NCBI GenBank assembly: GCA_964493205.1 | Contig: CAZBMJ010000002.1 | Location: forward strand, 50,238 to 114,237 | DNA length: 64,000 nt | Source of the DNA: an uncultured Myxococcales bacterium | GTDB taxonomy: Bacteria > Myxococcota > UBA727 > JABDBI01 | Reading direction: 5' to 3' | Part shown: positions 1 to 64,000 of the stretch, piece by piece | How the letters are laid out: each line of letters starts with the position of its first letter | Numbering within the stretch: position 1 is the first letter of the stretch | The notes under the pieces: generated by a model | Seen by the model: only the letters and a program-made list of their open reading frames with translations | Database searches by the model: none | Told to the model about the DNA's origin: nothing | Translations under genes and position numbers: made by a program

Positions 1-605
1 ATTCTTTTACATAAATTTACATAACTTAAATATTCTGAAGTAGTAAAAGATTTTTCTTGTTTAGTTTTCTTGTCTTTATATGTTATAACATAATCTCTTT
101 TAGTAGATAAAACTTTTTTTATTATATTTATTTTATAAGGAGCAACATTTTGATCTTTTACTGCATCCTTTACACTATAAGTATATACAACTTTTAATCC
201 TAAAAGTTCTTCTATAGTTTTTATTTTAGAATATCCTTTAGGATAAGTTCCTGTCATACCTATAATTTTATTATATTTTATTTGAGATATATATTCATAA
301 TAAGGAAGTGTTAATCTATGAATTTCATCTAATACAACAAGATCAAAGTCTTTATTAGTATATTTTTTTAGAGATTGATAGCATATAACTTCTATATTAA
401 GTTTTATATTCCATTTTTCTACTTCTTCCTGTACTCCATTAATATTTACTGTATAAGGAACTACCCAAAGAACTTTTATTAGTTTTCTTTTTTGAGCATA
501 ATCTAAAATACAATACGTTTTTCCACTTCTAATAGACTTTATAACAAGACATTTCTCACAACTATCTAAACTTTCTTGACATTCAACTTGTGCTTTTGTT
601 AACAT
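1..605 (-). CDS. SF2 (DExH) helicase-like ATPase, N-terminal part; the gene runs off the window start. It is not in the ORF track because it is incomplete.
   Basis: Hand translation of the minus strand from ATG at 605-603 gives MLTKAQVECQESLDSCEKCLVIKSIRSGKTYCILDYAQKRKLIKVLWVVPYTVNINGVQEEVEKWNIKLNIEVICYQSLKKYTNKDFDLVVLDEIHRLTLPYYEY... Walker A-like SIRSGKT is followed ~60 aa later by motif II DLVVLDEIH. The open frame continues to position 1. Confidence 0.55.
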   Translation of the reverse strand, partial: MLTKAQVECQESLDSCEKCLVIKSIRSGKTYCILDYAQKRKLIKVLWVVPYTVNINGVQEEVEKWNIKLNIEVICYQSLKKYTNKDFDLVVLDEIHRLTLPYYEYISQIKYNKIIGMTGTYPKGYSKIKTIEELLGLKVVYTYSVKDAVKDQNVAPYKINIIKKVLSTKRDYVITYKDKKTKQEKSFTTSEYLSYVNLCKR

Positions 606-942
606 ATGTATTTAATGCTAAATCAATTATTCTATTACTTTTATCATGTCCTATATCATAATTTTCTATAACTAAATTATTTATATTACCACAATAAAAA
701 GGATATAAAATATTTTTTTGTTTCATTTTACCTAATACGAAAAATAGTATAGGATCAGGAACATTTTCTTTTAATACATGTTCTTTAAGATAAGGAATAG
801 TTACACCTGTATAACCTCCTCTTGCTGCCGCATTACTTGAAGGTGTGTCTAAAATTTTAAGAACTTCAGAATAACCCATACTACCTTGTACTGTATCAGT
901 AAAATAATCTATTAGTTTTTGTTCAATTTCCTCTATACTCAT
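583..942 (-). CDS. Hypothetical protein (119 aa). Its 3' end overlaps the helicase start by 23 nt.
   Basis: Complete ORF in the track. No recognisable motif. Confidence 0.4.
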   Translation of the reverse strand: MSIEEIEQKLIDYFTDTVQGSMGYSEVLKILDTPSSNAAARGGYTGVTIPYLKEHVLKENVPDPILFFVLGKMKQKNILYPFYCGNINNLVIENYDIGHDKSNRIIDLALNTYVNKSTS

Positions 943-1345
943 GGTATTTGGTTTTAATAATTAATTTTTTTGATTTTCTAATTTTTTTAATGAATTCTCT
1001 ATCTGTAGCAGTTTTTGGATTAAAAAAATAAAGAACATTTGTATCTCTTTTTTCTTTATTAAATTTAATAACAAAATTTAAATTATCTTTAGAAACTTCT
1101 TTAATACTGGTTTTAGAATAAGCTTCCAAAATAGAGTCAATATTATTAGGGTATTTCTCATCTTCACAACGATTTAAAATTGATGAAATAATTAAGTGTT
1201 TGTCTATAATAGGACAATCACCACACTCTGCTTGTAATACAGAAGCTAATAATATATCTTCATTAGAAACACTCGGTTCTCTAAAAGAATAATTACTAGC
1301 TTCTGTACTAAAAAATAAAAATATTACTATATTTAATAACTTCAT
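923..1345 (-). CDS. Secreted or exported hypothetical protein
   Basis: N-terminal hydrophobic signal-like segment MKLLNIVIFLFFSTEAS. 4-nt start/stop overlaps with both neighbours. Confidence 0.45.
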   Translation of the reverse strand: MKLLNIVIFLFFSTEASNYSFREPSVSNEDILLASVLQAECGDCPIIDKHLIISSILNRCEDEKYPNNIDSILEAYSKTSIKEVSKDNLNFVIKFNKEKRDTNVLYFFNPKTATDREFIKKIRKSKKLIIKTKYHEYRGN

Positions 1346-1629
1346 ACTTTTACACTTAAATGTTTATTAAGAAATTTATGTAAATATATAAAAAAGAACA
1401 CTGTAACATAAATAATTATTAAAGAGCTAAATATCAATGCGTCTTTTGATTCATTAAAGCTTTCTGTAATCATTAATACTGTGAAAAAAATTATTAAACT
1501 AATTATTGACCATATAATAATTATACCTTTTAAAATTCTTAGTGTAATGTCATAATAGTCAGTTAACCCCCAATAAATAAGAAATATTAATATAGGTAAA
1601 TAAAGAAATAAACTTCCTGGTATTTTCAT
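1342..1629 (-). CDS. Small two-TM membrane protein; member 1 of a tandem paralog family
   Basis: N-terminus MKIPGSLFLYLPILIF and C-terminus FLNKHLSVKV are shared with ORFs 2375, 2679, 3077 and 3430. Confidence 0.5.
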   Translation of the reverse strand: MKIPGSLFLYLPILIFLIYWGLTDYYDITLRILKGIIIIWSIISLIIFFTVLMITESFNESKDALIFSSLIIIYVTVFFFIYLHKFLNKHLSVKV

Positions 1630-2159
1630 TTTTTAATTTTTATAGGTTTATCAATAAAACTAATATCTACTTCAAATTGTTCTTCTTTAGCAGAAGGATT
1701 CCATTCATTACTTTGTGACTTAGGAAACTCTAAAAAGCTATTATCTTCTGTTTTAGGAGCTTCTAAAGCTAAAGGAAACTCTTTATTAAGAAATAATTTA
1801 ACTTCGCTTAAAGCAGCTAATCTGCTGTCTAATTGCAATTTAGATATGTTACCCATAGCTGTTTCTATAATAAGATTTTCAATAGCTCCATCAAAAGCTT
1901 CATACTTTCTGTTTATTGCGTCTTCTTTCTTTTCTTTATCTGTTCTAAAATCAATACTTATATAAGCATCTCCTGCAAATGAAGAAAATTCTAATACTAA
2001 ATATACCATTAAAGAATTAAGAGCTAATACTGATAAAGTTCCAAAAGCTGTTTCAGGTTTACTAATAAAAAGTAAGTTTACAAGAACTATTCCTGCAAAT
2101 CCTATAAGTTTTCTAAAATAGTTTTTAGAAAATAAATCTGTTTTAAAATTTCTCATCAA
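1626..2159 (-). CDS. Hypothetical membrane-associated protein (177 aa)
   Basis: Hydrophobic N-terminal half followed by an acidic C-terminal half. ATGA overlap with the downstream gene. Confidence 0.45.
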   Translation of the reverse strand: MMRNFKTDLFSKNYFRKLIGFAGIVLVNLLFISKPETAFGTLSVLALNSLMVYLVLEFSSFAGDAYISIDFRTDKEKKEDAINRKYEAFDGAIENLIIETAMGNISKLQLDSRLAALSEVKLFLNKEFPLALEAPKTEDNSFLEFPKSQSNEWNPSAKEEQFEVDISFIDKPIKIKK

Positions 2160-2412
2160 GATATCTATTTAATTTAGGTAAATTCTGAAAAAATAATCCA
2201 ACAATTGATAATACAAGTATAAATAGTTGCATCTCTATAAATAGCCTTTGAAATAGTTCTAAAACACTTAAATTTACTTGTGGACTAGCTGTACCTTTAG
2301 TAAATCCACCTATATAACTATAATATGTAACGGTTAAATATATAGGAACTAATATAAGTAACCAAAATTTAGTACTACCCTTCATGCTTTTTAATTGTAA
2401 AATAGTGATCAA
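2143..2412 (-). CDS. Small membrane protein (89 aa)
   Basis: Two predicted hydrophobic helices. Overlaps neighbours by 17 nt and 38 nt. Confidence 0.4.
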   Translation of the reverse strand: MITILQLKSMKGSTKFWLLILVPIYLTVTYYSYIGGFTKGTASPQVNLSVLELFQRLFIEMQLFILVLSIVGLFFQNLPKLNRYLDEKF

Positions 2413-2677
2413 AAAATAAAGTTATAAAATATAATAGAGAAGGTAACAAAAATAAAATAATTATAGTTGAAAAATCTTTTTTTATTAAATTTATTATATC
2501 AGTATAATTTTTAATTTTATAATCTTTTATAAGCTCTGAACCTGATATAAGCATTCCAATTGATAAAATTACATATGAAATTGAACCTATAATTTTAACA
2601 GTATAAGGAGCATTTATATATGCCATATATATTCCAAATAAAATTACTGGAATCCAAAAAAACCATCTACCTTTCAT
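2375..2677 (-). CDS. Small two-TM membrane protein; paralog family member 2
   Basis: N-terminus MKGRWFFWIPVILFG. C-terminus ...FTIKKHEG. Confidence 0.5.
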   Translation of the reverse strand: MKGRWFFWIPVILFGIYMAYINAPYTVKIIGSISYVILSIGMLISGSELIKDYKIKNYTDIINLIKKDFSTIIILFLLPSLLYFITLFFDHYFTIKKHEG

Positions 2678-2678
2678 T

Positions 2679-3080
2679 TTAATTAAGTTTAATTGTTAAA
2701 TGATTATCTAAAAATTTAAAAAGCATCATTAATACTGTATAAGGTAATTTAATAATCATTAAAATTAAAAATCCTGTTTTATAAAATATATTAGGATGAT
2801 GTATAACTCCTTTTAATATATCAATCTCTACATCTATATCATCTTCTCTACGTATATGTTCTATATCAGATTCTAATGTATTTTTTGATGCTATTTTTAC
2901 TAAAATATCAGATTCAATTGCACGATTAGGATATACACTTGCATAAATATGAAATATACAACTAAGACTAATAATAATATGTATACTTCCTAATACTAAT
3001 AATGTATTTGGATAATAACTCCATAAATACCATAATGCCCATATTATTAGAGGGATAATTAAAAAATATCTACCTTTCAT
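2679..3080 (-). CDS. Small two-TM membrane protein; paralog family member 3
   Basis: N-terminus MKGRYFLIIPLIIWAL. C-terminus FLDNHLTIKLN. Confidence 0.5.
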   Translation of the reverse strand: MKGRYFLIIPLIIWALWYLWSYYPNTLLVLGSIHIIISLSCIFHIYASVYPNRAIESDILVKIASKNTLESDIEHIRREDDIDVEIDILKGVIHHPNIFYKTGFLILMIIKLPYTVLMMLFKFLDNHLTIKLN

Positions 3081-3433
3081 ACTTTAATAGTTAAATGTTT
3101 GTTTAAAAATCTATTTATAACTATTATTAATAAATTAATTAAAATTAAAATATTAAATCTTGTAATAATTATATTAGATAATTGAAAATGATTATTTCCT
3201 CCTTTAAAATAAAAAATCATAGCATTACTTCTATTGTTAAAAGTATCATCATAATTATATTTATAATCATGTGAAAAACTATAACAAAAATAAATAATAG
3301 AAAAAATAGAGTATAAAAATAATAATACACCTCCTACTACTTTTAATGATTCTATAGGTATTGATGATAATATTGAAATTAAGGTCCATAAAATTATTGG
3401 AATCCATAAAAAATAACTTCCTTTAATTGTCAT
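3077..3433 (-). CDS. Small two-TM membrane protein; paralog family member 4
   Basis: N-terminus MTIKGSYFLWIPIILWTL. C-terminus FLNKHLTIKV. Confidence 0.5.
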   Translation of the reverse strand: MTIKGSYFLWIPIILWTLISILSSIPIESLKVVGGVLLFLYSIFSIIYFCYSFSHDYKYNYDDTFNNRSNAMIFYFKGGNNHFQLSNIIITRFNILILINLLIIVINRFLNKHLTIKV

Positions 3434-3726
3434 ACTTCAACTGTTAATTTTTTGTTAATATATATAAGTATATCTATTATCCATGCAATAGGTCGTAGTG
3501 TAAATAAATCTAAAGGTGACTCTGGTAATTTATCGAAAGTTCCTCTAAGTAATACTTCTATAAGCATAGAAAATGCTAATGTAAAAATTGATACAGGAAT
3601 AATTTCCCATGTTAATTCTATTTGTTCAATACTACAAACTATAAAATCATAATTAATATATCCTATCCATAATAAAATAGGAACAATTAAAAATATTATT
3701 CCTGGTATTTTAATTTTTTGTCTCAT
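3430..3726 (-). CDS. Small two-TM membrane protein; paralog family member 5
   Basis: N-terminus MRQKIKIPGIIFLIVPILLW. C-terminus INKKLTVEV. Confidence 0.5.
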   Translation of the reverse strand: MRQKIKIPGIIFLIVPILLWIGYINYDFIVCSIEQIELTWEIIPVSIFTLAFSMLIEVLLRGTFDKLPESPLDLFTLRPIAWIIDILIYINKKLTVEV

Positions 3727-3762
3727 ATTTAATTGTAAAAATGTTTGTGAAAAAATAAATTG

Positions 3763-4140
3763 TTAGTAACCTTCATAATAGTAAATTGTATATTGATTAG
3801 AAAATAATTTATGAAATATAATTTCGTTAGATTTAACTGTTATTTCATATTGTGTACCATCTCCCCATGCTCTATATACTTTTTCATTTTTTACATCTTT
3901 TTTATCAGTTATAACATACATTTTTATACGTTCTCCTGTATTATGATGTATTACACTATCATAAATATTTATTATATTTACTCGTAGATATCTAGGAGTT
4001 ACTAAAAAATTTTCTTGATACGCTAACGATGTACTTATATAGTTTTGTGTATTACCTATTATAGGTAATAGTAATAATAATAAAATTTTAAATTGTTTCA
4101 TATTTGACGATTTGATTAATAATCTTATAACACTCATCAA
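3763..4140 (-). CDS. Secreted hypothetical protein. The true start is probably the internal Met at ~4101.
   Basis: Signal-peptide-like MKQFKILLLLLLPIIGNTQ begins at residue 14. The upstream extension overlaps the polymerase C-terminal ORF. Confidence 0.45.
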   Translation of the reverse strand: MMSVIRLLIKSSNMKQFKILLLLLLPIIGNTQNYISTSLAYQENFLVTPRYLRVNIINIYDSVIHHNTGERIKMYVITDKKDVKNEKVYRAWGDGTQYEITVKSNEIIFHKLFSNQYTIYYYEGY

Positions 4141-4960
4141 TATACCATTGACGATTTAAATTTGGATATCTTTCTTTTTCTTTAATAATACGTTCTCCTT
4201 TTTTATAATCATATATATCTATTTTAGGTACATTCATTAGTAATGTAACAGGTGTTTGTGCCTGTACTGCTTGTATTGTACCTACTCTTTTTCCTCCTGT
4301 CCATAATTGAGATATAGTTTGAAAACCTCCAGCATAATATCTTATAAATCTACCATCAAATAACTCTGATGTAGCTACACCCTTATCAGGATGGTATTCT
4401 GTTAACATCCATTTATAAAGTTTACTTCCATTATTTCCATAACAAAACTCATGAATATTGTTTTCTTCATTAATAGTATCTTCTATAGGTATTCCTTCTA
4501 TGAAGAATTTCTTTAATGCTTTAGGAATTACTAAGGCACTAAAATCTTTATGATATTCTCCTGATTTTAGTAAATCATCATAATCTTGAAATATGTTTTT
4601 AGTTTTTATATTATTATATGTATCAATAGCTAAATAATTATTAACATCTTTGATAACCATTTTAGTATATTCTACATATTCATAAGGTATATCATCTATT
4701 TCTGTTAATTTATCAAATAAACTTATTGCTAAATCTAATTCAGATCTTTTTATTATAAAAGTAAGACCATCTGTATTAAACTGTAATGGATAAAAATGTG
4801 ATAAGTTAGATTCTAACATATCTACCATCATAGTTAACGTAAGCATACCATTAACAGTTGTACCTATAGTTGCTTTAGTATCATATAGAAAACTATATTC
4901 GCTATTTCCTAACGTATTGTTATCTCTAAGGCTCTTTATCCTTAGATTCTGCACTTTCAT
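4088..4960 (-). CDS. Family B DNA polymerase, C-terminal fragment (motif C plus thumb)
   Basis: YDTKATIGTTVNG resembles the Tx2GR region and LQFNTDGLTF resembles motif C (DTDS-like), downstream of motif B which ends the upstream ORF. A YYAGGF segment is also present. Confidence 0.6.
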   Translation of the reverse strand: MKVQNLRIKSLRDNNTLGNSEYSFLYDTKATIGTTVNGMLTLTMMVDMLESNLSHFYPLQFNTDGLTFIIKRSELDLAISLFDKLTEIDDIPYEYVEYTKMVIKDVNNYLAIDTYNNIKTKNIFQDYDDLLKSGEYHKDFSALVIPKALKKFFIEGIPIEDTINEENNIHEFCYGNNGSKLYKWMLTEYHPDKGVATSELFDGRFIRYYAGGFQTISQLWTGGKRVGTIQAVQAQTPVTLLMNVPKIDIYDYKKGERIIKEKERYPNLNRQWYIDECYKIINQIVKYETI

Positions 4961-5052
4961 TATAGAAGTTATATGTGCAGTCCAGACTATATCTTCATCC
5001 TATAAGGATGTTCCTTTTTCGTGGATAGATTATATTCTCTATAAGAGTTTCA

Positions 5053-6186
5053 CTATCTAGTCGTTACACCTTCATTGTTTGTTAACACAATGCTTGGCTC
5101 GGTATTACTTTCTTCTAAAGCTTTCACCGAATTTAAGGAATGTTTCATATTAGATTGCTCTAATAAGCGGCTGTATCTATAATACATGTTATTTTTTTGT
5201 CTTTGTTTAGTATTTACATTAATTTTAGGATTTATATCATGAATAGTGAGAAATAATATTTTTTTATTATCACCAGCATATTTAAATTGCAATCCTTTAT
5301 AATGTTTTACACGATTATTACAACAATTAGTAATATTTTGAACTTTTAAGTAGCTAATATCTCCAGTTCTAGAATTAGTATTTCTATCTAATATAGGAAA
5401 ATATTTTGGATATTTAATAGAATACTCTTGTATATCTATTGAACTTCTAAAAGTATTAATATATTTACCAAAAGTATCATATACTTCTATATAGGGAGTT
5501 CTGTTTTCTCTTGTTTTAATAGAAGATATCTTTCTAGCTTTTTTAAGTTCTTCAGAAATTGTTTTGGGAACTTTTAAATGATCAAATGTATAACCATTTT
5601 CTTTAGTTCTATTTTTAGAAGAATCTCTAGGAGTAATATAATATATTGCTAATTTCTTATATTTTTTAGGTACATCATCTACAGTTATTTCATTATTTTT
5701 TATTTTTTTTGAATAATTTATAGAAATATTTAAAGTTTCTTTAAAAGATTGTGCTCTTTTTTTATAAACTTCTTCTGAAAATTGATAACCTCCTGTTGCT
5801 TTAATATTAATATTGTAACTAAATTTTTTAGATATACATAAGTCATCTAAATATTTTTGTTCTCTATCGTGTAAAAATTCTAAATTATTAATTATTTCTA
5901 ATATTTCAAATTTAAAAATATTTTCTCCCCATTTATTATATGAAGATTGTAAATAATAATTTTTATGTTTTCCATTTTTTAGGTCTCTAGAATGCTCATT
6001 AAATCTATCTTTAAAAGATCTTCCTGTAGAGCCTACATAAATTTTATTGTTTTTTAAATTTGTAATTTTATAAATACCAAATTTTTCAAAATTGTCTAAA
6101 TTATCTACTATCATTTTATTATTTTTTATTACCACAAAGGTAATAAAAATAATTGTAAATATAGCGTAATAATTAAATTTTAACAT
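5053..6186 (-). CDS. GIY-YIG homing endonuclease inserted between the two DNA polymerase fragments
   Basis: FGIYKITNLKNNKIYVGSTGRSFKDRFNEH matches GIY-(N10)-YVG...R...H. The ATG lies 2 nt after the stop of the polymerase N-terminal ORF. Confidence 0.85.
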   Translation of the reverse strand: MLKFNYYAIFTIIFITFVVIKNNKMIVDNLDNFEKFGIYKITNLKNNKIYVGSTGRSFKDRFNEHSRDLKNGKHKNYYLQSSYNKWGENIFKFEILEIINNLEFLHDREQKYLDDLCISKKFSYNINIKATGGYQFSEEVYKKRAQSFKETLNISINYSKKIKNNEITVDDVPKKYKKLAIYYITPRDSSKNRTKENGYTFDHLKVPKTISEELKKARKISSIKTRENRTPYIEVYDTFGKYINTFRSSIDIQEYSIKYPKYFPILDRNTNSRTGDISYLKVQNITNCCNNRVKHYKGLQFKYAGDNKKILFLTIHDINPKINVNTKQRQKNNMYYRYSRLLEQSNMKHSLNSVKALEESNTEPSIVLTNNEGVTTR

Positions 6187-6190
6187 ATAT

Positions 6191-7348
6191 TTAACTACCG
6201 TAGGAACTATTTAATATAATTTTTAAGCAATGATTAATAATAGGATGTGTTTTCTTACTATATTTTTTTCTCTCATTAAAAGTATTTAAAAGAAATTTAC
6301 CATAACTTTCACCTAAATGAGCAGGCACTCTACCATGTTTCATAGCAAAATGAGGATAATATGAAACTTTATCCCAATCTAAAATTATATATTCTTCACT
6401 ACTTTGATATATACCAGGTTTTGTACTAAAATGTAGACCTCCAGCAGCATATACTATTTCACCATCATAATAAGGAATAATTTTACTAATTTGATTTTTT
6501 AAATTAATAAGTTTTTTATTACTATCAATATTAGATTTTATACTTGCATCAAGAGTTATATTTTTATAGAAATCTAAAGCAGATTTCAATACTGGATTAA
6601 CAAATTTATATTTATTAATATATGGTAATATTACTTCAGAAATAGCTATTTTTTCATTATATGTTTTCAGTTTTTTGACATCTGTTTCACTGATATTTAA
6701 ATCATAAGATAACTGTTTAACCATATATTTTTTAGCTATATCTGGTTCTGTAGAGTTAAGAAGATCTATTTTATTAAAATCTCCAAAATCTATTCTAAGT
6801 TTAAGTAGTTCTTTTGTAAATTTATATACATCTACAGTAGTTTCTACATCATATTTACAATATTTAACAATTTCTTCATCTTGTTTTTCTGTAAGTATAA
6901 GGTCATTAAAATGATAAGGTAAATCTTTAATAGATTTCTTCCTTAAAGAAAATTCTAATTTTTTTAATGATGTAGTTTTAGCACTACGAGGTCCAAAATT
7001 ATTTATAGACATTAAATCTATAGTCTTGTTGCAAAACTCTGATTCTCTATATATGGGCCACTCAGCACCTATATACTCATCATTAAAAGCTTTTATACCT
7101 TCATTGTTTATTGAAGGTCTCTTTGTAATATAAGTTAATATATTCATATCATAAAAAGAATTGTAACCCACAAAGTAAGTATCTTTTTCTTTTATAAGAT
7201 AGTTTTTTAACTTGTCTAATTCATTTATTTGAGTTACTCCATTTACTGTCCATAGTTTAAATGTTAAATATTCCTTGTTATAAGGATCATAAAACACTAC
7301 TAGAAAGTAATTAGGATATACTTCGCAGTCTAGGAAGATTAATCTCAT
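6191..7348 (-). CDS. Family B DNA polymerase, N-terminal fragment (3'-5' exonuclease domain plus palm motifs A and B)
   Basis: Exo I IFLDCEV; Exo II-like YNSFYDMNIL; Exo III YCKYDVETT. Motif A-like LDWDKVSYYPH (DxxSLYPS). Motif B KIILNSSYGS is followed directly by the stop codon. Confidence 0.75.
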   Translation of the reverse strand: MRLIFLDCEVYPNYFLVVFYDPYNKEYLTFKLWTVNGVTQINELDKLKNYLIKEKDTYFVGYNSFYDMNILTYITKRPSINNEGIKAFNDEYIGAEWPIYRESEFCNKTIDLMSINNFGPRSAKTTSLKKLEFSLRKKSIKDLPYHFNDLILTEKQDEEIVKYCKYDVETTVDVYKFTKELLKLRIDFGDFNKIDLLNSTEPDIAKKYMVKQLSYDLNISETDVKKLKTYNEKIAISEVILPYINKYKFVNPVLKSALDFYKNITLDASIKSNIDSNKKLINLKNQISKIIPYYDGEIVYAAGGLHFSTKPGIYQSSEEYIILDWDKVSYYPHFAMKHGRVPAHLGESYGKFLLNTFNERKKYSKKTHPIINHCLKIILNSSYGS

Positions 7349-8040
7349 ATCTTTCTATTTGTATATTGTAAAAATTTTATTATTTTTAATTTATCATAGT
7401 GAATATAATTATCACTTTTATTTTTATATATCCATATAAATCCTTTATATGTGTTTTTATAACCTGAACAACAAGAACTAATAGAACTTAATTTAAAATC
7501 GGGATGATCTTGATTAATTTCTTTTCTAGAAGAATATTGTTTTATAATATTTCTATTAATATCGCATTTTAAAATATAATATTTACTTTGAGAATTAGCA
7601 ATTTTTAAATAGTAATCATTTAATTCTTTTTTCGTAAATTTAGAATATCTTTCTTTTAATCTTAATCTATTTAAATTTTTAGTAGATTCTCTAACTATAT
7701 TACATTCATTACTATTATCTTCTTTACAATTATATCCATATAAAGAATTAGTTACATTATATTTTTTCATATAATGTAATTCTAACTGTTTAAGTAAATT
7801 TTCATCATATTCACTAATAGAAACTAATACATAATATTTGAAATTTTCTATACCATATTTATTTACAGAATTTAATAAATACTGATTTTCTTTCTTACTA
7901 TTATATTTAAAACATGCATTATGAGTAGAAATTCTTTGATAAATATTCTTACTCTGTCCTATATATTTCTTGTTATTTATAGTATTTTCAATACAATAAA
8001 TACCACTTTTATATCTATCTTCTTTTTTTAATTTTAACAT
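7345..8040 (-). CDS. GIY-YIG homing endonuclease
   Basis: SGIYCIENTINNKKYIGQSKNIYQRISTHN. ATGA overlap with the polymerase N-terminal ORF start. Confidence 0.85.
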   Translation of the reverse strand: MLKLKKEDRYKSGIYCIENTINNKKYIGQSKNIYQRISTHNACFKYNSKKENQYLLNSVNKYGIENFKYYVLVSISEYDENLLKQLELHYMKKYNVTNSLYGYNCKEDNSNECNIVRESTKNLNRLRLKERYSKFTKKELNDYYLKIANSQSKYYILKCDINRNIIKQYSSRKEINQDHPDFKLSSISSCCSGYKNTYKGFIWIYKNKSDNYIHYDKLKIIKFLQYTNRKI

Positions 8041-8066
8041 TATAGCATAATTTTTTATATTTTATT

Positions 8067-8315
8067 TTACCACCACCAAGAATTTAATATTGTATTAATA
8101 TTTAAGTTTATAATATCTATACTATTAATATTACCTATATATTCATATCTATTATAGTTAGTATTGTACATTATTTTATTATCTTTAGTAAATTTACTAC
8201 CATAATAATCTTGAAAGGCATATACATTACGATTTATTATATAAATAATAGCAGGTTTATTTTTATAAATAACTTCTTTTAAATGAAGATCCTTTGTTAA
8301 TTCTACCACCACCAA
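8067..8315 (-). CDS. WWW-terminated small protein, member A. The translation initiates at a non-ATG codon.
   Basis: Ends NSWWW-TAA. The ORF-caller start is TTG. No in-frame ATG precedes the family-conserved segment IYIINRNVYAFQDYYG. Confidence 0.5.
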   Translation of the reverse strand: MVVVELTKDLHLKEVIYKNKPAIIYIINRNVYAFQDYYGSKFTKDNKIMYNTNYNRYEYIGNINSIDIINLNINTILNSWWW

Positions 8316-8623
8316 TCATTTAGTTTTGTTAATAATTCAATATATCTTATATTATTAGGCACAAGTTCATAAGAATATTCATAGTTATATTTTTTATACA
8401 TTTTCTCACTATCTTGATTACCTTCTCGTTCATTTTGGAAAATAAACCATCTTCTACAAGATTTATCATAATATAACAATCCTTCGACCTTTGTTAGCTT
8501 ACTTGTTAATACTCCTATAATACAAGATACTGTAGACAAATGATTTTCTATAGTTAAATCTTTAAATTCCATAAGTAAAAATTTAAAATAAAAAAGACCC
8601 TCTGTTACGAGGGCCTTTTTCAT
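8303..8623 (-). CDS. WWW-terminated small protein, member B. The likely start is the internal Met at ~8572.
   Basis: Ends NDWWW-TAG. Contains YYDKSCRRWFIFQNE. The first 17 codons coincide with the upstream terminator hairpin. Confidence 0.5.
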   Translation of the reverse strand: MKKALVTEGLFYFKFLLMEFKDLTIENHLSTVSCIIGVLTSKLTKVEGLLYYDKSCRRWFIFQNEREGNQDSEKMYKKYNYEYSYELVPNNIRYIELLTKLNDWWW

Positions 8624-8626
8624 TTG
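8596..8626 (-). terminator. Rho-independent terminator downstream of gene 8629..9120
   Basis: Minus-strand RNA reads GGCCCUC-GUAACA-GAGGGUC followed by UUUUUUAUUUU. Confidence 0.7.
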
Positions 8627-8628
8627 GA

Positions 8629-17177: not shown

Positions 17178-18335
17178 AATATTTAATTTAAGAGTTAATT
17201 AATAAAATTATCACTAAGTAATCACACTTAGTCGCACAATGTTGTTATTTATCATCAGAGGTCACTGCAACAATAAACTATAATTATTTATTCCGCAAGA
17301 TTGCTAAAGCAACCAACTACTTGCTTTGTTTTAGATAATTAATTGATTAATTCACTTATTATAGTTCCGCTTTAATCAAATATAACAACTACTACAATCA
17401 TGTTACCATAATTGAGGCATATAATACGTATTATCATTATACTTACAAATCAGTTACAATATTTAGATGTCGTGTCTAAAAGCAATTGTTATACTATTGC
17501 TGATTTATATTATATGCTGCCAAACTACATACTTTACTTAGATTATATACTTACTCTTCATATTACTACTACTTCCGAGTGTATTTTCAAGTATGCTTTA
17601 CAATTCTCTACCAATTATAGGATAGGTGCGTACACTACTACTAGCACGATTAATGATGTTATTCCTACATTACATCAGCTGTTAATTGGTATGATATGTT
17701 ACTAAAACCTTTTGATTGGTGTATTTCAATATTAACAAAATTGTTAATACTCTATACTCACATAGTATAGTTCCCTGTCCTAAATGCACGATGGCTAGAT
17801 ATAATCAAAAGTAACCAGCTTTGTTTGGTTTTAACTATAATGAGGAATCCCACCTCTTTCACGCATACCACAATTAAGTGAGGAAGTGTTGCCGTTCATA
17901 AACTAGCTTAATTAGTATCTTAAAATACAAGCGTGTTCAACCTTAATAACTTTGTTATAGTCCATATTATCTAGCAAGGATAATTGACGTTACCTTGTAT
18001 TTACATCATTAGTCAAACTCAGATGCAAATGGATTTCTATAACAACATAAGTCCCCTCTTTAAACCATTAGGTACTTGTATATAACTTAAGTGATAGGAT
18101 TTATACCCATATGCTGTCCAGGAATGTAATGTTTTAATATATATAATTAAACCATTCCAGGACTTCTACATCTAGCTATTACTTTACGCAATATTGCTCT
18201 GTAAAAAGTCGGAATTGATTTAATTATCTTAACTGTTTTATTTGTATAAACATATTTAAAAAAAATTGTAATTTCTTTAATATATTCATAAGCTTCAACA
18301 TACATAAGATAATATGGATACATAAATAAACTAGT

Positions 18336-18710
18336 TTATTTTAGTTGTTGATAAAATAACTTAACAGATTGTATAGGTAAATCAGGTTTTTTCTTAGAAA
18401 ACTGCCAATGGTCATCATCTTCTCTAAAATAGTATAAGGGTTTTTTCGCATTACTACCATTATCTCTTCTAAAAGCTTTGCATAATATTTTACCTAATTT
18501 TTCTGTACTTGTATTACTAAATACTGCAACTCTACCTTCTCTTAAATCTTTTATAGTGTAAATACCAATATATTGTACAACATGAGAGTTAAAGTCATTT
18601 CTAACAAGATTAGTAAATTCTACAATATTTAAATTATTAATTTGTTTTCCACTATTTACACCAGCATTATAAAACTTAAAACAAAGTTTCTTTATACTAT
18701 TTATCTTCAT
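18336..18710 (-). CDS. Hypothetical protein (124 aa)
   Basis: Complete ORF. Confidence 0.4.
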   Translation of the reverse strand: MKINSIKKLCFKFYNAGVNSGKQINNLNIVEFTNLVRNDFNSHVVQYIGIYTIKDLREGRVAVFSNTSTEKLGKILCKAFRRDNGSNAKKPLYYFREDDDHWQFSKKKPDLPIQSVKLFYQQLK

Positions 18711-18799
18711 AACTTATAATTTAAAGGTTAAGAAAAAAGAAAACAGCAACTATTAATAAATACTAATTAGGTATAATCAATAGTGCTGCCTTCCTCAAT

Positions 18800-19312
18800 T
18801 TAATCTTGACCATATAATCCATACCATGTTAAGGTATGGTTTCCACAAGGTAGGTTCATTGTATCTTTTTGATAAAAAGTACCTAACTGTAACTCTATAT
18901 CCTTTTCAGCATCTATAGCCCAATCAGGACCATAGTACTGTAATATTACTTCACCTATTGGATCTGTAATTTTACACTGAGAATCAATTGTAGGATAAAT
19001 ACTAACCGTAAGATATCCAGTTTCAATTAACCAATCAAGATGATTCTTGAGGTGCTCCATTGAGGTATTTTCTGCGCTAATATCTTCAAGAGTATTAAGC
19101 ATATCTATATATGATTTACACTTTTTAGTATAGTGACCACTCTCACTTGTTATTTCAAGTGTTTTAGGATCACCATAGTAAATATCAGATATAGTATACA
19201 TTGATAATGTATGATTTTTTTGTTTTATAAGATCCATATGAGTACTTAATACAAACAAGGATGCAATCAGTAGTATTGTACTGATAGAAAGATTAATGTA
19301 AGAATGGTTCAT
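18800..19312 (-). CDS. Secreted hypothetical protein
   Basis: Signal-like N-terminus ISTILLIASLFVLSTHM. Confidence 0.45.
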   Translation of the reverse strand: MNHSYINLSISTILLIASLFVLSTHMDLIKQKNHTLSMYTISDIYYGDPKTLEITSESGHYTKKCKSYIDMLNTLEDISAENTSMEHLKNHLDWLIETGYLTVSIYPTIDSQCKITDPIGEVILQYYGPDWAIDAEKDIELQLGTFYQKDTMNLPCGNHTLTWYGLYGQD

Positions 19313-19330
19313 TTTTTTTGTTTTTAGAGG

Positions 19331-19954
19331 TTATTTAAATTGAAAACTAAATGTACACATAGGACTACCATCTCTATATGCAGAATACATACAATCTTTG
19401 TTTTTATGCTTCATTATATTTAACTTAGGAAATGAATCTAATTTTTCAAATTCATTACTAATACCAAATAAATCACATAATTTTTGAATAGGCTCATCTA
19501 ATATAATACCTTGTTTGTTTCTTAATGAAAAAGTTACTAAAATATGTTTATTTAATATCTTTCCTTTATAAGGTAATATATTTAACATTTTATTATACAT
19601 TTCTTCTACTATATCAAATGAATTATTTAATACTGAACAGAAATCTAAATCTACGAATCTTCTAATCTTGGCATTTTTAATATTATCATTAACAATATTA
19701 AAACGTATACCATCATAATTCTGAGCATCATTTATATTTTTTAAATAAGTTTTATGATTTAATTCGTAGATATTTAATTTTACAGACTGAGCACCAGGAT
19801 TTACAATTCTAAAATCATGTACATGTGACGCCAAATCAGGACCACATAACATTAAAATATTACTGTTTCTTACTTTAGAAGAAGAATAAAATAATGTTTG
19901 TATAAATCTTTTTCTTCTTTTTATTGAAAAGTCTATATCACAATATGATTTCAT
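19331..19954 (-). CDS. Hypothetical protein (207 aa)
   Basis: Complete ORF. Confidence 0.45.
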   Translation of the reverse strand: MKSYCDIDFSIKRRKRFIQTLFYSSSKVRNSNILMLCGPDLASHVHDFRIVNPGAQSVKLNIYELNHKTYLKNINDAQNYDGIRFNIVNDNIKNAKIRRFVDLDFCSVLNNSFDIVEEMYNKMLNILPYKGKILNKHILVTFSLRNKQGIILDEPIQKLCDLFGISNEFEKLDSFPKLNIMKHKNKDCMYSAYRDGSPMCTFSFQFK

Positions 19955-19988
19955 TTATAATAATTTAGAGGTTAATAAAATAAAAATG

Positions 19989-20059
19989 ATGATTTGCTAG
20001 GACTCGAACCTAAACTACAGAACCAAAATTTGTTGCATTACCAGTTATGTTACAAATAA
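19989..20059 (-). tRNA. Degenerate tRNA-like gene, possibly tRNA-Gln (TTG)
   Basis: Minus strand has a canonical T-arm TTAGG-TTCGAGT-CCTAG and an anticodon-loop-like TTTTGGT (T33, G37). The acceptor stem TTATTTG/CAAATCA has one mismatch, and the D and anticodon stems are imperfect. Confidence 0.4.
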
Positions 20060-20143
20060 GTATACTATATATTATAAATAGTTATTAATAATTCTTAAAT
20101 TTAGTCAAATATTTTTTGTATTTTTGTGTTATAAAATAATATT

Positions 20144-20764
20144 ATGACAAAAGAAATTTTAATACCATTAATAGAAAAAGGTCTTTCTACTTATAAAATA
20201 GCAAAAGAATTAAATTTAAGTAATTCCACTATTATATATTGGGTTAAATCTTTAGAATTATCTGATTTATATAAATCAATATCTCTTAGAGACAATTTAA
20301 AAAATACAATAAATTATAAATATTCTAAAGAAATTATAGAAGATTTTGCTAAAAATTCAAATTCATTATCAGAACTTCTTGAAAAGTTTAATCTTGTGCC
20401 ACGGGGTAGAAATTTTGATACAATAAAAAAATATATTAAATTACATAATATAGATATATCTCATTTCAATATTAATAAAAATAGAAAAGGTATAATTAAA
20501 GAACGTTCTATTAATAGTTATTTACATAATGAATTTAAAATAGGTAGTACTGCATTAAAGAAAAAACTTTATAAAACTAATCTAAAATTAAGAATTTGTG
20601 AGTTATGTGGTCAAGATGAGATATGGAATAATAAAAAAATGTCTCTTATATTAGACCATATAGATGGAAATTCTAATAATAATAATTTAAATAATTTAAG
20701 AATAGTTTGTCCTAATTGTAATGCTACTTTAGATACACATTGTGGAAAGAATAAACGTTCTTAA
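20144..20764 (+). CDS. HNH homing endonuclease with an N-terminal HTH
   Basis: CELCGQ...LILDHIDGNSNNNNLNNLRIVCPNCN matches C-x2-C...H...N...C-x2-C. The N-terminus YKIAKELNLSNSTIIYWVK is HTH-like. Confidence 0.7.
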   Translation: MTKEILIPLIEKGLSTYKIAKELNLSNSTIIYWVKSLELSDLYKSISLRDNLKNTINYKYSKEIIEDFAKNSNSLSELLEKFNLVPRGRNFDTIKKYIKLHNIDISHFNINKNRKGIIKERSINSYLHNEFKIGSTALKKKLYKTNLKLRICELCGQDEIWNNKKMSLILDHIDGNSNNNNLNNLRIVCPNCNATLDTHCGKNKRS

Positions 20765-20808
20765 ATTATTTAAACTAATGTACTACCATTATACTACAAA
20801 TCATTATA

Positions 20809-21006
20809 CTAACGGCTGTATTTAAGACAACCATTCTTAAGTTCTTTAGCTTTTGTATATCCTTTTTCTATCATATAATTTAGGATATCTAATTCATAAG
20901 ATAATAAGGATTCAAAATTCATTACTAAATCATCAAATGTGATCATGATTATTATTTTAAGATTAAGAAATATATAACCAGCTACCTCCGAAGAGGTAAC
21001 TGGCAT
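20809..21006 (-). CDS. Small hypothetical protein (65 aa)
   Basis: Short ORF at the edge of the GC-richer island. Weak support. Confidence 0.25.
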   Translation of the reverse strand: MPVTSSEVAGYIFLNLKIIIMITFDDLVMNFESLLSYELDILNYMIEKGYTKAKELKNGCLKYSR

Positions 21007-21026
21007 TAGTTTTTATGATGGAGAGG

Positions 21027-21443
21027 TTATCCTCCTACAGGCGTTGCTTGTGCAGTCACTGCATTTGCATTTTGGGAGATCATCAGCTCATCAGATGCAT
21101 TCACATTATCTGTGAATACATAATTTTGATAATAGGCACCTCCGTTAATCTGCATTTGCTCACCTGTTGTAGGATTTACAACTGCTTCCTGTCCAGGAAA
21201 GAATGGTTCAGCAGATGTTTGTCTGATGATTTTTCCTACAAGTCTTTGACCCGCAGAAAATCCTTTCAAATCAACTAATTTACCTCTGATAAAAGCAACT
21301 CTGTTGCTCTTGTTCAAGATACCATTGCTGAATGAAGTTGTGCTACTGTCTACTCTTACTGTACCCCAATCAGGGTTTTTAGTAGAAGGTGTAACAACTA
21401 AACCTGTTTGTGGATGAGCCACAACTGTTGCAAAATTTGACAT
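21027..21443 (-). CDS. Hypothetical protein (138 aa); GC-richer and Ala/Thr/Gly-rich
   Basis: ~41% GC by eye versus ~28% for the rest of the genome. Confidence 0.5.
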   Translation of the reverse strand: MSNFATVVAHPQTGLVVTPSTKNPDWGTVRVDSSTTSFSNGILNKSNRVAFIRGKLVDLKGFSAGQRLVGKIIRQTSAEPFFPGQEAVVNPTTGEQMQINGGAYYQNYVFTDNVNASDELMISQNANAVTAQATPVGG

Positions 21444-21513
21444 ACAATAAATTTAAATAATTAAATAATAAACAATTAAAAAGAACATGTGCTATTAACA
21501 CATGTCCTAACTC

Positions 21514-21939
21514 TTAAATTACTACTTCTTTCTTGCGGGATTTTTTAACTTCAGGAACTGCTGTATCCCAATCTGCAAGTAGTGCATTTTCTTCTTCTGG
21601 AGATAATATTACAGGACGTGCTTGCGCTGTTCCTGCATATGCTGCGGTTGTACTCTGAGTTGCTGTTGCTTCATAAGCTCTCTTCTCCTGTAACCATTTG
21701 ACAAATGTTTCTGATTTTTCTTTATCAACAACTGTAATGTCCAATCCATCAAGAGCTAAACCTACGTGTGCAAATGCCTGCAAAACAAATAAGTTCTGAA
21801 GATTATTCTTAAGCATTTTCCAAAAACCTTGGACATTTAATCCAGATGCTCCTGTAATCATACCATTTGTTCTCTCCACTACAAAATGATCTTTGTTAAG
21901 AGAAGATAAATCACTTAGGCTTTTAATAATTTGTGCCAT
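21514..21939 (-). CDS. Hypothetical protein (141 aa); GC-richer
   Basis: Complete ORF. Composition resembles 21027 and 23600. Confidence 0.5.
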   Translation of the reverse strand: MAQIIKSLSDLSSLNKDHFVVERTNGMITGASGLNVQGFWKMLKNNLQNLFVLQAFAHVGLALDGLDITVVDKEKSETFVKWLQEKRAYEATATQSTTAAYAGTAQARPVILSPEEENALLADWDTAVPEVKKSRKKEVVI

Positions 21940-22038
21940 AAAAATTAATTTTTAGATTATATAATAAGGTTAATTAATACAAAAGAAAAACTACCCCATT
22001 GCTGAGGTAGTTATGATCCACTACTACATGGAGAATAC

Positions 22039-22398
22039 TTAACTAGGTATCTTCATGGGTATTCCCAACAGTACACTAATGTATTTTGCTCTAATAGCTG
22101 CTATCGTGGTTGAACTATAAACTGCTGCACCATTATGGTACAGAGTATAAGCACTCCCACTATAAACAGATTGCCATTTACCTTCGGCAGTCCACTCAAG
22201 AGTTTTCTTAGAAGGTATCATTCCTGCAGATGCTTTAACAGCTTTCTCATATTCATCTATTGAATAAGATACTGTCACCATTGTGGTAGTCTTATTAATA
22301 GACTGTGCATTCGTGGATGCTGCAGCCATAATCATGAAAAGAGAAACAAGACCTATGTAAAATAGGTTTGCGTGTTTTTTAAATAATGTGTAATACAT
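22039..22398 (-). CDS. Secreted hypothetical protein; GC-richer
   Basis: Signal-like FYIGLVSLFMIMAAASTNAQS. Confidence 0.5.
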   Translation of the reverse strand: MYYTLFKKHANLFYIGLVSLFMIMAAASTNAQSINKTTTMVTVSYSIDEYEKAVKASAGMIPSKKTLEWTAEGKWQSVYSGSAYTLYHNGAAVYSSTTIAAIRAKYISVLLGIPMKIPS

Positions 22399-22465
22399 AA
22401 GTTTGATTTTAAAGGTTAATTAATAGATAGTATGCATCTTATCAGGAAACCTGAGGATGTATTGA

Positions 22466-22918
22466 CTAAAAATGTTTGTTGTAAGTTAAAGGTTTAGGAA
22501 GTATTTCTTTTACCTTTCTATAAATTTGTACAGATGTAGGGTAGGTGTTATTTAAATAATAGAAGTTTAATAGCCATTTTTTAAATATATCCCATAATTT
22601 ATCATCTAGGTATTTAGCAGTATTATAGTAATTACCTGCAAACTTATTTTTTGTTTTGTGATGAAATCTTTGATAAGTTTTTTTTAAATTTAATTCATTA
22701 AATAATTCATCCATAACCTTAATAGGTTTTTCTTTTATTTGATTAGCAAACTCATAAATGTGATTGTTGTAAGAGTATATTAAACCTATACGTCTTGTTT
22801 CACCTAATATAAATAATTTAGCAATGGTTTTTAAATCATCTATTGAATTACTTGTTGCTATTGGTGATAAACCATCACCCCAACCACTCCAGCTTAAATA
22901 TAAAATATACTTGTTCAT
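22466..22918 (-). CDS. Hypothetical protein (150 aa)
   Basis: Complete ORF with typical AT-rich composition. Confidence 0.45.
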   Translation of the reverse strand: MNKYILYLSWSGWGDGLSPIATSNSIDDLKTIAKLFILGETRRIGLIYSYNNHIYEFANQIKEKPIKVMDELFNELNLKKTYQRFHHKTKNKFAGNYYNTAKYLDDKLWDIFKKWLLNFYYLNNTYPTSVQIYRKVKEILPKPLTYNKHF

Positions 22919-23240
22919 AACTATTTATTTAGAGGTTATAAAATCAAAAGAAAAGTATCAGGACCGTCAGAACCAGTAGTCCAGTTAAGAAGGATTAAGA
23001 CTGTGTAACAATAATACATATTAATGTCATAATTAGGTGATTTTGAGGTAAATTATAGTGAGTATATTTGTGATTGTAATGTATAGGAAGCTCTATCTGC
23101 AACCAAACAGTTGCATATTCATAACTCCTTGACTATCAAAGCCTTATCTCACAATAATTCTACCTAAATTTATACATAAAGCCTGACAAGTATAGCCTAA
23201 ATAGACTATAACTATATCACTAAAGGTATAAAATCACCCT

Positions 23241-23266
23241 ATATAATCAGAGTGATGGAGTACAAA
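23241..23266 (+). repeat. Direct repeat copy 1: ATATAAT-CAGAGTGATGGAGTACAAA
   Basis: A 26-nt unit recurs three times on the plus strand in an ORF-free interval. Each copy starts with a TATAAT-like hexamer. Confidence 0.6.
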
Positions 23267-23492
23267 AAATAATTAAACTAAAAGTAAACTAGCTTAACTT
23301 ACTTGACTCATGCTCTTCTCCTAAAAAGAATGATGATTAAATAAGCTAGCTAGTTTATTAAGTTATCTATTTTGCATCCCATGCAAGAGCATCTTCTCTT
23401 GTCATGATGATTCCATTAACTGATACCATAAGATTTATATTTAGAGGTGAATAATCTTATTAATGATGCAGTATAATTAAATATAACTGCAA

Positions 23493-23518
23493 ATATAAAC
23501 AGAGTGAAGGAGTACAAA
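23493..23518 (+). repeat. Direct repeat copy 2: ATATAAA-CAGAGTGAAGGAGTACAAA
   Basis: Followed by hairpin GGAGCA-TGAGC-TGCTCC and then ATTT at 23541-23561. Confidence 0.6.
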
Positions 23519-23599
23519 AAGAAAAAAAGTAACAACAGCTGGAGCATGAGCTGCTCCATTTAAACCACTGCCTTAGTGGTACTGTCTTACTGCGCAATG

Positions 23600-23878
23600 C
23601 TACAAAGCAGCAAAGTCTGCGTCAGCAAAAATGCTGTTAGCCTTGTCTGTAGCGTAGAATCTCTCTTCACCTTGGGCGTTAGCACCATGAATGATGGTTA
23701 ATCCTGTTAGTCTGTCACCTGCTTTAATCCCTGTGCCCTTAGCAGCAGAGATAAGAATCTCTTCACCTTTGGTGGTACGCACTGCACAAAGCAATACGTT
23801 CTTAGGACTAAGAGCAAAAGCAGAAGCTGTAGCAGCATCAAATGCAGCTTTGAATGTTTGAGTTGTGTAGGATGTCAT
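23600..23878 (-). CDS. Hypothetical Ala-rich protein (92 aa); GC-richer (~45%)
   Basis: MTSYTTQTFKAAFDAATASAFAL... Strong compositional contrast with the genome. Confidence 0.5.
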   Translation of the reverse strand: MTSYTTQTFKAAFDAATASAFALSPKNVLLCAVRTTKGEEILISAAKGTGIKAGDRLTGLTIIHGANAQGEERFYATDKANSIFADADFAAL

Positions 23879-23916
23879 GATTTAAAGGTTTAATGTTATG
23901 AAATATGTACACTCAA

Positions 23917-23943
23917 ATATATCTAGAGTGATGGAGTACAAAG
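23917..23943 (+). repeat. Direct repeat copy 3: ATATATCT-AGAGTGATGGAGTACAAA
   Basis: Third copy of the 26-nt unit, immediately 5' of the start of gene 23600..23878. Confidence 0.6.
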
Positions 23944-24010
23944 CTTAATTACCACAACCGCCTAAGCATCAGCAACAACGCATTAGCAGTTGCTACTAAC
24001 AATAGTAGTG

Positions 24011-24150
24011 AGCACAACACACAAGAACAAGACAACACACAACAACAGTTGCTACCATCACACAGTACACAGACAGACACTAGGAACACACAGCACACGC
24101 TGCAGGCTGCACTGCACAGGAACTAGCACAGAGCAAAGAGAAAACTAAAC
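24011..24150 (+). repeat. A+C-rich, T-depleted low-complexity tract
   Basis: CACAACACACAAGAACAAGACAACACACAACAACAG...ACACAGACAGACAC... has almost no T on the plus strand, in a genome that is ~70% A+T. Confidence 0.5.
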
Positions 24151-24159
24151 ATAACTTCT

Positions 24160-24214
24160 AGTACCCCACCCCCACCTTAAAAGTTTAGAGCAAGGGGGGG
24201 AGGTACTTTTTTTT
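24160..24214 (+). terminator. G/C-run hairpin plus T8; candidate plus-strand terminator
   Basis: GTACCCCACCCCCACCTT...AAGGGGGGGAGGTAC followed by TTTTTTTT. A second G-run GGGGGCGGGGG lies at 24222-24232. Confidence 0.45.
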
Positions 24215-24784
24215 AGCAAAAGGGGGCGGGGGTATAGTGGTACAAGTACACAAACTCAGTACCACATTATATTTTGTAACTACAGACACAAACTCATCTA
24301 CAAAATAATTTAAAATATATTATAAAGTCCGAAAGTCCAGTCCAGCTAAAACACTATATATCCTTCGGACTGGACTTAGATACCTATACCTAAAGAATAG
24401 TTTTTAATATTTTTTAAATTATTTTCATTTTACCCCCATTTATTAAATTTATTTAGCGTATCTTTGCACTATGTTTTTGAGCATAGACTCTGTACCTACA
24501 TTTTTGAGGAGAAATCCTGGTTTAATGTAATTATCAGATGCTGCTAATTATATAGTTCAAGTTCTGAGGATACACTTAATAGTAATGAAGTATCGTTCAA
24601 TAAAACTCCTAACCTAAGTCCTATGATATGGTGAAGAGCAAACTATCAAACAAGACTATATACAAAAACATCAGGCTGGTTAAAAGAAGTAACTGTGAAA
24701 TTTTCACCGTTTAAACCCCCTATGAGCTAGCGAGTAGGGTTTCCAAGATTGGATAGCTTGAGGTATATCTAAAATTAAGTAAAT

Positions 24785-25306
24785 ATGAGAATAGAGCCTA
24801 TTATAAAGGAACTAGAAGAAGTAAAAATAAGACTAAGTAAGTTACAAGATTCTTTAAAAGAGTTTGATGATACTGCTAATAAATATCGTCAACAACTAAT
24901 AATGAAGAGTACTCAATCTGAAAAAGTTATTAAGGTGAAACTTAAATCTCTAAAAATAGATTTTGAATTTCAAAAAATTATAAAAAATAATAAAGCTTTT
25001 AGAATTGTAGATTTTTATTTACCTAAATATAATCTTATTATAGAAGTAGATGGTTTTTATCATTCTGATAATGAACAAAGAGGTAAAGATTTAATAAGAA
25101 CTAATCAATTAGCTGATTTAGGTTACGATAAAATTCTAAGATTAGATAATATAAAAGCTAAAAATATAACAGAAGCTGATTTGTTGAAATTAATTAAATT
25201 AGCTAAGCCTATAAGAAAATCTACAAATAATAAATTACAAAAAATAATAAAATATAAGCAACGTATAGAGCAACTTGAAAAGCTAGTACGAGATTTAAGC
25301 AAATAA
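24785..25306 (+). CDS. Vsr/DUF559-like endonuclease-domain protein with an N-terminal coiled coil
   Basis: AFRIVDFYLPKYNLIIEVDGFYHSDNEQRGKDLIRTNQLADLGYDKILRL matches the ...IExDGxxH...D..R...L..GW.VLR core. Confidence 0.55.
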   Translation: MRIEPIIKELEEVKIRLSKLQDSLKEFDDTANKYRQQLIMKSTQSEKVIKVKLKSLKIDFEFQKIIKNNKAFRIVDFYLPKYNLIIEVDGFYHSDNEQRGKDLIRTNQLADLGYDKILRLDNIKAKNITEADLLKLIKLAKPIRKSTNNKLQKIIKYKQRIEQLEKLVRDLSK

Positions 25307-25328
25307 ATTTTAATTTTAATCTGAATAT

Positions 25329-25366
25329 AAATCCTTAATCTTTTATTAGATTAGGGATTTTTTTGT
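25329..25366 (+). terminator. Rho-independent terminator
   Basis: AAATCCTTAATC-TTTTATTA-GATTAGGGATTT with one mismatch, followed by TTTTTTTG. Confidence 0.6.
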
Positions 25367-25416
25367 TTTACCTAATATATGTCAATTATTTTTCGTAACT
25401 TTGTGTAAATTTAAAT

Positions 25417-25572
25417 ATGTCAGAAGATAGAATAAGTGCATTTGCATTTAATGTGGCAGAACAAATAGAAGATCTTATTAATGTAAGAACAAAAAATCTT
25501 GAAGAGGATAATAGAAAATATGAGTGGGAAAACAATTATGATATAGAATCAATAGAATTTAAAGTAATATAA
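25417..25572 (+). CDS. Small ORF (51 aa), below the ORF-track threshold
   Basis: MSEDRISAFAFNVAEQIEDLINVRTKNLEEDNRKYEWENNYDIESIEFKVI. Same strand as the operon. Weak support. Confidence 0.25.
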   Translation: MSEDRISAFAFNVAEQIEDLINVRTKNLEEDNRKYEWENNYDIESIEFKVI

Positions 25573-25582
25573 ACAATAAGTG

Positions 25583-25744
25583 ATGTCAAAAACAAATAAA
25601 GCTTTTGATAGGTATATGAATCCTGATGGAGGTAGAAAGAGAAAAGAATCTCAAATACATAAATCACCTAAAGATTATAAGAAGCTAAGTAACCAAGAAT
25701 TAAAAGATTTATTAAACAAAACAAAAGATGACAATAATATTTGA
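25583..25744 (+). CDS. Small basic ORF (53 aa); overlaps the start of 25728
   Basis: MSKTNKAFDRYMNPDGGRKRKESQIHKSPKDYKKLSNQELKDLLNKTKDDNNI. Weak support. Confidence 0.25.
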   Translation: MSKTNKAFDRYMNPDGGRKRKESQIHKSPKDYKKLSNQELKDLLNKTKDDNNI

Positions 25745-26228
25745 TGATGAAATTAACGTAGATTCTGTAGAGAAATTCTGTATAGACCTAGATAACATTA
25801 TGCGAGGATTAGAAGAAGGAGAAACAGTAGACCTCTATATCTCAACCAATGGTGGACACAATGCATATATGCATGTTCTTATAAACTCTATTAATAAGTA
25901 CGCAGATAAACTAGTTATATATCTTACTGATATAATGCAATCATGTGGTTTTATTATGTTGTGGTATTTAAGAAACTTCAATATATATGCATTGCCTTCA
26001 TTTAGAGAATCTATGATACATAAAGTAGATATGGTACACAGTGTATCTAATAAACATTTTAATAGAAGAACTCAAAGAATTAATGAAGATAATAAAACAT
26101 GGTATGCTAGATGGAAAGAACTAGGACTTTCTAAAAAAGATTTAAAGAGATTTAAGAACAATAGAGATATTTACTTCTCTAGAGAACAAACATTAGAATT
26201 ATTTCCTAACATAATAGAAATAGAATAA
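25728..26228 (+). CDS. ClpP-like serine peptidase (S14 family)
   Basis: [24 protein letters not shown] aligns with ClpP [33 protein letters not shown] aligns with GQAASMG (Ser). MIHKV aligns with MIHQP (His). Confidence 0.65.
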   Translation: [166 protein letters not shown]

Positions 26229-26229
26229 A

Positions 26230-26622
26230 ATGAAAACATATAAACCTTTACCTGATAATCTAACTATTAAACCTAGCTCTATACATGGACTAGGTGTATT
26301 TGCTACAGAAGATATACCACTTCAAAATACTTACGTATTTTTAGGTTATACTCACTACGTAATAGAAGGAACTTTATATAGAGTAAATTATGGTGGATTC
26401 ATTAATCACTCTAATGATCCTAATTGTAAATTATTTCCTATTAGTAAAGAAGAAGATTATGAAGCTTTTCAAATGGTTACAATCAAGGATATTAAAGCAG
26501 GAGAAGAGTTAACCTTAGATTACACAAGGGAGTTATGTGGATTAACAGGATATGAAGATGCTGATTTTTTAAAAGAAGAATTTAAATCATGTTTAAGTGA
26601 TATTGAAAAATATGGATTTTAA
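26230..26622 (+). CDS. SET-domain protein lysine methyltransferase-like (130 aa)
   Basis: GFINHSNDPNCKLF matches the NHSCDPN motif and GEELTLDYT matches the GEELTxDY motif. Confidence 0.7.
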   Translation: MKTYKPLPDNLTIKPSSIHGLGVFATEDIPLQNTYVFLGYTHYVIEGTLYRVNYGGFINHSNDPNCKLFPISKEEDYEAFQMVTIKDIKAGEELTLDYTRELCGLTGYEDADFLKEEFKSCLSDIEKYGF

Positions 26623-26756
26623 AAAATATATAGAACTTAAACCGTTAGCTTTAAAACTACTTTATTCATTTGAGAAACATAAACTTCCTTATTATGATGA
26701 AACAAATAAAGTAGCAGAAATTATAAAAATATTAAATAATAATTAAATAAATAAAA

Positions 26757-26978
26757 ATGATAATTAGACACAAAGCTGTAGTACAGCAACCAAGAATTAA
26801 AAGAGACAAAACTGGTATGGTATCATTTGGTACTCTTTTAGAATTAACTAAAGAACAGTTTGATGAATTAAATGATACCTACTACAATGGTACAGAAGTA
26901 TTCTTATTTGTAGTAGGAGAAGATGATTTAGTAGATTTTGTAAAAGAATTAGGTGAAGATCTTTTAAACAATAAATGA
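26757..26978 (+). CDS. Hypothetical protein (73 aa)
   Basis: Complete ORF. ATGA overlap with the next gene. Confidence 0.4.
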   Translation: MIIRHKAVVQQPRIKRDKTGMVSFGTLLELTKEQFDELNDTYYNGTEVFLFVVGEDDLVDFVKELGEDLLNNK

Positions 26979-27256
26979 TGAAAGTAATTGAGATAAGTTT
27001 AGAAGATTATAATAAACTAGAACTTAAACCTATCTTTGAAGAGTTAAACGTTGAGTATGTGTTAGGAGGTTATTATGGATTAACTAAATTAAGAAAAGAA
27101 GAATTCTTTAGTGAATTAGAAATGATTCATATACCTGGTTTTGATAATTCAATGTTCTTCTTTTTAAGAAGGGATATTCCAGGAACTAATCAATCATATA
27201 GTTTAATTCTCTATAGTGGAGTAAATATAGTAGGACATATAAAAATAAAAATATAA
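26975..27256 (+). CDS. Hypothetical protein (93 aa)
   Basis: Complete ORF. Its stop overlaps the start of the vWA gene. Confidence 0.4.
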   Translation: MMKVIEISLEDYNKLELKPIFEELNVEYVLGGYYGLTKLRKEEFFSELEMIHIPGFDNSMFFFLRRDIPGTNQSYSLILYSGVNIVGHIKIKI

Positions 27257-27864
27257 TGAAAACAATTTGTAATTTAATTTTAGTAGATGCATCAGGAAGT
27301 ATGCAAAATAGAGTATCAGATGTTAAAGGTGGTTTAATGAAACTATTCTCTGATATTAAGGAAGAAAAGGAACTTAATCAGCATACTATTGTATGTGATT
27401 TTTCTAATGATTTTAATGTACTCGTTAATACAGTAGATTCTAAGCTTTTAACTTCAGAAATGATAGATAAGTATAAAACTAGAGGATCAACTTCATTATT
27501 TGATGCTATTAAGAAATCATTTGAATTAGTTCCAAAAGGAGTAGATGGTGTATTTGTATCTATTATAACTGATGGAGAAGAAAACTCTTCTGTAGAATGT
27601 AATTCAACTCAAGTAAAACAATTAATATCTTTAGGTAAAGAAAATAAATGGGGTATTACGTTTATGGGGTGTGATGAGAAAGCATTAGATATAGCTAAAT
27701 CCATAGGTATAAATAGTATACTACAATTTGCAGATAATGCATTAGGTTATGAGAAAGCAAGTAAAGAAAGAAGTTTTGCTTATGCAAGTTATACATCTAG
27801 CGTTAAAAAAGCAGTTACATTAGATGAGATTCAATCTGATGATTTATTCACTAAACCAAATTAA
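27256..27864 (+). CDS. von Willebrand factor A (vWA) domain protein
   Basis: MIDAS LILVDASGSMQNR. Then ...STSLFDAI... and ...VSIITDGEEN. Confidence 0.75.
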   Translation: MKTICNLILVDASGSMQNRVSDVKGGLMKLFSDIKEEKELNQHTIVCDFSNDFNVLVNTVDSKLLTSEMIDKYKTRGSTSLFDAIKKSFELVPKGVDGVFVSIITDGEENSSVECNSTQVKQLISLGKENKWGITFMGCDEKALDIAKSIGINSILQFADNALGYEKASKERSFAYASYTSSVKKAVTLDEIQSDDLFTKPN

Positions 27865-27949
27865 TATGAAAAAACAAATTAAACCAAAACCTAAAATTAC
27901 TAAAATGAGTAAAGGAGGTAAAGTTAAAAAGAATTGTTAACAAAAAAAA

Positions 27950-27978
27950 GGAGAGTATTTTTACTCTCCTTTCTTGTT
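27950..27978. terminator. Bidirectional rho-independent terminator between convergent genes
   Basis: GGAGAGTA-TTTT-TACTCTCC is a perfect 8-bp stem, flanked by A8 on the 5' side and TTTCTTGTTT on the 3' side. Confidence 0.7.
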
Positions 27979-28814
27979 TAAAAATCATACTTAATTTTTC
28001 TTGGAATAATACTCTCTATTTCCTTCTTCATGTATTCAAATCTATATGGTTTGTTTAGATGTGTAAATCCCAGATATCTAGGAGTAAATCCTCCTTGCTC
28101 TAATAACCACGCATACGCACTTATCTGTAGTCTATAATGGTTGTAGTTACAGCAGCCTAAATGGTCTAAAGGACTTAACATTTTACCGCCATAAAAATTA
28201 GCAGTTTTTATTTCCTTATTAGTCTTATGATCATCTATATCTATATACCTTACTCCTTTAATAGTATCTATAAATACAAGGTCTGCTTGTCCTGCTATTT
28301 TAACCTCTGAATTCCATAATATACATTCAGGATGAAAACCATCTTCTAAATCTATTAGTTGTTTAACAGAAGAAGTTCTAACTTCCTCTCCTTTCTTAAA
28401 TTCAATAATACTAGAAGGAATAGTCTTACATTCTATATTAGTGTAAGGATTAATACACACACCACTTCTTAAAGCTTGTTGTTCTTTAAATGTGTGATAA
28501 TCATTTCCTTTTTTAATAGAAGCATTTCTCTTATCTTCCCATTCTTCTAATATCTCTTTGATAACAGGTGCTACAAGCTCATCAGAGACCACTGAGCGAA
28601 AGAAATTTATAATCCTAGGATCAGTATGATGAAGTCCTGAGATTTGTCTCAGACGCTTAAACTCTCCTTTACCTAAAATCCTTTCATAAGCTTTATACTT
28701 ACTGTAGTGATCTCCCATAAAAGGACGCTTGTACTTACCTATCAAAGTACTAACAGAAGTATATACTTCATTCTCTAGTTCGTAAGTGTGTAATTTTGAA
28801 TTAAATTTTATCAT
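27978..28814 (-). CDS. PD-(D/E)xK-type nuclease-like protein; low confidence
   Basis: GQADLVFIDTIKGVRYIDIDDHKT is D...(D/E)xK-like. A Cys cluster LGCCNYNHY is also present. Confidence 0.4.
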   Translation of the reverse strand: MIKFNSKLHTYELENEVYTSVSTLIGKYKRPFMGDHYSKYKAYERILGKGEFKRLRQISGLHHTDPRIINFFRSVVSDELVAPVIKEILEEWEDKRNASIKKGNDYHTFKEQQALRSGVCINPYTNIECKTIPSSIIEFKKGEEVRTSSVKQLIDLEDGFHPECILWNSEVKIAGQADLVFIDTIKGVRYIDIDDHKTNKEIKTANFYGGKMLSPLDHLGCCNYNHYRLQISAYAWLLEQGGFTPRYLGFTHLNKPYRFEYMKKEIESIIPRKIKYDF

Positions 28815-28962
28815 ATATTTATTATTTTACTCATTTAACTGCAAAGTTACAACAAAAAAATGACTTATTTTGTATATTATCCTATTTTTTTAACATAGAA
28901 ATTAATAATACCCTTCTTTTTTAAATATATTTTTCGTAACTTTGCACTAAAGTTAGAAAGCA

Positions 28963-29322
28963 ATGAAGATAATTAAACTAAATTCTAAATATGAACTACT
29001 ATCTATAATGATAGACTTAGCTCTTATTTTAAAATTACCTAAAGAATTTGGTCTTAGAGATAGAGAAAAGGAATTTCTAATACATACTATTATATTGTCT
29101 AATGAAGGTTATACTTTAGAAAGCGCAGAGATGGTAAAGACCATAGCAAAGCTTATGAACATTAAACCTGATGATGTATATAATTATAGAAAGATTCTAA
29201 AAAATAAAGGATGGTTAGTTCAAACTATAGATGGTTTTGAATTATTAAGTGCTTTAGATTATACAGATAGAGATATTCCTAATGATATAGAAATTAAATA
29301 TAAACTATCAGTAGCAAGATGA
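28963..29322 (+). CDS. Hypothetical protein (119 aa)
   Basis: Complete ORF. First gene of the plus-strand small-gene operon. Confidence 0.4.
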   Translation: MKIIKLNSKYELLSIMIDLALILKLPKEFGLRDREKEFLIHTIILSNEGYTLESAEMVKTIAKLMNIKPDDVYNYRKILKNKGWLVQTIDGFELLSALDYTDRDIPNDIEIKYKLSVAR

Positions 29323-29705
29323 CCTTTTATGATAAAAATGAAGATATAATAAATGCCCTATCTTCAAAACATAGGGTAGAAAGAGATTTAATAGAACAGA
29401 TGATTAATCATACATTTCTATCAGTAAGAGAAGCAATGGCACTAGAAGAGATGCCAAATATTTTACTACATAACTGGGGAAGATTTTTTCCTCGTCTTAG
29501 GCACATTGAGAATAAGCTCTTGAAGTATTCTATTTACTTAAGAAAAGGAGGTATTCTAAATGATTATAATTTTAAACGTTTGAGAGCTTTTCTCAGTGCC
29601 TATGACAGATTATGTAATGAATCAAAAAGAGTTAAAAAAGATTTTGAATATTTAAAAGAACAAGTAATAATATATGAAGCAAGAAACAGAGACGAGGAAG
29701 AATGA
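29319..29705 (+). CDS. Hypothetical protein (128 aa)
   Basis: Complete ORF. ATGA overlap. Confidence 0.4.
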   Translation: MTFYDKNEDIINALSSKHRVERDLIEQMINHTFLSVREAMALEEMPNILLHNWGRFFPRLRHIENKLLKYSIYLRKGGILNDYNFKRLRAFLSAYDRLCNESKRVKKDFEYLKEQVIIYEARNRDEEE

Positions 29706-30000
29706 TCCAGTAGTATTTGCTTTATCTACACAAACATGGTTGATTAAAAAACATCCTGTAGATGAAGAAAGTAATATTATAGATCCTAATTTTAATGCTA
29801 GAACTTATACTAAAAAAGCATACAAAGCATTCTTACAAGGTAAATCTTATTTTACTTATAAAGGAACTACGTATGTTGTTCCTAAGATGCAACGAAGTAC
29901 ATTAGATAAACATCTAGATAGTATAAACTTAGATGAGAATGGAAATTTAATTGTTCCAGAAGAAAGTATAGAAAATAAAATTATAGAGCAATGGGGATAA
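29674..30000 (+). CDS. Hypothetical protein (108 aa)
   Basis: Complete ORF. Confidence 0.4.
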   Translation: MKQETETRKNDPVVFALSTQTWLIKKHPVDEESNIIDPNFNARTYTKKAYKAFLQGKSYFTYKGTTYVVPKMQRSTLDKHLDSINLDENGNLIVPEESIENKIIEQWG

Positions 30001-30242
30001 GAGATATAGAAAATTTAACTACTCCTGAATATTTAGCTATTCTAATTAATTATCTAGCAGTATTACAGGATGGTAGAACAAAACCAGACACAAAAGGTGG
30101 CGGTTATATAAGAGAAAGTGTTTACAATATTGATGAGATAGAAGAAGTTAAAAATGAGATAAATAATATTCTTAGAATTAACATAGCACCTAAATCAATA
30201 GAATTTGTAAATAAAACTAAAAATAATTATTTTAATAAGTAA
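29991..30242 (+). CDS. Hypothetical protein (83 aa)
   Basis: Complete ORF. Confidence 0.35.
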   Translation: MGIRDIENLTTPEYLAILINYLAVLQDGRTKPDTKGGGYIRESVYNIDEIEEVKNEINNILRINIAPKSIEFVNKTKNNYFNK

Positions 30243-30252
30243 ATAGAAAGAA

Positions 30253-30936
30253 ATGACAAACGGACCTACATTAATGAACATGAAGAATGGATCTAGTATT
30301 CCTAGTTCTAAAATGCAACTTAAACAAAGAGCAGGAGAAGCAACTTTTAATTATGGGGCTAATCCAACACCTGAACAACTTGAAACAAGAGTATTAGAAT
30401 TAACTAAAGATAATACTGAACTAATTAATAAACAAAGAGAGAGAGAAAGAATTAGTAGAGAAGCAATGGAAGCATCTTATAAAGAATGGTTAAAAATTCC
30501 ATTAGAAGATAAATATATTAATGAACAATTACTTGTTCCTGATACAGTTCTTATTCGTCTATTTTATTATAATGAATCTGAAAATATTAGTTCAGTTCTT
30601 ATTCTAAGCGAAGAAGATAAAAAGTCTTTTCATAAAGTACTTCCTATAGGTAGAATACTTAGTTCTAATGTAGACTTTCTAAAACCTGGAGATATAGTTA
30701 AACTACCAGCAGTTTATGGAAAGAACGTATTAAGTCATGAATGGGTACAATGGTCTAAAGATGTAGCAGAACAACCTTCTCTAAAAAGAGAATATCCTAT
30801 GCCTCCTATGTATATAGGAAAGCTTAATGAATGGTCTAATTACATCTATCAGGTAGATCCTTTCTCAGATACATCTATGGAAGATCAACATACATTTTGT
30901 ATTCCTTATAGAATATTACAAACTAAAAGTATATAA
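30253..30936 (+). CDS. Hypothetical protein (227 aa)
   Basis: Complete ORF. Confidence 0.45.
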   Translation: MTNGPTLMNMKNGSSIPSSKMQLKQRAGEATFNYGANPTPEQLETRVLELTKDNTELINKQRERERISREAMEASYKEWLKIPLEDKYINEQLLVPDTVLIRLFYYNESENISSVLILSEEDKKSFHKVLPIGRILSSNVDFLKPGDIVKLPAVYGKNVLSHEWVQWSKDVAEQPSLKREYPMPPMYIGKLNEWSNYIYQVDPFSDTSMEDQHTFCIPYRILQTKSI

Positions 30937-30937
30937 G

Positions 30938-31378
30938 ATGAGTAAGTTTAAAGAAGGAGATATTATAGTAAAAAACGACTACACATATGTTTGTAGAATA
31001 GTAGGAGAAACAGAAGCATTATTTGAAAAAAGATGGTTTAAGGGATTGTTTAAAAATCCTGAAAATTCTCCTTGTGTTAGTGGTTGTGGTGATGAAGGAT
31101 TTTCATGTAATGATACTATAATTTTATTTTCAGACAAATGTAGATATTTAGTAAATACTAAACATAGTAATAATAAAAATGTTTGCTCAACAAAAGATAA
31201 TTTATATCCAGTAATAGGAACATATATACAATGTCAAGGTACTCCTATTAATTTAGAAAAATTAAAATATCATTATCCAGAAGCATATAAAAACTATATT
31301 ACAAGTTTATATGATAGATTACCTAAAGAACAAGTAGAAATGGAGGTTAAAAAGAAAAATAAAAAATCTAAAAAATGA
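30938..31378 (+). CDS. Hypothetical Cys-rich protein (146 aa)
   Basis: CVSGCGDEGFSCND...C...C. Confidence 0.4.
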   Translation: MSKFKEGDIIVKNDYTYVCRIVGETEALFEKRWFKGLFKNPENSPCVSGCGDEGFSCNDTIILFSDKCRYLVNTKHSNNKNVCSTKDNLYPVIGTYIQCQGTPINLEKLKYHYPEAYKNYITSLYDRLPKEQVEMEVKKKNKKSKK

Positions 31379-31770
31379 TAATATTATTAGTAATCCTTTT
31401 CTTTGTTAGTATGTTACTTTTACATGCAAGATATAAGCAAGGTTATAGCTGGAAAGATATCTTTTCTCCTAAACGTTGGAAAGCTGTATATGTATGGTTT
31501 CTTAAACTAGGTTTAAAGAAAACAGGAGAAACAGAAAAGTATCTAACAACAAATGAACTCTTACAATACTCTTATAGAGTAGCTAAATGTGGAGATTGTT
31601 TACAAGCAGGTAAATGTTTACATTGTGGTTGTAATGCAGAAGGAAGACTTAATGGAATAACAGATGAATGTTCCGCAGGTAAATGGGGGCAGATGTTAAC
31701 AGACGAAGAAATGAAAACCTTTTTAAGAGATAATGAACTAATATTCAACGTAGAAATAAAGAAGAAATGA
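31375..31770 (+). CDS. Membrane-anchored Cys-rich protein (131 aa)
   Basis: N-terminal TM MIILLVILFFVSMLLL. Cluster CGDCLQAGKCLHCGCNAEG. Confidence 0.4.
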   Translation: MIILLVILFFVSMLLLHARYKQGYSWKDIFSPKRWKAVYVWFLKLGLKKTGETEKYLTTNELLQYSYRVAKCGDCLQAGKCLHCGCNAEGRLNGITDECSAGKWGQMLTDEEMKTFLRDNELIFNVEIKKK

Positions 31771-32114
31771 TAACATTTACAAATATAGATTTAGTAAATC
31801 CAGATATTCCTAAAGGAGGTAGTATCGTTATGGAGTTTCCTTTTGAAGGAGATCCTAATGAGATCAAACAAATATCTCCTGGATGTGGATGTACTGCAGA
31901 TTGCAAGAAAGTAGGAAATAAAGTAGTAGCTACATTTAAAGATCCTTTTAGTGATGCAGATAAGAAAAATTATCCTGGAGGTAAAATTCCTTATAGCAAA
32001 AGCATAAATGTTTTCTTTGAAGAGCCAACAATAGTAATACAAGGAATGAGTAAGATAGTTAAGCAAGATAGACAAAAAATAACATTAAAATTTTCAGGAA
32101 ATATAATAATTTAA
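31767..32114 (+). CDS. Hypothetical protein (115 aa)
   Basis: Complete ORF. Contains SPGCGCTADC. Confidence 0.4.
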   Translation: MITFTNIDLVNPDIPKGGSIVMEFPFEGDPNEIKQISPGCGCTADCKKVGNKVVATFKDPFSDADKKNYPGGKIPYSKSINVFFEEPTIVIQGMSKIVKQDRQKITLKFSGNIII

Positions 32115-32192
32115 CCTATCTGAATACTACTAGAGCATAATCTTGCAATATAGTATTTATCGTACAACTCCATCTCCTGTACAAAAATATAA

Positions 32193-32230
32193 AAGGAGGT
32201 AACTTCTACCTCCTTTTATTAAATTTTTTT
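32193..32230 (+). terminator. Rho-independent terminator
   Basis: AAGGAGGTA-ACTTC-TACCTCCTT is a perfect 9-bp stem, followed by TTATTAAATTTTTTTT. Confidence 0.7.
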
Positions 32231-32268
32231 TAACATATGAATAAAGGATTAATAAAAATAAAAAAAAA

Positions 32269-32574
32269 ATGAGTAAGAAAATAATTCAACTAAGTACAAA
32301 ACAATGTGGTAGATGTCAAGTAGCTAAAAGACATATAGAAAAAACACTTAAAAATCCTCATATACAGTATGAGTATATTTCTTTAGCAGATGAAACTAAA
32401 GAATATACTAGAGATACTATAAATGAATACTGGAATGAAGTGCATGAAAACTTCAATAGACATGAAGAAAACTTTAATATAAATATTATACCATCATTAC
32501 CATCATTTATATTAAAAGAAGATGAAACTTACAGACAAATTACACAAGAAGAAGTATATAATTTAATCACATAA
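32269..32574 (+). CDS. Thioredoxin/glutaredoxin-fold CxxC protein; tentative
   Basis: N-terminal IIQLSTKQCGRCQVAK has a CxxC placed after the first beta-strand, as in Grx/NrdH. Confidence 0.4.
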   Translation: MSKKIIQLSTKQCGRCQVAKRHIEKTLKNPHIQYEYISLADETKEYTRDTINEYWNEVHENFNRHEENFNINIIPSLPSFILKEDETYRQITQEEVYNLIT

Positions 32575-32576
32575 TT

Positions 32577-32768
32577 ATGACAGTACAACAACTAAAAGAA
32601 AGAATTAGACATCTCGCAGGACATAATGAAATAGTATTTTTTCCTGAAGGTTCTATAGAAGATGGAGAAGGTAATAATCTCATGGCAGGTATAGGATACT
32701 TTGACCTAGAGGAGAAAGATTATGTTTATTTAGGAGATATAGTTGTATTAGATGATGAAGAAGATTAA
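32577..32768 (+). CDS. Hypothetical acidic protein (63 aa)
   Basis: Complete ORF. Confidence 0.35.
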   Translation: MTVQQLKERIRHLAGHNEIVFFPEGSIEDGEGNNLMAGIGYFDLEEKDYVYLGDIVVLDDEED

Positions 32769-32949
32769 ACAGTGGATATTAAATCATAGTAATATAATAA
32801 TTATTGTTATGATTATACTGTATTTATTGAAGTCTTATTTTTTAGGAATAACTATTTTCAATATAGTTGTTGTAATATTGTTATTATTTTATATAATTTA
32901 CACAAGATACAAAAATGTACAAAATAGAAAAGGAAGTAAATCATTATAG
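32752..32949 (+). CDS. Small membrane protein (65 aa)
   Basis: IIIIVMIILYLL...IFNIVVVILLLFYIIY. Confidence 0.35.
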   Translation: MMKKIKQWILNHSNIIIIVMIILYLLKSYFLGITIFNIVVVILLLFYIIYTRYKNVQNRKGSKSL

Positions 32950-33217
32950 AGATATTATTGATGAAGCAAAACAAACAGATTCTTATAAACAAGGTAATAA
33001 AAAGTTTGTAACAATAACTCCTAACTACGATAGTATTAGAGATACATTTGAAACAGATTTTAGTATGCCTCTATATCATCCTTTAGAAAATCAGCAAACT
33101 CCAAGAGTAGAATCTGCTATGCACTTTGAAGGACAGATATATAAAAAGTATAGTGTAGTGTTTATAGAAGGTTTAGAATTAATAATATTAGGAATAGAAA
33201 GTAATGTCAGTAATTAA
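32915..33217 (+). CDS. Hypothetical protein (100 aa)
   Basis: Complete ORF. Confidence 0.4.
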   Translation: MYKIEKEVNHYRDIIDEAKQTDSYKQGNKKFVTITPNYDSIRDTFETDFSMPLYHPLENQQTPRVESAMHFEGQIYKKYSVVFIEGLELIILGIESNVSN

Positions 33218-33731
33218 AGGAAATCCTCAACATGATTTTAAAGAGCAGAATCCTCTTATATGTACTATAAGGGGATTTTCTGATGTATATACTAAACATA
33301 AACCAGAGATAGCATCTAAGATATGTTGGGCAATGTTTATGATAGAAGAAGCAGATCAAGAAGATAATCCTTTAGCTAGAATAAGCAATATCAAAGAAAG
33401 AACAGAAGAAGTACAAAAATCTTATTATAAGATAGATACAACAACACAAGAATATAAAAACTTAGTAGATGATTTTTCTAAATTTGCTTTAACAAAAGAG
33501 CAAACACTTTATAGAATACATGTACGTAAGTTTGAAGAAATGACATCTTATCTAGATACTCTGTCACTAGATGATGATAAACAGTTTGGTAAGTATATCC
33601 AAATTATGGATAAACTAAGTAAAATGTGGGCAGGATTAGAAATAGTAAAAGAGAGAATGGTTGAAGCAAAAAGTAAAAATAGAATTAGAGGAAATGCTCA
33701 ACTATCTGTAAGAGAGAAAAGGAAACGATAA
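33204..33731 (+). CDS. Putative terminase small subunit, assigned by position only
   Basis: 175-aa protein with a basic C-terminus (RIRGNAQLSVREKRKR), immediately upstream of and overlapping the large terminase. Confidence 0.3.
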   Translation: MSVIKGNPQHDFKEQNPLICTIRGFSDVYTKHKPEIASKICWAMFMIEEADQEDNPLARISNIKERTEEVQKSYYKIDTTTQEYKNLVDDFSKFALTKEQTLYRIHVRKFEEMTSYLDTLSLDDDKQFGKYIQIMDKLSKMWAGLEIVKERMVEAKSKNRIRGNAQLSVREKRKR

Positions 33732-36061
33732 TGAGTATTAAGTTAGTAAGATTATTTCCAGAGCTTTTTAATATTAAACCTTTTGTAATAGGAGATCATC
33801 CAATATATCATCCTGAGACAAAAGATTATTTAGACTACTGGGAAGAGCAAGAGAAGAGATGTATAGAGGGATTATGGGGATTAGATAAGAATGATAATGA
33901 AGGAGGATGGAGATTCTGTCCTCCTGTTCTATACTATTATATTAACTTTTGTGTAATAGAACATGAAGATGAAAGAAATAACTCAACCATAATATTACCA
34001 CCTAGTCTAAGAGATGTAGAGTGGTTATTTTTTTATAACTGGTTTATATGTAGAGGTTTCTCAGGATTTGAAGGTGATTATGAATATACATGTCATGAGT
34101 TAATAAGAAAATTAGAATCAGGAGAAAAACTTAATACTAAAGAAATATTAAAACTACAAAGAGCAGAAGGTGTTTTAAAACCTGATGGTAGTTATAAGAA
34201 ATTTATACATCCAAGAGAATACTTATATAAGACATTTGATAAACCTCTAGGTCTTCCGTTATATGCTAATGAAGCTAAAAACTTAATGGCACTTACACCT
34301 AGACGACAAGGTAAATCAATGTGGCTTATGGCAATACTTTCTCATGCATTTAAGTTCCATGGTGCTATTAGATTTGACCAAGAATACTTTAATCTTACAA
34401 GAGGTCCAAGTATTCTTATAGGTTCAGTATTAGCTAAAGCAGCAGATACACTTAAACACTTTTCATTCTTAGAAGAGTATCAAAAACATAATTTTGGTGC
34501 ATGGGGAGATGGTGATGACTTTATTCCTGGCTACTTCTTTCAACAAGTATCAGGTTCTTTAACTGTATCTAATCAGAAATCTCCTTATAGAAATGAATAT
34601 GAAGAAAGAATAAATGGAGTAGTAACTAAGCAAGGTAAAGGAACTAGAATAGTTCATGTTACTTATGAAGATAACCCAGAAGCAGCAGTAGGACAAGGAC
34701 CTATTATTTCTATTATAGAAGAAGTAGGTCTATTAACATCTCTACTTAAAGTATTAGGAGCTAATGAACCTGGTCTTACCAGGAACAATAAATTTGGTTC
34801 TCACTTACTCATAGGTACTGCAGGTAACATGGAACGTATATTTGAGTCCAAGATGGTATTTGAAGAACCAGAAACATATAAGTTTCTAGGTTTTGAAGAC
34901 TTATGGGAAAACAGACAAAAGGAAATAGGATTATTTATTCCAGGATATTATGTAGATAATGCATTAAGAGATCCTCAAGGCAATCAAAACTTAGAGGCAG
35001 CTTTTGAATTAGAAATGCAAGAAAGAGCTAGATTATCTAAAGCAGATAATTCATATGCATTAGACGCATATATGATGGCTAGACCACTAGTTCCTTCTGA
35101 AATGTTTTTATCAGGACAATCTAATATATTTCCTGTATCTTTACTTAGAGATCAGCTTAATAGAGTAGAAATAAGAGACTTATTTAATAGTCTTACTTAT
35201 AAAGGAGAACTAGAGTGGAATGAAAGTAAAACAGGAGTTAAACTAAAACTAGATTTTAACAATCAGCTTAAACCTATTATTAGTATGAAGCTAGATCAAT
35301 ATAAATCTAGTCTAAAAGGTTGTATTGTTTTTTATGAAGCACCTGAAGAAAATATACCTATTCCTACACAAAAGAGGTCTCTTTACAAAATAGTCTATGA
35401 CCCTGTAAGAGATGATGTTGTAGGTACTTCCTTAGCTGCTATACTCGTATATAAGAGTACTTCAGAAGATGGATGGGCACTAGGTCTACAAGATGCTTTA
35501 GTAGCAGAATATATAGGAAGAGTAGATAAAGTAGATGATATGCATCAAATAGCAATTAAACTAGCTATTTATTACAATGCTAAAATTATGGTAGAAACAA
35601 ACATACCAGATTTTGTACGTTATTGTAAGAATAATGGTTTTGCACATCTTCTACAAAGAAAACCTATGAAAACTATCTCTAAGTCTGTTAAAGACCCAGG
35701 AAATAAGTATGAAGTAGGTATAGATATGACATCACCAGCTCTTCATGAACATGCAGAACAACTAGGAAGACAATGGTTACTTACAGAATGGAAAACAGAT
35801 AGTACTGGTGAAACATTACTTAACTTACATAAATTAAACTCTCCTATGATACTTCAACAACTTATGATGTATACAAGAGAAGACAAGAAAAGATATGATG
35901 CTGTTGCAGCACTCAAGTTACTTTGGTTATGGCTTAAAGAAGAAAAAGAAGAGCCTGTTAAACAAGAAGCTAGAGAAGCAGCAATAGAAACAGTTGAAAT
36001 GTATTATAACAAATTAACTAGAAAACAACAAACTACTAACGTTAATTACTACACGTATTAA
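33731..36061 (+). CDS. terL: Terminase large subunit
   Basis: Walker A of terminase type LTPRRQGKSMW. Length 776 aa. Followed by portal-sized and capsid-sized genes. Confidence 0.7.
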   Translation: MSIKLVRLFPELFNIKPFVIGDHPIYHPETKDYLDYWEEQEKRCIEGLWGLDKNDNEGGWRFCPPVLYYYINFCVIEHEDERNNSTIILPPSLRDVEWLFFYNWFICRGFSGFEGDYEYTCHELIRKLESGEKLNTKEILKLQRAEGVLKPDGSYKKFIHPREYLYKTFDKPLGLPLYANEAKNLMALTPRRQGKSMWLMAILSHAFKFHGAIRFDQEYFNLTRGPSILIGSVLAKAADTLKHFSFLEEYQKHNFGAWGDGDDFIPGYFFQQVSGSLTVSNQKSPYRNEYEERINGVVTKQGKGTRIVHVTYEDNPEAAVGQGPIISIIEEVGLLTSLLKVLGANEPGLTRNNKFGSHLLIGTAGNMERIFESKMVFEEPETYKFLGFEDLWENRQKEIGLFIPGYYVDNALRDPQGNQNLEAAFELEMQERARLSKADNSYALDAYMMARPLVPSEMFLSGQSNIFPVSLLRDQLNRVEIRDLFNSLTYKGELEWNESKTGVKLKLDFNNQLKPIISMKLDQYKSSLKGCIVFYEAPEENIPIPTQKRSLYKIVYDPVRDDVVGTSLAAILVYKSTSEDGWALGLQDALVAEYIGRVDKVDDMHQIAIKLAIYYNAKIMVETNIPDFVRYCKNNGFAHLLQRKPMKTISKSVKDPGNKYEVGIDMTSPALHEHAEQLGRQWLLTEWKTDSTGETLLNLHKLNSPMILQQLMMYTREDKKRYDAVAALKLLWLWLKEEKEEPVKQEAREAAIETVEMYYNKLTRKQQTTNVNYYTY

Positions 36062-36063
36062 AG

Positions 36064-38586
36064 ATGAATGAAAATAATAATTTAGGTGTACCTATTAGTC
36101 ATGCTAGCATAAAGAGACATAAAACTTCTTATGAGCAAAAAAAATCTAATGACTGGGCATGGTTAAAGGAATGGATAGATTACTTTTGTAATTCTGTTCA
36201 TTTAGACTCAGAAGAAATAGAAAAAATTCTTCTTAACTATAGACTTTATAATGGGAGAGGTGTTTATAAAACACAAGTAGATTCTCCAATGATGAGTAAA
36301 GATTTAGAAGAAGAAGGTTACTATTTTAATAGCGAAGATATTCCTCACTTTGACATTATAACACCTATTGCTAAATCCTTATATGGACAGCAACAATTAA
36401 TGCCTTTTAAACCTATAGTTACAGATTCTTCTTTTAACAATGTAAACTCTCGTAAGAAGAAAAGAATAGAACTATTCCAAGAATACATAAATGAAACTAT
36501 AATCAATCCTACTAGAGAACAAGCTATGCAGGAATGGTTACTAGAAAATCAAATAGAAGATATAAACATGCTGCCTCCTGATATGCAGGAACAAGCACAA
36601 TCTCAAATACAAGGTAAGTCTCAAGCTATGATGCCTGAAGATATAGACAGGTATATGGCTTCAGATTATAAATCTCCTAGAGAAACACAACTACAACAAA
36701 TAACAGAATTCACTATTAGGAGAGATAAGTTAAAATTCTGGACAGATGAAAACTTTAAACACTTACTTATATCAGGTGGACAGTTTTATGAAACATGTAT
36801 AAGACATAAAAAAGCTTTTACTAGAATTTGTAATCCTATAGGATACACATCTGGTGGTCCAGAGGATGCTATGTTTGAGGAAGATAAAGATTGGCAAATA
36901 TATGAAGAGCAAATTACTTTAGCTACTTTATTTAGAGACCATGGTGCTGAAATAACAGAAGGAGATCTTAAAAAACTAAGAGAATTTGATCCTACTACTT
37001 CTACAAGAAATAGAGGAGAGTTTCCAGAACCTATGGCTACTAAGTTAGCAGAGTTTGATGCAGAAACAGGTATATTTGATTTTGCACCTAAAAATCTTAA
37101 AACAAGAGAAGGACAAGATTTCTTATTAGGTCTTTATGCTAAATTTGGAAACATAAACTCTAATGATAAGTTGTTTACAAGAAAAACAGTAGCTTTTAAA
37201 TCTCTTAGAAAATTTAAACTAGTTACTAGATATGATATCAAAAAGAATACTTATGAAGAATTCTGGGTAGATGGAGCATATCAAAAAAATCCTAAAAAGG
37301 ATATCAAAGTAGATACGCACTGGTTTCCTCATGCTTTTATGGGAAGGAGAGTAGAATTTGGTTCTGCAGATAACTATTTATATTTTGATTTAGGTCCAGT
37401 ACCTAATCAGTATAAAAGTGTGTTAGAACCATGGAATATAACAATGCCTTTCATGGGTGTTAAGTATTCTACTCTATTTGGAAATACACCTAATGTAGCT
37501 CCAATGGATTTAGCTAAAAAATGGCAAGATAAATTCAACATTAAGTTAGCACTTATACAAGAAAAAGAAAATACAGATGTAGGTAGAATATTTGCTATAG
37601 CTACATCACTTAAACCTAAAGATTGGTCTTTTGCTAAGTGGATGACTATGGCTAAGTATGGTAAGATATTACCATTAGATACCAATGGAGAGATGATGAA
37701 TGGTATAGATGCTCAAATATTTAAAACATTTGACCTTAGACAAATAGATGAAATATCTCAACACCTTCAACATTTAGATTGGATTAGACATCAAGCTGCT
37801 CTAGCTATGAACTATAATCCACAAAGACTAGGACAAATAGTTTCTTCTGAAGCTGTTAGAAATAGTCAACAAAATATACAACAATCTACATATCAAACAC
37901 AAGACCTATTTACTCTTCATAATGAAGTAGTAGAAAGAGTTTTAAATCGTCACATTAATAATGAGCGTATAGCTCTTATGGATAATGACTTTGTAGCATC
38001 TTATGTGTTAGATGATATGTCTATTGCTGAACTTAATCTAGATAAAGAACTTCTAGATGCTGCAGAAGTAGGAATTATCTTAAGAAACTCTTCAGAAGAT
38101 TTCAACAACCTTAGAGAGATTAAACAAGATAGTCAAGCTATGATACAAAACGGAATGATAACATTCCCAGAGTACATTAGACTTAAAATGGCTAATAATA
38201 TGGCAGATGCTCTTAACATAGCAGAGAGAGCTGAGAAGAAATTATTACAAAGACAACAAGAACAACAACAAGCTCAAGCTGAACAAGCACAACAAATAGA
38301 ACAAATGCGTGCAGATCTTGAGAGAGAAAAAGTAGAGCGTGAAGCTTCTAATAAAGCTGCTGAAAGAGAGTCTCAAGAGTTTAGAGAGAAAATTAGAGCT
38401 ACTATGATGGCTAATCAAATGGATATAGACAAAGATGGTAGAAGTGATATCTTACAAGTTAAAGATATGGATAGTATAGAAAAATCTAAGGATAGAGATT
38501 TAGATGAAAAACTTTTAGATAAAAAACTTAAAGCTGATATGGAGAGAGAACGCATAAAAGCTAAAAGTAAAACAAAAACAACATAA
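36064..38586 (+). CDS. Putative portal protein (840 aa), by position and size
   Basis: Directly follows terL. C-terminal Q/E-rich coiled coil QQQEQQQAQAEQAQQIEQ. Confidence 0.45.
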   Translation: MNENNNLGVPISHASIKRHKTSYEQKKSNDWAWLKEWIDYFCNSVHLDSEEIEKILLNYRLYNGRGVYKTQVDSPMMSKDLEEEGYYFNSEDIPHFDIITPIAKSLYGQQQLMPFKPIVTDSSFNNVNSRKKKRIELFQEYINETIINPTREQAMQEWLLENQIEDINMLPPDMQEQAQSQIQGKSQAMMPEDIDRYMASDYKSPRETQLQQITEFTIRRDKLKFWTDENFKHLLISGGQFYETCIRHKKAFTRICNPIGYTSGGPEDAMFEEDKDWQIYEEQITLATLFRDHGAEITEGDLKKLREFDPTTSTRNRGEFPEPMATKLAEFDAETGIFDFAPKNLKTREGQDFLLGLYAKFGNINSNDKLFTRKTVAFKSLRKFKLVTRYDIKKNTYEEFWVDGAYQKNPKKDIKVDTHWFPHAFMGRRVEFGSADNYLYFDLGPVPNQYKSVLEPWNITMPFMGVKYSTLFGNTPNVAPMDLAKKWQDKFNIKLALIQEKENTDVGRIFAIATSLKPKDWSFAKWMTMAKYGKILPLDTNGEMMNGIDAQIFKTFDLRQIDEISQHLQHLDWIRHQAALAMNYNPQRLGQIVSSEAVRNSQQNIQQSTYQTQDLFTLHNEVVERVLNRHINNERIALMDNDFVASYVLDDMSIAELNLDKELLDAAEVGIILRNSSEDFNNLREIKQDSQAMIQNGMITFPEYIRLKMANNMADALNIAERAEKKLLQRQQEQQQAQAEQAQQIEQMRADLEREKVEREASNKAAERESQEFREKIRATMMANQMDIDKDGRSDILQVKDMDSIEKSKDRDLDEKLLDKKLKADMERERIKAKSKTKTT

Positions 38587-38744
38587 ATATTAATTAATCG
38601 GATAAAAGACTATATATGTATAAAATAGCATGTAACAAAAATACATAGTGAAGAAGAAAAATCTTTAGTGACTAAGTATAATTATCACAATGCTATTTTA
38701 TATATATATAATTTTGCACCCAGTAAGAAAAAAGTAAAAAAATT

Positions 38745-39875
38745 ATGAGCAGAAAAGTAGGCGAATTTAGTGTAGATAATGGGTCTGTTTTAATTAACAC
38801 CTCTATACAAGATTTATTTGATGATGAAACTATCACAGGACGTGAAGCAGAAGTCATTGAAGAAGAAACAGAGTACTATACAAGTACTTTAGAAGATGAC
38901 GATACAGTAGAAGAAACTGTAGAGGAAACTACAGATGAAGTAGAGACTACTGAAGATGAATCTGAAGAGGAATCTTTAGAAGAAGAAAGTTCAGAAGAAG
39001 TAGAGGATACTACTAATTTTAAAGATTATAGTAATGCAGCTATTTTAGCATTAAGTTTAAAAGACTTAGAACCAGATTTAATTGATGTTGAAGTTAATAA
39101 AAATCTAGATGCAGAACAGCTAATTAATATTGTTAAATCATCTGTAGAAAAACAAAGAACTTCTATCAAAGAAGAAGTAGCATCTAAATATGAAGCAGCC
39201 GCAGAATATATAGAAGAAGTTATTAATGGTATGAGCCAACAATCTTTACAAGCTGCTCTATATAATAAACAAATAGCAGACATTCAACTAACAGGTGAAG
39301 AATCTGATGAAGATTTAGAATCATTAGTTAAACCTTATCTTTTACAAAGAGGTACTCTAGAATCTGAAATAGATGATATGATACAAGTATTTAAAGATAA
39401 AGGTACTCTATATGAAAAAGCAGAACAATCTATAGTCTTTCATAAAGAAAGAGAAAGACAAATTATAGATGAAAATAAAAAAGCAAGAGAAGAATATATT
39501 AAACAACAAATTTTAGCTAAAGAACAAGCAGCCAAAACTATACGAGATATAATTGGTAAAGGTTCAGCTAAAGGACTTTCTATTTCTAAGGATTTAGAAA
39601 CTGCTATCTTCAAACCTACAGAAATTGTAGAAGATGTAGATCAGCAAGGTAGAAAAGTTATATATAAAGTTCCTTTAATTGAAGTTAAGTATAAAGAATT
39701 TTATAATGATGTAGAACAACAAGTAGCATTTATGCAGTTGTTAGCTAATAATTTTGATTTTACTTCTCTTACAACTAAAGCAAAAAGCAAAGTTAACAAA
39801 GAATTATTAAACATAATTAATAATAGAACAACCTCTACAACTGGAGGAAGTACAAAAAATTACTTTTCAGATTAA
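38745..39875 (+). CDS. Putative scaffolding protein (acidic, coiled-coil)
   Basis: Very acidic N-terminus EETEYYTSTLEDDDTVEETVEETTDEVETTEDESEEES. Lies between the portal and capsid-sized genes. Confidence 0.4.
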   Translation: MSRKVGEFSVDNGSVLINTSIQDLFDDETITGREAEVIEEETEYYTSTLEDDDTVEETVEETTDEVETTEDESEEESLEEESSEEVEDTTNFKDYSNAAILALSLKDLEPDLIDVEVNKNLDAEQLINIVKSSVEKQRTSIKEEVASKYEAAAEYIEEVINGMSQQSLQAALYNKQIADIQLTGEESDEDLESLVKPYLLQRGTLESEIDDMIQVFKDKGTLYEKAEQSIVFHKERERQIIDENKKAREEYIKQQILAKEQAAKTIRDIIGKGSAKGLSISKDLETAIFKPTEIVEDVDQQGRKVIYKVPLIEVKYKEFYNDVEQQVAFMQLLANNFDFTSLTTKAKSKVNKELLNIINNRTTSTTGGSTKNYFSD

Positions 39876-39898
39876 AATTATTAAAAATTTAAAACACA

Positions 39899-41437
39899 AT
39901 GGCACGATTAAAACCTACTAAGTGGGAGATATACGAAGAATCAGCTAAACAAGCACCTTATGGTAACTTTATTAGTGAGAATGTTCTTCTTGTAAATCAT
40001 CCCAATTCAAAAAAAGCTGCTGTATTAACAGATAGTGTAATGCAATACGCTGCTACAGCAAGACCTGCGTTAAGTGGGAAAAAAGCTACATTATGGGATT
40101 CTCTTGTTGGTAAAGGTAGAGAAAGAACTGTAGATGCAGATGAAGTAGAATGGTCACTAAAAGGTTCAGGAAAAATAGAAACACTAGCTAAGGAAAACCT
40201 TATGCCAGGTGTACTATTTCCAGGACATAATGGTGATGAATTTCAGATTAAATTAGATAATCCTAACTTTGTTCCTGGTGATACTTTAGCACCAGAGATA
40301 GCATGGGATCAACAAATGATAGTACAATATCTTCCTATTAAAGATGGTTTAGACTGGATTTATACAGGTAAGTTAGTTACTTTAGATCCTAATGCATATT
40401 TTGATCCAGAGCTTTTAACAGCAGGATTAAAATGGATTAAAATAGGTGCAGCTTATTCAGAATACTCTTCTGGTTATGGTAGCTTCCAAACTACAGGTAA
40501 TACTTCTTATATCAAGTTTAAAACTTGGTTAAGTGACTGGGGTAAGAGAGCAGAAGTAACTAATAAGGCACATGATCTTAATTTAGTTCTAAAACCTATA
40601 GATGATAAAGGAGTAGTCATTAATGGCATTCCTCAACAAGTTATCTCATGGGTAGAAGCAGAGTTTCTAGTAGAATCTAAATGGGAAAAAGAACTAATGT
40701 GCTGGTATGGTAGAGCTGCTGGTAAAAATATTATAGATCATACTTCAGGACTACACAGACGTATAGGACCAGGTGTGATGGAATTCATGGAAGATGCAAA
40801 CATCATAACTTATCCTTTAGGAAACTTTAGCATAGATGCGTTAGCAGAATTTATGATGGAAGTAGGCTGGGATACAATTTCTGCTGAAAATGCAAACATT
40901 GTAGTTAAAACAGGTAGAATGGGTATGAAGCAAGCTAGTGACTCTATTAGAGAGTTATATACTATGCTTAATATAAATGTTCCATTTGAAAAATATGTAA
41001 GTTCAGGTAATACTTATCCTGGTTCTAATAGCCCAGGTTATAAAGTATTGAGTCCTCACTTCTTGCAAGTAGATTTAAATCCTTTTGGTTCATTAACATT
41101 TGAACACTTACCTATCCTAGATAACAGAGAACTTAATGGAGGTATTGTGCATCCTGATACAGGATTACCACTTACATCTTACATGTACTTTGTAATGGAT
41201 TATGGTCTAGGTTCTCATGGTAACGTAGAGCTTTTGAGGAAAAAAGATTCAGAAGTATTCACTTATATTTGTGGTACATGGTCTCCAGTAGGTCCTATTA
41301 ATGGAAAAACAGGTAGAGGAGGTTTCATGGCATCTCATGATAGAAGGTCATATGATTTAGTAGCTGCAGATACCTTTGGTGTAAGGATTAAAGATGTTAA
41401 TCTTTGTCTTATGTTGCTACCATCAGTAGGATATTAA
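39899..41437 (+). CDS. Putative major capsid protein (512 aa), by position
   Basis: Large gene after the scaffold-like gene. No SD. Normal composition. Confidence 0.4.
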   Translation: MARLKPTKWEIYEESAKQAPYGNFISENVLLVNHPNSKKAAVLTDSVMQYAATARPALSGKKATLWDSLVGKGRERTVDADEVEWSLKGSGKIETLAKENLMPGVLFPGHNGDEFQIKLDNPNFVPGDTLAPEIAWDQQMIVQYLPIKDGLDWIYTGKLVTLDPNAYFDPELLTAGLKWIKIGAAYSEYSSGYGSFQTTGNTSYIKFKTWLSDWGKRAEVTNKAHDLNLVLKPIDDKGVVINGIPQQVISWVEAEFLVESKWEKELMCWYGRAAGKNIIDHTSGLHRRIGPGVMEFMEDANIITYPLGNFSIDALAEFMMEVGWDTISAENANIVVKTGRMGMKQASDSIRELYTMLNINVPFEKYVSSGNTYPGSNSPGYKVLSPHFLQVDLNPFGSLTFEHLPILDNRELNGGIVHPDTGLPLTSYMYFVMDYGLGSHGNVELLRKKDSEVFTYICGTWSPVGPINGKTGRGGFMASHDRRSYDLVAADTFGVRIKDVNLCLMLLPSVGY

Positions 41438-41567
41438 AATATTTTTATCGGTATAAATAGAGGCAAATCATTTTTGCAGGTTAGAATTTAAAGGTTATAG
41501 TTACTCTTAGGACAAGAGGTGTGATACCGAGCCTCATTTTTTTAAAATAATAAAAAGTAAGTAAGCA

Positions 41568-42533
41568 ATGGCATTAAAAAAAATAATTCCTAGTCCATTA
41601 TCTAGAAAATTTACAGGCATAGATGGTCCTATGATAGAATATCTAGAAGAAAAAACAAATAATGGTGAAAAAAGACTTAGAAGTCTTGGAGAATATAATA
41701 GAGAAAGATTACCTGGTTCTACTCAAGGAGAAAGAACTATAATCTTTTCTAATAACAAGAAAAAATATCTCATAAAAGGTTATGAGACAAATAGTGCAGA
41801 GTTAGATGAATTAGTAGCTAAATGTAAGCTATTTAATGATATGAAAAAACATCCAGATTTTGGAAGATACATCACATCATGCGATATACATAATGCTCAA
41901 GATCCATTCTTTAATAACTTAAAATTAAGAATTAAGTTAGATCAAGGATATGGTACTTTTAATACAGAATCACCAATAGAACATTTATTATATCTAGGAG
42001 CTTTATTAAACTCTAGATTTCAGATAGGTGGAGAAAATTTAAATCCTGCATTAAATGGTAGAGCAAAGTATATTATAGTAGATGCTGAGATAGATAAAGA
42101 AGTTAGGAAAAAAAGCAAAGACAATAAGAAAAAAGCTGAGAAGATTATAGAAAATGCATCTGATGATAAGAAGCGTTCTATGGCTCTTGTTTTAGGTCTT
42201 ACTAAAAGCCAAGATACTGATATAGATATGATTACAGATCTATTAGAAGATGTAGCTTTAGATGATAAGATGAACTATGACTTAGGTATGTCTAAACAAG
42301 CGTTTCTTATTAAAATTGGAGAATCAGAATCTGAGGAACTAGAATCTAGAAAATATGTAGATTTAGCTTTCAAAAGAGGATTAGTTAAAAGAGATAAAGA
42401 TACAAGTCTTTATATGTTGTTTGGAATGCAAATAGGTAAAGAAAAACAAAATGTAATAGATTATCTTATGAATCCTATTAACAATGAAATTCTTCACAAA
42501 TTAATAAAAGCTATAGATTTAACGCAAAACTAA
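41568..42533 (+). CDS. Hypothetical structural-module protein (321 aa)
   Basis: Complete ORF. Confidence 0.4.
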   Translation: MALKKIIPSPLSRKFTGIDGPMIEYLEEKTNNGEKRLRSLGEYNRERLPGSTQGERTIIFSNNKKKYLIKGYETNSAELDELVAKCKLFNDMKKHPDFGRYITSCDIHNAQDPFFNNLKLRIKLDQGYGTFNTESPIEHLLYLGALLNSRFQIGGENLNPALNGRAKYIIVDAEIDKEVRKKSKDNKKKAEKIIENASDDKKRSMALVLGLTKSQDTDIDMITDLLEDVALDDKMNYDLGMSKQAFLIKIGESESEELESRKYVDLAFKRGLVKRDKDTSLYMLFGMQIGKEKQNVIDYLMNPINNEILHKLIKAIDLTQN

Positions 42534-43249
42534 TGATTAAAGTAAATAAATTACATGCTGAAGTAAAGCGAAGATTAAACAGGGTATTCTCTGATTACGA
42601 AGCTGCTCTAACAGTAGTTGATTTAGATGCTTACCTTAATCACGCCATTCAAGTTTTATTAGAAAATTATTCAGCTATTGTTGAAAAAAATAGAACTTTA
42701 AGCGATAGATTAAAATCTTTAGAAATAAAGCATAAAAAGTTAGAAAGAATATCCAACAATGACAAAAGTACAGTATTTAGATTACCTAGTGATCACTACT
42801 CTACATTAAGTCGTTATTGTTACGGTAAAGCAAAAACTTGTTCTACATTAGAGCAGGTTTTTGTTAATAATGTACAAACACATAAAATAGAAGAAAGTCT
42901 AAGAGATCCTTTAAATGCGCCTAATTTTAATTGGCGAGAAACATTTAGTAATGAAGATTCAGAAGGATTGCATATTTATCATGCAGGAGCATTAGATATA
43001 GATGAAGTATATATAGATTATATTAAACATATTCCTGATGTAGCTTTTGTAAAAGGTGTTACTAATGGTATTTACATTAATCAAGATGGAGATGCAGTAA
43101 CAGAAGATCAACACTTACAAATAAATGATCCTATTTTATGGAGAAAGATTGTAGACATAGCAGAGTTTTTAATAAAGAAAGATTTAGATCAAAACTTTAA
43201 AGCAACTATAGATACAATACTATTTAATGAAAAAGTATATATTAATTAA
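42533..43249 (+). CDS. Hypothetical structural-module protein (238 aa)
   Basis: Complete ORF. Confidence 0.4.
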   Translation: MIKVNKLHAEVKRRLNRVFSDYEAALTVVDLDAYLNHAIQVLLENYSAIVEKNRTLSDRLKSLEIKHKKLERISNNDKSTVFRLPSDHYSTLSRYCYGKAKTCSTLEQVFVNNVQTHKIEESLRDPLNAPNFNWRETFSNEDSEGLHIYHAGALDIDEVYIDYIKHIPDVAFVKGVTNGIYINQDGDAVTEDQHLQINDPILWRKIVDIAEFLIKKDLDQNFKATIDTILFNEKVYIN

Positions 43250-43267
43250 TAAATAAAATTTTTAAAC

Positions 43268-44971
43268 ATGAGAGTTGTTAATGAAAGATGGCTAATAGCA
43301 GATAAAACCCTAGGGCTTTTTCCTGCAGATCAAGCTATTTTTGTTGAAGTAGGTACAGAGTATGGTTTAAATCCTAATTTAAGGGATAATCAGATTGTTA
43401 TCTACAATGCGGATTCAGGAGTTTCTGTGGGTCCAGGTGTTACAGCAGCTACAGTACCAAACCTAGTTATTGCCCAAGGGATAGATACAGATGGTGATGG
43501 TCATGCTAATGTATTGCGAAAAGTAAATTTTGATAGGATTCCTGCAACAAGTGTATATGCTGCTACAGCAGAACCACCTGCTTGCGGACAAGTTAAAATT
43601 GTAGATGTAGGTATAGGTTGCATGGAAAGAGGTAATTCTTTTACCATGATTATAGAAGCTAGAGACGATCAAACAGAACGTTTCTATAACTATAGAGACT
43701 ATGAAAGATGGACAGAAACAGTAGAATTTAAGTTTGATCCTTGTGATGATTGTGATCAACCTTTAGCTTGTAAAGATGTAGCTTGTGCTCTTGCTAACAA
43801 ATTTAATGGTATAGATAGAAATTACTCTTTGAAGAAAAATCTTTCTTTAATTAAGCGAGTAAGAGAACATCAAGACAAAGATAGACCATTTGATGTATAT
43901 GTTTTACATGAAAATGATTATCAATATTGTTTTGTTACAGCAGATGCAGCTTGTGTAGGTTGTAATACAATAGATGCAATTACAGGTATTACAGTAGATG
44001 TAAACGGAGTAGATGAAACTACTACTACTTTTAGTTTTAGTACAGATCCTTCAGATGACACATTAACAAGAGTACAGCAAATACCTAAAATCATAAAAGC
44101 TATTAATACTGCTTTAGGTGATAAAGGATATGCTTTGGATGCTTCTACCTTTGCAGGTAGTGCTAAACCTTGTTGCGATGGAGTTAAAATTTTAATTAAC
44201 TCTTGCGTAGAAATAGAATTGTTAGGTGATGGAGGTACTCCTATTGTCCCTTGTGATACAGGACTTCCTACCCATACAGTTACTACTCAAGGTGAATGTA
44301 GAGGTTGTGGTACAAGTACTACTGTTACTCCTTGTGCTTTCTTAAGAGTTGTTGCTAAACCTATCAATATTAACAAATATTGTGATAGACCAGATTCTTG
44401 GGAAAAAACTTTGTATACAGATATTAATGTTACTACATCTTACGAGAATAATAACATAGGATTGTTTAAAACTTTTGTTTTCCAAGACTATACTATTCCT
44501 AGAGGACTTGCTTATGAAGTAGCTCATAGAGTTGTTAAACAAGATACATCTCTTAATGAACCATTCTCTTATGGATATGACGAATATTCAGGAAGATATT
44601 TAGGATTTACTCCTGGGTCTAGAACTCCTGCAATGGGTCATGGTGTATTTAAAAATTGTGATAGTTCAGATACATTCTGTATATACAATGTACATTTTGC
44701 TCCTGAAGTAAACAATGGTAGTGCAGCATCAAGAGATAGTAAATTAAACTTTATCTTAAGTATGGGTATTCCTAACAGTAACACTGCTCTTAAAACTTCA
44801 ATAGAAGCTATTATGAATCCGTGGTTAGTATCTATTCCTGGTAAAGCTTTACAAACTATTACTTGTGCTTCTGATCAAGATCAAGTAGAAAGAGTATTAA
44901 ATGCTAGTTATGCTGTAACTACAGCAGAATATGCAGACGCTAACAGAGCTGGTAATTATATTGCTGGGTAA
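43268..44971 (+). CDS. Hypothetical virion structural protein (567 aa); Cys-containing
   Basis: CDDCDQPLACKDVAC and many Cys pairs. Followed by terminator-like hairpin GAAGAG-(N11)-CTCTTC and a T-rich run at ~44981-45017. Confidence 0.4.
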   Translation: MRVVNERWLIADKTLGLFPADQAIFVEVGTEYGLNPNLRDNQIVIYNADSGVSVGPGVTAATVPNLVIAQGIDTDGDGHANVLRKVNFDRIPATSVYAATAEPPACGQVKIVDVGIGCMERGNSFTMIIEARDDQTERFYNYRDYERWTETVEFKFDPCDDCDQPLACKDVACALANKFNGIDRNYSLKKNLSLIKRVREHQDKDRPFDVYVLHENDYQYCFVTADAACVGCNTIDAITGITVDVNGVDETTTTFSFSTDPSDDTLTRVQQIPKIIKAINTALGDKGYALDASTFAGSAKPCCDGVKILINSCVEIELLGDGGTPIVPCDTGLPTHTVTTQGECRGCGTSTTVTPCAFLRVVAKPININKYCDRPDSWEKTLYTDINVTTSYENNNIGLFKTFVFQDYTIPRGLAYEVAHRVVKQDTSLNEPFSYGYDEYSGRYLGFTPGSRTPAMGHGVFKNCDSSDTFCIYNVHFAPEVNNGSAASRDSKLNFILSMGIPNSNTALKTSIEAIMNPWLVSIPGKALQTITCASDQDQVERVLNASYAVTTAEYADANRAGNYIAG

Positions 44972-45038
44972 TAAATAAAGAATAAGAAGAGGGAGAAATT
45001 CCTCTTCTTTCCTCTTTTATAATAAGTAAAAAATAAGA

Positions 45039-45533
45039 ATGAAGAAGTGTTCCTGTATAATAAATAATAGTTTTAATTTCGTTATAGAATATAAAGAAGA
45101 TTATTTATTATTTATAGATAAAAGTGAATGGACAACTTCAGAATATAATTCTCCTTTAGAAACACATCCTCTAACTATAAAAAACGGAGACAAAACTAAA
45201 ACAATAGATATTAAAGTAGGAGGAACTACTATAATCAAATATTGTGATTTACCTTCAGATAATGGTTGTGGTAATGATGGTATATACGAATTCATAATAG
45301 AAAATTGTGGTGATGTATTTACTAAATGTGAAGCAATACTTATACATATTATGTGTTCTTATACTAAACTATTAGTAAATACTAAATTAGAAAACTACCA
45401 AGATAATATTTGGCCTGTGTTTAGAGAGATAGAATTTATAAAAGCGAATGCTCGCATATGTAATATAACTGACGCAGTAGAACACTACACAATAGTAAAA
45501 AAAATGTTTGAACACTTAAATTGTAAATGTTAA
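45039..45533 (+). CDS. Hypothetical Cys-containing protein (164 aa)
   Basis: Complete ORF. Confidence 0.4.
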   Translation: MKKCSCIINNSFNFVIEYKEDYLLFIDKSEWTTSEYNSPLETHPLTIKNGDKTKTIDIKVGGTTIIKYCDLPSDNGCGNDGIYEFIIENCGDVFTKCEAILIHIMCSYTKLLVNTKLENYQDNIWPVFREIEFIKANARICNITDAVEHYTIVKKMFEHLNCKC

Positions 45534-45546
45534 ATACAATATAAAA

Positions 45547-46089
45547 ATGCAAAAAATAAATCCAAGAGATAAATATGTTTACTTTCCTAGAGGCGTTGCT
45601 AATAGGATTAAAGGTAATATAAAAGTACCTGTAGAAAAAATGATCTATGTAGATCCAGATTGTGGATATTACATTCATCCTGATGGGTACATAATCCTTC
45701 CTGACTTTAATCCTGTATCAGGTGATATAGATAGAAAAGTCGCTTTAATGATAGTTGATGGTTCCGTAAGTATAATGACTGTAGCAGCAGCCGAAGCAGC
45801 AGTATGTACTTATAGAGATAACGATGCAGTTAGTGCTACAAGTGCTTCAATAAGCGGTTGTTTACCTTTAACTAACTTAGTAGTTTTAGCTACAAGACAA
45901 CTTACTGCAACAGTATTACCTTCAGGAGCAATACAAACAGGAACATGGTCTACTTCTAATGCTTTAGTAGCAACAGTAAGTGTAGCAGGTTTAGTTACAG
46001 GTGTAGCAGCAGGAACAGCAACAATCACTTTTACTTCTACAGATGGAGGATTTACAGCTACTTGCGTAGTCACTGTAGTAGAAGCTTAA
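45547..46089 (+). CDS. Bacterial Ig-like (Big_2) domain protein
   Basis: C-terminal LATRQLTATVLPSGAIQTGTWSTSNALVATVSVAGLVTGVAAGTATITFTSTDGGFTATCVVTVV matches the Big_2 signature (ATVxxxGxVTAxxxGTAxITAT..DG). Confidence 0.6.
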   Translation: MQKINPRDKYVYFPRGVANRIKGNIKVPVEKMIYVDPDCGYYIHPDGYIILPDFNPVSGDIDRKVALMIVDGSVSIMTVAAAEAAVCTYRDNDAVSATSASISGCLPLTNLVVLATRQLTATVLPSGAIQTGTWSTSNALVATVSVAGLVTGVAAGTATITFTSTDGGFTATCVVTVVEA

Positions 46090-46107
46090 TAATTAAAATA
46101 ATAAATA

Positions 46108-46563
46108 ATGGGTCTTTGTACTTGTACACCAACAGTTCTAAGTCCACCAGCTAGACCGTGCAATAGTAATTGTATCTATGCACCTAATATGCTTGTGGAT
46201 ACAGCTACAGCATGTGAACCAGTAGTTGATATAGATATATCACCTATTGTTGTTGCATGTGGAGATATAACTCCTGTATATAGTATTATTCTAGGAAGTT
46301 TAAAGAATGTAGCGAGTGCAACAATTACTCCTACTACTATAACTTTTATACCTGAAAATAATAACTATGCTACAGGAGAATTAATGTATAAAATTCAATG
46401 TGGAAGACTTTCAGAAGTAGGTAAAATAATCATAGTTTACAAAAACGAATGTGTAGGTATAAATTGTGGTGAATATGAAACTTGTGATAAATGTACAGGA
46501 GATTGTATACCTATACCACCAGAAGTTAGTATCAATAGTACATCTTCTATTTCAATAAATTAA
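46108..46563 (+). CDS. Hypothetical Cys-rich protein (151 aa)
   Basis: Complete ORF. Confidence 0.4.
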   Translation: MGLCTCTPTVLSPPARPCNSNCIYAPNMLVDTATACEPVVDIDISPIVVACGDITPVYSIILGSLKNVASATITPTTITFIPENNNYATGELMYKIQCGRLSEVGKIIIVYKNECVGINCGEYETCDKCTGDCIPIPPEVSINSTSSISIN

Positions 46564-46577
46564 AAATTTAAATAAAA

Positions 46578-48536
46578 ATGCAAATAGGTATTGTAAGAGC
46601 AGAAAATGACCAAGTAATTTGGCCACTTACTATCACTAATGGTCCAACTTCTAATAGTAATGTACAAGTAACATTTACATTACCTTCTGAGATTTCTTTT
46701 AATAATTCTACTATACTTCCTATAGGTTCTTATACAGGAATAGATGTTTGGACTATAGGAGCAATGACTCCTAATCAAGTTATAAATGCAAACATAGTTT
46801 TAAACTTCGATGGTCCTATTGGAGGACTATCTGAAGAATATTCTATAGTTGCTACAGTTACAGGTTTAGGAGATACTAATGGTACAAATAATGTAAAAAC
46901 AGATACTATTCTTTTTGAAGTATCTTCTTGTGATCCACTAGCAAGTGGGTCTAACTGTATTTCAGGACTTAAGTTTGACTTATCAGCTTGTAGTACTCCT
47001 TGTACTCAAGGTGCTACTGCTTTATGGAATATAGTAGCTTTATCAGAAGTTAATATAAATATAATTAGTTTTAATGTAAATACAGGTATAGGATATTATG
47101 AATTTATAGATCCTTCATTACCAGGTTCATTTACATGGGGATTAAGTTGTGTATTAGGATTAGATACAGTTGTTATCTGTTCTACTTATACAATGACACT
47201 TCATCCATTAATAGATGATAAAGATGTTTTTGACCATTCTGCCGATTTTATAGAAGGTTCTACATTAACAGCACCTCAGATAGCTTTATTAAAAGCTCAA
47301 CCTGCATACTCAGGTTTAACAAATGAACAAATCCAAGCATATTGCTGGGAAGCACTTTATAATGCAGATGGAGATTTAGTAGGTGGTTGGGCACACGATT
47401 GTACAGGAGAGCAAGATAGTAGACATTTTATATTTTGCTCAGAAGTTACTTGTGATAATACACCTAATCCATGTCCATCATGTCCATATAGTGATATGCC
47501 TGTAGATGTATCTGCTTATTTAACAAGTATTACAAATTATACTGCTGAGAAAGGAGATTTAATTACAATTTATCACATTGATGCAACTGCTGTATGGGAA
47601 TATAATGGTACAGCATGGGAGAGAACTAGTTGTGGATGTCAATGGAAGATTTCACAAGATGCAGATAATATACTTACATTAGGTACAGATAACGCACCTT
47701 ACTTATCAGATTCAGACTTACCTGTTTTAAATCCTTATCCTGTATCTTTTACAGTAACAGGAACAACAACTAAAACAGCAACAATAACTTTATCTAATGC
47801 AACAGTTCTTACTACTAATTTTACAGATATAGATACAAATACTACATATACTGTTGAAATAAATGATGGTAATATAGAGTTAATAGATCAAATGAACAAC
47901 GTTGTATCTTCAGTTCCTCTTCCTGCAGCAGTAGGAGATGATTGGGGAGTACAAGTTGTAGAACATGATGCTACTATAGCAGGTAATGGAACAGTAGCTT
48001 CTCCACTTACAATAGCTCAACAAGGAGCTACTAATGGACAAGTATTAAAATGGAATACTGCAAGTTCAACTTGGTTACCAGCAAATGATACAGATACAGA
48101 TACAGGAGAAGTAAATACAGCTTCAAATATAGGTGGTGGAGAAGAATTATTTAGTGCAAAAGTAGGAGTAGATTTACAATTTAGAACTCTTGTAGCAGGA
48201 GATAATGTCACAATTACAGAAGTTGGAGATACTTTAGAAATCGAAACATCTTGCGGATGTTGTAATTGTTTTGTAGACACTATTTATGATATAAGTGGTC
48301 CTGAATTACATTTAGTTCAATCAGGAGAGTGTGACAGAATTACAGGAGATATTATATGGCAATCAGCAGATGTTTTTGCTAATCCACCTGTATTTACAAC
48401 TCTTCAAACAGGTGGTTCTACTTATACTTTTATAGGTAGTTTTACAGAAAGAGCTATAAGAATACAATATACAGAGGATGGATGTACTAAATATTCACCG
48501 ATTAGACAAATTGTTGAAACAGTAGCAACACCTTAA
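46578..48536 (+). CDS. Putative tail/fibre-associated structural protein (652 aa)
   Basis: Large Thr/Ser/Gly/Asn-rich protein in the tail region. Confidence 0.4.
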   Translation: MQIGIVRAENDQVIWPLTITNGPTSNSNVQVTFTLPSEISFNNSTILPIGSYTGIDVWTIGAMTPNQVINANIVLNFDGPIGGLSEEYSIVATVTGLGDTNGTNNVKTDTILFEVSSCDPLASGSNCISGLKFDLSACSTPCTQGATALWNIVALSEVNINIISFNVNTGIGYYEFIDPSLPGSFTWGLSCVLGLDTVVICSTYTMTLHPLIDDKDVFDHSADFIEGSTLTAPQIALLKAQPAYSGLTNEQIQAYCWEALYNADGDLVGGWAHDCTGEQDSRHFIFCSEVTCDNTPNPCPSCPYSDMPVDVSAYLTSITNYTAEKGDLITIYHIDATAVWEYNGTAWERTSCGCQWKISQDADNILTLGTDNAPYLSDSDLPVLNPYPVSFTVTGTTTKTATITLSNATVLTTNFTDIDTNTTYTVEINDGNIELIDQMNNVVSSVPLPAAVGDDWGVQVVEHDATIAGNGTVASPLTIAQQGATNGQVLKWNTASSTWLPANDTDTDTGEVNTASNIGGGEELFSAKVGVDLQFRTLVAGDNVTITEVGDTLEIETSCGCCNCFVDTIYDISGPELHLVQSGECDRITGDIIWQSADVFANPPVFTTLQTGGSTYTFIGSFTERAIRIQYTEDGCTKYSPIRQIVETVATP

Positions 48537-48538
48537 TC

Positions 48539-48919
48539 ATGCATAAAGCAATAAATCCAACTCCAGCAGAAACAGCATGCTGTGCTGGGTACAGAGAATT
48601 TACTTTTTACGGTGAATCATCTGCAATAGTAGGTGAACCAATAGATTATGCAATTTATAATAAAACTGCGAGTAATTATATTCACGGAGAAGTACAAACA
48701 ATATCATTAACAGCAATGATGATAACAATACCATCTTTATCTTTGTATGAATTAGGTTTTATTAATACACAAGTTTTAGGTACTACACAGGATTCAGCTC
48801 ATGTTAATATAACTTTTAATGGAGATAATACAGTTACAATAGAAACTCCAAATCTGTTAAGTACTTTATTAGGTGTCTTTACTATTAAAATTTGGATGAA
48901 TCATTTAATATTAATATGA
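48539..48919 (+). CDS. Fibre-associated small protein, paralog 1
   Basis: ETACCAGYREFTFYG...FTIKIWMNHLILI. Confidence 0.45.
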   Translation: MHKAINPTPAETACCAGYREFTFYGESSAIVGEPIDYAIYNKTASNYIHGEVQTISLTAMMITIPSLSLYELGFINTQVLGTTQDSAHVNITFNGDNTVTIETPNLLSTLLGVFTIKIWMNHLILI

Positions 48920-49278
48920 AACTAGAAGCATCTAAAAAACTTATAGTAGATACATCATGCTGTGTAGGATATAAAGAATTTACTTTCTATAGAAATGTTC
49001 AAACAGATGAAACATTTATAATAAATAGTACAAGTTTAAATTATATACAAGGTATTGTAACTCAAATTTCAGATACAGTTTCAATAAGTTTTCCATCATT
49101 GTTAGGTAAAATACTTAATGAAAAATCTGTAGAAGTTTTGGAAAATTCTGTAATACATAGTTATAATGTAACCATACTTTATCCTGGAAATAATACAATA
49201 TCATTTGTTGCATTTCCTTATGGAGTTAGAGGAACATTTACAATAAGAATTTGGATTAACCAATTAGAACTAATATAA
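48892..49278 (+). CDS. Fibre-associated small protein, paralog 2. The start is probably ATG at 48916, overlapping the upstream stop as ATGA.
   Basis: DTSCCVGYKEFTFYR...FTIRIWINQLELI is shared with 48539. Confidence 0.45.
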   Translation: MDESFNINMKLEASKKLIVDTSCCVGYKEFTFYRNVQTDETFIINSTSLNYIQGIVTQISDTVSISFPSLLGKILNEKSVEVLENSVIHSYNVTILYPGNNTISFVAFPYGVRGTFTIRIWINQLELI

Positions 49279-49280
49279 TA

Positions 49281-51251
49281 ATGACAGACTTAAATATAGA
49301 AAAAAGATTAAAAAAACTTGAGAGACAACTTTGCTGTATAGACAAAGAAGTACAATTTTTTGATACCTTTGGTGATTTTCCACTAACAGGTTCAGAAAAT
49401 AATTTATATGTAGATAATTCTACAGGTGATATTTATATCTGGGATGGGGCGGCTTACATTACTACAACAGATTCAGATAGATTTCATACAAACATAGTAG
49501 GAGTTGCTGATTATAATAGTGGTTTACCATTAACAGGGTGGACAGCACCAGCATTATCTACAAATGGAGATACAGTAAGTGTACTATTTACAGATAATGT
49601 AATAGGTAATTATACATTTATGGGTGGAGTGTGGGTGCTAAATTATATTGAAGAACAAGAAGCTTTAAACGGTTTAAGAATACTTGCTACAGGAGAAGCT
49701 GTAAGGGGTTCGGATAGTTCATCTGATGCCAAAGGCTCTGCATTGACAGCCGCTACATATAACCACTTAAACTCATTTTCAGATAATTGGGTACAAGGAG
49801 GCACGTCAATTTTTAGTATATTTCCAACAGCTAATTCTGTAAATAGAATAGTGACTATACAAAACGGTGATTTGGAAGTCAACGGGATTCGAGTGGGTAA
49901 AAGTAAAGGGAATAGAGCAAATAATACGGTGGTTGGTGGTTTATCCTTAGAATCAATTACAACGGGAGATTATAATACTGCTATAGGTTTTGCATCTATG
50001 TATAATACTACAACAGGAGGTTTTAATACAGTATTTGGAGTAAGGGCATTACAGTTAAACGTTAGTGGTTCAGGAAATCAGGCGTTTGGTGATTTTGCAG
50101 GGTATGGTGCAACAGGTTCAAACAATATAGCTATAGGGTCATCTGCCTTATATCAAAACACTGGGTCTACTAATATAGCTATTGGTAGGGGAGCAATGTA
50201 TAACGGAACTGGAAATAATAGTATTGCTATTGGGTTAAATTCTATGCAAAATAGTACGGCAAATAATAATATTGGGGTTGGAAATTTATCTATGAGGTTA
50301 AACACCACAGGATATTACAATACCGCAATAGGTCACAACAGTTTAGAGAATAACACAACAGGGTTTTTAAATACTGCTATTGGTTATTATTCAATGGTTA
50401 ACAACACAACAGGTACGCTCAATACAGCTGTTGGTGCTTCAACATTATTTGATAATACTACTGGAAGTGAAAATACTGCAATTGGTAGGGAGAGTAGCAG
50501 GAACAATACTACTGGCAATAGTAATGTATCAGTTGGTTATTTCTCAAACACAAATAATTCTACAGGAGACAATAACGTAGCTCTTGGGGTAGCGGCTATG
50601 CTTAACGCTAATGGTAGCTCCCGTCAAACAGCAGTAGGTAGAAATGCCCTTATATTAAGTACTCTAGGTTTTGAAAATACTGCAATAGGCTACAATACAT
50701 TGTGGAATTTAAGGGCAGGTTGTGATAATAATACTGTTTTAGGTACATTTGCGGGGGAAAGTATAGGAGCAATAGTATTTGCAGGAAACATAATACCAGG
50801 AAACACATATACAATTCAAACAGTTGGAACTTCAGATTTTACATTAATTGGTTCTCCAGACAATATCGTAGGAACAACTTTTGTTGCATCAGGACCAACC
50901 CCAGGAACAGGTTATGTATATCCAGAATATGTATCAAATAATAATACCCTTGTAGGACACAGTGCAGGAATTAATCTACGTGAAGGTGAAGCGAATACTG
51001 TTATAGGTGCTAACATCCAAGTACCGAATGCTTTTACTAATAATCATGTAGTTATAGGTGATGGAGATGGTAACGTTAGAATGATAACTAATGATTTAGG
51101 AGACACCACATTTACAGGTACAGGAGCTATAACAGTTCCTGTTGGAGACACAGCACAACAACCAGCAACTCCAGTAACAGGAATGATGAGATTTAACACT
51201 GATGGTCCAAGGATGGAATATTATGATGGAACTGTATGGGTGCCTTTTTAA
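49281..51251 (+). CDS. Tail fibre protein with ~13 tandem NTAIG-type repeats
   Basis: YNTAIGFASMYNTTTGGFNTVFG...NIAIGSSALYQNTGSTNIAIGRGAMYNGTGNNSIAIG...NTAIGHNSL...NTAIGYYSM... The C-terminus MMRFNTDGPRMEYYDGTVWVPF resembles fibre-tip folds. Confidence 0.55.
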   Translation: MTDLNIEKRLKKLERQLCCIDKEVQFFDTFGDFPLTGSENNLYVDNSTGDIYIWDGAAYITTTDSDRFHTNIVGVADYNSGLPLTGWTAPALSTNGDTVSVLFTDNVIGNYTFMGGVWVLNYIEEQEALNGLRILATGEAVRGSDSSSDAKGSALTAATYNHLNSFSDNWVQGGTSIFSIFPTANSVNRIVTIQNGDLEVNGIRVGKSKGNRANNTVVGGLSLESITTGDYNTAIGFASMYNTTTGGFNTVFGVRALQLNVSGSGNQAFGDFAGYGATGSNNIAIGSSALYQNTGSTNIAIGRGAMYNGTGNNSIAIGLNSMQNSTANNNIGVGNLSMRLNTTGYYNTAIGHNSLENNTTGFLNTAIGYYSMVNNTTGTLNTAVGASTLFDNTTGSENTAIGRESSRNNTTGNSNVSVGYFSNTNNSTGDNNVALGVAAMLNANGSSRQTAVGRNALILSTLGFENTAIGYNTLWNLRAGCDNNTVLGTFAGESIGAIVFAGNIIPGNTYTIQTVGTSDFTLIGSPDNIVGTTFVASGPTPGTGYVYPEYVSNNNTLVGHSAGINLREGEANTVIGANIQVPNAFTNNHVVIGDGDGNVRMITNDLGDTTFTGTGAITVPVGDTAQQPATPVTGMMRFNTDGPRMEYYDGTVWVPF

Positions 51252-51371
51252 TTAATTAAAAATATATGAAGTATTTAATAAAATTAATGAAATTTTTTAT
51301 ATCAAAATGTAAAAGGCATATTTGTGTAACAAATGGAAATTTTAGTACTAGTGTAGGAATGTCTACACTTA

Positions 51372-51581
51372 ATGATACAAACACAGGAACGTTTGGAACA
51401 GGGTGGGGTAAAAACTATAATAAATAAGATGGAATATAATTTAACATTAAATTTAGAACAAATACAAGTATTAAGTTTAGCACTTGGTAAACTACCATTT
51501 GAAATAGTAGCACCAGTTATAAATGTAATACAAAAACAGATTAATGAACAAGATTTAAATAATAAAAAAGAAGAAAAATGA
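51372..51581 (+). CDS. Hypothetical protein (69 aa)
   Basis: Complete ORF. Confidence 0.35.
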   Translation: MIQTQERLEQGGVKTIINKMEYNLTLNLEQIQVLSLALGKLPFEIVAPVINVIQKQINEQDLNNKKEEK

Positions 51582-52228
51582 GAACAAGATTTTTAGCACT
51601 ATTATTTATCCTACTTTTTGTCGGGTGTTTAAAAGACGATACACTTACAGATAAAGTAGTTACTGAAAACAATCAAAATAATCAAGGTTATTTTATTTAC
51701 CTTGAAGATTTAGTAAATTTCAGATCTGGACCACAAGGAATACTAGGAACTCAGAATATGGTTTATGATAACATATTCGAGGTAACATCAACAAATAAGA
51801 GAGAGTTTATTTTTGTTAACTTATTTCTAATCAAGAATGGTACTAAAATTCCATCGCTTCCATTTGAAGAAGCTAATGTAGGAATAGAAAGATGTGGTAC
51901 ATATAATCATATTATTAATTGGAAAGACAATGATATTCCACTTGTTTTTACAAGAGATTTATCTAAATACACTGGAACTACTACAACTACATTTATACCA
52001 AATATTTCTTTTAATAACCTTCAGAATGGAGGTACTGTTAAAGCTCTAAAATATGTTTTAATTGGGATGACAACAACACAAGTTACGCATAACTTCGGAA
52101 CTCATAAAGTTCAAAAGGGGATATTTCAAAAATACCTTTATGATAAAGGTAAATGGGTATTCCTTGAAACAAAAGAGATAGAACCAAATAACAAGGGAGG
52201 GATGTTTAATCTTCCAGTATTGTTTTAA
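51578..52228 (+). CDS. Putative lipoprotein
   Basis: Signal peptide MRTRFLALLFILLFVGC with lipobox-like LFVGC. Confidence 0.45.
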   Translation: MRTRFLALLFILLFVGCLKDDTLTDKVVTENNQNNQGYFIYLEDLVNFRSGPQGILGTQNMVYDNIFEVTSTNKREFIFVNLFLIKNGTKIPSLPFEEANVGIERCGTYNHIINWKDNDIPLVFTRDLSKYTGTTTTTFIPNISFNNLQNGGTVKALKYVLIGMTTTQVTHNFGTHKVQKGIFQKYLYDKGKWVFLETKEIEPNNKGGMFNLPVLF

Positions 52229-52240
52229 TTCTTAATATAA

Positions 52241-52495
52241 GTGTATAATTTAAAAACTATGAAGTTATTAACAATTATATTATTATCGTTAATACCATTC
52301 AGTTTTAAAAATAATACTCAAGATTTAAGGGAGGTTTGGGGCGAACCAATATTAATAACTAAAAACATAGATGGAGTTTTCTCTTACGATCTATCTAAAG
52401 TAGATCCTTCATTAAACATTATCTTTAAGTTTGAGATAACAGTAAACTGTCCAAAAGACACAATCATTATTAAACCAGGTTATAAAAAAATTTAG
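52241..52495 (+). CDS. Small secreted protein (84 aa)
   Basis: Signal-like MKLLTIILLSLIPFSF. Confidence 0.4.
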   Translation: MYNLKTMKLLTIILLSLIPFSFKNNTQDLREVWGEPILITKNIDGVFSYDLSKVDPSLNIIFKFEITVNCPKDTIIIKPGYKKI

Positions 52496-52501
52496 AAATA
52501 T

Positions 52502-52831
52502 ATGAATTTAGGGGAAATTTTATCAGAGTACATAGGGGAAGCAATAGTGGGAGGTATCTCAGCTCTGACCACTTGGTATTTTACCAAGAGGAGAGATACC
52601 GCAGAAACCAGAGTAATTGAAGCAGATGCTATTGGTAATATGCAAACAGTATATGACCACTTTGTAGCGGATACAAAAAATAAAATTGAAGAGTTAGTAG
52701 CAGAAATAGCAAAACTAACTGCTGAAGTTAGAGATTTAAGGGTTGAAACAAAACTCTTAGAAAAAGATTTAGAAGATTGTAGAAAAGGTATACACAGTGT
52801 AATAGCACCTATTAAATCAAGAAAAAATTAA
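52502..52831 (+). CDS. Holin-like protein; tentative
   Basis: N-terminal TM AIVGGISALTTWYF followed by a charged stretch and a coiled coil. Immediately upstream of the endolysin. Confidence 0.35.
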   Translation: MNLGEILSEYIGEAIVGGISALTTWYFTKRRDTAETRVIEADAIGNMQTVYDHFVADTKNKIEELVAEIAKLTAEVRDLRVETKLLEKDLEDCRKGIHSVIAPIKSRKN

Positions 52832-52837
52832 TATAAT

Positions 52838-53293
52838 ATGTATGATGAAATAGAGGAAATTTATGGTAAACCTTGTAGAGAGAGTAATCTTACATTTGCT
52901 TCTATTCCCTTTCCATTAATTATTGCGTGGGATAAAACAAAAACAACGAGAAGAATAAAATGTCACAAACTTGTAAAAGATGACGTAGAAAATATTTTTA
53001 AAGACCTACTTAGGGAGTATGGACTAAAAAAATTAGAAGAGCTTGAGATAAATGTTTTCGGAGGTTGTTACGAGTGTAGAAATATGCGCAACGGAACAAG
53101 AAAATCAATGCATTCATGGGCTATAGCAATAGACCTCAACCCGGAGAAGAATGGCTTAAAAACAAGATTTAGACAAGCGCAATTCTCAGGGCGTGAGTAT
53201 AAAAAGATGATGGACATCTTCTATAAATATGGTTGGATTAATTTAGGTAAAGAAAAGAATTATGATTCAATGCATTTTGAGAAGAAGATATAA
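52838..53293 (+). CDS. Endolysin, peptidase M15 (L-Ala-D-Glu or VanY-like) family
   Basis: SMHSWAIAIDLNPE matches the SxHxxGxAxD zinc-binding motif. C-terminal YDSMHFE matches D..H. Confidence 0.65.
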   Translation: MYDEIEEIYGKPCRESNLTFASIPFPLIIAWDKTKTTRRIKCHKLVKDDVENIFKDLLREYGLKKLEELEINVFGGCYECRNMRNGTRKSMHSWAIAIDLNPEKNGLKTRFRQAQFSGREYKKMMDIFYKYGWINLGKEKNYDSMHFEKKI

Positions 53294-53295
53294 GT

Positions 53296-53871
53296 ATGAA
53301 TAAAAATGAAAATAATTCTTGCACACACAGAGAATGTTATAAGTGCAGAGAAGTAAAAGAGTTAACACCCGAAAATTTTCATAGGAGTAAGAATAGATTA
53401 TTAGGTTTTGAATATAAATGCAAAGGGTGTTCCAAAATTAGGACTTGGAAGTTTAATGGTAAGAGGATTTTAACTGAAGAGCAAAAAGAAAGGAAAAAAG
53501 AGTTAAGCCATAAATATCATAAGACATTTAAGTATAGAGTAATGTCTTTACTTAAAGCTTATGAAACATCTGACAGAAAGAAAAATTACTATTTTAACTT
53601 AACTAAGGAAGATATAAAATTAGCTTTAGAATCAAGCTGTACTTATTGTGGGTTTCCAGCAACTGGTATGGATAGAGTAGATAATAACTTAGGCCATACT
53701 AAAGAAAACTGTGTTCCAGCTTGTATGCATTGTAATGTAGCAAGAATGGACAACTTCTCACATAAAGAGATGTTTATAATAGGAGAAGCAATAAGAAGGG
53801 TTAGGTTACTAAGACTAATTGAAGAAGAAAATAAACAATTTATAACAGGTACAGAATACGTAAGAGTATAA
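53296..53871 (+). CDS. HNH homing endonuclease inserted in the lysis cassette
   Basis: N-terminal CxxC...CxxC zinc finger. SCTYCGFPATGMDRVDNNLGHTKENCVPACMHCNVARMD is the HNH core. Confidence 0.7.
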   Translation: MNKNENNSCTHRECYKCREVKELTPENFHRSKNRLLGFEYKCKGCSKIRTWKFNGKRILTEEQKERKKELSHKYHKTFKYRVMSLLKAYETSDRKKNYYFNLTKEDIKLALESSCTYCGFPATGMDRVDNNLGHTKENCVPACMHCNVARMDNFSHKEMFIIGEAIRRVRLLRLIEEENKQFITGTEYVRV

Positions 53872-53877
53872 CAAATA

Positions 53878-54252
53878 ATGACAGTAAAAAAAGTAAAATG
53901 GTATAACCTGTTTTGGGTTAGAATTTTAGGGGTAGTTTTAATTTTAATTTTAATTTACTTCGGGGCGACTAAAACAGTAACATATTATAACTTAAACGAA
54001 TATTTAAAAACTGAAATAGAAACCTTAAAAAAGAAGAATGTTCAATTAGATTCTCTTTACAATCAAGAGAAAGTTAAAAAAGAGAAGATAAAAATAATAA
54101 GGGAAAGAATTCAAGTTGGGGAGGATATTGAAAAAGTAAAAAAACTTCAAAAACAACTAGAAGAACTAAGAAAACAACAACTACCAAAAGTAGAAAAAAT
54201 AGAACCAGAAGAACTGAACAAATACTTTCAAGACTTACTAAAAGAAAAATAA
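53878..54252 (+). CDS. TM plus coiled-coil protein, spanin-like or holin-like; tentative
   Basis: TM WVRILGVVLILILIYFGA followed by a K/E-rich coiled coil. Confidence 0.35.
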   Translation: MTVKKVKWYNLFWVRILGVVLILILIYFGATKTVTYYNLNEYLKTEIETLKKKNVQLDSLYNQEKVKKEKIKIIRERIQVGEDIEKVKKLQKQLEELRKQQLPKVEKIEPEELNKYFQDLLKEK

Positions 54253-54253
54253 C

Positions 54254-54733
54254 ATGTTAAATTTAAAACAAAGAACAAACAATTCAGTACAATTACCAGA
54301 CGATACAGATGCTGCATTATTCCTAAATGATGATGAAAAATTAGTACTAAAAAATGATGCAGGAGTAATAGAAACAATAGCTACTGTAGAAGGATTAGCT
54401 GCGGCTGAACCTAAAGTATACTTAGCTTTACTTACTCAAAGTGGCTCAGATGCACCAGAAGCTACGGTGTTGAAGAATACTTTAGGTGGTACGGTAGTTT
54501 GGAGTTTTGATGACCCAGGTAGGTATATTGGAACATTAGAGTCGGCATTTACATTTGAAAAGACATCAATATTTATTGCAAATCCAGATAAAAATGCAGT
54601 TGGTTCTGCTGGCGTTTCTTCAGTAAGTATTTCAAGTGTTAATACTATTATAGTTTTAACGTTTGATAGCAATTTTATAGCTAATAATTCACTACTATTT
54701 GGAACCCCAATCTCAATAGAAGTCTACGAATAA
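54254..54733 (+). CDS. Hypothetical protein (159 aa)
   Basis: Complete ORF with less AT-biased composition. Confidence 0.4.
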   Translation: MLNLKQRTNNSVQLPDDTDAALFLNDDEKLVLKNDAGVIETIATVEGLAAAEPKVYLALLTQSGSDAPEATVLKNTLGGTVVWSFDDPGRYIGTLESAFTFEKTSIFIANPDKNAVGSAGVSSVSISSVNTIIVLTFDSNFIANNSLLFGTPISIEVYE

Positions 54734-54744
54734 AAACAATCTAA

Positions 54745-55224
54745 GTGAATAAACTAATAACAATATTACTTCTATTTTTAAGTACTACTGTATTTTCTCA
54801 AACAGAAAAAGATATAATTTATAATAAAGAAGATACAACTTGGACACTTCAATATAATCATATGTTATCTATTAGAGAGAATATTGAAAACTTAAAAAAT
54901 GAAAAAGATAAACTTAAAGAGGAAATACACTTATTAGATAGTATACAAAGAGAATCCTCTATGGTAATTAAAAAATTACAATTACGAGATACTTTATGTA
55001 CAGTAGAGATTCAACACTATCAAACAATGGACTCTATAATGAGAGAAAAAATTAATAGATATGAAGTAATTACAACTAATTATAACATGCTTTTACTTTC
55101 TACACAAGATCAATTAGATTTAGAAGCTAAGAAAGCGAAGCGAGAAAAACTATTAAAAAATATATATAAATATGGTTATCCTGCATTAGCTGCTATAGGA
55201 ACTTTAATTGTAATTCTAAAATAA
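54745..55224 (+). CDS. Secreted coiled-coil protein with a C-terminal TM
   Basis: Signal MNKLITILLLFLSTTVFSQ. C-terminal YPALAAIGTLIVILK. Confidence 0.4.
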   Translation: MNKLITILLLFLSTTVFSQTEKDIIYNKEDTTWTLQYNHMLSIRENIENLKNEKDKLKEEIHLLDSIQRESSMVIKKLQLRDTLCTVEIQHYQTMDSIMREKINRYEVITTNYNMLLLSTQDQLDLEAKKAKREKLLKNIYKYGYPALAAIGTLIVILK

Positions 55225-55278
55225 AAAAATAGGTTTTAATAATTCTATCTATATATAAAACATAAATAGTAACTTTGC

Positions 55279-56058
55279 ATGATTGAAAATAAGTTATCAG
55301 AACTAGGAAAATTAAATAAAAAATCTTTATATTATAATTTACCTTATAATACTACTAAAGATTTAAATTTAATATTATTAAGTTATGCAAATACATCTTG
55401 TTTAGATTCAGAAGAACTATCTGTATATAAGAATTATATAAAAAAATTAACATTTGATTGTACTACTAGTAAGCCTACATTGTTTGTTAATAGTGTAAAT
55501 AAATCTATATGGGAAGAAAATAATCCTGAATGTGTAAATAGAAAGCAATGGGAAAAAATTGCTTTAAAAATTTGTAATAAGTATACAATAGAAATAGAAA
55601 AAATACCTTTAGATACTGTATGTGATATTTCTTTTGAAATAGTTAAAAAAACAATATCTTGTGAAGTTTTAACCACAATAGCTCTACAAAAAAAGCTATG
55701 TGATTTAAATATAACTATAAATAGAACTAAAGATGAATGTGCTACAGATTATAAACTTCTGATAGAAAAATATCCATCTTGTAATTTAAATAAAAAAGAA
55801 TACTTCTGTCTTATAGATAGTAACTTCTCATTTGAAATGGTATCATTAATCTACGATAATAATCTTAGTTTAGAAGTAGATTCCAAAGGCAAGGTAACTC
55901 TTATATCTCCTATAAGACGTTATAAAATACCTGATGAGTTAAAAGTAAATGATGTTATTTATACATCAGATAAACAATTCATTCATAAAATATTACAAGA
56001 CTATAATATATCTAAAAAAACTAAAGAAAATATAATAAATGAACTCAAACAAATATGA
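55279..56058 (+). CDS. Hypothetical Cys-containing protein (259 aa)
   Basis: Complete ORF. Overlaps the start of the giant gene by 20 nt. Confidence 0.4.
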   Translation: MIENKLSELGKLNKKSLYYNLPYNTTKDLNLILLSYANTSCLDSEELSVYKNYIKKLTFDCTTSKPTLFVNSVNKSIWEENNPECVNRKQWEKIALKICNKYTIEIEKIPLDTVCDISFEIVKKTISCEVLTTIALQKKLCDLNITINRTKDECATDYKLLIEKYPSCNLNKKEYFCLIDSNFSFEMVSLIYDNNLSLEVDSKGKVTLISPIRRYKIPDELKVNDVIYTSDKQFIHKILQDYNISKKTKENIINELKQI

Positions 56059-59000
56059 GATTAGGATACGTGCTACCGTAAATGGTGTAGAAAAAGTTCC
56101 TAGCAAAATCACATGGATACAAGGTAATGATGAATGTTTAGCTACCCCTTGTTATAAAGAAAATGATTATTTAGTAGTTAAACTAATACCCGACTGTGTA
56201 GGTAATGCCTGTATAGAAGGGTATTTGCATTTTGATGATACGTGCACCAATTGTGAACCAGAGCATTTTAAAAGATGTTTTTGTAATACAGATGCTGATT
56301 GTCCTGATTGCTCTCAATGTGATGAGAATTATGGTATTTGTGTAGATCAATGTAAAGAAGGAGAATTCTGTAAAGATGATGCTTGTATAGAGTGTGATGA
56401 GAATACTCCTTGTCCTAATAATCAAATATGTATTAATGGTCATTGTGAATGTCCACCTAATATGTTTAAAGATGGTAATAGATGTGTTGAATGTACTTCT
56501 ACTACTAATTTAGGTAAATGTTTTGAATGTATTAATGGAGTTATTACTCCTAAATGCGATAAAGCATGTATTGAGCTTACAGGAGAATGTGTTGATTGTA
56601 TAGGTTCAGGAGATTGTTTAGATAGAACAGATGGTAAAAACTGTTGTTCTGATAATCAATGTGATTGTTGTAATGGTTTTGAATGGGATAATCTTCTTAA
56701 ACAATGTGTACCATCTTGTAATGAAACTACTTGTAATGAGTGTGAGAGATGTACTAAAGATGGTTGTCAACCAATACAATGTCCTGAAGGATATAAGTGT
56801 TATAAAGGTGAATGTGTATATTGGCCTTGTGAATCTGTATCTTGTGATAATGGAGCAGAATGTGGTCCAGAATGTGGATGTGTAGAGTTTGAAGGTGTTA
56901 AACAGTGTGTACCTTGTTATATATTAGAATGTAATGGTTTGTGTGAACAAGCATTAGGTTGTAAATGTAATGGTACAAAATGCGAATCTTCAGATAATTG
57001 TAAGGAAACTTATTGTGATAATGAGAACCCTTGCGAAGATCCTAATTGTACATGTTATGATAATAAATGTGTAGATTGTTCTAACTTTCCTTGTGTAGAT
57101 GAGGGTGGTTGCTCAAGCTATGATAATTGTGGATGTAACGAAGATAATAAATGCGAAGGTACTGGTTGTGAAGGTGGTTTAACTCTTAAAAAAGAGGAAG
57201 ATTGTACTTCTACTACAGGGTGTAAATTAAAAGCAGAGTTTTCTGTAAAAGCATGTAAATGCGATCCTATAGTATTTAAAACTAAAAATACAGTAACTTG
57301 TACATCAACTAGTGATGCTATAACTCTAAAAGTAGAATTGTTTAAAAAAGTAAATGGAGCAGATATTCCTTATAGTTCTTATAAGACTTCTCCTTATTTT
57401 GCTGATGATGAATTAGTTTCTACACAAATAAGAACTGTAGCAGAATACCAATATCTTAAAGATGGTAAATTCTACTCTTATAGTGGTACAGTGGTTACTT
57501 CTCCTATGCCTTCTACAGGTATTATGAATAATGTTATATCAAACTTAGTACTTAATAGTTCTCACATTAAGAAAACTATTACAGTAGGTGGAGTTTCTTA
57601 TCCTGCTAAAGTAACTATTAAAGTGTTTGCTGATGCAACTAAAATTCAGAATGCTAATTGTACTAAATACGAATCTACAGCTAAGATTGCTGAATATGTT
57701 TTAGACTACAGTTCAGCTCTAGCAACAACAGACACATGTAATAAAATAAATACTACATATAAAACAGAACAAGTTATTTCTGTTATAGACGATAAATCTG
57801 CTAAAAGACCTAGATTTACTTGGTATAGATCTAATACTTCTACTTTTGAAGATGATGAGTTTATATATGATGGTACATATAACGAGAGTGGATGGTTTAG
57901 AAAATCATTTGGTACTTTAGTAAGTGGTAAATGGATAGATGAAATAAATAATACAGCTAAATTTGAAGATAATTCTAAAGGTGAATTACTTTCTAATTAT
58001 AATTATTTAGTTAAAGCTGATTGTGGTTGTGGAACTAAAGTTGATAGTTTACAGAAAGTACATTTCTGTTGTCCTAAAGATTTTACATATACAATAACTC
58101 CTTGTGATAAAAAAATAGTAATTAATCCGTTTTCAGTATGTTCTATAAATGATACATTACCTACTAGTTATAGTATACCAACTGAATGTCAAGTAAAATA
58201 TAACTTAGAAGTTCTTTTAGATTCAGGAGCTGTAATTAAAAGTCAACTTCCAAAATCTGGTTTAACTAAAACATATCCAGATGCAATTGTATCTGCTAAA
58301 ATTATACAATTTAATTCAGGAGGTATATTAACAGAAGAAGATTATTGTACTTTTATGTTAACTGTACCAGAAGTAACTTTACCTACTCCAACAATTACTG
58401 TTGATTGTAATTCAGTTACTGATAAGTTTAGAGTTACTTTTACTCAAACTAGTCCTTTAAATATAGATAAAGTTGAAGTATTAGCAAATGGTATTAAACT
58501 TACTCCAGAGATTTTTAAAACAACTCCTGGGTTAACTGCTCTATATGATAAAACAATATCTAATAGTCACTTACCTACAGGAGAAGATCCGCAAGGAAGA
58601 GTTAGTGGAGTAATTGTAAAATTACAAGCTAGAGTAACATTTAGTAATGGTTGTAGTAAAATTATAGATTTAACTCCATGTAATCCTTCATTAACTGTAA
58701 CAGAGAATCCTTCAGGAGCAACTTCTAGGTTAAATTGTCCTCAAGGAGGTCAAGGTGTAGAATTAGATTCTTACTTAGAAGGATTTGATATGTCTCAACC
58801 TGTATTATTTACTATATCAGGTGGTACATTAACTGAACCTCTTACTAATGGTACAGGTACATTTACAAATTTAGGAGCAGGTACTTATACAGTAGTTGCT
58901 ACTCAAGGAGCTTTAACATCAACAGCAACTAAAACTATATTTGATGCTACTGCACCTACTGTAACTTTAACTTCTAGTATATGTCCAGGTGAAACAGGTA

Positions 59001-61156
59001 CATTAACTATTACTGCACCAGCAGGTTCTATATTTAGTGTTATGGGTCCAACAGGTTCTATATCTATACCTCCAATACCTCAATCAGGAGTATATAATAT
59101 AACAGGATTAACAGCTTCAGGTACATATACTATAACAGGAGGTATAGATAATAATAATCAAACATGCTATCCTTTTACTTGGACTGGTAATATGGTATTA
59201 GGTGGTCAAGTATTAAATCCTATATTTTCTCCTATAGCATATGGAAATTATTGTGTAGATATACCTATAGAAATTAGTATTATAGACGGTGTAAATGGTA
59301 AAATTTATAATATTGCAGCTATTTCTGGTTATATAACAGATCAAGCAGGTAATAATGTAACTCAAATGATTTCTGGTCAAACATATTTTTATACACCTAC
59401 TTCTATAGGAAGTAATGCTGTACAAATTATAAGTATAGATAGTACTTGTGATACTTTGTTAACAACACCAGTTACTAGAACTTTTATTACAATAGTACCT
59501 GCACCTAATGTATCTAATATTGTAGTGCAATGTGTAGATGGTTTATATAATGTATCTGCAACAGTAACAGTTTCTTCTGGCACTATATCTAGCGTTTTAA
59601 TATCTGGTATACCAGCTACAAATATAGGTTCTACTTATTCTGTAACAGGAGTACCTTATGTAGAAAATTTAATAGCTACAAGTTCTAACGGATGTATATA
59701 TCAAGCTATATTACCAATCGCAAACTGTAACTGTCCATCAGCTACATTAACAATAACTGGACCTATAGTACCTTTATGTGGTGATCAATTAATTACATTA
59801 ACTGCATTACCTCAATTAAATCCTAATATTGCAACAGGAGCTTGGACATATCAATGGTATGATGCAGGCCCTCCAAATTGTAATAACTGTACACCTTTAG
59901 CAATAGGTGCTCAAGGTTCTTGGGGTTCTCAACCTGTAGAATTAGTAGTAAATGCTAGTGGTAGCGGTTCATATTTTTTAAGAGTTATTAATAACTTAAA
60001 TCCTGAATGTACTTATACAAGTAATACTTATTCTTATACAGTAGATAATCCACCAGCTACACCAATTATACAACATACTCCAACAAACATAACTGTTGGT
60101 AATTCTGTAACATTTAATACTGGATATTCTAATTATTCAACGTATGCATGGTATTTAAATGGTGGAACAACGCCTGTATCAACAAATTCTACATATACTT
60201 TTACACCTACACTCTCAGGTAATTATACTATATCAGTAACTGTTAGTAATGGAAATTCTTCATGTACTGCAACTGCTTCAGACTCTTTTGAAGTTACTTC
60301 TGAATGTAATAAAATAGGAATTTTTAACGTTACAAATCCAAATACAACTTGTCCTACACAAGCTACTGTAAATTTAACTAATCCTGATAATATCTCTTTT
60401 AATTGGGTAATAGTTGCTGTAAATGAACTTACTACTAGTGATTTAGTAGGTTTAACAGGTAGTGGTACAGGTAATAGTTTTACTTTTGATTTAACAACAC
60501 CTAATACAGATCCAGGAGAGGATATAGATAATATAAGTTTTGTATTTAGTTATACTCTTATAGGAAATGAAGACTGTACACAACCACCAATTACTATACC
60601 TTGGGAGTATACTAGATGTGATAAAGGACCTGTTGATTTAATGTTAGATAATACAAGTACTTGGAGAGATATTTTTGCTACTGATTATACATTAGCTAGT
60701 TTAATATCTACTGAAACATTAGTATTTTTAACAGATATTACTATTAATACTAAAATAGGTAATAATAATACAGTGAGTAATAAAATATACTCAAATTCTG
60801 GTTCAGCTTCTCCAGAACACGAATATAGATTATATCATGATCATGCAACTACTGGTTGTACAGGAATAGATGATGATGCTAAATTTAAAACTGCGGTTGA
60901 TTCTTGGTTTGGTACTAGTAGAACAGTAACATCAACAATTGCAGATTTAGTAATAACAGTTCAAAATAGATTAAATGCTATACCAATATTATCTGGTATT
61001 GTTGTAAGTAATTCTAGTGGTAATTTAAGATTTAGTAATGTTCCTTGTGAAGTTCAACAAATAGTAGGTACAGTATTTTATACAAATTCTACAGATTGTG
61101 TATTTACTGATATTGAAAAGAAAAATGCTAGTCAATATGTTATTCCTTCTTGTTAA
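56039..61156 (+). CDS. Giant cysteine-rich repeat protein (1705 aa), probably a tail fibre or adhesin
   Basis: The N-terminal ~400 aa consist of dense CxxC/CxC EGF- or furin-like cysteine repeats (CECPPNMFKDGNRCVEC, CDCCNGFEWD...). The remainder is Thr/Ser/Gly/Asn-rich with beta-domain-like repeats (Ig-like segments). Confidence 0.5.
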   Translation: MNSNKYEIRIRATVNGVEKVPSKITWIQGNDECLATPCYKENDYLVVKLIPDCVGNACIEGYLHFDDTCTNCEPEHFKRCFCNTDADCPDCSQCDENYGICVDQCKEGEFCKDDACIECDENTPCPNNQICINGHCECPPNMFKDGNRCVECTSTTNLGKCFECINGVITPKCDKACIELTGECVDCIGSGDCLDRTDGKNCCSDNQCDCCNGFEWDNLLKQCVPSCNETTCNECERCTKDGCQPIQCPEGYKCYKGECVYWPCESVSCDNGAECGPECGCVEFEGVKQCVPCYILECNGLCEQALGCKCNGTKCESSDNCKETYCDNENPCEDPNCTCYDNKCVDCSNFPCVDEGGCSSYDNCGCNEDNKCEGTGCEGGLTLKKEEDCTSTTGCKLKAEFSVKACKCDPIVFKTKNTVTCTSTSDAITLKVELFKKVNGADIPYSSYKTSPYFADDELVSTQIRTVAEYQYLKDGKFYSYSGTVVTSPMPSTGIMNNVISNLVLNSSHIKKTITVGGVSYPAKVTIKVFADATKIQNANCTKYESTAKIAEYVLDYSSALATTDTCNKINTTYKTEQVISVIDDKSAKRPRFTWYRSNTSTFEDDEFIYDGTYNESGWFRKSFGTLVSGKWIDEINNTAKFEDNSKGELLSNYNYLVKADCGCGTKVDSLQKVHFCCPKDFTYTITPCDKKIVINPFSVCSINDTLPTSYSIPTECQVKYNLEVLLDSGAVIKSQLPKSGLTKTYPDAIVSAKIIQFNSGGILTEEDYCTFMLTVPEVTLPTPTITVDCNSVTDKFRVTFTQTSPLNIDKVEVLANGIKLTPEIFKTTPGLTALYDKTISNSHLPTGEDPQGRVSGVIVKLQARVTFSNGCSKIIDLTPCNPSLTVTENPSGATSRLNCPQGGQGVELDSYLEGFDMSQPVLFTISGGTLTEPLTNGTGTFTNLGAGTYTVVATQGALTSTATKTIFDATAPTVTLTSSICPGETGTLTITAPAGSIFSVMGPTGSISIPPIPQSGVYNITGLTASGTYTITGGIDNNNQTCYPFTWTGNMVLGGQVLNPIFSPIAYGNYCVDIPIEISIIDGVNGKIYNIAAISGYITDQAGNNVTQMISGQTYFYTPTSIGSNAVQIISIDSTCDTLLTTPVTRTFITIVPAPNVSNIVVQCVDGLYNVSATVTVSSGTISSVLISGIPATNIGSTYSVTGVPYVENLIATSSNGCIYQAILPIANCNCPSATLTITGPIVPLCGDQLITLTALPQLNPNIATGAWTYQWYDAGPPNCNNCTPLAIGAQGSWGSQPVELVVNASGSGSYFLRVINNLNPECTYTSNTYSYTVDNPPATPIIQHTPTNITVGNSVTFNTGYSNYSTYAWYLNGGTTPVSTNSTYTFTPTLSGNYTISVTVSNGNSSCTATASDSFEVTSECNKIGIFNVTNPNTTCPTQATVNLTNPDNISFNWVIVAVNELTTSDLVGLTGSGTGNSFTFDLTTPNTDPGEDIDNISFVFSYTLIGNEDCTQPPITIPWEYTRCDKGPVDLMLDNTSTWRDIFATDYTLASLISTETLVFLTDITINTKIGNNNTVSNKIYSNSGSASPEHEYRLYHDHATTGCTGIDDDAKFKTAVDSWFGTSRTVTSTIADLVITVQNRLNAIPILSGIVVSNSSGNLRFSNVPCEVQQIVGTVFYTNSTDCVFTDIEKKNASQYVIPSC

Positions 61157-61812
61157 AAAATAAATTAATGGAATTTAATACACAAAATACACCTCAACCA
61201 GAGGTAAAAACAGAAACTAAAGTAGAAGAGAGAGTAATTCTCTCTTCTTCTTCTGTATCTAATGTAGAAGTTTTATCTAATAGCGTAAAAGTTGATACAG
61301 TAGACAAGAGTAGAGACACTATTACAGTCACTCATGATGTAACGGCTCTTACTTCTTCTTATACCAAAGATAACATTAAGTCATCTTTAGTCAATGTTTA
61401 TGGTTCATCAGGTAAACTTTATTCATCTCCTCGAAATATAGAATCAGTGGATATTCCTAAATCTGAATATCCCATTAGATTAGAGTACACATTTATTACT
61501 CAGGATGCTACTGGCATTCAATCTGAGTACACTACTTCATATAATGTACCTCTTACTACCAACACTACTCTTTTAAGTCCTACAGGAGCTTCTACATCAT
61601 CTAATAAAGAGATGTCTGTTAGTGAAGCAATTAAGGTTTTAGATGATGATATGTTAAAAATAAAAAATAATTTGCAAAATTTTTCGTTTTTATATGATAA
61701 TAGTCAAAAAAAAGTTGTAACTTTGCAGAGTTATTTAATGAACATAACTTCACAATTAGAAACTATAACTAAAGAGCTAGCAGATGTTAAACAAAAAACT
61801 CAAGACTTGTAG
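61150..61812 (+). CDS. Hypothetical Ser/Thr-rich protein (220 aa)
   Basis: Complete ORF. Its ATG overlaps the end of the giant gene. Confidence 0.4.
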   Translation: MLKNKLMEFNTQNTPQPEVKTETKVEERVILSSSSVSNVEVLSNSVKVDTVDKSRDTITVTHDVTALTSSYTKDNIKSSLVNVYGSSGKLYSSPRNIESVDIPKSEYPIRLEYTFITQDATGIQSEYTTSYNVPLTTNTTLLSPTGASTSSNKEMSVSEAIKVLDDDMLKIKNNLQNFSFLYDNSQKKVVTLQSYLMNITSQLETITKELADVKQKTQDL

Positions 61813-62305
61813 TACTTGCAAACAACAACGTGTATTGTGGCGAGGAACAGAATGTAAGGCTTGTAGTAGTAAACAACCTGCTAAAACTAAAAAAGAACCT
61901 AAGAAAAAACTAACACCTATATCTAAGCTTAAAAAAGATGCTAGATACTGGTTTCAGCGTTGGATTAGACTAAGAGACTTAGGTAAACCTTGTTGTTATG
62001 GAACTCATACTAAACTAGAAGATATACGTTATTATGATGCTTGTCACTACTTAAAGTTTGAGTTATATCCAGAAGCAGGTTTTGATGAGGATAATGTCTT
62101 TGGAGGCTCTAAGGGAGAGAATATAAGAGACAATGTAATAGGTTATAGAAGACATTTAGTAAAGACTAAAGGTGAAGAGTGGGTTAAAGCAATAGAAGAT
62201 AAATACTGTTCTAATAGACAAACACAATTTAAATGGAACAGAGAATATTTAGAAAACATTATAACAGAGTATAAAGCTCGATGTAAACAAATAGAAAGTA
62301 AATAG
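61784..62305 (+). CDS. NinG/Rap-like recombination endonuclease
   Basis: ARYWFQRWIRLRD..KPCCYGTHTKLEDIRYYDACHY resembles the lambda NinG core RSYWIKQAQ...LPCISCGTLTSAQWDAGHY. N-terminal CxxC...CxxC. Confidence 0.55.
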   Translation: MLNKKLKTCSTCKQQRVLWRGTECKACSSKQPAKTKKEPKKKLTPISKLKKDARYWFQRWIRLRDLGKPCCYGTHTKLEDIRYYDACHYLKFELYPEAGFDEDNVFGGSKGENIRDNVIGYRRHLVKTKGEEWVKAIEDKYCSNRQTQFKWNREYLENIITEYKARCKQIESK

Positions 62306-62324
62306 AAATTTTAAACAAACAATT

Positions 62325-63509
62325 ATGAATTTTAGAGAGAATTTTTTAAATGAACTAAGAACAGGTAGAGTCATAAAAGGAGACAAAACCTTTAGGGAGT
62401 TAGCAATTATGTTTAATTATCCTGATGATAACGGAGATAATTTATGTAAGAAAGATTATTACAGATTTTTAAAGAATAATCATGAGAAAGCAGCAATAAA
62501 AGCTGTAGAAGGATCTACACTAAATAATAGAGATAATTCTAAAAGTGTTCCAGATCTACAAAAATTTAACTTGTCATCTTTTAAAATAAACAAAGATGGA
62601 GAAGTTTGTGATCAATGGTACAGAACTCAAGGTGAAGTATTAGACTCATCTTTAGATTTAGCTTCCATCAAAGAAGAATTATTAGCAGAAGTTACACCTA
62701 TTAAAACCAAAAGAGATATTAAAAATGGTAAAACATTAATATTGTGGTTAGGTGATGCTCATATAGGTATGAATTTAGATTTAGATTCCCCTATTGCTAA
62801 GAAAACATTATCTTTTAAAGATAGTTTATTAAAAACATCCTCACTAATTAATGAAAACTACGAAGAAGTAGTTGTAGTATATGGTGGAGATATGACAGAT
62901 TCTTATAATAACTATACTTCTAGAGGTGGACATTCATTAGCATCTTCATTAACAGATAGAGAAATGTTTAAAGAATTTATAAGTTCTAGTAAAACATTTT
63001 TTACATCTTTAGTTAATAATGAAAATATAGGTAATATATCATTTTATTCTGTAGGAGAAGATAATCATACAGGTAGTCTTGCAGGTATTTTTTCAGAATC
63101 ATTAGAATTATGGTTAAATACTAAATATCCTGATATAAAAACAGAAGTATTTGAAGAAAATGTAGGATTTTTTAATAAAAGAGGGCATAATTTTATAGTT
63201 ACTCATGGTAAAGATAAAAAAGAAATGTTTAAAAATCTACCTTTAGTCTTAGATCCTAAAACAGAAACTTATATGTGTAGTTTAGCTATGTATAAAAATA
63301 TACCTTTAAACTATAAAACAACACATATATATAAATTTGATTTACATCAATTTAGTTCGCAGATAGGAAGATTTTTTACATATACTAACTGCTTAGCTAT
63401 GCAAGTAGGAAGTAAATGGCAACAACATAACTTTATGTCTTCTATACCAGGAATTACTTATTCAGTAGTTACTAATGATGTAATATCTAATGCTAATTTA
63501 TTTTTATAA
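62325..63509 (+). CDS. Calcineurin-like metallophosphoesterase
   Basis: LWLGDAHIG matches GDxHG. VVVYGGDMTD matches GD. GEDNHTG matches GNH(D/E). Confidence 0.55.
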   Translation: MNFRENFLNELRTGRVIKGDKTFRELAIMFNYPDDNGDNLCKKDYYRFLKNNHEKAAIKAVEGSTLNNRDNSKSVPDLQKFNLSSFKINKDGEVCDQWYRTQGEVLDSSLDLASIKEELLAEVTPIKTKRDIKNGKTLILWLGDAHIGMNLDLDSPIAKKTLSFKDSLLKTSSLINENYEEVVVVYGGDMTDSYNNYTSRGGHSLASSLTDREMFKEFISSSKTFFTSLVNNENIGNISFYSVGEDNHTGSLAGIFSESLELWLNTKYPDIKTEVFEENVGFFNKRGHNFIVTHGKDKKEMFKNLPLVLDPKTETYMCSLAMYKNIPLNYKTTHIYKFDLHQFSSQIGRFFTYTNCLAMQVGSKWQQHNFMSSIPGITYSVVTNDVISNANLFL

Positions 63510-64000
63510 TGTATTACGTTTATAGACATATTAGACTAGATAAGAATGAACCTTTCTATATTGGTATAGGAACAATTAGAAAAAGAGTAAAAAATAAATC
63601 TACTTGTACTCATAATTATGTATATGAACGTGCTTATACTAAATATGGTAGAAGTTCTTTATGGAAAAACATAGCTAATAAAACTAAGTATAAAGTAGAA
63701 ATAATATATGAATCTGATAATTTATACATTATAAAAGAAAAAGAGGCAGAGTTTATTAAGTTATATGGTAGAAGGAATCTTAATGAAGGTACTTTAACCA
63801 ACTTAACAGATGGTGGAGATGGAACTTTTAATGTGGTAATAACAGAAGATAGAAAAAGCCAATTAAGATCTTATCTTATAAATTATAATAAAAATATACA
63901 TAAACTTATTTATCAATATAACTTATGGGGAGAACTTGAAAAAGTTTATAAAAATTCTTATGAATTAGAAAATATATTAGGAGTTAGTACTAGAAAAAAG
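63509..64000 (+). CDS. GIY-YIG endonuclease, partial (runs off the window end)
   Basis: MYYVYRHIRLDKNEPFYIGIGT...R...H. TAATG overlap with the preceding stop. Open to position 64000. Confidence 0.55.
   Translation, partial: MYYVYRHIRLDKNEPFYIGIGTIRKRVKNKSTCTHNYVYERAYTKYGRSSLWKNIANKTKYKVEIIYESDNLYIIKEKEAEFIKLYGRRNLNEGTLTNLTDGGDGTFNVVITEDRKSQLRSYLINYNKNIHKLIYQYNLWGELEKVYKNSYELENILGVSTRKK

Follow-up and report, generated by a model that had tools for sequence, protein, structure and literature searches.

Conserved ends and exchangeable cores in an unnamed family of small membrane proteins from an uncultured phage lineage

The stretch of 64,000 nucleotides analysed here (the window) carries six members of one unnamed family of small membrane proteins, five of which (E, D, C, B and A) share conserved ends, while the sixth (F) is divergent. 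The way in which this array evolves is visible between strains: whole units are gained or lost at the conserved gene start, cores are replaced, and nonsynonymous changes, and with them amino-acid changes, occur in clusters. We suggest, with a probability of about 0.4, that the family comprises membrane conflict proteins of the superinfection-exclusion type that would be made together with the replication genes. Few phage genes are as poorly understood as those for small membrane proteins, and here one unannotated family can be traced through at least nine uncultured related phage types.

The window appears to represent an uncultured, distantly crAss-like phage lineage with 21-33% GC. Its TerL matches phrog_6681 (7e-93), its portal protein phrog_6547 (7e-71) and its MCP phrog_11589 (2e-49); the MCP is 28% identical to that of Flavobacterium phage FpV4, and it also matches Azobacteroides and uncultured phages. 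The conserved, envelope-directed module that contains the array is located within a DNA-polymerase/helicase operon, and its features are given here in window coordinates.

3763-4101, minus strand: S, small secreted protein of 112 aa with a signal-peptide-like N-terminus (MKQFKILLLLLLPIIG); head of the module
3732-3755, minus strand: probably what remains of a family member since lost; between S and E the spacer reads NNLFFHKHFYN and a stop directly before the ATG of E
3430-3726, minus strand: member E, 98 aa, 'E-type', first in several arrays
3077-3433, minus strand: member D, 118 aa, with the top family-profile score within the window
2679-3080, minus strand: member C, 133 aa, 'C-type', with a long acidic loop separating helices 2 and 3
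2375-2677, minus strand: member B, 100 aa, N-terminus MKGRWFFWIP and C-terminus FFDHYFTIKKHEG
2143-2385, minus strand: F, 80 aa, MKGSTKFW ... LPKLNRYLDEKF, divergent branch of the family with two clear hydrophobic segments
1626-2156, minus strand: G, 176 aa, two TM helices, a helical hairpin and an acidic tail; not a member of the family
1342-1629, minus strand: member A, 95 aa, between G and H; its sequence was used for the AlphaFold2 model
923-1345, minus strand: H, 140 aa, signal-peptide-like N-terminus and a SleB/Hydrolase_2-like cell-wall hydrolase domain
583-942, minus strand: I, 119 aa, MSIEEI...GGYTGVT, conserved; closes the module ahead of a ResIII-type helicase

An earlier note on this DNA had described the ORFs at 1342, 2375, 2679, 3077 and 3430 as a tandem array of five, packed head-to-tail with overlaps of 1-4 nt. 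All five are present on the minus strand, as are all genes of the array, and their gene models are reproduced by an independent gene caller on the public contig. The array is split, however, with F and G intervening between B and A, and the packing is less regular than proposed: the overlaps are 4 nt at the E/D, D/C, G/A and A/H junctions, but C and B are separated by a gap of 1 nt, and the overlaps reach 11 nt at B/F and 14 nt at F/G.

Full-length Smith-Waterman comparisons of the members give z-scores against shuffled sequences of 13.0 (D-A), 10.4 (D-C), 9.3 (D-B), 8.2 (E-A) and 7.4 (C-B). This similarity is confined to the first ~15 and last ~11 residues of the five ORFs, where the motifs MK.KG..F.WIP and FLNKHLTIK are common to all of them, and the cores are unalignable: segment z-scores reach 9.1 for the N-terminal and 9.3 for the C-terminal part, against -1.4 to 2.7 for the core alone. 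A profile built from the five sequences and run against 1.84 billion representative proteins found 16 further full-length clusters with both termini. With the combined 21-sequence family profile, which includes the five themselves, E, D, C, B and A score E-values of 1e-19 to 1e-25. Across 45 collected sequences from at least nine phage types the terminal motifs are kept, and family members are 80-145 aa long.

Hydropathy indicates three hydrophobic helices per member, not two as the earlier note had it, and the AlphaFold2 model of A (pLDDT 86) likewise has three, at residues 6-22, 26-57 and 63-91. The variable core of the family consists of helix 2, the loop and helix 3. The topology implied by the positive-inside count is ambiguous, with a mean K+R of 5.1 for the N-tail and loop 2 versus 4.3 for loop 1 and the C-tail, and the model of A pairs both termini, which conflicts with a simple three-TM layout. 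Fold searches gave non-specific matches and no fold relative of known function.

The earlier note had proposed the shared termini and had itself raised the worry that they might be compositional artefacts without an alignable core. The 16 additional clusters show that the termini are not such artefacts, and they are statistically significant; the cores are indeed as unalignable as feared. The broader concern, that AT-rich DNA has simply produced Ile/Leu/Phe/Lys-rich pseudo-ORFs, agrees with the 21% GC of this stretch and with cores lacking significant similarity. We regard it as effectively refuted by the retention of the termini across phage types, the conservation of gene order and of overlapping starts and stops, the quality of the AlphaFold2 model, the agreement of the second gene caller, and the ORFs opposite the array, which are short and not conserved.

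We found no relative of the family in Pfam, PHROG, NCBIfam, PADLOC or PDB. Marginal PHROG profile matches link phrog_16065 and phrog_13405 to members E (E-value 0.0017) and A (E-value 0.078); these are likewise small phage membrane proteins, but the matches are near noise, differ by member, and lead to entries annotated no further than 'membrane protein'. A word-indexed search with D as the sole query returned D itself only, scans of IMG/VR with the family, the C-terminal fragment of the polymerase and G gave no match, and a literature search found no account of such an array.

Synteny of the module extends to eight further phage-type loci, as read from members whose contigs were retrieved and with strain variants of the window's own phage left out. 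Its order is polA, secreted protein, n members, F, G, m members, H and helicase. G is found in all eight of these loci, and H follows directly after G or the array in 8 of the 9 phage types examined; the type represented by L003 has members and G without an adjacent hydrolase. S, for which no family match was found, has positional homologues in L010, L012, L014 and L016. The copy-number variation that the earlier note had proposed to look for in related phages is present, each module carrying 2-7 copies of the family. Its notion of local amplification is only partly borne out: positional subtypes are common to diverged phages (member C, for example, has positional orthologues in L007_d, L012_e and L016_c), implying that most of the duplications are old.

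F is conserved and mostly single-copy, and is linked to the family by profile-profile comparison alone (hhalign probability 94.4%, E-value 8.6e-8), which points to a divergent sixth member. G is conserved and single-copy, with the motifs LEFSS and DFR(T/S)E invariant; as a seventh member it was ruled out by pairwise z-scores below 1 and an HMM E-value of 3.3. A tblastn search of cultured phages with G returned nothing, and a scan of JGI metagenomes found one locus, of the L003 type. The GTDB genomes gave no match to G, and therefore neither a clue to the host nor a prophage copy.

Comparison of closely related strains shows how the array changes. L007 and L009 share 99.8% identity across 1.7 kb, and in one member the first 63 nt and the last ~60 nt are kept while the ~230-nt core is unrelated. 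L024 and L010, which are 93-97% identical, differ by exactly one member, and the breakpoint falls within ATGAAAGGAAGAT, which both have at the gene start. L021 and L024 share 86-88% identity in the flanks but can hardly be aligned over most of the array. The relic peptide in the S-E spacer resembles the C-terminus of L012_a (KFFHKHFTINAK), the member next after S in L012, and the spacer thus probably preserves a trace of a member lost from the window. Between the window and L018, the family genes, 24% of the sequence, contain 28 of the 44 SNPs (binomial p 3e-8); these SNPs are mostly nonsynonymous and account for 22 amino-acid changes. Member E differs by 17 nt and 14 aa, with 12 of the 17 nucleotide differences packed into positions 3565-3594 (second helix), and member A by 10 nt and 7 aa; G has 4 SNPs and no amino-acid change, and there are no SNPs in the polymerase fragment (4088-4960) or the GIY-YIG ORF (5053-6186). 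For the patch of 12 substitutions in E we rejected a compensated frameshift (the two sequences are unrelated by any shift), mutagenesis by a diversity-generating retroelement (by eye, the changes are not adenine-specific) and gene conversion from a paralogue (no donor among the retrieved sequences). The three members of the L003-type phage are identical among strains, so hypervariability is not universal. Nevertheless, copy number, unit gain and loss, core swap and SNP clustering together give good support to the earlier description of a fast-evolving host-interaction locus.

The members could be subunits or chaperones of a G-centred complex that would insert, position or restrain H and S during replication, as part of envelope remodelling, with the variability of the core reflecting relaxed constraint. 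Such a role would suit the conservation of G, F and H as mostly single-copy genes next to the array, the retention of positional subtypes across phages and the strong constraint on the termini, as expected of docking surfaces. We consider it rather improbable, because 12 substitutions within 30 nt and the swap of a whole core exceed relaxed constraint, and a copy number of 2-7 means that no fixed stoichiometry is needed. Alternatively, the conserved feature might be mainly one of nucleotides, a junction of ~50-80 nt, made up of the 3' end of one gene and the 5' end of its successor, serving translational re-initiation or recombination, with the peptides secondary. The junction repeats are visible in the DNA (65-80% identity), the gain or loss of a unit took place exactly at a junction, and the codons of the C-terminal motif are skewed, with ACA for 20 of 21 Thr (0.51 genome-wide) and TTA for 20 of 22 Leu (0.59), although these counts are not independent because the sequences are related. 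Synonymous codons nevertheless vary elsewhere (Gly, GGT 14 and GGA 11; Pro, CCT 14 and CCA 8; Asn, AAT 8 and AAC 5), TTAACARTTAAA is absent from other gene starts in the window, and the N-terminal motif is present even in the member that opens each array and has no other member upstream, which makes a primarily nucleotide-level element very improbable.

The array would be transcribed early or in the middle of infection along with the replication genes, judging from its position in the replication operon, from a coding strand that has no terminator-like site from 8586 down to 1, and from the overlap of most genes there. A scan for sigma-70 promoters performed at chance level (89 found, 84.6 expected), and Rfam at gathering thresholds detected no group I intron in positions 1-8000. 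Under our preferred reading of exclusion-type conflict proteins, the members would be produced alongside the replication genes and inserted into the cytoplasmic membrane of the infected cell. The conserved ends would help them to insert or to dock, probably on G, which is conserved along with them, and the variable core would confer specificity as targets change. We think it most likely that they would act on the machinery by which rival phages bring in their DNA, in the manner of superinfection exclusion by Imm and Spackle of T4, with a host membrane component as a close alternative. Conserved ends around a free core thus offer a concrete design that can be tested, both for docking to G or insertion and for the specificity of the core.

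T4 Imm and Spackle (gp61.3) are likewise small envelope products that guard the infected cell, as we propose for the array; Spackle is made early, resides in the periplasm and acts jointly with Imm to block superinfection (PMC7677548). The array has no sequence or fold similarity to either, and no PHROG, Pfam or PDB match connects it to them. It does share a setting with the imm and Spackle genes, which are embedded among replication genes, since it lies between the polymerase and helicase genes. The function of Spackle relates to a phage cell-wall hydrolase, and the array is linked to one; however, the hydrolase beside the array is the phage's own exported enzyme and not a tail lysozyme established as a target, and Spackle is periplasmic and soluble whereas the array proteins are polytopic. 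Exclusion proteins already known are usually single-copy, as the T4 genes are, whereas here 2-7 copies form an array whose members have conserved ends and exchangeable cores, and this counts against exclusion.

The same evidence of diversification, and the placement among replication-stage genes, would also fit a role in anti-defence or host takeover, in which each paralogue would bind and disable its own target among the host's inner-membrane proteins, for instance a membrane defence effector, a transporter or a protease. In the L003-type phage, ~35 tiny tandem ORFs directly upstream are typical of accessory or host-takeover regions. The family has no match in PADLOC or in any known anti-defence family, though, and the exported hydrolase and secreted S suggest an envelope process instead of a cytoplasmic defence target. 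Sequence alone cannot separate this explanation from exclusion, and we consider it doubtful. Exclusion or counter-defence factors of either kind would provide a handle on conflict, among phages and between phage and host, in crAss-like phages, whose accessory functions are largely unassigned.

A more speculative proposal, which we consider improbable, is that the array may be a combinatorial repertoire of the phage, in which the two ends of each member would together form one docking surface for the invariant G and the core of helix 2, loop and helix 3 would act as a specificity cassette. The junctions would serve as recombination sites at which cassettes could be reshuffled, gained or lost within phage populations, and the system would work in exclusion or counter-defence at the membrane. 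The logic is comparable to that of polymorphic toxin-immunity loci, but has not been described for phage membrane proteins. The immunity-gene arrays of polymorphic toxin and interbacterial conflict systems also consist of tandem, small, often membrane-embedded and rapidly diversifying proteins beside a secreted enzyme, and cassette-type recombination reportedly creates their diversity. The present array differs in lying in the replication operon of a lytic-type phage and not in a bacterial toxin locus, and in that variation affects the middle of the protein, with a conserved end on either side.

The exclusion model leaves unexplained the tight and conserved coupling of the array to an exported cell-wall hydrolase, a coupling that speaks for a role in lysis. 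The members could be regulators of holin, antiholin or pinholin type: by acting on how the membrane is energised or permeabilised, they would set the moment at which H is released or activated, and the phage would have a second lysis system. The stop of the last member, A, overlaps the start of H by 4 nt in a translationally coupled layout, and the position of H after G or the array recurs in most of the phage types. Class I holins of the lambda S105/S107 type are ~100 aa long, with three TM segments, an N-out C-in topology and a basic or charged cytoplasmic C-tail, and are encoded in a late lysis cassette beside the endolysin. The array members resemble them in size (95-133 aa), in having three helices and a basic C-tail, and in lying upstream of and coupled to a muralytic enzyme. 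With its signal-peptide-like N-terminus, H would depend on a trigger at the membrane and not on a large hole.

The array is unlike class I holins in its lack of holin-family homology, its multiple diversifying copies (2-7 being unusual among holins) and its place in a replication operon without a terminator-like site. When 24 members were compared with Pfam at E-values up to 1, no holin family was matched, nor was any in PHROGs or NCBIfam, and the marginal PHROG matches lie outside the lysis families. The array is not adjacent to the phage endolysin in a late cassette; its neighbour is the exported SleB-like hydrolase, and in the L003 type the members and G occur without even that. A separate late cassette at 52.5-54.3 kb encodes a Peptidase_M15_4 endolysin (phrog_17001, E-value 2e-43); its neighbours, weak spanin-like and holin-like candidates, are an Rz-like protein with a TM segment and a coiled coil, and a coiled-coil protein with one TM segment. 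This M15 cassette argues against the array being the main holin. The holin-modulator option is thus weakened, yet kept alive by the coupled SleB-like H downstream; we think it unlikely, but the first alternative to bear in mind. Regulation of H by the members would suggest that these phages have a second pathway for lysis or envelope remodelling.

The assignment of H as a hydrolase draws on several profiles. The window protein scores 18.1 bits against Pfam PF07486, under the gathering cut-off of 27 bits, and matches the endolysin family phrog_14642 (E-value 3e-8) and TIGR02869 (E-value 2e-7). Among its positional orthologues, those of L010 (42.7 bits) and L016 (35.2 bits) exceed the PF07486 cut-off, that of L014 falls below it (21.9 bits) and that of L007 has no PF07486 match. 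The Glu of the E-C-x-x-C motif, presumably the catalytic Glu, is by eye invariant in six H sequences.

The locus is larger than the earlier note described. To the five tandem paralogues (A-E) it adds a sixth member identified by profile comparison (F), a conserved partner gene (G) and a linked hydrolase (H), and its members belong to a wider family with strain-level turnover. Every gene between 1 and 20 kb of the window lies on the minus strand, the GC content there is 21-24%, and an independent gene caller returns the same gene set on the public contig, where I is followed by a ResIII-type helicase and then DnaB.

Genes of the array locus, in order of transcription
4088-4960, minus: C-terminal piece of polA, 290 aa
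3763-4101, minus: S, 112 aa, signal-peptide-like start
3430-3726, minus: E, family member, 98 aa
3077-3433, minus: D, family member, 118 aa
2679-3080, minus: C, family member, 133 aa
2375-2677, minus: B, family member, 100 aa
2143-2385, minus: F, divergent member, 80 aa
1626-2156, minus: G, non-member, 176 aa
1342-1629, minus: A, family member, 95 aa
923-1345, minus: H, exported hydrolase, 140 aa
583-942, minus: I, function unassigned, 119 aa

The tight packing reported earlier, with 1-4 nt overlaps, holds for E/D and D/C, which like G/A and A/H have 4-nt ATGA overlaps; C and B are separated by a 1-nt gap, and F and G stand between B and A (overlaps of 11 nt for B/F and 14 nt for F/G). Upstream, the family-A DNA polymerase gene is in two minus-strand pieces (6191-7348, 385 aa; 4088-4960, 290 aa), split by a 377-aa GIY-YIG endonuclease ORF (5053-6186), with a second GIY-YIG gene at 7345-8040 (minus). 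Among related loci, the polymerase is a single ORF of 656-658 aa in L010, L014, L016, L021 and L024 and is split as in the window in L007. Intron/HNH-adjacent DNA of crAss-like phages matches window positions 4910-5136 at 76-80% identity, and Rfam at gathering thresholds gives no group I intron in 1-8000.

Local alignment of the full-length proteins gives linked pairs among A-E z = 5-13 relative to composition-preserving shuffles. When the proteins are split into parts, the N-terminal and C-terminal segments of about 15 residues reach z = 9.1 and 9.3, and the cores show no similarity (z -1.4 to 2.7). The earlier note had allowed that the shared termini might be compositional artefacts with no alignable core; we find the core unalignable and the termini genuine. 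A five-gene profile searched against 1.84 billion representative proteins recovers 16 further clusters, all of 93-145 aa, matching end to end and carrying both the MK.KG..F.WIP start and the FLNKHLTIK end, and in 24 family sequences G5 and P12 never vary and F8 hardly does. The family is outside every known family. Instead of the two hydrophobic helices first proposed, there are three, at residues 6-22, 26-57 and 63-91, according to both hydropathy and the AlphaFold2 prediction for A (pLDDT 86, from a 24-sequence alignment). The model pairs residues 2-3 with 93-94, a contact that fits poorly with three complete passes through the membrane, and counting charges in the members does not settle their orientation. 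F of the window matches the family HMM weakly (E about 0.2) and its counterparts in relatives do so better (E 9.5e-5 and 0.004). Since a profile built from six F-like sequences matches that of the family over its whole length (94.4% probability, E 8.6e-8), we read F as a divergent sixth member. Pairwise alignment and the family HMM rule out G as a member.

Synonymous codons are freely mixed at most of the conserved residues (Gly GGT 14, GGA 11; Pro CCT 14, CCA 8), which points to selection on the protein as the source of end conservation. The codons of the C-terminal Leu-Thr-(Ile/Val)-Lys are skewed (Thr ACA 20/21 versus 0.51 genome-wide; Leu TTA 20/22 versus 0.59), and these counts, which come from related sequences and are suggestive only, could reflect a nucleotide-level constraint or homogenisation of junctions by recombination. 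Other gene starts in the window do not use the motif.

Looking up contigs through family members and through G yielded eight further phage-type loci. All loci except L003 keep the order polA, S, members, F, G, members, H, I-like gene, helicase and DnaB, and member numbers differ between them, which is copy-number variation of the kind the earlier note proposed to look for.

Family members in each locus
Window: 4 before F; 1 F; 1 after G
L007: 4 before F; 2 F copies; 3 after G
L012: 5 before F; 1 F; 2 after G
L010: 2 before F; 1 F; 0 after G
L024: 3 before F, one frameshifted; 1 F; 0 after G
L021: 2 before F; 1 F; 0 after G
L016: 3 before F; 1 F; 0 after G
L014: 3 before F; no F found; 0 after G
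L003: 0 before F; no F; G, then 3 members; no adjacent hydrolase

No locus lacks G, whose conservation greatly exceeds that of the members: 13 columns are invariant over 11 clusters. By position, the members can be sorted into subtypes that recur from phage to phage: several arrays open with the E-type, the long-loop C-type usually lies directly before F, and an f-type follows G. Because these subtypes are common to several phages, much of the duplication is old rather than local and recent, and the local amplification proposed earlier is only partly borne out.

The strains L024 and L010 are 93-97% identical, and L024 has exactly one C-type member more (L024 4049-4500), which is frameshifted into ORFs of 119 and 39 aa and absent as a whole unit from L010, with the breakpoint inside a shared ATGAAAGGAAGAT at the gene start. 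L007 and L009 share 99.8% identity across 1.7 kb; the member downstream of G retains 63 nt at its start and ~60 nt at its end, the ~230 nt between are unrelated, and we found no donor for the replaced core. Comparison of the window with L018 over 6802 positions shows 44 differences. Family genes, which make up 24% of that length, contain 28 of these (binomial p 3e-8), with 22 amino-acid changes as the outcome; 12 of the 28 are packed into a 30-nt stretch of E's helix 2. The four differences in G are all synonymous, and the polymerase fragment and GIY-YIG gene have zero. The 36-nt spacer upstream of E reads ..NNLFFHKHFYN* (minus strand, 3732-3755) and, resembling the C-terminus of the member type next to S in L012, is probably the relic of a lost L012_a-type member. 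L021 and L024 have flanks of 86-88% identity, and most of the array is unalignable between them; as a counter-example, the strains compared show no difference in the three L003-type members. That the locus is fast-evolving, as first suggested, is well supported. Fast-evolving small membrane proteins of phage accessory regions are a known kind; what is unusual here is a replaceable core between two conserved ends and the gain or loss of whole gene units at the junctions.

Terminase, portal and major capsid protein of this phage (public contig, 138.8 kb) are crAss-type, the capsid protein sharing 28% identity with its counterpart in Flavobacterium phage FpV4 and having further matches in Azobacteroides and uncultured phages. 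On the coding (minus) strand a strong terminator-like hairpin (8625-8586, 17 pairs, then a T-run) probably marks the start of a polymerase-array-helicase transcription unit. As there is no other such site from 8586 to position 1, nor elsewhere in 1-9000, the array seems to share a transcript with the polymerase and helicase genes. The phage has a conventional lysis cassette elsewhere, in the late region (52502-54252).

Late lysis cassette
52502-52831, plus: one-TM coiled-coil protein
52838-53293, plus: Peptidase_M15_4 endolysin (phrog_17001 E 2e-43; Pfam E 1e-9)
53296-53871, plus: inserted endonuclease VII/HNH-like gene, interrupting the cassette
53878-54252, plus: Rz-like protein, TM plus coiled-coil (weak PHROG match, E 0.002)

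H combines a signal-peptide-like start with a SleB/Hydrolase_2-like domain (phrog_14642 E 3e-8; TIGR02869 E 2e-7); at 18 bits it misses the 27-bit Pfam cut-off, but its positional orthologues reach 43 bits in L010 and 35 bits in L016. A role of the members as holin or antiholin toward H is unlikely but conceivable; it is weakened by the existence of another, late endolysin cassette, by the operon context and by the multiple copies.

Pfam, PHROGs, NCBIfam, PADLOC, PDB sequences and fold libraries gave empty or non-specific results as to function. The array proteins are small polytopic membrane proteins; the invariant membrane protein G accompanies them in all cases, and an exported muralytic enzyme usually follows. 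They would be co-expressed with replication genes, and they evolve as conflict genes do. We favor a membrane-level conflict function as the most economical reading and, within it, tentatively superinfection exclusion (probability about 0.4), by analogy with the T4 exclusion proteins Spackle and Imm (PMC7677548). Neutralisation of host membrane components by the members is placed close behind and is unlikely in its own right. In our reading, the most plausible use of the conserved ends would be to insert the proteins into the membrane or to dock them to G.

The replication-side module holds another membrane protein, of 165 aa with two TM segments (10049-10546, minus; phrog_944, 'membrane protein', moron/host-takeover category, E 1.5e-16). 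A 1705-aa protein (56039-61156, plus), presumably a virion or fibre protein, begins with ~400 residues densely filled with cysteine-rich repeats, after which comes a long stretch rich in Ser, Thr and Asn. L003, a different phage of 138.5 kb with G and three family members, carries directly upstream (1-6250) about 35 tiny ORFs of 46-75 aa, head to tail and mostly with 4-nt overlaps; the region is also seen in L004, L005, L006 and L013, and strains differ in it by indels and mostly nonsynonymous SNPs.

Follow-up and report, generated by a model that had tools for sequence, protein, structure and literature searches.

A probable mobile group I intron with its own GIY-YIG endonuclease gene at motif B of a divergent, putative family B DNA polymerase gene

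The window, by which we mean the whole stretch of 64,000 nucleotides that was analyzed, includes four open reading frames that follow one another on its minus strand, the strand of all the features described here. The ORF listing confirms the four that a first-pass annotation had reported: 7345..8040 (231 aa), 6191..7348 (385 aa), 5053..6186 (377 aa), and 4088..4960 (290 aa). Two of them are, as proposed there, GIY-YIG endonuclease genes, with matches to the Pfam family PF01541 (E = 5.6e-9 for 7345..8040, and E = 1.5e-9 for the endonuclease gene at 5053..6186). The other two carry the parts of a DNA polymerase gene, polB. Exo I-III and motif A (consensus DxxSxYP) are found in the first part, whose longest ORF (6191..7348) terminates as KIILNSSYGS*; motif C (NTDG) and the thumb are found in the second.

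A single profile of 663 positions, PHROG 1252 'DNA polymerase', covers the two polymerase pieces in succession (positions 53-412, E = 1.9e-59, for the first, and positions 415-655, E = 5e-41, for the second), and aligned to unsplit homologues the pieces are collinear with them. By both measures, each piece is intact and conserved over its entire length. The assignment to a divergent family B is supported by sequence comparison: the family B residues D7/E9, N63/Y66/D67, Y163/C164/D167, D326/Y331/P332, and K376/N380/G384 are invariant or nearly so among 27 homologues, and the profile of the polymerase family matches archaeal family B polymerase structures over motifs B-C (E = 1.8e-6). The earlier description of collinear halves of a family B polymerase is supported. 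Pfam has no match for either half or for the joined protein, PF00136 is present in some remote homologues, and motif C reads NTDG, not DTDS, across the whole polymerase family.

What lies between the two pieces? The first-pass annotation had offered two readings, a gene genuinely split by a free-standing endonuclease gene, which it preferred, and as a fallback a group I intron with a core that overlaps the endonuclease ORF. It is the fallback that holds, since a complete ribozyme (guide sequence, P2-P9.1, and terminal G) is present at 5174..4913, and overlaps the final ~40 codons of the endonuclease ORF. The suggested Rfam search depends on the length of sequence scanned: a scan of 5.5 kb returned nothing and missed the intron, and a scan of a 381-nt stretch reports RF00028 (Intron_gpI) at 4962..5191 with 57.4 bits (gathering cut-off 50, E = 3.6e-14). 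The intron as we delimit it is 1284 nt long (4913..6196); its first bases are AGUUAA, and its last base is the terminal G of ...AACAAUACG.

The same ribozyme occurs at the same polB codon in seven loci, the window and the loci that we name L003, L007, L008, L009, L010, and L038, even though their polB genes are only 52-66% identical. L009 and L038 also score above the RF00028 gathering cut-off (50.7 and 53.7 bits). A GIY-YIG gene sits in the P1 loop in the window, L003, L007, and L010; L008 has instead a LAGLIDADG gene in the P7.1/7.2 hairpin, L009 has a decayed GIY-YIG remnant, and the intron of L038 is 375 nt long and has no ORF. In a collection of 50,697 phages, no record matches more than 46% of the core of this intron.

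The internal guide sequence, the 3′ strand of P1, is ACAGCCG (5168..5174). Where its GCCG (5171-5168) pairs with the exon CGGU, the 5′ splice site falls at a U.G wobble, which all seven loci have, and C5173 pairs with the intron G+2. This P1 is short (4 bp, plus two past an A.A mismatch) and in the window it has to span ~1 kb, the distance at which the guide lies downstream of the 5′ splice site. P1 covaries, being CGGU/GCCG in the window versus UGGU/GCCA in L038. P2 (5149..5164), seen both by covariation and in the minimum-energy fold, is a hairpin with a GNRA loop, AUUAGA-GCAA-UCUAAU, in which five of the six pairs are altered on both sides in L038 (CAUCAG-GUAA-CUGAUG), and the loop is GAAA in L009. 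The stretch matched by Rfam, 4962..5191, includes P3 (5140-5135 with 5016-5011), P4 (5131-5126 with 5103-5098), P5, P6/P6a, and the start of P9. P7 pairs 5062-5058 with 4989-4985, and P8 occupies 5010-4996. The region of P9 and P9.1 extends over 4925..4980: P9, CUGCAC/GUGCAG, pairs 4980-4975 with 4954-4949 and has two pairs with compensatory changes, and P9.1 pairs 4946-4940 with 4931-4925 and has five. Between P7 and P3′ (5057-5024) there is a P7.1-type hairpin (5057-5053 with 5028-5024, four of its five pairs covarying) with an inner hairpin, also given by the minimum-energy fold. We take P7.1/P7.2 hairpins at that place to be the mark of subgroup IA, and the architecture of this intron is IA-like (IA2-like).

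In an alignment of the seven loci (alignment A2), the structure has 61 pairs in 12 helices from P1 to P9.1, derived by hand from the same seven sequences, six of which are close relatives. Paired cells amount to 99.1%, versus 33-45% in controls in which the partner strand is slid, and compensatory changes on both sides are present in 28 of the 61 pairs, P1 included, although the signal in P1-P3 owes much to one divergent sequence, L038. None of 500 shuffles matched the observed values for four of five measures; for the fifth, further pair types, 30 of 500 did. The minimum-energy fold unaided gives P2-P6a, P7.1, P8, P9, and P9.1, with z = -3.58.

The splice sites follow from the protein and from the RNA. 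Exon 1 (6197..7348) has 384 codons, from Met1 to Gly384 of motif B, KIILNSSYG, and exon 2 (4088..4912) has 274 codons and a stop, and starts LGNSEYSFLYD. The end of exon 1 was placed by the collinearity YG|L[S/G]NSEY. Joining GGU (6197) to UUA (4912) restores the frame as YG|LGNSEY, and the joined product is collinear with ~37 unsplit homologues (YG-x-SNSEY) with no indel; this places the breakpoint that alignment to intact homologues was expected to give, and bears out the predicted in-frame fusion at motif B. For the window the product reads YGLGNSEY, for L007-L010 it reads YGLSNSEY, and across the seven loci it is YG-[L/K]-[S/G]N; in all seven the 3′ splice site follows a conserved ...AACAA(N)CG. 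At the other end, an in-frame UAA (6191..6193) stands two codons inside the intron, and [A/G]GU UAA is also found at the intron start of L003, L007, L008, L009, and L010. Placing the 5′ splice site behind AGU (6194) gives an alternative register that has a plausible pairing to GCUAU at ~6166-6162, and would insert one residue that is absent from every homologue. Inspection gave no convincing P10 between the guide and the 3′ exon, where we find a single possible pair (U+1/A5172) and no covariation.

With the splice sites in place, the short gaps that had made the first-pass annotation lean toward a split gene turn out to be an artefact of choosing the longest ORFs. The distance between the polymerase stop and the endonuclease start, given there as 2 or 5 nt, is 4 nt, from the TAA (6193-6191) to ATG 6186, and it consists simply of nucleotides at the very start of the intron. 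The other gap, correctly given as 92 nt from the endonuclease stop to ATG 4960, ends at an ATG that falls by chance in the P9 loop. Intron RNA, not polymerase, accounts for the last Ser codon and the stop that close the 'N-terminal ORF' and for the first 16 codons of the 'C-terminal ORF', and those 16 codons are conserved as RNA helices, not as protein.

Could the polymerase be truly split nonetheless, with a free-standing GIY-YIG gene between halves of 385 and 290 aa that are translated apart and assemble into an active enzyme? Some T4-like phages reportedly have a gene 43 whose polymerase halves are translated separately, and the pieces in the window are ORFs that each have an ATG and a stop, at a short distance from the next. 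Unlike its six relatives, the window also has an in-frame ATG (4960) upstream of exon 2, which leaves a slight probability that this phage translates a C-terminal fragment separately. But the ribozyme occupies the 'gap' and overlaps the endonuclease ORF, and the ATG of the second piece belongs to the P9 loop. The relatives lack such an ATG, and six of the seven loci have an in-frame stop 2-4 codons upstream of the 3′ splice site. In all but one of these six, the first in-frame start comes only after 22 codons of exon 2, which are conserved although no start precedes them; the exceptional start candidates are a TTG at codon 9 in L007 and an ATG at codon 5 in L038. Finally, the insertion of a free-standing gene cannot account for the ORF-less and LAGLIDADG versions that share the identical site. 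We consider a split polymerase highly improbable, and we are confident that polB is a single gene and that a mobile, self-splicing group I intron, with a GIY-YIG gene of its own, interrupts it at motif B.

The intronic endonuclease gene (5053..6114) most likely starts at ATG 6114, giving a protein of 353 aa, and not at ATG 6186, to which the longest ORF reaches. ATG 6114 is favored by the gene callers and by the alignment to I-TevI, and a stop at codon 6 in L003 shows that the 24-codon extension is not conserved. The gene sits in the P1 loop, its final ~40 codons traverse the guide sequence and P2-P7, and the 5′ strand of P7.1 contains the UAG at which the ORF ends. The protein matches PHROG homing-endonuclease families and the I-TevI catalytic domain (1MK0/1LN0, E = 1.7e-11, residues 11-102 versus 2-91), and in that alignment it retains GIY, YVG, the R of KDRF, the E of REQ, and the N of YNI. 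It is 68-77% identical in amino acids to the copies in L003, L007, and L010. A hairpin, UUAUUACC-UUUGU-GGUAAUAA (6126..6146), ends 11 nt before the start codon. It is kept in L003 and L010 and is missing from L008 and L009, where the ORF is lost, and it possibly serves to control translation.

The other GIY-YIG gene (7345..8040) adjoins the polymerase start, as the first-pass annotation had noticed, with a stop that overlaps the polB start as ATGA. It matches PHROG 7168 and 314, it is just 41% identical over 63 aa to the intronic enzyme, and no counterpart was found upstream of polB in L003, L007, L008, L009, or L010. On these comparisons it is a separate, putatively lineage-specific free-standing homing endonuclease.

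From homology with characterized group I introns, we infer that the polB pre-mRNA self-splices. With a guanosine cofactor, ...UAC GGU would be joined to UUA GGA..., yielding a family B polymerase of 658 aa, and on unspliced RNA the UAA two codons into the intron would halt the ribosomes. A different possibility is that the intron, though present, has lost its splicing or splices too inefficiently, so that the polymerase is dead or dying in a defective or satellite-dependent genome. A P1 that must form over ~1 kb, a P10 that is not evident, and an ORF whose passage through the core could disturb folding would fit that scenario. It sits badly with two exons conserved from end to end, with a core in which every helix is paired and which passes the Rfam gathering cut-off, and with the recurrence of the same architecture in four or more phage contigs that are independent and come from different samples, which argues that the arrangement is viable. 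A non-splicing intron is therefore, in our judgment, very unlikely.

For the spliced, mobile intron, we infer homing from three observations: the intron is shared by divergent polB genes, its endonuclease is more conserved than the host gene, and exon identity follows a gradient. Conservation of the endonuclease (68-77% aa) and of the core (67-85% nt) equals or exceeds that of the exons (60-74% nt). When the window is compared with L003, the exons become more alike toward the junction and reach 80-89% identity in the ~270 nt on either side of it, in what looks like a co-conversion tract. The I-TevI-like enzyme would cut intron-less polB alleles of co-infecting relatives near the insertion site, and recombinational repair would copy the intron and some flanking exon into the cut alleles.

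The endonuclease ORF crosses the guide and P2-P7, so translation and ribozyme folding probably do not take place simultaneously on one RNA molecule. A bolder proposal joins two ideas, that one ribozyme at one codon has been independently colonized by genes of two unrelated endonuclease families, GIY-YIG and LAGLIDADG, in a full cycle of gain and loss that is still running, and that there is a switch between translation and splicing. The combination is tentative, and we would sooner bet against it than for it. If it were true, this polB clade would hold a complete ongoing cycle of homing-endonuclease gain and loss, with decayed and empty forms in circulation; endonuclease translation and splicing of the polymerase mRNA would be mutually exclusive for each transcript, forcing a switch in timing or partition; and the conserved hairpin before the endonuclease start would be a candidate control element of that switch.

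How does this locus compare with known systems? The gene at 7345..8040 resembles the free-standing seg/mob-type endonucleases in being intergenic, abutting a conserved gene, and being absent from related genomes. Free-standing enzymes with a target that coincides with an intron insertion site have been described (review PMC3984707). In collaborative homing, a free-standing endonuclease acts together with a nearby intron; the window differs in that its intron already has an intact endonuclease of its own.

The split gene 43 of T4-like phages of the Aeromonas phage Aeh1 type is similar in having a homing endonuclease gene between two ORFs of a family B polymerase. That arrangement is not known to include a ribozyme, and its two halves have separate translation signals, whereas the window has a ribozyme and its relatives have no start codon for exon 2.

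Group I introns are also found in the DNA polymerase genes of phages SPO1/SP82 (I-HmuI), Bastille (I-BasI), T7-like phages, and Pf-WMP3 (I-PfoP3I), and there too the endonuclease targets a sequence that is unable to drift. These characterized introns are known from polymerases of family A, and the enzymes they encode are HNH nicking endonucleases; the window differs in its family B polymerase, its insertion at motif B (KxxxNSxYG), and its GIY-YIG enzyme. That mobile group I introns break a conserved catalytic motif of a phage replicative polymerase is established (PMC3984707, PMC3428280, PMC11878797).

The T4 td intron, of group IA2 and with the GIY-YIG enzyme I-TevI, shares with the window a homologous catalytic domain, a P7.1/P7.2-type insertion between P7 and P3′, and an ORF that reaches into core sequence. 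The J8/7-P7-P9 region (AGAUAUAGUCUG and CUGCA...UGCAG) is also, as we presume, td-like. On the other hand, the td host gene is thymidylate synthase and not a divergent family B polymerase, and the td ORF is in P6, while here it lies in the P1 loop and crosses the guide and P2-P7, ~120 nt of core. Past the 90-residue catalytic domain, the window protein has no detectable relation to I-TevI. An ORF that extends into the intron core needs tight control of its expression (review PMC3984707). The element is of a known kind, a selfish intron with a homing endonuclease in a phage replication gene, of which we present here another member.

The G+C content of about 0.3 at 4800-5200, against about 0.2 in the surrounding region, gave the first hint to the nature of the insert that interrupts the DNA polymerase gene (polB). 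We regard the insert, with high confidence, as a group I intron that encodes a GIY-YIG homing endonuclease. When 3500-9000 (5.5 kb) is scanned with Rfam using an E-value threshold, no intron is reported; a scan of 4880-5260 (381 nt) reports Intron_gpI at 4962..5191 on the minus strand, with 57.4 bits vs. a gathering score of 50 (E=3.6e-14). The 3' end of the endonuclease ORF falls within this match, which takes in P3 to P9. Thus the Rfam search suggested by the first-pass annotation is positive when narrow, and its fallback reading, a group I intron whose core overlaps the ORF, is the one borne out. The miss in the 5.5-kb scan is evidently a filter artefact, in which the match is lost in the speed filters. 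Given the outcomes of the two scans, scanning AT-rich phage DNA as a whole window can miss ORF-bearing group I introns; default covariance-model filters overlook them unless the scan is narrow.

The phage is uncultured and its genome very AT-rich (about 22% G+C, on a contig of about 139 kb). The four minus-strand ORFs are present in the order first described: an upstream GIY-YIG ORF of 231 aa (8040→7345), a polymerase N-terminal ORF of 385 aa (7348→6191), the intronic GIY-YIG ORF, of 377 aa in its longest form (6186→5053), and a polymerase C-terminal ORF of 290 aa (4960→4088). Both GIY-YIG ORFs have a Pfam GIY-YIG match. Neither polymerase ORF has a match in Pfam, for which this polymerase family is too divergent, and both match a PHROG DNA-polymerase profile in successive segments (53-412 and then 415-655, of 663). 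When joined, the two pieces align over their full length with the polymerase of Flavobacterium phage FpV4, which is unsplit, so that the halves are indeed collinear and fuse in frame. A comparison of the joined sequence with a large protein collection gives about 37 unsplit full-length homologues, which are 650-663 aa long and 52-57% identical to it. Across 27 aligned sequences, the Exo I-III residues and motifs A and B vary little or not at all, NTDG stands at motif C in all members, and the resulting profile matches structures of archaeal family B polymerases over motifs B-C (E=1.8e-6). On the PHROG matches, the homologue alignment and this structural match, the ORF observation and the family B assignment both hold. 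The correct annotation is one 658-aa polymerase with an intron, not two fragments.

The same interruption recurs. At least eight of the approximately 50 closest homologues in public protein collections are cut off at the same polB site; in the large collection, seven other proteins end there, in ...YG, then G or S, and then a stop. We fetched the loci for proteins ending at this site, and added a more distant polB, L038, from an IMG/VR scan with a J8/7-P7 20-mer. The intron of the window has 1284 nt and a GIY-YIG gene of 353 aa; those of L003 (1334 nt, 346 aa), L007 (1279 nt, 345 aa) and L010 (1298 nt, 347 aa) also carry GIY-YIG genes. The L008 intron (990 nt) carries instead a LAGLIDADG gene of 200 aa, L009 (556 nt) has no intact ORF and keeps the C-terminal 120 codons of a GIY-YIG gene, and the L038 intron (375 nt), at the same codon, is ORF-less. 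The Rfam Intron_gpI scores of L009 and L038 are 50.7 and 53.7 bits.

Two registers are possible for the 5' splice site, after GGU (6197) or after AGU (6194). In all unsplit homologues aligned, exactly one residue separates YG from [S/G]NSEY. With GGU joined to the UUA just after the conserved ...AACAA(N)CG, the product reads YGLGNSEY for the window, YGLSNSEY for L007-L010, which is the consensus of their unsplit relatives, and YGKSNDMY for L038. Since the GGU register matches the homologues and the AGU register brings in a residue absent from all of them, the intron runs 6196→4913, with polB exon 1 at 7348→6197 (384 codons) and exon 2 at 4912→4088 (274 codons plus the stop), all on the minus strand. 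The alignment to intact polymerases proposed at the outset therefore sets the breakpoint at YG, one residue, [S/G]NSEY. The predicted spliced junction is ...AAUAGUUCCUACGGU joined to UUAGGAAAUAGCGAAUAU..., and the junction-spanning peptide is SSYGLGNSEYSFLYDTK. We rejected the AGU alternative, in which the exon end would pair with GCUAU at about 6166-6162, for its extra residue relative to every unsplit homologue, because L009 and L038 would splice cleanly in the GGU register only, and because the true, covarying guide is found downstream of the ORF instead.

That guide, ACAGCCG at 5174-5168, directly precedes a GNRA-capped P2 hairpin (5164-5149). Its GCCG pairs with exon CGGU, giving the U.G wobble, and in L038, where the Tyr codon is UAU instead of UAC, the guide has changed in compensation to GCCA. 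In the window the guide is 1024 nt away from the 5' splice site; in L008 this spacing is 108 nt, and in L038 it is 49 nt. Because the guide lies so far downstream of the 5' splice site, the GIY-YIG gene sits in the P1 loop. A hairpin at 6146..6126 was also considered as P2 and discarded, since it is deleted in L008 and L009, whereas the hairpin at 5164..5149 is retained and covaries.

For the structural alignment of the seven introns, we joined the last 10 exon and first 8 intron bases to the segment from the guide to the terminal G (with the L008 ORF removed), wrote P1-P9.1 by hand on that alignment, and then counted pairs. Of 61 pairs in 12 helices, 28 show changes on both sides, and 99.1% of cells are paired vs. 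33-45% when partners are slid by 1-3 columns, counts to be read knowing that the structure derives from the same sequences, that six of the seven are close relatives, and that L038 contributes much of the P1-P3 signal. Shuffles reach the observed values in 0/500 cases on four of five measures, and in 30/500 for further pair types. Covariation occurs in P2 (5/6 pairs), P3 (4/6), P5, P6a, P7.1 (4/5), P9 and P9.1 (5/7); P4 has one compensatory pair, and P7 and P8 do not vary. Independently of this, minimum-energy folding of 5175→4913 yields P2-P6a, P7.1, P8, P9 and P9.1 again (z=-3.58). The hairpins between P7 and P3', a diagnostic feature of subgroup IA, give the intron a putatively IA-like architecture. 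In L008, the LAGLIDADG gene lies inside the P7-P3' hairpin, and the 5' part of the intron is just 108 nt.

The first-pass annotation had preferred a split gene, that is, a free-standing gene inserted between two polymerase halves from which two polypeptides are made. This arrangement cannot produce the observed pattern of one conserved RNA at one codon, with ORFs that are different, decayed or absent and that sit in different loops. The window does offer a start for the second half, ATG 4960, but it falls within the P9 loop, and the 16 codons that follow are P9, P9.1 and the 3' tail. The other six loci have an in-frame stop 2-4 codons ahead of the 3' splice site and no start in between, and in five of them exon 2 runs for 22 codons, past the conserved L[S/G]NSEYS.LYDTKAT...NG, before an in-frame start appears. 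(Exon 2 in-frame starts include a TTG at codon 9 in L007 and an ATG at codon 5 in L038.) With stops upstream and no earlier start, this segment can be expressed only after splicing. An intein was rejected as well, since stop codons interrupt the polymerase frame within the insert, which has an ORF of its own.

The group I intron encodes an enzyme whose likely start is internal to the longest ORF: conservation is lacking over the 24 codons from ATG 6186 to ATG 6114, where L003 is interrupted by a stop at codon 6, and gene callers picked the 353-aa form on identical contigs. The I-TevI catalytic domain aligns, over its residues 2-91, with residues 11-102 of that form (E=1.7e-11), which keeps GIY, YVG and the catalytic-domain Arg, Glu and Asn. 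The ORF uses a different frame from that of exon 1, runs through the guide and P2-P7, and stops at a UAG in the P7.1 5' strand (5055-5053). Core-overlapping ORFs are known, and their expression is then tightly controlled (PMC3984707). The conserved hairpin at 6146-6126 ends 11 nt upstream of the endonuclease start, and is absent wherever the ORF is lost.

Endonucleases are 68-77% identical between loci vs. 52-66% for the host polymerases; DNA identities are 75-83% in the endonuclease region, 67-85% in the core and 60-74% in the exons. By the precedent of I-TevI, the intronic enzyme would cut some 20-25 bp upstream of the insertion site. Between the window and L003, exon identity reaches 80-89% in the 270 nt or so on either side of the junction and is 62-70% farther out, a gradient that co-conversion during homing would leave, with local constraint a less favoured but conceivable source. 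Comparisons with L007 and L010 show no rise in exon identity near the junction. The second GIY-YIG gene is as first described, and overlaps the polB start as ATGA. It shares with the intronic enzyme the catalytic domain only (41% identity over 63 aa) and has no counterpart 5' of polB in L003 or L007-L010; the most fitting reading is a free-standing homing endonuclease that this lineage has gained.

Other interruptions of polB are seen in relatives. Three further homologues in the same protein collection end inside motif C. One of them, P0045, has at its locus (L053, 4770..5840) a second interruption between NT and DG of motif C, which we read as an intron. Its Rfam group I matches are partial (34.2 and 20.9 bits), GAACACU and GGUGUUC make up its P1, and it carries a different GIY-YIG gene (246 aa). 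P0046 and P0053 are cut off at the same position. L038 has a possible further intron at about 11150..11625 (minus strand), upstream of the motif B intron. This candidate stops just short of the motif A region (ALYPSIAI...) and comes after the last part of an ORF that resembles a homing endonuclease gene; its Rfam match is weak (16 bits, E=0.23), and the contig extends no further.

The 20-mer GATGAAGATATAGTCTGGAC (P8'-J8/7-P7') finds 41 viral contigs or loci in IMG/VR (L011-L051), mostly other phage introns, and is a handy probe for this intron class. These loci have many different flanking genes, one flank (L020) resembling a family A polymerase motif, and one contig (L042) has two copies 280 nt apart. 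In the window, a J8/7-P7 motif search gives no further introns of this type beyond chance, and the conserved intron start GUUAAAUAUAUGUUAA is not enriched as a repeated phage signal. Predicted promoter sites are no commoner than in shuffled sequence, so the promoter scan is uninformative in such AT-rich DNA.

Elsewhere in the window, six small minus-strand ORFs of about 80-135 aa (8067..8315, 8303..8632, 9496..9747, 13897..14133, 14115..14363 and 14703..15116), several overlapping the next ORF, all end in Trp-Trp-Trp directly before the stop; they could be a paralogous family, or reflect a conserved TGGTGGTGG signal at gene junctions. Just downstream of polB, three tandem overlapping minus-strand ORFs (2679..3080, 3077..3433, 3430..3726) resemble one another at the C terminus (HLTIKLN, HLTIKV, KLTVEV) and are hydrophobic in the N-terminal half, which suggests a membrane-protein family that arose by tandem duplication. 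At 8586..8625, between ORF 8629..9120 and ORF 8303..8623, a strong G+C-rich hairpin with a T-run after it can be read as a terminator on either strand, and gives rise to several weak, spurious Rfam sRNA and leader matches.

Among 50,697 phage records, the 263-nt core has only partial blastn matches (coverage at most 46%), mostly in crAss-like and Flavobacterium phages, and a megablast of window positions 1-25000 gives no match, so no close phage relative is found there. The finding leaves the known picture of group I introns unchanged. What it offers is a natural series (empty, GIY-YIG, LAGLIDADG, decayed) of how endonuclease genes enter, move within and leave a ribozyme. In mechanism, the closest model for the window intron is the td intron of T4 with its I-TevI. 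Phage DNA polymerase genes are well-established hosts of group I introns with homing endonucleases, as in SPO1, Bastille, T7-like phages and Pf-WMP3 (PMC3984707, PMC3428280, PMC11878797). In contrast to those, the host gene here is a divergent family B polymerase broken at motif B, the ORF is placed in the P1 loop and reads through much of the core, and a single ribozyme exists side by side in GIY-YIG, LAGLIDADG, decayed and empty forms.

Follow-up and report, generated by a model that had tools for sequence, protein, structure and literature searches.

Within the 64,000-nucleotide stretch of DNA analysed here (the window), which has an overall GC content of 28.3%, a group of small genes between about 21.0 and 24.4 kb is visibly richer in G and C than its surroundings. 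The question raised by this block is whether its composition records DNA acquired from elsewhere, a demand for strong expression, or simply the kind of proteins and non-coding elements that it holds. The answer we favor, with a probability of about 0.6, is that the block is a vertically inherited, abundantly expressed early cassette of a crAss-like phage; we infer its timing, its level of expression and the RNA polymerase that would be used. The GC-richer patch would thus be largely ordinary, a conserved group of small genes, predicted to be transcribed separately, and of non-coding stretches.

Phage identity and position of the block

[quoted passage not shown] A non-exhaustive look for lysogeny genes in the window found none, and the phage looks lytic. 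The minimum of the cumulative GC skew falls at 24-25 kb, where gene orientation also switches, and in the favored reading the block would form the start of the leftward (replication/early) arm, with the point of divergence at ~24.3-24.45 kb. Genes for mobile endonucleases are located on both sides of the block (HNH, 20144-20764; DUF559, 24785-25306).

Base composition

The 80 ORFs of the window have a mean GC of 27.6% (sd 5.2). Four minus-strand genes of the block reach 39.6% (21027-21443), 36.4% (21514-21939), 36.4% (22039-22398) and 44.4% (23600-23878), the last value being the highest of all genes, with a GC3 of 33%. Together they hold ranks 1, 2, 4 and 5 among the 80 ORFs and form the GC-richest cluster in the window; a run of five ORFs with an equally high mean GC appeared in 885 of 100,000 permutations of ORF order (P ~0.009). 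The GC-richer cluster pointed out in a preliminary description of this DNA is real, although it was overstated, since the four genes have 36-44% GC and not 40-45%. The island described there is not continuous, being broken by gene 22466-22918, with a GC of only 24.7%, and by the ORF-free stretch 22919-23599, which at 30.8% is near background, so that the block is a mosaic with AT-rich and near-background pieces between GC-rich ones. The segment with the highest GC of the entire window is non-coding (23945-24240, 46.3%, z = +3.5). Two genes elsewhere, at 8629 and 10543, share the signature weakly (GC 33.5% and 35.5%, synonymous part +0.024 and +0.021).

Ala, Gly, Thr, Val and Pro make up 35-44% of the four GC-rich proteins versus ~20% typically, and Asn, Lys, Ile, Tyr and Phe are scarce in them, a count that agrees with the contrast drawn earlier between Ala/Thr/Gly-rich products and an Asn/Lys/Ile/Tyr-rich bulk. 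The GC excess of the four genes is divided between an amino-acid part (+0.033 to +0.079) and a synonymous part (+0.030 to +0.083), the latter being +0.014 in the major capsid gene. Codon choice is shifted toward C/G-ending two-fold codons and ATC at the expense of ATA and TTA; the capsid gene is shifted the same way, though less strongly. With fractions based on 12-29 codons per class, and with the capsid gene serving only as a proxy, the NNC share of two-fold boxes is 0.34 in the four genes, 0.15 in the rest and 0.22 in the capsid gene; the corresponding values are 0.25, 0.55 and 0.37 for ATA, and 0.28, 0.62 and 0.44 for TTA. At four-fold sites, G+C is 0.14 in the four genes versus 0.06.

Predicted products of the GC-rich genes

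The preliminary description recognized none of the proteins, which is correct at the sequence level, but two of them give weak structural matches to OB folds of the SSB type. The model of the 138-aa protein (21027-21443, minus strand) is a beta-barrel with a disordered Ala/Thr-rich tail that weakly matches the OB folds of SSBs, and the 92-aa protein (23600-23878, minus strand; synonymous excess +0.083, rank 1 of 77) may be a small OB fold with the acidic-hydrophobic C-terminal tail ADADFAAL. For both models, the best structural matches are SSB, PriB, mitochondrial SSB and annotated phage SSBs, all at low scores, and this weak likeness of fold suggests that the two proteins might bind ssDNA. 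Homologues of the 92-aa gene are found in close relatives only. All members found of the 138-aa family come from phage or metagenome contigs, and the contigs that were examined are crAss-like.

The 119-aa protein (22039-22398, minus strand; synonymous excess rank 3 of 77) has an N-terminal segment that, as read from the sequence, resembles a signal peptide (…AAASTNA/QSI…), and its homologues, at the matching relative position in L002, L004, L008 and L017, have a comparable hydrophobic start that leads into (A/S)QSI. The 141-aa protein (21514-21939, minus strand), whose fold is unassigned and which carries an Ala/Thr-rich linker, has no sequence match in Pfam, PHROG, NCBIfam or PDB. Its gene is the conserved upstream neighbor of the OB-fold-like 138-aa gene, with syntenic homologues in L004, L008 and L009 (phmmer E 1.7e-9 to 3.7e-5; 24-27% identity).

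The AT-rich 150-aa gene (22466-22918, minus strand) is a variable cassette outside the GC signal. In L013, its counterpart is an unrelated 121-aa gene, with identities of 98.5% downstream and 95% upstream of the replacement, and in L017 the gene is missing and a tRNA-Leu occupies its place.

Conservation in relatives

Diverged crAss-like contigs preserve the order 22039 > 21514 > 21027, which is shared by L002, L004, L008, L009, L013 and L017. In 13 of 14 loci, the 138-aa homologue has a higher GC than 93% of stretches of its size (z +1.4 to +3.4), and its synonymous excess ranks 1-3 in five of seven relatives; the first gene past the junction ranks 1-2 in L002 and L004. Since the relatives examined show this amino-acid bias and codon shift too, long-term selection is indicated. 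As far as the sequence can tell, the suggestion in the preliminary description of highly expressed genes with tuned codons fits all features computed.

Promoter-like repeats and ORF-free units

At the start of the arm, there are three clear promoter-like repeats, P3, P2 and P1, and a weaker fourth candidate, P4, each of ~35 nt and 250-425 nt apart. The 35-nt repeat is present three times, its 18-nt core being expected 0.06 times by chance. Comparable arrays are found in four related lineages, and 16 copies from five lineages align into one motif, whose consensus combines a Bacteroidetes-type -7 box, TAnnTTTG, with a phage-specific block, TAyyCAnnCACy. Just five full TTTG-N15-23-TAnnTTTG matches exist in the 64 kb on both strands, and P2 and P3 are two of these. 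In the repeats, 17 nt separate TTTG from TAnnTTTG, below the usual Bacteroidetes figure of roughly 19-21 nt. These consensus matches point to a probable function as promoters. In L026, L028 and L031, copies lie directly upstream of the 138-aa homologue.

All four copies of the window are on the minus strand. P4 (TTGTACCACTATACCCCCGCCCCCTTTTG, 24203-24263), a C-run subtype assigned by eye as the candidate first copy, is the weakest of the four and matches TAnnTTTG inexactly; it aligns to the first array copies of L004, L008 and L009, which share a C5 run ahead of TTTTG, and is followed by a CCTCCCCC..TTGC motif, as is the copy in L004. P3 (TTTGTACTCCATCACTCTAGATATATTTG, 23917-23951), immediately upstream of the 92-aa gene, is kept in L013-L016 and L017. 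P2 (23493-23527), with a full TTTG-N17-TATATTTG match ahead of ORF-free DNA, is kept in relatives, and P1 (23241-23275), the third copy, has the -7 box TATATAGG without TTTG, and is thus an imperfect match.

Each repeat precedes a short unit that is either ORF-free or holds one small gene. T4, between P4 and P3 (23945-24205, minus strand), has a GC of 46-47%, and its minus strand is GU-rich (G 29%, T 40%, A 13%), with an RNA fold z of -2.85. Its sequence can be aligned with close relatives only; the GC of the equivalent first interval is high in relatives too, at 0.42 in L017, 0.41 in L004, 0.37 in L008 and 0.35 in L009. T2 (23283-23485, minus strand, ~200 nt), with a GC of just 29%, contains a 20-codon ORF (23429-23367) and ends in a long hairpin and then a U-rich tail; its RNA fold z is -3.42, and one of 200 shuffles folds equally well. 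L013 shares this unit and L014 carries it with two short insertions, but it is not conserved in L017. T1, which extends from P1 to gene 22466-22918 (22919-23235, minus strand, GC 30%), shows no excess folding (z = -0.5) and is probably the leader of that gene. Beyond relatives of 74% identity, the ORF-free units are too diverged to align.

Terminator-like hairpins and the junction

Eight terminator-like sites, so called from their consensus matches, are present versus 1.7 expected, and four of these directly follow the four GC-rich genes on the minus strand. The hairpin after the 92-aa gene (23534-23558, GGAGCAGCTCATGCTCC) is unchanged in L017. Those after genes 22039 (21989-22012) and 21514 (21482-21508) have stems of 10 and 12 bp, followed by TTTTCTTTTG and TTTTTAATTG, respectively, and the one after the 138-aa gene (20977-21004), with a 12-bp stem containing 6 G-C pairs, extends into the beginning of the following ORF (20809-21006). 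The homologous genes in L004 and L002 likewise end in strong hairpin-plus-T sites.

The G/C-run hairpins previously placed at 24160-24232 are indeed present, and read on the minus strand as C5GC5, A8, C7, a 17-nt loop and G5TG4. Read on the plus strand, the hairpin has a T8 tract behind it and looks terminator-like in that direction as well. Past the junction, the conserved non-coding start of the plus arm (24402-24664, plus strand) contains a -7 box, TATCTTTG, at 24459-24466, which reads TAACTTTG in L017; in L004 the box is identical and lies at 3987-3995 as TATCTTTGC (reverse complement). This stretch has no excess folding, and its identity to L017-L019 is 72.6%, near the 74.5% of the block holding the coding gene.

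Model and alternative explanations

In the favored reading, the leftward arm would open with P4, P3, P2 and P1, each starting a short unit, of which T4, T2 and T1 are ORF-free and one holds the 92-aa gene; the variable AT-rich gene would follow, and then three conserved small genes, encoding the 119-aa protein (predicted to be exported), the 141-aa protein and the 138-aa protein, each with its own hairpin terminator. High GC would have three sources, namely Ala-, Gly-, Thr- and Val-rich proteins, two with models weakly like ssDNA-binding OB folds; a synonymous shift like that of the capsid gene but larger; and, at the junction, the G/C-run hairpins and a GU-rich first RNA. Phage SSBs are produced in very large amounts, and the most likely cause would be that the phage requires these products, like its SSBs, early and in very large, stoichiometric quantities.

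Expression need not be involved if GC-richness is a by-product of beta-rich small domains and Ala/Thr-rich linkers, with the synonymous shift reflecting either chance in such short genes or mutation acting locally near the junction. By itself, amino-acid sequence accounts for 40-63% of the GC excess, the genes are short (92-141 codons), and the plus-arm structural genes 39899, 45547 and 49281 reach 35-36.5% GC almost wholly through amino-acid composition (synonymous part of 45547, +0.001). We nevertheless consider this explanation unlikely, because the synonymous part holds ranks 1, 3, 4 and 6 among 77 and recurs in orthologues of independent lineages, and because the shift affects specific codons (more NNC and ATC, less ATA and TTA) and is parallel to that of the capsid gene. 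Moreover, gene 22466-22918 lies among the GC-rich genes with no shift (synonymous part +0.007), which argues against a regional mutational effect. Much less probable still is the horizontal acquisition raised in the preliminary description, by which the block would be a moron or island retaining the composition of a GC-richer donor, such as the host. A GC content unlike that of the neighbors, promoter-like and terminator-like signals of its own as in classical morons, the flanking HNH and DUF559 genes, and the restriction of 92-aa homologues to close relatives would all suit such an import. However, three of the four GC-rich genes keep their synteny even in relatives whose proteins are only 44-59% identical, and imported DNA would drift to phage composition, whereas the relatives show both the GC and the synonymous excess. 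Acquisition fails because the homologues in related phages match the block in both composition and context, and for 21027-22398 it is largely refuted. In addition, four-fold sites at merely 14% G+C are unlike a 40%-GC donor, no relative of the 138-aa family was found in 185,579 bacterial and archaeal genomes, and the piece that does vary among relatives is the AT-rich gene.

A third alternative concerns ~23945-24460, which might be mainly a DNA-level element and not transcribed RNA, serving as a bidirectional replication origin and/or as a bidirectional terminator or insulator between the divergent arms. This is possible, if doubtful, and is compatible with the favored reading of the genes. 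The skew minimum and orientation switch at 24-25 kb are as expected for such an element, but the minimum may merely follow the switch of coding strand. L013, L014 and the 74%-identity L017 preserve the G/C runs and the A8/T8 tract of the hairpin but not its loop sequence, and similar C/G-run hairpins are found at the L004 junction; T8 after the hairpin on the plus strand, two TGAGTTTGTGT copies at ~24250-24295 and AT-rich inverted repeats at 24302-24326 and 24401-24425 also speak for it. On the other hand, neither iterons for initiator binding nor a gene for an initiator could be identified, and the upstream P4-like repeat and the strong strand asymmetry (GU-rich in the arm sense) fit a transcript equally well.

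Comparison with known systems

The early cassette that we favor has a parallel in phi14:2, a phage of the same order, in which ORF-free stretches of several hundred bases flank a small ORF (the g004-g006 region) at the same position, the start of the replication-gene arm. In phi14:2, these stretches exceed their surroundings in GC (0.34-0.35 versus 0.28), are transcribed in the arm direction and, from the earliest time point onward, rank among the most abundant transcripts. In position, the block also resembles the highly expressed early genes at a genome end of crAss001. However, neither phage has detectable sequence similarity to the block. One RNA region of phi14:2 is a tmRNA, and none was found in the window; nor is there an equivalent repeat family among the 20 largest direct-repeat families of phi14:2. 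Its early genes are transcribed by an injected virion polymerase and have no common upstream motif that was detected, so that a promoter array of host type, as in the window, may belong to another temporal class.

Like the E. coli SSB family, PriB and T7 gp2.5-like proteins, the 138-aa and 92-aa models are small beta-barrels with disordered C-terminal tails, acidic-hydrophobic in the 92-aa protein, and their genes lie in the replication arm. They differ in having no sequence match to SSB families, Pfam, PHROG, NCBIfam or PDB, and the 138-aa tail is not acidic. With lambdoid morons (Hendrix and colleagues), the block shares small single-gene units, promoter-/terminator-like signals of their own and deviating composition, but it is not 'extra' DNA, since order and composition are conserved across the clade. 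Coliphage N4, which also injects a virion RNA polymerase, likewise has several conserved promoter copies, arranged in tandem at the genome end where its early region starts. Early promoters of N4 are DNA hairpins, whereas the repeats of the window carry no conserved inverted repeat and match a host-type -7 box instead. A parallel with N4 has been drawn in a review for Crassvirales in general.

The GC-rich block lies at the head of the leftward arm of a crAss-like phage

Judging from its protein families, the window can be assigned to the Crassvirales, as the characteristic TerL, portal and major capsid families were all matched (TerL, phrog_6681, 7e-93; portal, phrog_6547, 6.5e-71; major head protein, phrog_11589, 1.8e-49). 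When TerL was searched by tblastn, the best match was phi14:2, with 32% identity, followed by crAss-like phages of Flavobacterium and Bacteroides, and relatives closer than these named phages were found only among metagenome contigs, a number of which come from wastewater. A search of 50,697 phage records by blastn with 20800-24800, and by tblastn with the 138-aa protein encoded in this region, gave no match. Whole-window GC is 28.3%, the minus strand carries the ORFs as far as ~24 kb and the plus strand those from 24.8 kb onward, and the cumulative GC skew reaches its minimum at 24-25 kb. The strand switch, the skew minimum and the crAss-type identity therefore place the GC-rich block at the head of the leftward arm. 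DNA polymerase fragments (6191-7348) are encoded in this arm too, as is a protein matching phrog_850, annotated as an RNA-binding protein (12200-13870).

Protein composition and codon choice both contribute to the GC excess

The preliminary description reported one island of four GC-richer genes, at ~40-45% GC, whose Ala/Thr/Gly-rich proteins stand out from an Asn/Lys/Ile/Tyr-rich bulk. The four minus-strand genes, at 21027-21443 (138 aa), 21514-21939 (141 aa), 22039-22398 (119 aa) and 23600-23878 (92 aa), have GC contents of 39.6, 36.4, 36.4 and 44.4%, and occupy ranks 1, 2, 4 and 5 among 80 ORFs with a mean of 27.6% (sd 5.2). Thus the cluster is real, but its range is 36.4-44.4%. The amino acid bias was borne out, with high Ala, Gly, Thr, Val and Pro, and low Asn, Lys, Ile, Tyr and Phe. 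Five adjacent ORFs with an equally high mean GC were obtained in 0.9% of ORF-order permutations. As a single block the island does not hold together: although the four genes are GC-rich, they form a mosaic with a gene of only 24.7% GC (22466-22918) and an ORF-free stretch of 30.8% GC (22919-23599). GC content peaks, for the window as a whole, in a non-coding segment (23945-24240, 46%), and several structural genes also reach 35-36.5% GC.

To partition the excess, each protein was recoded with the genome's own codon usage. The amino acid part for the four genes was +0.033 to +0.079, and the synonymous part +0.030 to +0.083, compared with synonymous parts of +0.014 for the major capsid gene and +0.001 for the Ala/Gly-rich structural gene at 45547; by this measure the four genes rank 1, 3, 4 and 6 of 77. 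C-ending codons made up 0.34 of the two-fold pyrimidine boxes in the island, 0.15 in the rest of the window and 0.22 in the capsid gene. The corresponding values were 0.25, 0.55 and 0.37 for ATA among Ile codons, 0.28, 0.62 and 0.44 for TTA among Leu codons, and 0.14, 0.06 and 0.06 for G+C at four-fold sites. The island's codon usage is shifted in the same direction as that of the capsid gene, which is expected to be the most expressed late gene, but further, and a uniformly GC-richer donor would not leave such a codon pattern.

Outside the island, two genes also stand out by their synonymous GC excess, 52838-53293 (plus strand, rank 2 of 77) and 27978-28814 (minus strand, rank 5), and may be highly expressed too. 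The latter is a lone minus-strand gene within the plus arm, strongly conserved in L004 and L009, two of the related crAss-like contigs. Two minus-strand genes that had been described as sharing the island's signature, 8629-9120 and 10543-10815, are mildly GC-rich (33.5 and 35.5%), but their synonymous parts are small (+0.024 and +0.021). Neither has a family match; a homologue of the second lies in the related contig L002 at 17521-17823.

Relatives carry the same gene order and composition

The GC-rich genes could have been acquired horizontally, as was suggested at the outset, or be morons. Candidate promoter and terminator signals, matching consensus sequences, are found around single genes, as they might be in morons. 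However, no relatives were found in which the flanks are adjacent and the block is absent, and the order 22039, 21514, 21027 is kept in six relatives (L002, L004, L008, L009, L013 and L017, by phmmer). In every contig long enough to judge, a common layout was seen. From the divergent junction, an ORF-poor or ORF-free zone leads to the gene of a small protein with a signal peptide, then to that of a protein of ~100-148 aa and to the 138-aa homologue; a homing endonuclease gene on the opposite strand and a gene for a protein of ~700 aa often follow. Nor is the composition private to the window, which counts against a moron, since the orthologues deviate likewise within their own AT-rich genomes. 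Homologues of the 138-aa protein are roughly 140 aa long, with 44-82% identity, and their GC content exceeds that of 93% of same-size windows at 13 of 14 loci (z +1.4 to +3.4); at the most distant locus (29% identity) it is above 77% of such windows. The synonymous excess of the 138-aa homologue ranks 1-3 in 5 of 7 relatives, and that of the first gene past the junction ranks 1-2 in L002 and L004. A profile-derived scan of 185,579 bacterial and archaeal species, with one genome each, found no member of the 138-aa family. In IMG/VR, single-protein pattern scans gave no match, and a profile scan gave nine further relatives, four of them on contigs of 95-100 kb. Relatives have the same gene order and composition, an outcome that the preliminary description had named as refuting, and horizontal acquisition is thus largely rejected.

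The composition signal is genuine but modest, and foreign DNA is not needed to explain it. What it marks is a conserved cassette at the head of the early arm, made up of ORF-free units and small genes with separate signals. Most plausibly, protein composition and codon choice, which both depart from the genome norm, are maintained by selection for abundant early expression; that the cassette is expressed, that its promoters are used and that its products bind nucleic acids is inferred. In an AT-rich phage, a patch of higher GC can readily be taken as imported, and here comparison with relatives settles the question. For the biology of crAss-like phages, the leads described below on the promoter-like array, the signal candidates and the 138-aa family are modest, and do not overturn current understanding.

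Between close relatives, only the AT-rich gene 22466-22918 and a DUF559 endonuclease gene vary. The first (minus strand, 150 aa), set among the GC-rich genes, is a swappable cassette: an unrelated 121-aa gene replaces it in L013, a contig 98.5% identical on the downstream side and 95% on the upstream side, and in L017 there is no gene at this position and a tRNA-Leu is found there. The second, a DUF559/PvuRts1I-like gene at 24785-25306 (plus strand), is a clean insertion, with positions 24799 and 25283 adjoining in three relatives (L014, L015 and L016), and is likely a homing endonuclease.

Promoter-like repeats and terminator-like hairpins punctuate the cassette

A 35-nt repeat is present in three copies, P1, P2 and P3 (23241, 23493 and 23917), with an 18-nt core for which chance would give 0.06 occurrences. 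In the minus-strand reading, the repeat is TTTGTACTCCATCACTCT-n3-TATATTTG, a -7 box of the Bacteroidetes type with TTTG 17 nt upstream. For the Bacteroidetes primary-sigma consensus TAnnTTTG, P3 and P2 read TATATTTG and a candidate promoter of the plus arm reads TATCTTTG, while P1 (TATATAGG) and P4, a C-run sequence closer to the junction, are inexact matches. A TTTG, as a candidate -33 element, lies 17 nt upstream of the box in P2 and P3, and the 64 kb contain only three such bipartite matches besides these two; other lineages have instead a T-rich tract plus TA. P3 lies just upstream of the 92-aa gene, and P2 and P1 face ORF-free DNA. P4 (24203-24263) is similar in sequence, 296 nt upstream of P3, and continues into CCTCCCCC..TTGC, as in L004, making it a probable further copy of the repeat.

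Comparable arrays were found in relatives, with four copies 299-431 nt apart in L004, four in L008, three in L009, and counterparts of P3 and P2 in L017. The first array copy has a C5 run in L004, L008 and L009, and in L026, L028 and L031 repeats immediately precede the 138-aa homologue. Sixteen copies from five lineages share one motif, consisting of a T-rich tract, TAyyCAnnCACy, four bases and TATAnnTTTG, and in the alignment of these 16 copies the box is at least 90% conserved at its T, T and G. Scanning for the sigma-70 consensus was uninformative (22 sites against 18.8 expected). A conserved DNA hairpin of the N4 type within the repeats was considered and rejected, as complementary pentamers were seen, by eye, in some copies only.

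Sites resembling intrinsic terminators, with a G+C-rich hairpin and a T run after a stop codon, numbered 8, compared with 1.7 expected. Terminator-like hairpins at 21004-20977, 21508-21482, 22012-21989 and 23558-23534 each lie just downstream of one of the four GC-rich genes, and strong hairpins also follow the 138-aa homologues of L004 and L002. The repeats and hairpins thus offer concrete promoter and terminator candidates for engineering or transcript mapping. On the plus strand, 23033-23070 is one of the five full TTTG-N17-TATATTTG matches and is antisense to the ORF-free units; this match and the plus-strand hairpin with T8 at 24160-24213 could mark out a ~1.1-kb antisense transcript that spans the 92-aa gene.

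ORF-free units and the divergent junction

The ORF-free units that follow P4, P2 and P1 are termed T4, T2 and T1. T4 (24205-23952) is GU-rich in the arm sense, with 47% GC, begins with a C7/G-run hairpin, and as RNA folds better than shuffled sequences (z = -2.85). In all relatives examined, the interval corresponding to T4 is GC-rich as well (0.35-0.42), and later intervals are not. T2 (23485-23283) has a fold z of -3.4, and a long terminal hairpin with a U-rich tail. No excess folding was seen for T1 or the plus-strand leader. Rfam gave no match on 22300-24900, either at the gathering score or with E up to 1, and two tRNAs elsewhere in the window. ARAGORN found no RNA gene in the ORF-free units, and no Y-RNA-like genes were found in the window. 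Short ORFs occur in conserved non-coding DNA, one of 20 codons within T2 (23429-23367, minus strand) and one of 28 codons at 24628-24714 (plus strand), the latter beginning similarly (M-x-K-S) in L017, a relative of 74% identity.

At 24160-24232, relatives of 74% identity retain the G/C runs and an A8 tract but differ in the loop, and in the plus-strand reading the hairpin is followed by T8. This piece of the junction may act as an RNA, as a terminator or an insulator, or may belong to a replication origin. Nearby, at 24302-24425, a GC-rich hairpin (about 24330-24380, GTCCAGTCC…GGACTGGAC) sits between two AT-rich inverted repeats of 25 nt, at 24302-24326 and 24401-24425, with 92% complementarity. 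L014 and L017 lack the hairpin segment, which may therefore be a small inserted element.

Comparison with phi14:2 and crAss001

Both phi14:2 and crAss001 have a layout analogous to the window's, with no alignable sequence. Near the beginning of the same arm, phi14:2 has two long intergenic regions whose transcripts exceed those of most genes at the first time point and afterwards, and no function was assigned to them. One of these regions, the g005-g006 junction, gives rise to a very abundant, early and persistent non-coding RNA of undefined function (Drobysheva et al.). When phi14:2 (NC_021806.1) was scanned with ARAGORN, a tmRNA with the tag GSSVQKLAMVA* was called at 4031-4502 (plus strand); this segment scores 46.0 bits against Rfam RF00023 (gathering 47; E 1.6e-16), and has a clear acceptor stem and T-arm. 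As the call falls in the g005-g006 junction, that abundant RNA is probably a phage tmRNA. ARAGORN and RF00023 found no tmRNA in the window or in eight relatives (L002, L004, L008, L009, L011, L013, L014 and L017).

A recurring promoter-like array before short ORF-free units could explain the origin of the abundant non-coding RNAs of phi14:2. We consider it unlikely that T4, T2 and the corresponding units of L004, L008, L009 and L017 are made from the array as abundant non-coding RNAs that evolve fast and are functionally equivalent to the phi14:2 'lncRNAs'. Such RNAs might act on host translation, RNA surveillance or defence, one possibility being that they are partners of the protein encoded at 12200-13870 in the same arm. 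This 556-aa minus-strand product matches phrog_850 (2.6e-25) and Pfam DUF7788, and had no TROVE match, but may be TROVE/Ro-like; at the same relative position, relatives encode proteins of ~700 aa that carry DUF8224. The early genes of crAss001, at a genome end, are highly expressed and include a TROVE-domain protein among the earliest, to which the 12200-13870 protein may correspond.

The island proteins include a candidate single-stranded DNA-binding protein

The four proteins had been called unrecognizable, and at the sequence level they are: nothing reached the curated thresholds in Pfam, PHROG or NCBIfam, and searching PDB sequences with profiles of the 138-aa and 141-aa families gave nothing meaningful. 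By sequence, neither the 138-aa nor the 92-aa protein belongs to the SSB family PF00436 (no profile match), and kinship between the two was rejected (hhalign probability 1.4%). An exhaustive HMMER search with the 92-aa protein returned one true distant homologue (protein P0030), and two long repeat proteins that were treated as compositional matches. The 138-aa family appears weakly similar to OB folds. SSBs have an acidic C-terminal tip after a disordered linker; the tail of the 138-aa protein is disordered but Ala/Thr-rich and ends in PVGG, and the 92-aa protein and its homologues end in DADFAAL, EEAFEAL or DDFEDIVL. In the first 60 kb of phi14:2, no homologue of either OB-like protein was found. 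The 60 kb of phi14:2 inspected include no annotated SSB, and none was recognized among the window proteins scanned. Phages make SSB-like proteins in very large amounts. Coherent but weak hints suggest that at least one island product may be SSB-like, and the phage-restricted 138-aa family, with its conserved 141-aa neighbor, is a candidate SSB for the clade. If array RNAs partner the phrog_850 protein, the small OB-fold proteins could bind RNA instead of being SSBs.

The 119-aa protein has a signal-peptide-like N-terminus, and its homologues start likewise. Locus L031 encodes two 138-aa paralogues (8876-9262 and 9977-10411), ~1 kb apart and each behind a copy of the promoter-like repeat.

Mobile endonucleases in the leftward arm

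In three lineages, a homing endonuclease lies on the opposite strand ~0.7-0.9 kb downstream of the 138-aa gene, of the HNH type in the window (20144-20764, plus strand) and L004 (11096-11602, minus strand), and of the LAGLIDADG type in L011 (11294-11710, minus strand) and L012. This site looks like a recurrent insertion hot spot. Further along the arm, in the minus-strand region 5053-8040, the DNA polymerase fragment at 6191-7348 covers no more of its 663-position profile than positions 53-412. A homing endonuclease gene (5053-6186) lies on one side of it and a GIY-YIG gene (7345-8040) on the other, so mobile endonucleases seem to have split the polymerase gene; PolB of phi14:2 is likewise annotated as joined pieces.

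Follow-up and report, generated by a model that had tools for sequence, protein, structure and literature searches.

The window, by which we mean the whole stretch of 64,000 nucleotides that was analysed, encodes a large terminase, a portal protein and a major capsid protein that match crAss-type PHROGs, and the best match of the terminase is to Cellulophaga phi14:2 (32%). Judged by these sequences, the window is a crAss-like phage, and its host phylum is likely the Bacteroidota. Genes on the minus strand, the DNA polymerase gene among them, extend from 583 to 23878, and from 24785 on the genes are on the plus strand; the description in an earlier note on this DNA, that all neighbouring genes are on the minus strand, holds to the left of the locus but not to its right. 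The locus itself, a set of three repeats, is at the head of the leftward block, which carries the replication genes and is presumably the early class, and adjoins the point of divergence. The cumulative GC skew reaches its minimum at ~24-25 kb, near the strand-switch point; since the skew changes in the same place as the gene orientation, it is not independent evidence for an origin. Genes for HNH endonucleases are found on either side of the repeat region (20144-20764 and 24785-25306). A megablast search with 8 kb of the window against GenBank phages gave no match, the Rfam scan of the whole window returned two tRNAs and nothing else, and a permissive Rfam scan of 21500-25500 gave a single sub-threshold chance match. 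The features of the locus are collected in Table 1.

Table 1. Features of the repeat region, listed from right to left along the window.
Feature	Position	Strand	Remarks
Module P3 (copy 3)	23914..23942	-	TTTGTACTCCATCACTCT-AGA-TATATTTG; predicted promoter of the 92-aa gene; exact TTTG-N17-TAnnTTTG
92-aa gene, first cassette	23600..23878	-	Homologues and third-codon-position bias; no Pfam/PHROG match
Terminator region after the 92-aa gene	23519..23599	-	Hairpins 23565-23579 and 23540-23558; T-rich tract 23519-23539 running into P2
Module P2 (copy 2)	23490..23518	-	TTTGTACTCCTTCACTCT-GTT-TATATTTG; exact TTTG-N17-TAnnTTTG
P2 unit, putative ~220-nt structured RNA	23267..23485	-	Holds the micro-ORF; ends in a long helix and T-rich tract
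Module P1 (copy 1)	23238..23266	-	TTTGTACTCCATCACTCT-GAT-TATATAGG; weakest -7 box of the three
Leader after P1	22919..23233	-	~315 nt; conserved ORF absent
150-aa ORFan, replaceable slot	22466..22918	-	Different gene in L164; no family match

Three direct copies of the repeat are present at 23241-23266, 23493-23518 and 23917-23942, as had been described, with spacings of 252 and 424 nt, and they can be extended to 35 nt at 83% identity. The 18-mer AGAGTGATGGAGTACAAA occurs three times at <=3 mismatches, against 0.06 occurrences expected by chance, and none of 100 shuffles reached three occurrences. Read on the minus strand, the copies have the consensus TTTGTACTCC(A/T)TCACTCT-N3-TATAT(TTG), in which P2 and P3 conform exactly to TTTG-N17-TAnnTTTG, the Bacteroidota -33/-7 shape. 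The -7-like box deviates from this in P1 (TATATAGG) and in the P3 of relatives in groups A and B (TATATCTG). The best-conserved part of the motif is the stretch between the -33-like and -7-like boxes, a pattern out of the ordinary for a simple host promoter. Exact scans with the motif found two matches in IMG/VR, both within unrelated coding DNA, and 28 scattered single matches in GTDB genomes of unrelated taxa, which we estimate to be about chance level. Based on these scans, we rejected the idea of a host element or a widespread one.

The interval between the copies had been taken to be free of ORFs. It in fact contains the 92-aa gene, between copies 2 and 3, and a 20-aa micro-ORF on the minus strand (23367-23429), between copies 2 and 1. 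The 92-aa protein has five homologues, namely the diverged P0002-P0005 (77-88% identity) and one identical NCBI entry, and the substitutions that separate its gene from that of L169 fall mostly at third positions (15/10/50 by codon position). By this pattern of sequence change the ORF is a real gene. The protein gave no Pfam or PHROG match, an exact-sequence look-up of the window’s own version gave none either, and its AF2 model was unusable (pLDDT 41.8).

The P2 unit folds more stably than expected (z = -3.2, with 0 of 200 shuffles equally stable). Its micro-ORF has the leader CCTCTAAATAnAAAT..ATG in common with the 150-aa ORF, and keeps its frame and length in group B despite a different first five codons. 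The earlier note had also pointed to long-range complementarity between copies 1 and 2; the two 8-mers concerned, ATGCTCTT (23310) and AAGAGCAT (23385), are indeed there, but they are unpaired in the minimum-energy fold. The fold of the P1 leader is not unusual (z = -0.6). Its positions 23000-23233 show 95-100% identity across groups A and B, after which the homology breaks. Pfam/PHROG-type scans assigned no family to the 150-aa ORF. In the gene leaders the ATG is preceded by TAAA-type motifs and not by a Shine-Dalgarno sequence, as is known for Flavobacterium (PMC2483708).

Hairpins with T-runs lie upstream of P2 and P1 on the minus strand, and none lies immediately upstream of P3. A minus-strand terminator after the 92-aa gene was called by program, and the two hairpins there retain five compensatory pairs among the window, L165 and L169. 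One of them contains the hairpin GGAGCA-TGAGC-TGCTCC (23541-23557, 23 nt after copy 2), which the earlier note had correctly located; it reads as part of the minus-strand terminator. P1 is preceded by a long helix (arms at 23342-23357 and 23285-23296) that leads into a T-rich tract (23267-23284).

Conservation in relatives had been proposed as a check, and the motif is found at the same places in groups A and B, with three copies each; two copies were seen in the group C contigs. P2 is conserved in L164-L168 and has a variant form in L169-L173. The group C copies have lineage-specific changes in common (CTTGTACTCA..CACTCC). Within a lineage the copies change together, i.e., by their sequences they are evolving in concert. 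Window-type and group C sequences can be aligned from TTGTAC through to the ATG, but not upstream. Among the distinct copies in relatives, five of twelve match the -7 box TAnnTTTG exactly and the remainder have one or two mismatches or a 1-nt offset, all of them lying equally far from CACTCT.

A more distant relative, L004, was the single true IMG/VR relative reached through the 202-aa ORF as anchor; in IMG/VR, the 150-aa, 92-aa and 119-aa ORFs used as protein anchors reached no relatives and the 394-aa ORF reached unrelated contigs only. A metagenome scan with the 202-aa ORF found one relative contig, L084, that stops short of the repeat region. L004 has four copies of the form T8-10 ATTAACA N3-4 CACTCTG NN TATCT, so that CACTCT-N3-TAT(A/C)T is common to both lineages whereas the upstream half differs (TTGTACTCC in the window versus ATTAACA). 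The T8-10 run precedes all four copies, which have no TTG at -33. Although the first genes are unrelated, the distance from the -7 box to the ATG is 35-36 nt in L004 and 36 nt in the window, where the P3 box is followed by the ATG at 23878. In both lineages a second promoter class, AATACC(C)..TAnCTTTG, is found upstream of the rightward genes; the repeat therefore marks a class of transcription units of its own.

Cassette content varies among the window, groups A, B and C, and L004: across the relatives, small gene cassettes have come, gone and been exchanged at the repeats or close by. The 186-nt P2 cassette of L004 is missing from its relatives L210-L213, and the BLAST segments flanking this deletion overlap by 32 nt, the overlap being the repeat. 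This is the only cassette-deletion junction inside the repeat; the other breakpoints are in leaders, terminators and gene ends. Group B carries a replacement of the P2 unit's 5' part that begins directly after the -7 box, and L164 one of the 150-aa ORF slot, homology being lost from 22916 to 22469 with both flanks matching. Identity is 72-75% in the interior of the 92-aa gene, compared with 100% in its flanks.

We consider it probable that the locus comprises three minus-strand promoter modules, two of them with a terminator just upstream, which open the leftward block of a crAss-like phage. A module would consist of a hairpin and T-run ending the previous unit (for P2 and P1, not for P3), followed by the conserved block. 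P3 would drive the 92-aa gene, P2 the structured RNA with its micro-ORF, and P1 the leader and then a long operon. As near-identical direct repeats, the modules also serve as sites of recombination. Predicted start sites are near 23485 (P2), 23233 (P1) and, if sigma-A reads P3, 23909. Promoter activity, its timing and the identity of the polymerase are what we infer from the shape and setting of the modules. The earlier suggestion of a repeated promoter is thus probably right in kind, but the strand and the products were wrong, as indicated by the shape of the motif on the minus strand, its distance to the gene and its conservation footprint.

Regarding the polymerase, the -7-like box TAnnTTTG and the -33-like TTTG make a host sigma factor the most likely reader, and the modules would be read by a Bacteroidota-type primary sigma factor. 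The B. fragilis sigma-A consensus has the shape TTTG-N17-TAnnTTTG, with TTTG at -33 and TAnnTTTG at -7, and no -33 motif was recovered for F. johnsoniae (PMC7366714); in Flavobacterium, the -7 box is at -12 to -5 (PMC9723704). Two of the three window copies fit both elements exactly, and the leaders are similar. Unlike in the Bacteroidota promoters, however, the spacer itself is highly conserved in the window, and P1 and several copies in relatives have one or two mismatches in TTTG. The spacer length of 17 nt, against 20 nt in the phi14:2 middle promoters, and the lack of a TTG at -33 in L004 also speak against this assignment. The inter-box conservation might be explained by homogenisation of the copies through recombination or by an extra recognition element for a factor.

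The earlier note had the copies as plus-strand promoters of the TATAAT type that make short antisense or intergenic RNAs, which we regard as extremely unlikely. TATAAT does open copy 1, and a G/C hairpin followed by T9 at 24162-24225 on the plus strand, downstream of copy 3, could end a plus-strand RNA; the fold of this G/C-run element is no more stable than those of shuffles, and conservation of the hairpin does not extend to L004. Several observations disagree with this assignment. First, a sigma-70 scan made no call and found no -35 element at any copy, and TATAAT/-35 promoters are not used by Bacteroidota (PMC7366714). Second, the hexamer is unconserved, its position in L004 being occupied by GATAGT, GATAAA, ATTAAC and GATAGG. 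Third, the conservation footprint extends toward the minus-strand gene, whereas what would be downstream on the plus strand cannot be aligned between lineages. Fourth, the copy-2 hairpin is followed by just ATTT on the plus strand, as opposed to a long T-rich tract on the minus strand.

The other reading offered at the time, iterons of a replication origin, is taken here together with the possibility that the copies are sites for protein binding or recombination with no promoter function, e.g., for attC-like cassette exchange. We judge it highly unlikely. It would account for direct repeats near the strand switch and the GC-skew minimum, for the cassette-deletion junction within the repeat and for the flanking HNH endonuclease genes. 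However, copies that are 252 and 424 nt apart and separated by a gene and terminators, each in a promoter context of its own, do not resemble an iteron array; the skew turns where the genes change orientation; and none of the eleven neighbouring ORFs scanned matches an initiator or integrase family. The fixed distance to the start codon and the -7 box would also be left unexplained. As for site-specific exchange, simple homologous recombination across 30-nt repeats would suffice to produce the cassette deletion.

A further alternative keeps the position and the strand but assigns the promoters to a virion-packaged RNA polymerase, a homologue of gp66 of phi14:2, that would enter with the DNA and set off early transcription at these sites; the 18-mer would then be a specificity element co-evolving with the enzyme between lineages, as do the T7, T3 and SP6 promoters. 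We hold this to be unlikely, though not negligibly so. In phi14:2, the replicative module belongs to the early class and is transcribed by the rifampicin-resistant gp66 virion polymerase rather than the host enzyme (10.1101/2020.03.07.982082). Furthermore, the longest and most conserved stretch of the motif falls where host promoters show no conservation, and its upstream half is lineage-specific. The spacing also differs: TTTG is separated by N17 in the window, whereas all four middle promoters named for phi14:2, which that paper ascribes to the host RNA polymerase, have the form TTG-N20-TAnnTTTG (10.1101/2020.03.07.982082). Against these points, the early transcripts of phi14:2 have no repeated upstream motif in common (10.1101/2020.03.07.982082), a host-type TAnnT(T/A)(T/A)G box stands at a fixed distance in both lineages, and the units end in classical terminators with hairpin and T-run. 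In addition, no ORF containing DFDxD is encoded anywhere in the window, which leaves the virion polymerase gene unconfirmed for this phage; a 1705-aa ORF considered as a candidate matched PKD domains only and no phage protein.

Few and very similar promoters clustered where early transcription begins, at a genome end, are also a property of T7, N4 and P23-45. The pre-early promoters of the P23-45 virion polymerase resemble the window array, in which few copies are clustered at the head of a block, and this likeness speaks for the virion-polymerase alternative. The tandem early promoters A1, A2 and A3 of T7 lie within ~250 bp and have no terminators between them. The N4 virion-polymerase promoters P1-P3 are DNA hairpins with a stem of 5-7 bp and a 3-nt loop. 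A hairpin promoter of the N4 type was rejected for the window, given that no inverted repeat is present inside the 26-nt motif and that the one flanking P3 in the window is missing from groups A and B.

How transcription starts in crAss-like phages is still poorly understood, and phi14:2, the only model studied, yielded no early promoter motif. The window has a sharply defined motif, evolving in concert, with a clear strand, at precisely the point expected for the onset of early transcription, and it lends itself to in vitro assays with host and virion polymerases. There is some small chance that the 18-mer is the first recognisable promoter element for a crAss-like virion-packaged two-barrel RNA polymerase, or else the site at which an early or virion-delivered factor binds to redirect the host polymerase, and that the array is the entry point of the infection programme. 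If so, the cassettes (92-aa protein, micro-ORF/structured RNA and leader) would represent fast-evolving host-takeover or anti-defence functions exchanged between strains via the repeats.

By analogy, the best reading of the modules is that they are composite terminator-promoter elements driving short early units, functionally like the PeSL (promoter-early stem-loop) elements of T4-type phages, which are composite terminator/early-promoter repeats between small ORFans (PMC2839356, PMC4122927). In both cases, short repeated modules with an A/T-rich stretch upstream separate small ORFans in a hypervariable genome region, the cassettes are (in the window, by prediction) transcriptionally self-contained, and recombination between adjacent copies removes or adds them. 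In our material, a putative promoter consensus is combined with a stem-loop terminator in P2 and P1 and with a preceding T8-10 run in the L004 copies (P3 has no adjacent terminator), the 92-aa and 150-aa ORFs are ORFans among variable cassettes, and recombination between copies is seen in L004 versus L210-L213. Unlike PeSLs, however, the modules belong to Crassvirales with a host of another phylum, conform to the Bacteroidota -33/-7 type rather than to sigma-70-like -35/-10, and amount to three or four copies in one array at the block head, as opposed to dozens over several regions. Since the phage is crAss-like and the copies gave no sigma-70 call, we regard the modules as functional analogues of PeSLs, not as members of that class. 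The comparison suggests that repeat-mediated cassette shuffling, documented before for the promoter-terminator elements of T4-type phages, extends to Crassvirales infecting Bacteroidota, and that it operates at the site which houses their small and rapidly changing early genes and RNAs.

In addition, some window-type cassettes appear to be non-coding or carry a micro-ORF, unlike those of PeSLs. Abundant long non-coding RNAs of the sense strand are known from phi14:2, the closest cultured relative, in which long intergenic stretches lie between the early genes g004 and g006 (10.1101/2020.03.07.982082). The 18-mer of the window does not occur within the first 9 kb of the phi14:2 record, a part of that phage's early block, nor did its first 6 kb show any comparable repeat. 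Both phages have a replicative block, early in phi14:2 and presumably so in the window, with apparently non-coding intergenic stretches, which in phi14:2 are several kb into the block and in the window are at its head.

The three-copy direct repeat described in the earlier note was recovered by a repeat finder as a single family (23241-23275, 23493-23527 and 23917-23951; 35 nt, 83% identity, spacings of 252 and 424 nt). A search of the 64 kb for its 18-nt core with ≤3 mismatches gave three occurrences, against 0.06 expected by chance, and none of 100 shuffles gave as many. The repeat is real and looks functional. The hairpin reported after copy 2 and the two complementary 8-mers also lie where they had been placed. 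The interval, however, had been taken as free of ORFs, and it holds a 92-aa ORF at 23600-23878 (-), between copies 2 and 3; the neighbouring genes, all assigned to the minus strand, are plus-strand to the right of 24785. The idea of a repeated promoter survives, but not on the plus strand as proposed: on that strand the promoter scan gave neither a -35 nor a promoter call at any copy, and relatives do not keep the TATAAT-like hexamer. The alternative that the copies are iterons did not survive.

Contigs carrying homologues of the 92-aa gene form three groups, ~95% (group A; L164, L168), ~87.5% (group B; L165-L167) and ~74% (group C; L169-L173) identical to the window. Two further contigs are short: L208, whose sequence upstream of the gene is like that of the window, and L209, which is group C-like. 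The motif occupies the same three places in groups A and B. Group C has at least two copies with common lineage-specific changes (CTTGTACTCA..CACTCC), showing that the copies change together within a genome. The related contig L004 (a nearby 202-aa protein is 79% identical, the terminase 68%) carries four copies, in which the upstream half differs (T8-10 ATTAACA) and the core, CACTCT-N3-TAT(A/C)T, is the same.

Read on the minus strand, the copies become TTTGTACTCC(A/T)TCACTCT-N3-TATAT(TTG/AGG), hereafter the predicted promoters P1-P3, and copies 2 and 3 match TTTG-N17-TAnnTTTG exactly. TTTG at -33 and TAnnTTTG at -7 form the consensus for the primary sigma factor of Bacteroidota (PMC7366714); the -7 box of Flavobacterium spans positions -12 to -5 (PMC9723704). 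The minus-strand orientation is fixed by four independent observations. First, copy 3 ends 36 nt before the ATG of the 92-aa ORF. Second, this distance recurs in L004, where 35-36 nt separate the corresponding repeat from a downstream 87-aa ORF that has no similarity to the 92-aa protein. Third, window-type and group C sequences (L169, L209) are alignable from exactly TTGTAC through to the ATG, with nothing alignable upstream of it. Fourth, the hairpin after copy 2 is called as a minus-strand terminator, standing 41 nt beyond the 92-aa stop codon and followed on that strand by a long T-rich tract; its pairing, and that of a neighbouring hairpin, is kept through five double changes among the window, L165 and L169. 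Copy 1 is preceded by a long helix and a T-run, and T8-10 runs precede all four copies in L004.

The window represents the genome of a tailed phage, in which the genes form two divergently oriented blocks. The block read rightward encodes the large terminase (776 aa), the portal (840 aa) and the major capsid protein (512 aa), each of which matches a PHROG family of similar size. Among GenBank phages, the terminase is closest to that of Cellulophaga phage phi14:2 (Crassvirales; 32%), followed by Flavobacterium phages, Bacteroides crAss-like phages and crAssphage. In the leftward block (583-23878), numerous small ORFs accompany a DNA polymerase gene that homing endonucleases interrupt. By this layout and gene content, the repeats stand where the leftward replication block begins, adjoining the point of divergent transcription. 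G+C is 21-37% across the window. The start-codon leaders inspected around the repeats have TAAA-type motifs and no Shine-Dalgarno sequence, as described for Flavobacterium (PMC2483708).

The DNA polymerase gene looks split (4088-8040 (-); PHROG 1252 matches at 6191-7348 and 4088-4960), with homing-endonuclease-like ORFs at 5053-6186 and 7345-8040 (-), whose PHROG matches include a GIY-YIG family. ORFs with HNH/homing-endonuclease PHROG matches, 20144-20764 (+) and 24785-25306 (+), flank the variable cassette region, and at 19955-22918 the window carries small genes, ~3.5 kb in all, that are additional or rearranged relative to L004. The leftward block has tRNA-His and tRNA-Gln (14622-14696 and 19988-20059 (-)), and in relatives a tRNA-Leu(taa) adjoins the cassette array (L169 2136-2220, L004 4650-4733). 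A 1705-aa ORF at 56039-61156 (+) gave a PKD-domain match only and none among GenBank phages; as it lacks the DFDxD motif, it was rejected as the expected virion RNA polymerase.

Features of the repeat array and sites of the second promoter-like class (window positions unless L004 is named)
Feature	Position	Strand	Remark
P3, predicted promoter	23914-23942	minus	would drive the 92-aa gene
Terminator region	23519-23599	minus	ends the 92-aa gene
P2, predicted promoter	23490-23518	minus	would drive a ~220-nt unit
20-aa micro-ORF, MVSVNGIIMTREDALAWDAK	23367-23429	minus	inside the P2 unit
P1, predicted promoter	23238-23266	minus	would drive a ~315-nt leader, then a 150-aa ORFan and the rest of the block
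Second-class sites, window	24424-24466, 25396, 28937 (+), 28849 (-)
Second-class sites, L004	6834, 7241, 11687, 11589

The 92-aa ORF is a real gene: it has homologues (77-88% identity) and an identical NCBI entry, and its substitutions relative to L169 fall mainly at the third codon position (15/10/50). The P2 unit is significantly structured (fold z = -3.2); the P1 leader has no conserved ORF and its fold is not unusual (z = -0.6). No Rfam family matched in the three-unit array. The micro-ORF leader, CCTCTAAATAnAAAT..ATG, also precedes the neighbouring 150-aa ORF. Group B has the variant MCVHHGIIMTREDALAWDAK, in which frame and length are kept although its initial five codons differ; this weakly suggests translation.

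The cassettes between the repeats turn over. Compared with L164 or L208, the interior of the 92-aa gene is 72-75% identical and its flanks are 100% identical. In group B other sequence replaces the 5' part of the P2 unit, beginning directly after the -7 box; the slot of the 150-aa ORF holds another gene in L164; and in group C P2 is followed by tRNA-Leu and ~900 nt of other sequence. The clearest case is that of L210-L213, relatives of L004, which have three copies against its four: the 186-nt P2 cassette is absent, a chimeric promoter stands at the junction, and the BLAST segments of the two sides overlap by 32 nt, the repeat itself. Together these findings are the signature of homologous recombination between direct repeats.

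We propose that the modules would act as composite terminator–promoter units driving self-contained early cassettes, and also as recombination linkers. As to which polymerase reads them, we rank the host sigma-A enzyme above the virion polymerase, though not by much. A TAnnTTTG-like box stands at a fixed position in both lineages, TTTG is found at -33 in the window and groups A-C, and the units finish in classical intrinsic terminators. There is also a second promoter-like class, AATACC(C), ~23 nt, a T-rich stretch with (c/t)G and TAnCTTTG; it stands before the rightward genes and before the exonuclease gene, and the window and L004 lineages both retain it. It resembles the 'tripartite' middle promoters of phi14:2, although the upstream block differs. 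The phage thus appears to have at least two promoter classes with a common -7 box and different upstream parts, a pattern consistent with upstream elements that set the timing of transcription by the host enzyme. Several points speak against host sigma-A or for a phage-specific reader. The spacer is 17 nt, whereas all four middle promoters named in the phi14:2 study and attributed there to host RNAP read TTG-N20-TAnnTTTG (10.1101/2020.03.07.982082), and conservation within the motif is highest between the two boxes. The upstream half is lineage-specific, and in phi14:2 the virion polymerase gp66 transcribes the entire replicative block. No motif common to the sequences upstream of early transcripts was found in that study (10.1101/2020.03.07.982082). 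No ORF of the 64-kb window contains DFDxD, so the polymerase gene is not confirmed here. Were the motif a virion polymerase promoter, the finding would be notably more interesting.

[quoted passage not shown] The modules have three defining features of these elements, namely a recurring predicted promoter coupled to a terminator, a variable setting rich in ORFans and an indel whose junction falls within the repeat. Promoter type and phage group differ, and therefore the modules would be an analogue in another phage order rather than PeSL members. Biologically, the nearest parallel is phi14:2, whose early region yields sense-strand non-coding RNAs in abundance (10.1101/2020.03.07.982082). For phages of this group, whose early promoters are not known, the modules would represent a moderately new form of an element type already described. 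The T7 A1-A3 and N4 virion-polymerase promoters are likewise few similar promoters where early transcription begins. The modules share this idea with them and with the P23-45 pre-early promoters, but lack the hairpin of N4.

Exactly at the divergence point (24162-24235; local G+C ~33%) lie homopolymer G and C runs (CCCCACCCCCACC, GGGGGGGAGG, T9, GGGGGCGGGGG). Two G-runs are kept in L004 (6605-6650), G and C runs are kept in group C (L169 530-615), and similar runs occur in the divergent region of phi14:2 (L176 45920-46050). The element does not fold more stably than shuffles, and its hairpin is not conserved in L004; possible roles are an origin, a terminus, a bidirectional terminator or a polymerase entry site. 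The adjacent stretch 23945-24160 has a strong strand bias (A/C-rich plus, G/T-rich minus) and internal short repeats; it is 95-100% identical in L164 and L208, and its group C equivalent is other sequence of similar composition. No fourth motif copy was found in the window. Since the L004 equivalent follows the fourth promoter copy and finishes in a T8 run, 23945-24160 may specify a G/T-rich non-coding RNA.

Two conserved non-coding stretches gave no Rfam match in a whole-window scan. The stretch at 24397-24602, with 77% identity to L004, is better conserved than the genes beside it (24384-24799 is 99.8% identical to L166). The same holds for 11972-12165, which lies within a gap of 1.4 kb devoid of ORFs (10816-12199) and is 92% identical to L004; a further long gap spans 17178-18335. 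These stretches and gaps could be counterparts of the long non-coding RNAs of phi14:2.

Follow-up and report, generated by a model that had tools for sequence, protein, structure and literature searches.

The analysed window, a 64-kb stretch of DNA with a GC content of 28.3%, is part of an uncultured crAss-like phage whose TerL has Cellulophaga phi14:2 as its nearest cultured relative (32% identity). A switch region lies between the start of a minus-strand ORF of 92 aa (23878-23600), the first gene of the early arm, and a plus-strand ORF that begins at 24785, in agreement with a sequence-only reading of the same DNA that had placed the region between a minus-strand and a plus-strand arm, and whose quoted sequences were all found where it had located them. 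We compared the region with seven relative lineages drawn from ENA/Logan assemblies and given here as L numbers (sample type is named for two, both wastewater). Blastn against INPHARED returned no relative of the window, exact matching of a 17-mer from the promoter repeat described below against IMG/VR gave only chance matches, and a scan of genome contigs with a 16-mer, which is too short, gave at least 119 chance matches, none of them related. Nothing came out of protein-guided scans of IMG/VR and JGI metagenomes, for which the 92-aa and 166-aa proteins and an alignment of the 92-aa protein served as queries, and an exact look-up of the window's own 92-aa protein, whose AlphaFold model is unusable (pLDDT 42), found no match.

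The switch region concentrates compositional extremes of the window. T falls to 7.9% at 24010-24149, the lowest value of any 140-nt window in the 64 kb (mean 34.3%, sd 6.6%), A+C reaches its maximum of 75% at 24011-24150, and ACA occurs in this tract at 24 per 140 nt versus 2.8 ± 2.2. The earlier description of the tract as almost only A and C captures the extreme but overstates it, as the composition is 45% A, 30% C, 17% G and 8% T. Six of the window's 11 runs of at least five G or C lie within 24169-24720, the sole G7 included, which bears out the view that such runs are unusual here, and in distant relatives runs of at least five G or C cluster in each one's own switch region. GTAC also has its window maximum here (8 in 23901-24300 versus a mean of 1.25 per 400 nt), as does the G4Hunter score, with a peak of 1.76.

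The early-arm side carries a family of promoter-like repeats. P1 (23914-23951, minus strand; TTGTACTCCATCACTCT, then TATATTTG) is the putative promoter of the 92-aa gene and features a Bacteroidetes-type TTG-N17-TATATTTG arrangement (TTG-N17-TAnnTTTG) at 23941-23914; it is one of three near-identical copies, and is conserved in the L018 and L027 clades with 79-82% identity between clades. A 17-mer of the repeat, which belongs to a 35-nt repeat family (D1), occurs three times, always on the minus strand, a count reached in none of 100 shuffles, and the looser pattern TTGTAC-N15-20-TTTG occurs six times over both strands of the window (128 kb), three of them in the switch region and on the same strand. 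Copies start at 24245, 23941, 23517 and 23265, with spacings of 304, 424 and 252 nt. The same tandem arrangement of early-strand copies about 250-450 nt apart, sharing a -33 block and TTTG, is seen with four copies each in L156 (299, 318 and 431 nt) and L158 (301, 449 and 298 nt). The -7 box TAnnTTTG is present in P1 (23921-23914) and P2 (23497-23490), in both with a TTG 17 nt away. On the late side P+, the candidate promoter of the plus arm, has a perfect TAnnTTTG box (TATCTTTG, 24459-24466, plus strand) and no TTG, and each of the five lineage types examined (L014, L018, L154, L156 and L158) has a perfect box at the homologous place. The divergent promoters anticipated for the region are supported, and a further plus-strand TTG-N17-TATATTTG site, conserved in L013 and L014, lies at 23037-23070.

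P1, P2 and the site at 23037-23070 fit the sigma-A promoters of Bacteroidetes (-33 TTG/-7 TAnnTTTG), as does P+ in its -7 box, whereas the box is incomplete in P0, the most upstream copy (no TA), and in P3 (no TTTG). The window copies also share a conserved 14-nt spacer sequence, TACTCCATCACTCT, that a host sigma factor would not require; the promoter spacer measures 17 nt in the window copies, and is usually cited as about 19 nt in Bacteroidetes. N4-like phages have early promoters clustered at the leading genome end, where they are used by the virion RNA polymerase. The window resembles them in that near-identical promoter copies cluster where the early region begins, in a phage carrying a virion RNA polymerase, but its copies have no hairpin in common (an inverted repeat, CACTC...GAGTG, is visible by eye in P1 only) and its motif looks host-type. 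Five upstream regions of phi14:2 (g070, g075, g092, g093 and g110) contain the same type of -7 box, two of them (g070 and g075) with an upstream TTG as well; the phi14:2 study reported no common motif at early promoters (bioRxiv 10.1101/2020.03.07.982082).

P0 (24217-24245, minus strand; TTGTAC ... CCCCCGCCCCC ... TTTTG) is a diverged fourth copy of the repeat and would be the most upstream promoter of the early arm. The C-run of its spacer reads G5CG5 on the plus strand (GGGGGCGGGGG, 24222-24232), its A-rich putative start region reads T8 (24207-24214), and a conserved CCTCCCCC that would fall at about +10 to +25 is the plus-strand G7AGG (GGGGGGGAGGTAC, 24194-24206). These parts compose a bipartite element (24194-24232) of the family-wide form (G)CAA-G5-7-AGG, N3, T-rich stretch, (G)CAAAAG, then G5, and the element to which G5CG5, T8 and G7AGG belong can be aligned in all seven lineages. 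Repeat finding in L156 and L158 recovered the homologous element (CACCCCCTATACTTTTG) independently, as copy 1 of 4 at a spacing of about 300 nt, and the P0 homologue there carries a -7 box, TACTTTTG, that fits TAnnTTTG. In the window and L018 clades the TA is missing (CCCCTTTTG and CCAGTTTG, the former being that of the window), and so the host sigma-A polymerase may not use P0; the copy may be active as a promoter, or the element could have lost that activity and been exapted as a terminator. L154 has the element about 75 nt ahead of its first early gene, and no interval there corresponds to the unit between P0 and P1; a deletion in L015 ends just upstream of P0.

On the plus strand, a C-run (GTACCCCACCCCCACC, 24161-24176) is predicted to pair with G7AGG in the window and L018 clades, and this hairpin together with T8 (24161-24214) has the features of a canonical intrinsic terminator when read rightward; read leftward, it would form a stem-loop at the 5' end of the unit starting at P0. 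Hairpin energies are -19.6 kcal/mol in the window, -19.0 in L014 and -13.7 in both L018 and L027, and in all four alleles U7-8 follows the stem after 0-4 unpaired nt. The stem is kept across alleles that are only 58-63% identical, with its outer part rebuilt from different bases in L014, and T8 is the only plus-strand T run of at least six within 23000-24300. In its 12-pair GC-rich stem, the closeness of the U7-8 tract and the A-tract on its 5' side, the structure resembles Rho-independent terminators, including bidirectional ones between convergent units. It differs from typical examples in its long loop of 13-17 nt, which is why a simple terminator scan missed it, and in that its 3' arm and T-tract belong to an element conserved in relatives that lack the 5' arm. 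The C-run is present in the window and L018 clades only, whereas L154, L156 and L158 retain just the G-runs and the T-rich stretch; in view of L156 and L158, a plus-strand terminator does not account for the element's conservation. For the pairing of the C-run with the distal G-run (24222-24232), two wobble positions favour the minus strand but folding energies do not. A search for the hairpin pattern in IMG/VR and metagenomes returned homopolymer artefacts only. The terminator would halt rightward (antisense) transcription, such as that from 23037-23070, before it reached P+.

The AC-rich, T-depleted tract (23950-24160) forms the body of an interval of about 270 nt between P0 and P1, which we propose as a non-coding unit, hereafter unit 1. 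Transcription would probably proceed on the minus strand, with a GU-rich, A-poor sense strand and the AC tract as its opposite; A makes up 8% of the minus strand in the 140-nt core and 15% over the unit of about 268 nt. In the window, L014, L018, L156 and L158, a unit of about 260-270 nt lies between the first two promoter copies, and in all lineages compared unit 1 has a GC content of 37-46% (versus 28% for the genome) and an A content of 15-30% (versus 37%). The tract shows no coding potential on either strand: relatives share no ORF or frame across it, a 76-aa ORF predicted in L013 and L017 has its frame broken in both the window and L014, and the 20 gap positions between clades are not multiples of three. 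Depletion of T or A alone removes stop codons, so that ORFs in the tract are compositional artefacts.

The suggestion that the region holds a structured non-coding RNA is not supported in the form in which it was made. Apart from the terminator, plus-strand RNA of the AC tract is predicted to be essentially unstructured, and the covariance models of Rfam 15 gave no match within 22800-24900, even at E ≤ 5. A non-coding unit on the minus strand across the tract is plausible, and the leader downstream of P+ is conserved. No tmRNA gene was found in the region. Folding z-scores of unit 1 vary inconsistently from 0.1 to -4.6 across lineages and do not distinguish one strand from the other. RNAalifold on both strands gave no decisive covariation, and as the alignments amount to about three effective lineages covariation is uninformative here. 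Two other readings were considered for the tract and set aside: as a diversity-generating retroelement (DGR) template repeat, its best match at non-A positions is 0.56, which is noise (64 kb of the roughly 139-kb genome searched), and as a tandem-repeat, ToxI-like RNA, TRF detects only a weak 10-nt period.

To the right of the hairpin the region appears to be organised as a hypervariable spacer, P+, a conserved leader and a mobile endonuclease ORF. The spacer (24266-24384) contains a strain-specific AGTCC/GGACT palindrome (24326-24377), with arms at 24333-24343 and 24367-24377. The palindrome pointed out earlier is real in its arms, but is better described as AGTCC/GGACT units nested in a longer AT-rich inverted repeat upstream of P+ (I2, 24302-24425; arms at 24302-24326 and 24401-24425, 92% complementary). 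The 135-nt segment 24296-24430, which holds this repeat, folds as single-stranded DNA with z = -5.5, and the right arm is conserved in L014-L016. The palindrome itself is absent from L014, L015, L018 and L019, the aligned spacer stretch being 164 nt in the window and 121 nt in L014, a difference of 43 bases. Its 11-nt terminal arms and presence/absence polymorphism are as expected of a miniature inverted-repeat element, but multiple dispersed copies are not seen: it is single in the window and has no exact copy in IMG/VR. The leader or non-coding RNA downstream of P+ (24467-24700, plus strand) is conserved at the nucleotide level, with 100% identity in L014-L016 and about 72% in L018, and can be aligned even in L154, where the 138-aa protein homologue is only 45% identical. 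A conserved block at 24630-24667, when read by eye, has stops in all three frames, and the thermodynamic z of the leader is 0.18. Conservation in relatives, by which the sequence-only reading proposed to judge the region, is found for the bipartite element, P+ and the leader, and not for the palindrome. Further right, a 483-nt in-frame insertion (24800-25282, plus strand) supplies the body of a DUF559/Vsr-like endonuclease ORF (24785-25306; Pfam DUF559, E = 1.8e-10). In L014-L016 the position equivalent to 24799 is joined directly to 25283, leaving a 12-codon remnant ORF, MRIEPLVRDLSK.

We consider it somewhat probable that the region is a non-coding control module from which the minus-strand arm of early and replication genes and the plus-strand arm of structural genes diverge. 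Its parts would be the repeated promoters, a single strong hairpin as terminator, the non-coding units and two insertions specific to the strain. A precedent exists in phi14:2, where long intergenic regions of the early region are transcribed in the early direction at a very high level (bioRxiv 10.1101/2020.03.07.982082). Like these regions (the g004-g005 and g005-g006 junctions), the switch region of the window offers several hundred ORF-free nt near the head of the early arm of a crAss-like phage. Those of phi14:2 are transcribed in the early direction, whereas the units of the window are known here from sequence; the two share no sequence similarity, phi14:2 has no comparable A/T-depleted tract (minimum T 0.20), and one of its regions contains a tmRNA gene.

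The terminator also accommodates the opposite polarity, in which plus-strand transcription of the AC tract gives a U-poor, unstructured RNA with more C than G, ending at the hairpin and T8. Such an RNA could be a free-standing sRNA acting as a CA-rich protein sponge or decoy, or the 3' end of an antisense transcript of about 1.1 kb starting at the conserved promoter at 23037-23070, in which case the tract could also serve for Rho loading, as a rut-like zone, and the element as a whole would shield the late arm. We regard this as rather unlikely. The canonical terminator with its T7-8 invariant in four alleles, the lack of any other long plus-strand T run between that promoter and the tract end, and the predicted absence of structure all suit it, and so do a plus-sense TATATTTG box at the start of the L018 tract and the motif AGCACA, which occurs six times on the plus strand of the window, three of them in the tract, and is enriched in the L018 and L027 tracts too. 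Against it, no Bacteroidetes-type plus-strand -7 box lies immediately before the tract in the window clade, the conserved G-runs and T-rich stretch of L156 and L158 have no C-run partner, and no complementary target for an sRNA acting by antisense pairing was found in the 64-kb window. CA-rich protein-sponge sRNAs exist, for instance Pseudomonas CrcZ. If the plus strand were transcribed, the product would resemble such RNAs in being unstructured and A/C-rich with repeated short motifs and a terminator end, but the tract lacks their tandem motif array. Bacteroidetes are not known to use Hfq/Crc- or CsrA-type sponge partners, and no partner protein for a CrcZ-type sponge is known there.

A stronger version of the control-module reading takes unit 1 as a dedicated early non-coding RNA made from a special promoter copy bracketed by C-runs (G-runs on the template strand), with A-depletion and GU-richness functional in themselves in this clade and the G-runs on either side of the start site acting as a structural switch. 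We hold this to be improbable. A/T depletion as a 140-nt extreme is confined to the window clade, being weaker in L018 and absent in L154, L156 and L158, and may therefore have no function of its own. If the stronger version were true, the early RNA could be free of the sites cleaved by A-dependent endoribonuclease toxins of the host (ACA, AAAU) or could act as a primer that forms an R-loop.

At the other end, it is conceivable, though in our view very doubtful, that the interval is a largely neutral spacer in which only the promoters and the hairpin function, the tract having acquired its composition by chance in one lineage (through decay of low-complexity sequence, say, or import by recombination) and the G-runs being merely the GC-rich parts that a terminator or promoter needs where genomic GC is 28%. 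No segment diverges faster than the tract, whose identity between clades is 52-54% versus 79-82% for P1, its compositional extreme is clade-specific, and it has yielded no Rfam match, target or consistent fold signal. Identity between the window and L014 is also a mosaic of 100% blocks beside 70% blocks, which points to recombination, rather than constraint, as the reason why part of the tract is perfectly identical. If neutral, sequence in this genome should drift toward a composition of 72% A+T, whereas the unit between copies 1 and 2 keeps its length, raised GC and lowered A in the window, L014, L018, L156 and L158.

Equally doubtful are the readings of the region as an origin of replication or a zone of R-loop priming, or as the physical end of a linear virion DNA. 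In the origin variant, the G-clusters and the G-rich non-template strand of leftward transcription would yield a persistent RNA-DNA hybrid that primes synthesis, with the AT-rich inverted repeat as the unwinding element. The cumulative GC-skew minimum does coincide with the switch region, at 24-25 kb, where the sequence-only reading had proposed to look for an inversion; the G-runs precede a tract with a minus-strand GC skew of +0.27 (from base counts), and the inverted repeat could form a cruciform. In crAss001 early genes lie at one end of the linear genome (PMC8375218), and three relatives' contigs (L013, L017 and L026) end within 24183-24237. Yet the skew of genes oriented against their arm (28001-29000 and 20001-21000) is that of the strand on which they lie, so that across the 64-kb window skew follows gene orientation and its minimum is no independent evidence of an origin. 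We found no iteron array beyond the promoter repeats and no conserved iterons or palindrome beside an AT-rich unwinding element, only the generic AT-rich inverted repeat; the palindrome is missing from every relative, and the extreme GT/AC bias is absent from distant ones. The contig breaks are equally well explained by the hypervariable spacer and homopolymer runs. A G-quadruplex, also put forward earlier, is a weak reading, as neither strand has a canonical motif (four G3+ tracts, loops of 1-7 nt) and the sole G3+ arrangement (24194-24232) has a 21-nt central loop. The idea of the tract as a decoy for the ACA-specific interferase MazF is unsupported, requiring plus-strand transcription when a unit transcribed from P0 would instead give a UGU-rich, A-poor RNA.

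The start of infection in crAss-like phages is poorly understood: early promoters of the virion RNA polymerase are undefined, and the abundant early non-coding RNAs of phi14:2 have no known function. Three attractive readings of this region, as an origin, a G-quadruplex switch and a MazF decoy, are left unsupported. For these uncultured relatives the gain is a tandem promoter family defined by its sequence, a conserved element at the putative start site with G/C runs on either side, and two position-conserved non-coding units, beyond which this is an ordinary, if compositionally striking, regulatory intergenic region.

The crAss-like type genes of the window lie at 33731-36061 (large terminase), 36064-38586 (portal) and 39899-41437 (major head protein); among cultured phages, the terminase is closest to that of Cellulophaga phage phi14:2 (32% identity). 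To the left of about 23.9 kb the genes, DNA polymerase and tRNAs among them, are mostly on the minus strand (early arm), and right of 24.8 kb they are mostly on the plus strand (late arm), with the switch region (23950-24784) between the two. All relatives found came from ENA and Logan assemblies only, both contigs with a sample type in the record name being from wastewater, and an identical 92-aa protein is recorded on a 138,768-bp NCBI contig. Mobile-endonuclease genes are dense at 5053-8040 (-), where a 385-aa DNA-polymerase fragment (6191-7348) sits between a homing-endonuclease-like ORF (5053-6186) and a GIY-YIG ORF (7345-8040); a further gene of this sort, an HNH ORF, is encoded on the other strand at 20144-20764 (+). 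The early arm also encodes a 556-aa protein (12200-13870, -) that adjoins tRNA-His (14622-14696) and matches PHROG 850 ("RNA-binding protein") and Pfam DUF7788, and the early module of crAss001 has a TROVE-domain protein; by this analogy, a partner RNA might be worth seeking. Among the first plus-arm genes, 26230-26622 (+) encodes a SET-domain protein (E = 4.9e-14) and 27256-27864 (+) one with a von Willebrand factor A domain.

All sequences quoted in the sequence-only reading were found in place, and the composition of the switch region is indeed extreme. The AC tract (24010-24149), T-depleted on the plus strand and lying within a ~270-nt non-coding stretch that we call unit 1, has the lowest T content of all 140-nt windows in the 64 kb (7.9% vs 34.3 ± 6.6%), the A+C peak (75%) and the highest ACA density (24 vs 2.8 ± 2.2), although its description as almost only A and C was overstated, 25% of it being G+T. 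Six of the 11 G or C runs of at least 5 nt in the window, including the sole G7, fall within 24169-24720, and the GTAC maximum is also in the switch region. In the lineage comparison the extreme A/C bias is confined to the window clade; raised GC (37-46% vs 28%) and lowered A (15-30% vs 37%) are found in every lineage that has unit 1.

The proposal that the region holds divergent promoters is borne out, since TTG-N17-TAnnTTTG copies on the minus strand are accompanied by a conserved -7 box on the plus strand. Three copies of the 17-mer TTGTACTCCATCACTCT lie at 23941 (P1), 23517 (P2) and 23265 (P3), every one on the minus strand, a number of matches reached in 0 of 100 shuffles; P1 and P2 then continue with TATATTTG, in the Bacteroidetes arrangement TTG-N17-TAnnTTTG. 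Their -7 box is of the same type as those upstream of g070, g075, g092, g093 and g110 in phi14:2, where the host polymerase has been credited with middle promoters of this general kind (bioRxiv 10.1101/2020.03.07.982082). The late arm is headed by a perfect plus-strand -7 box (P+, 24459-24466), and by a box of the same type in relatives L014, L018, L154, L156 and L158. A full promoter-like site, TTG-N17-TATATTTG, is also present on the plus strand at 23037-23070, convergent with P3 and kept in L013 and L014; transcripts from it would be antisense to the early units. The 680 nt or so that come after the 92-aa gene (22919-23600) contain P2 and P3, hold no ORF longer than 47 aa, and may give rise to further short non-coding early transcripts.

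Distant relatives bear on how the G/C runs are read. Three of them (L154, L156 and L158), whose 138-aa protein homologues are 45-58% identical, carry a bipartite element composed of (G)CAA-G5-7-AGG, N3, a T-rich stretch, (G)CAAAAG and G5, and in each the G/C runs of at least 5 nt cluster in the switch region. In L156 and L158, where its early-direction reading is CACCCCCTATACTTTTG, a repeat finder independently grouped this element as the first of four promoter-repeat copies, at spacings of about 300-450 nt. The window shows the matching layout, with TTGTAC at 24245-24240 (304 nt upstream of P1), then CCCCCGCCCCC and TTTTG at 24221-24217, and the pattern TTGTAC-N15-20-TTTG has just six occurrences over both window strands, three of them in the switch region. 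Given this copy-1 status, shared architecture and rarity, we propose a first promoter copy, P0, in which G5CG5 would be the C-rich spacer and T8 the A-rich start region; G7AGG would correspond to a conserved CCTCCCCC close to the unit's 5' end, and the AC tract to the body of the ~270-nt non-coding unit between P0 and P1, GU-rich on the P0 strand. On this reading the AC/GU tract would be transcribed on the minus strand, and it may or may not have a function. The reading is weakest at the -7 box of P0, which lacks TA in the window and L018 clades; P0 may be inactive or served by another polymerase.

In four alleles of these two clades the C-run (24164-24176) pairs with G7AGG (24194-24203) in a hairpin of -13.7 to -19.6 kcal/mol, followed after 0-4 unpaired nucleotides by U7-8. 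The stem is kept between alleles of only 58-63% local identity, the outer stem of L014 being rebuilt from different bases, and T8 is the sole T run of at least 6 on the plus strand within 23000-24300. Read rightward, the hairpin and T8 are predicted to form a canonical intrinsic terminator. The upstream C-run is absent from all three distant relatives despite the bipartite element, and the hairpin could be a later addition acting as a rightward terminator, a 5' stem-loop, or both. The plus-strand tract itself is essentially unstructured in prediction (z = -1.8), its centroid showing the terminator only, and the minus strand of the window folds with z = -2.7 to -3.6; the lineages spread over z values of 0.1 to -4.6 with the two strands not separated, and alignment folding, resting on about three effective lineages, gives no decisive signal. 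The window and L014 match in a mosaic, blocks of 100% identity abutting blocks of 70%, so that where close relatives are fully identical over part of the tract, this speaks more of recombination than of constraint.

The switch region could alternatively be a real genome terminus, as three independent metagenome contigs of relatives (L013, L017 and L026) end within 24183-24237, in the G-run and hairpin region, and the early genes of crAss001 are located at one end of its linear genome (PMC8375218); such breaks are, however, equally well explained by strain heterogeneity in a hypervariable spacer and by assembly trouble at homopolymer runs. For a replication origin, the cumulative skew minimum does fall in the switch region, but genes that run counter to their arm (28001-29000 and 20001-21000) show the skew of the strand that encodes them, and the inflection thus reflects coding-strand bias rather than providing an independent sign. 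The AGTCC/GGACT palindrome is ruled out as a conserved origin core, being single-copy within the window and missing from L014, L015, L018 and L019; the aligned stretch is 43 bases longer in the window than in L014, and indels concentrate at 24240-24390. For the suggested G-quadruplex, the G4Hunter score peaks in the switch region but no canonical motif is present: the sole candidate, a G3+ arrangement, has a central loop of 21 nt, and pairing in the hairpin is the likelier role of the G7. A protein-coding tract is excluded: a 76-aa ORF called across it in two relatives is broken in the window and L014, the clades share only 52-54% identity there, with indel lengths not divisible by three, and no stop-free stretch is common to the lineages, the open frames being compositional artefacts because T-depletion (plus) and A-depletion (minus) remove stop codons. 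A DGR template was rejected, the 64-kb window holding no second copy that matches at non-A positions; the tract has no complementary target in the window and no Rfam match, even at E <= 5.

Downstream of P+, a candidate leader or non-coding RNA (24467-24700, +; 985-1232 in L154 and 130-408 in L018) is, at the nucleotide level, the best-conserved segment of the switch region. Over the 220-230 nt that follow the box, L014-L016 match the window at 100% and L018 at about 72%, and L154, with a 138-aa homologue only 45% identical, can still be aligned; the leader is not present in L156 and L158. Its conserved block (24630-24667) has stops in all three frames (alignment read by eye), and its folding energy is unremarkable (z = 0.18). 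It opens with a mini-ORF, MF[LF]SIDS, starting almost at the predicted transcription start. Further right, the DUF559/Vsr-like endonuclease ORF (24785-25306) contains an in-frame 483-nt (161-codon) insertion at 24800-25282, where L014-L016 keep only a 12-codon remnant, MRIEPLVRDLSK; the insertion resembles a mobile gene of the homing-endonuclease type. By eye, this ORF is followed by a hairpin with T7 behind it (about 25340-25375) and, beyond that, by a TAACTTTG box (25396-25403).

Of the two long intergenic regions of phi14:2 (NC_021806.1) that its transcription study described as highly expressed lncRNAs, one contains, at 4031-4502, a tmRNA gene with the tag GSSVQKLAMVA* (ARAGORN and Rfam), a locus at which the RefSeq record has no RNA feature. 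The phi14:2 switch region (47480-47640 of our extract; 97900-98060 of the record) has a G6, a C5 then T6, and a GGGGAGTATCCCC hairpin; as in the window, these runs belong to the genome's few G/C runs of at least 5 nt, but their orientation relative to the arms differs, and no homology with the window's runs is demonstrable. The phage shows neither sequence similarity to the window region nor a comparable compositional extreme. Its early region nonetheless holds a pair of long, highly transcribed intergenic regions of unknown function (bioRxiv 10.1101/2020.03.07.982082), by analogy the closest precedent for the window's non-coding region. Overall, the switch region is real and unusual-looking but essentially regulatory and non-coding: it holds two strain-specific insertions and two non-coding units, together with a predicted hairpin terminator and a predicted tandem set of early promoters.
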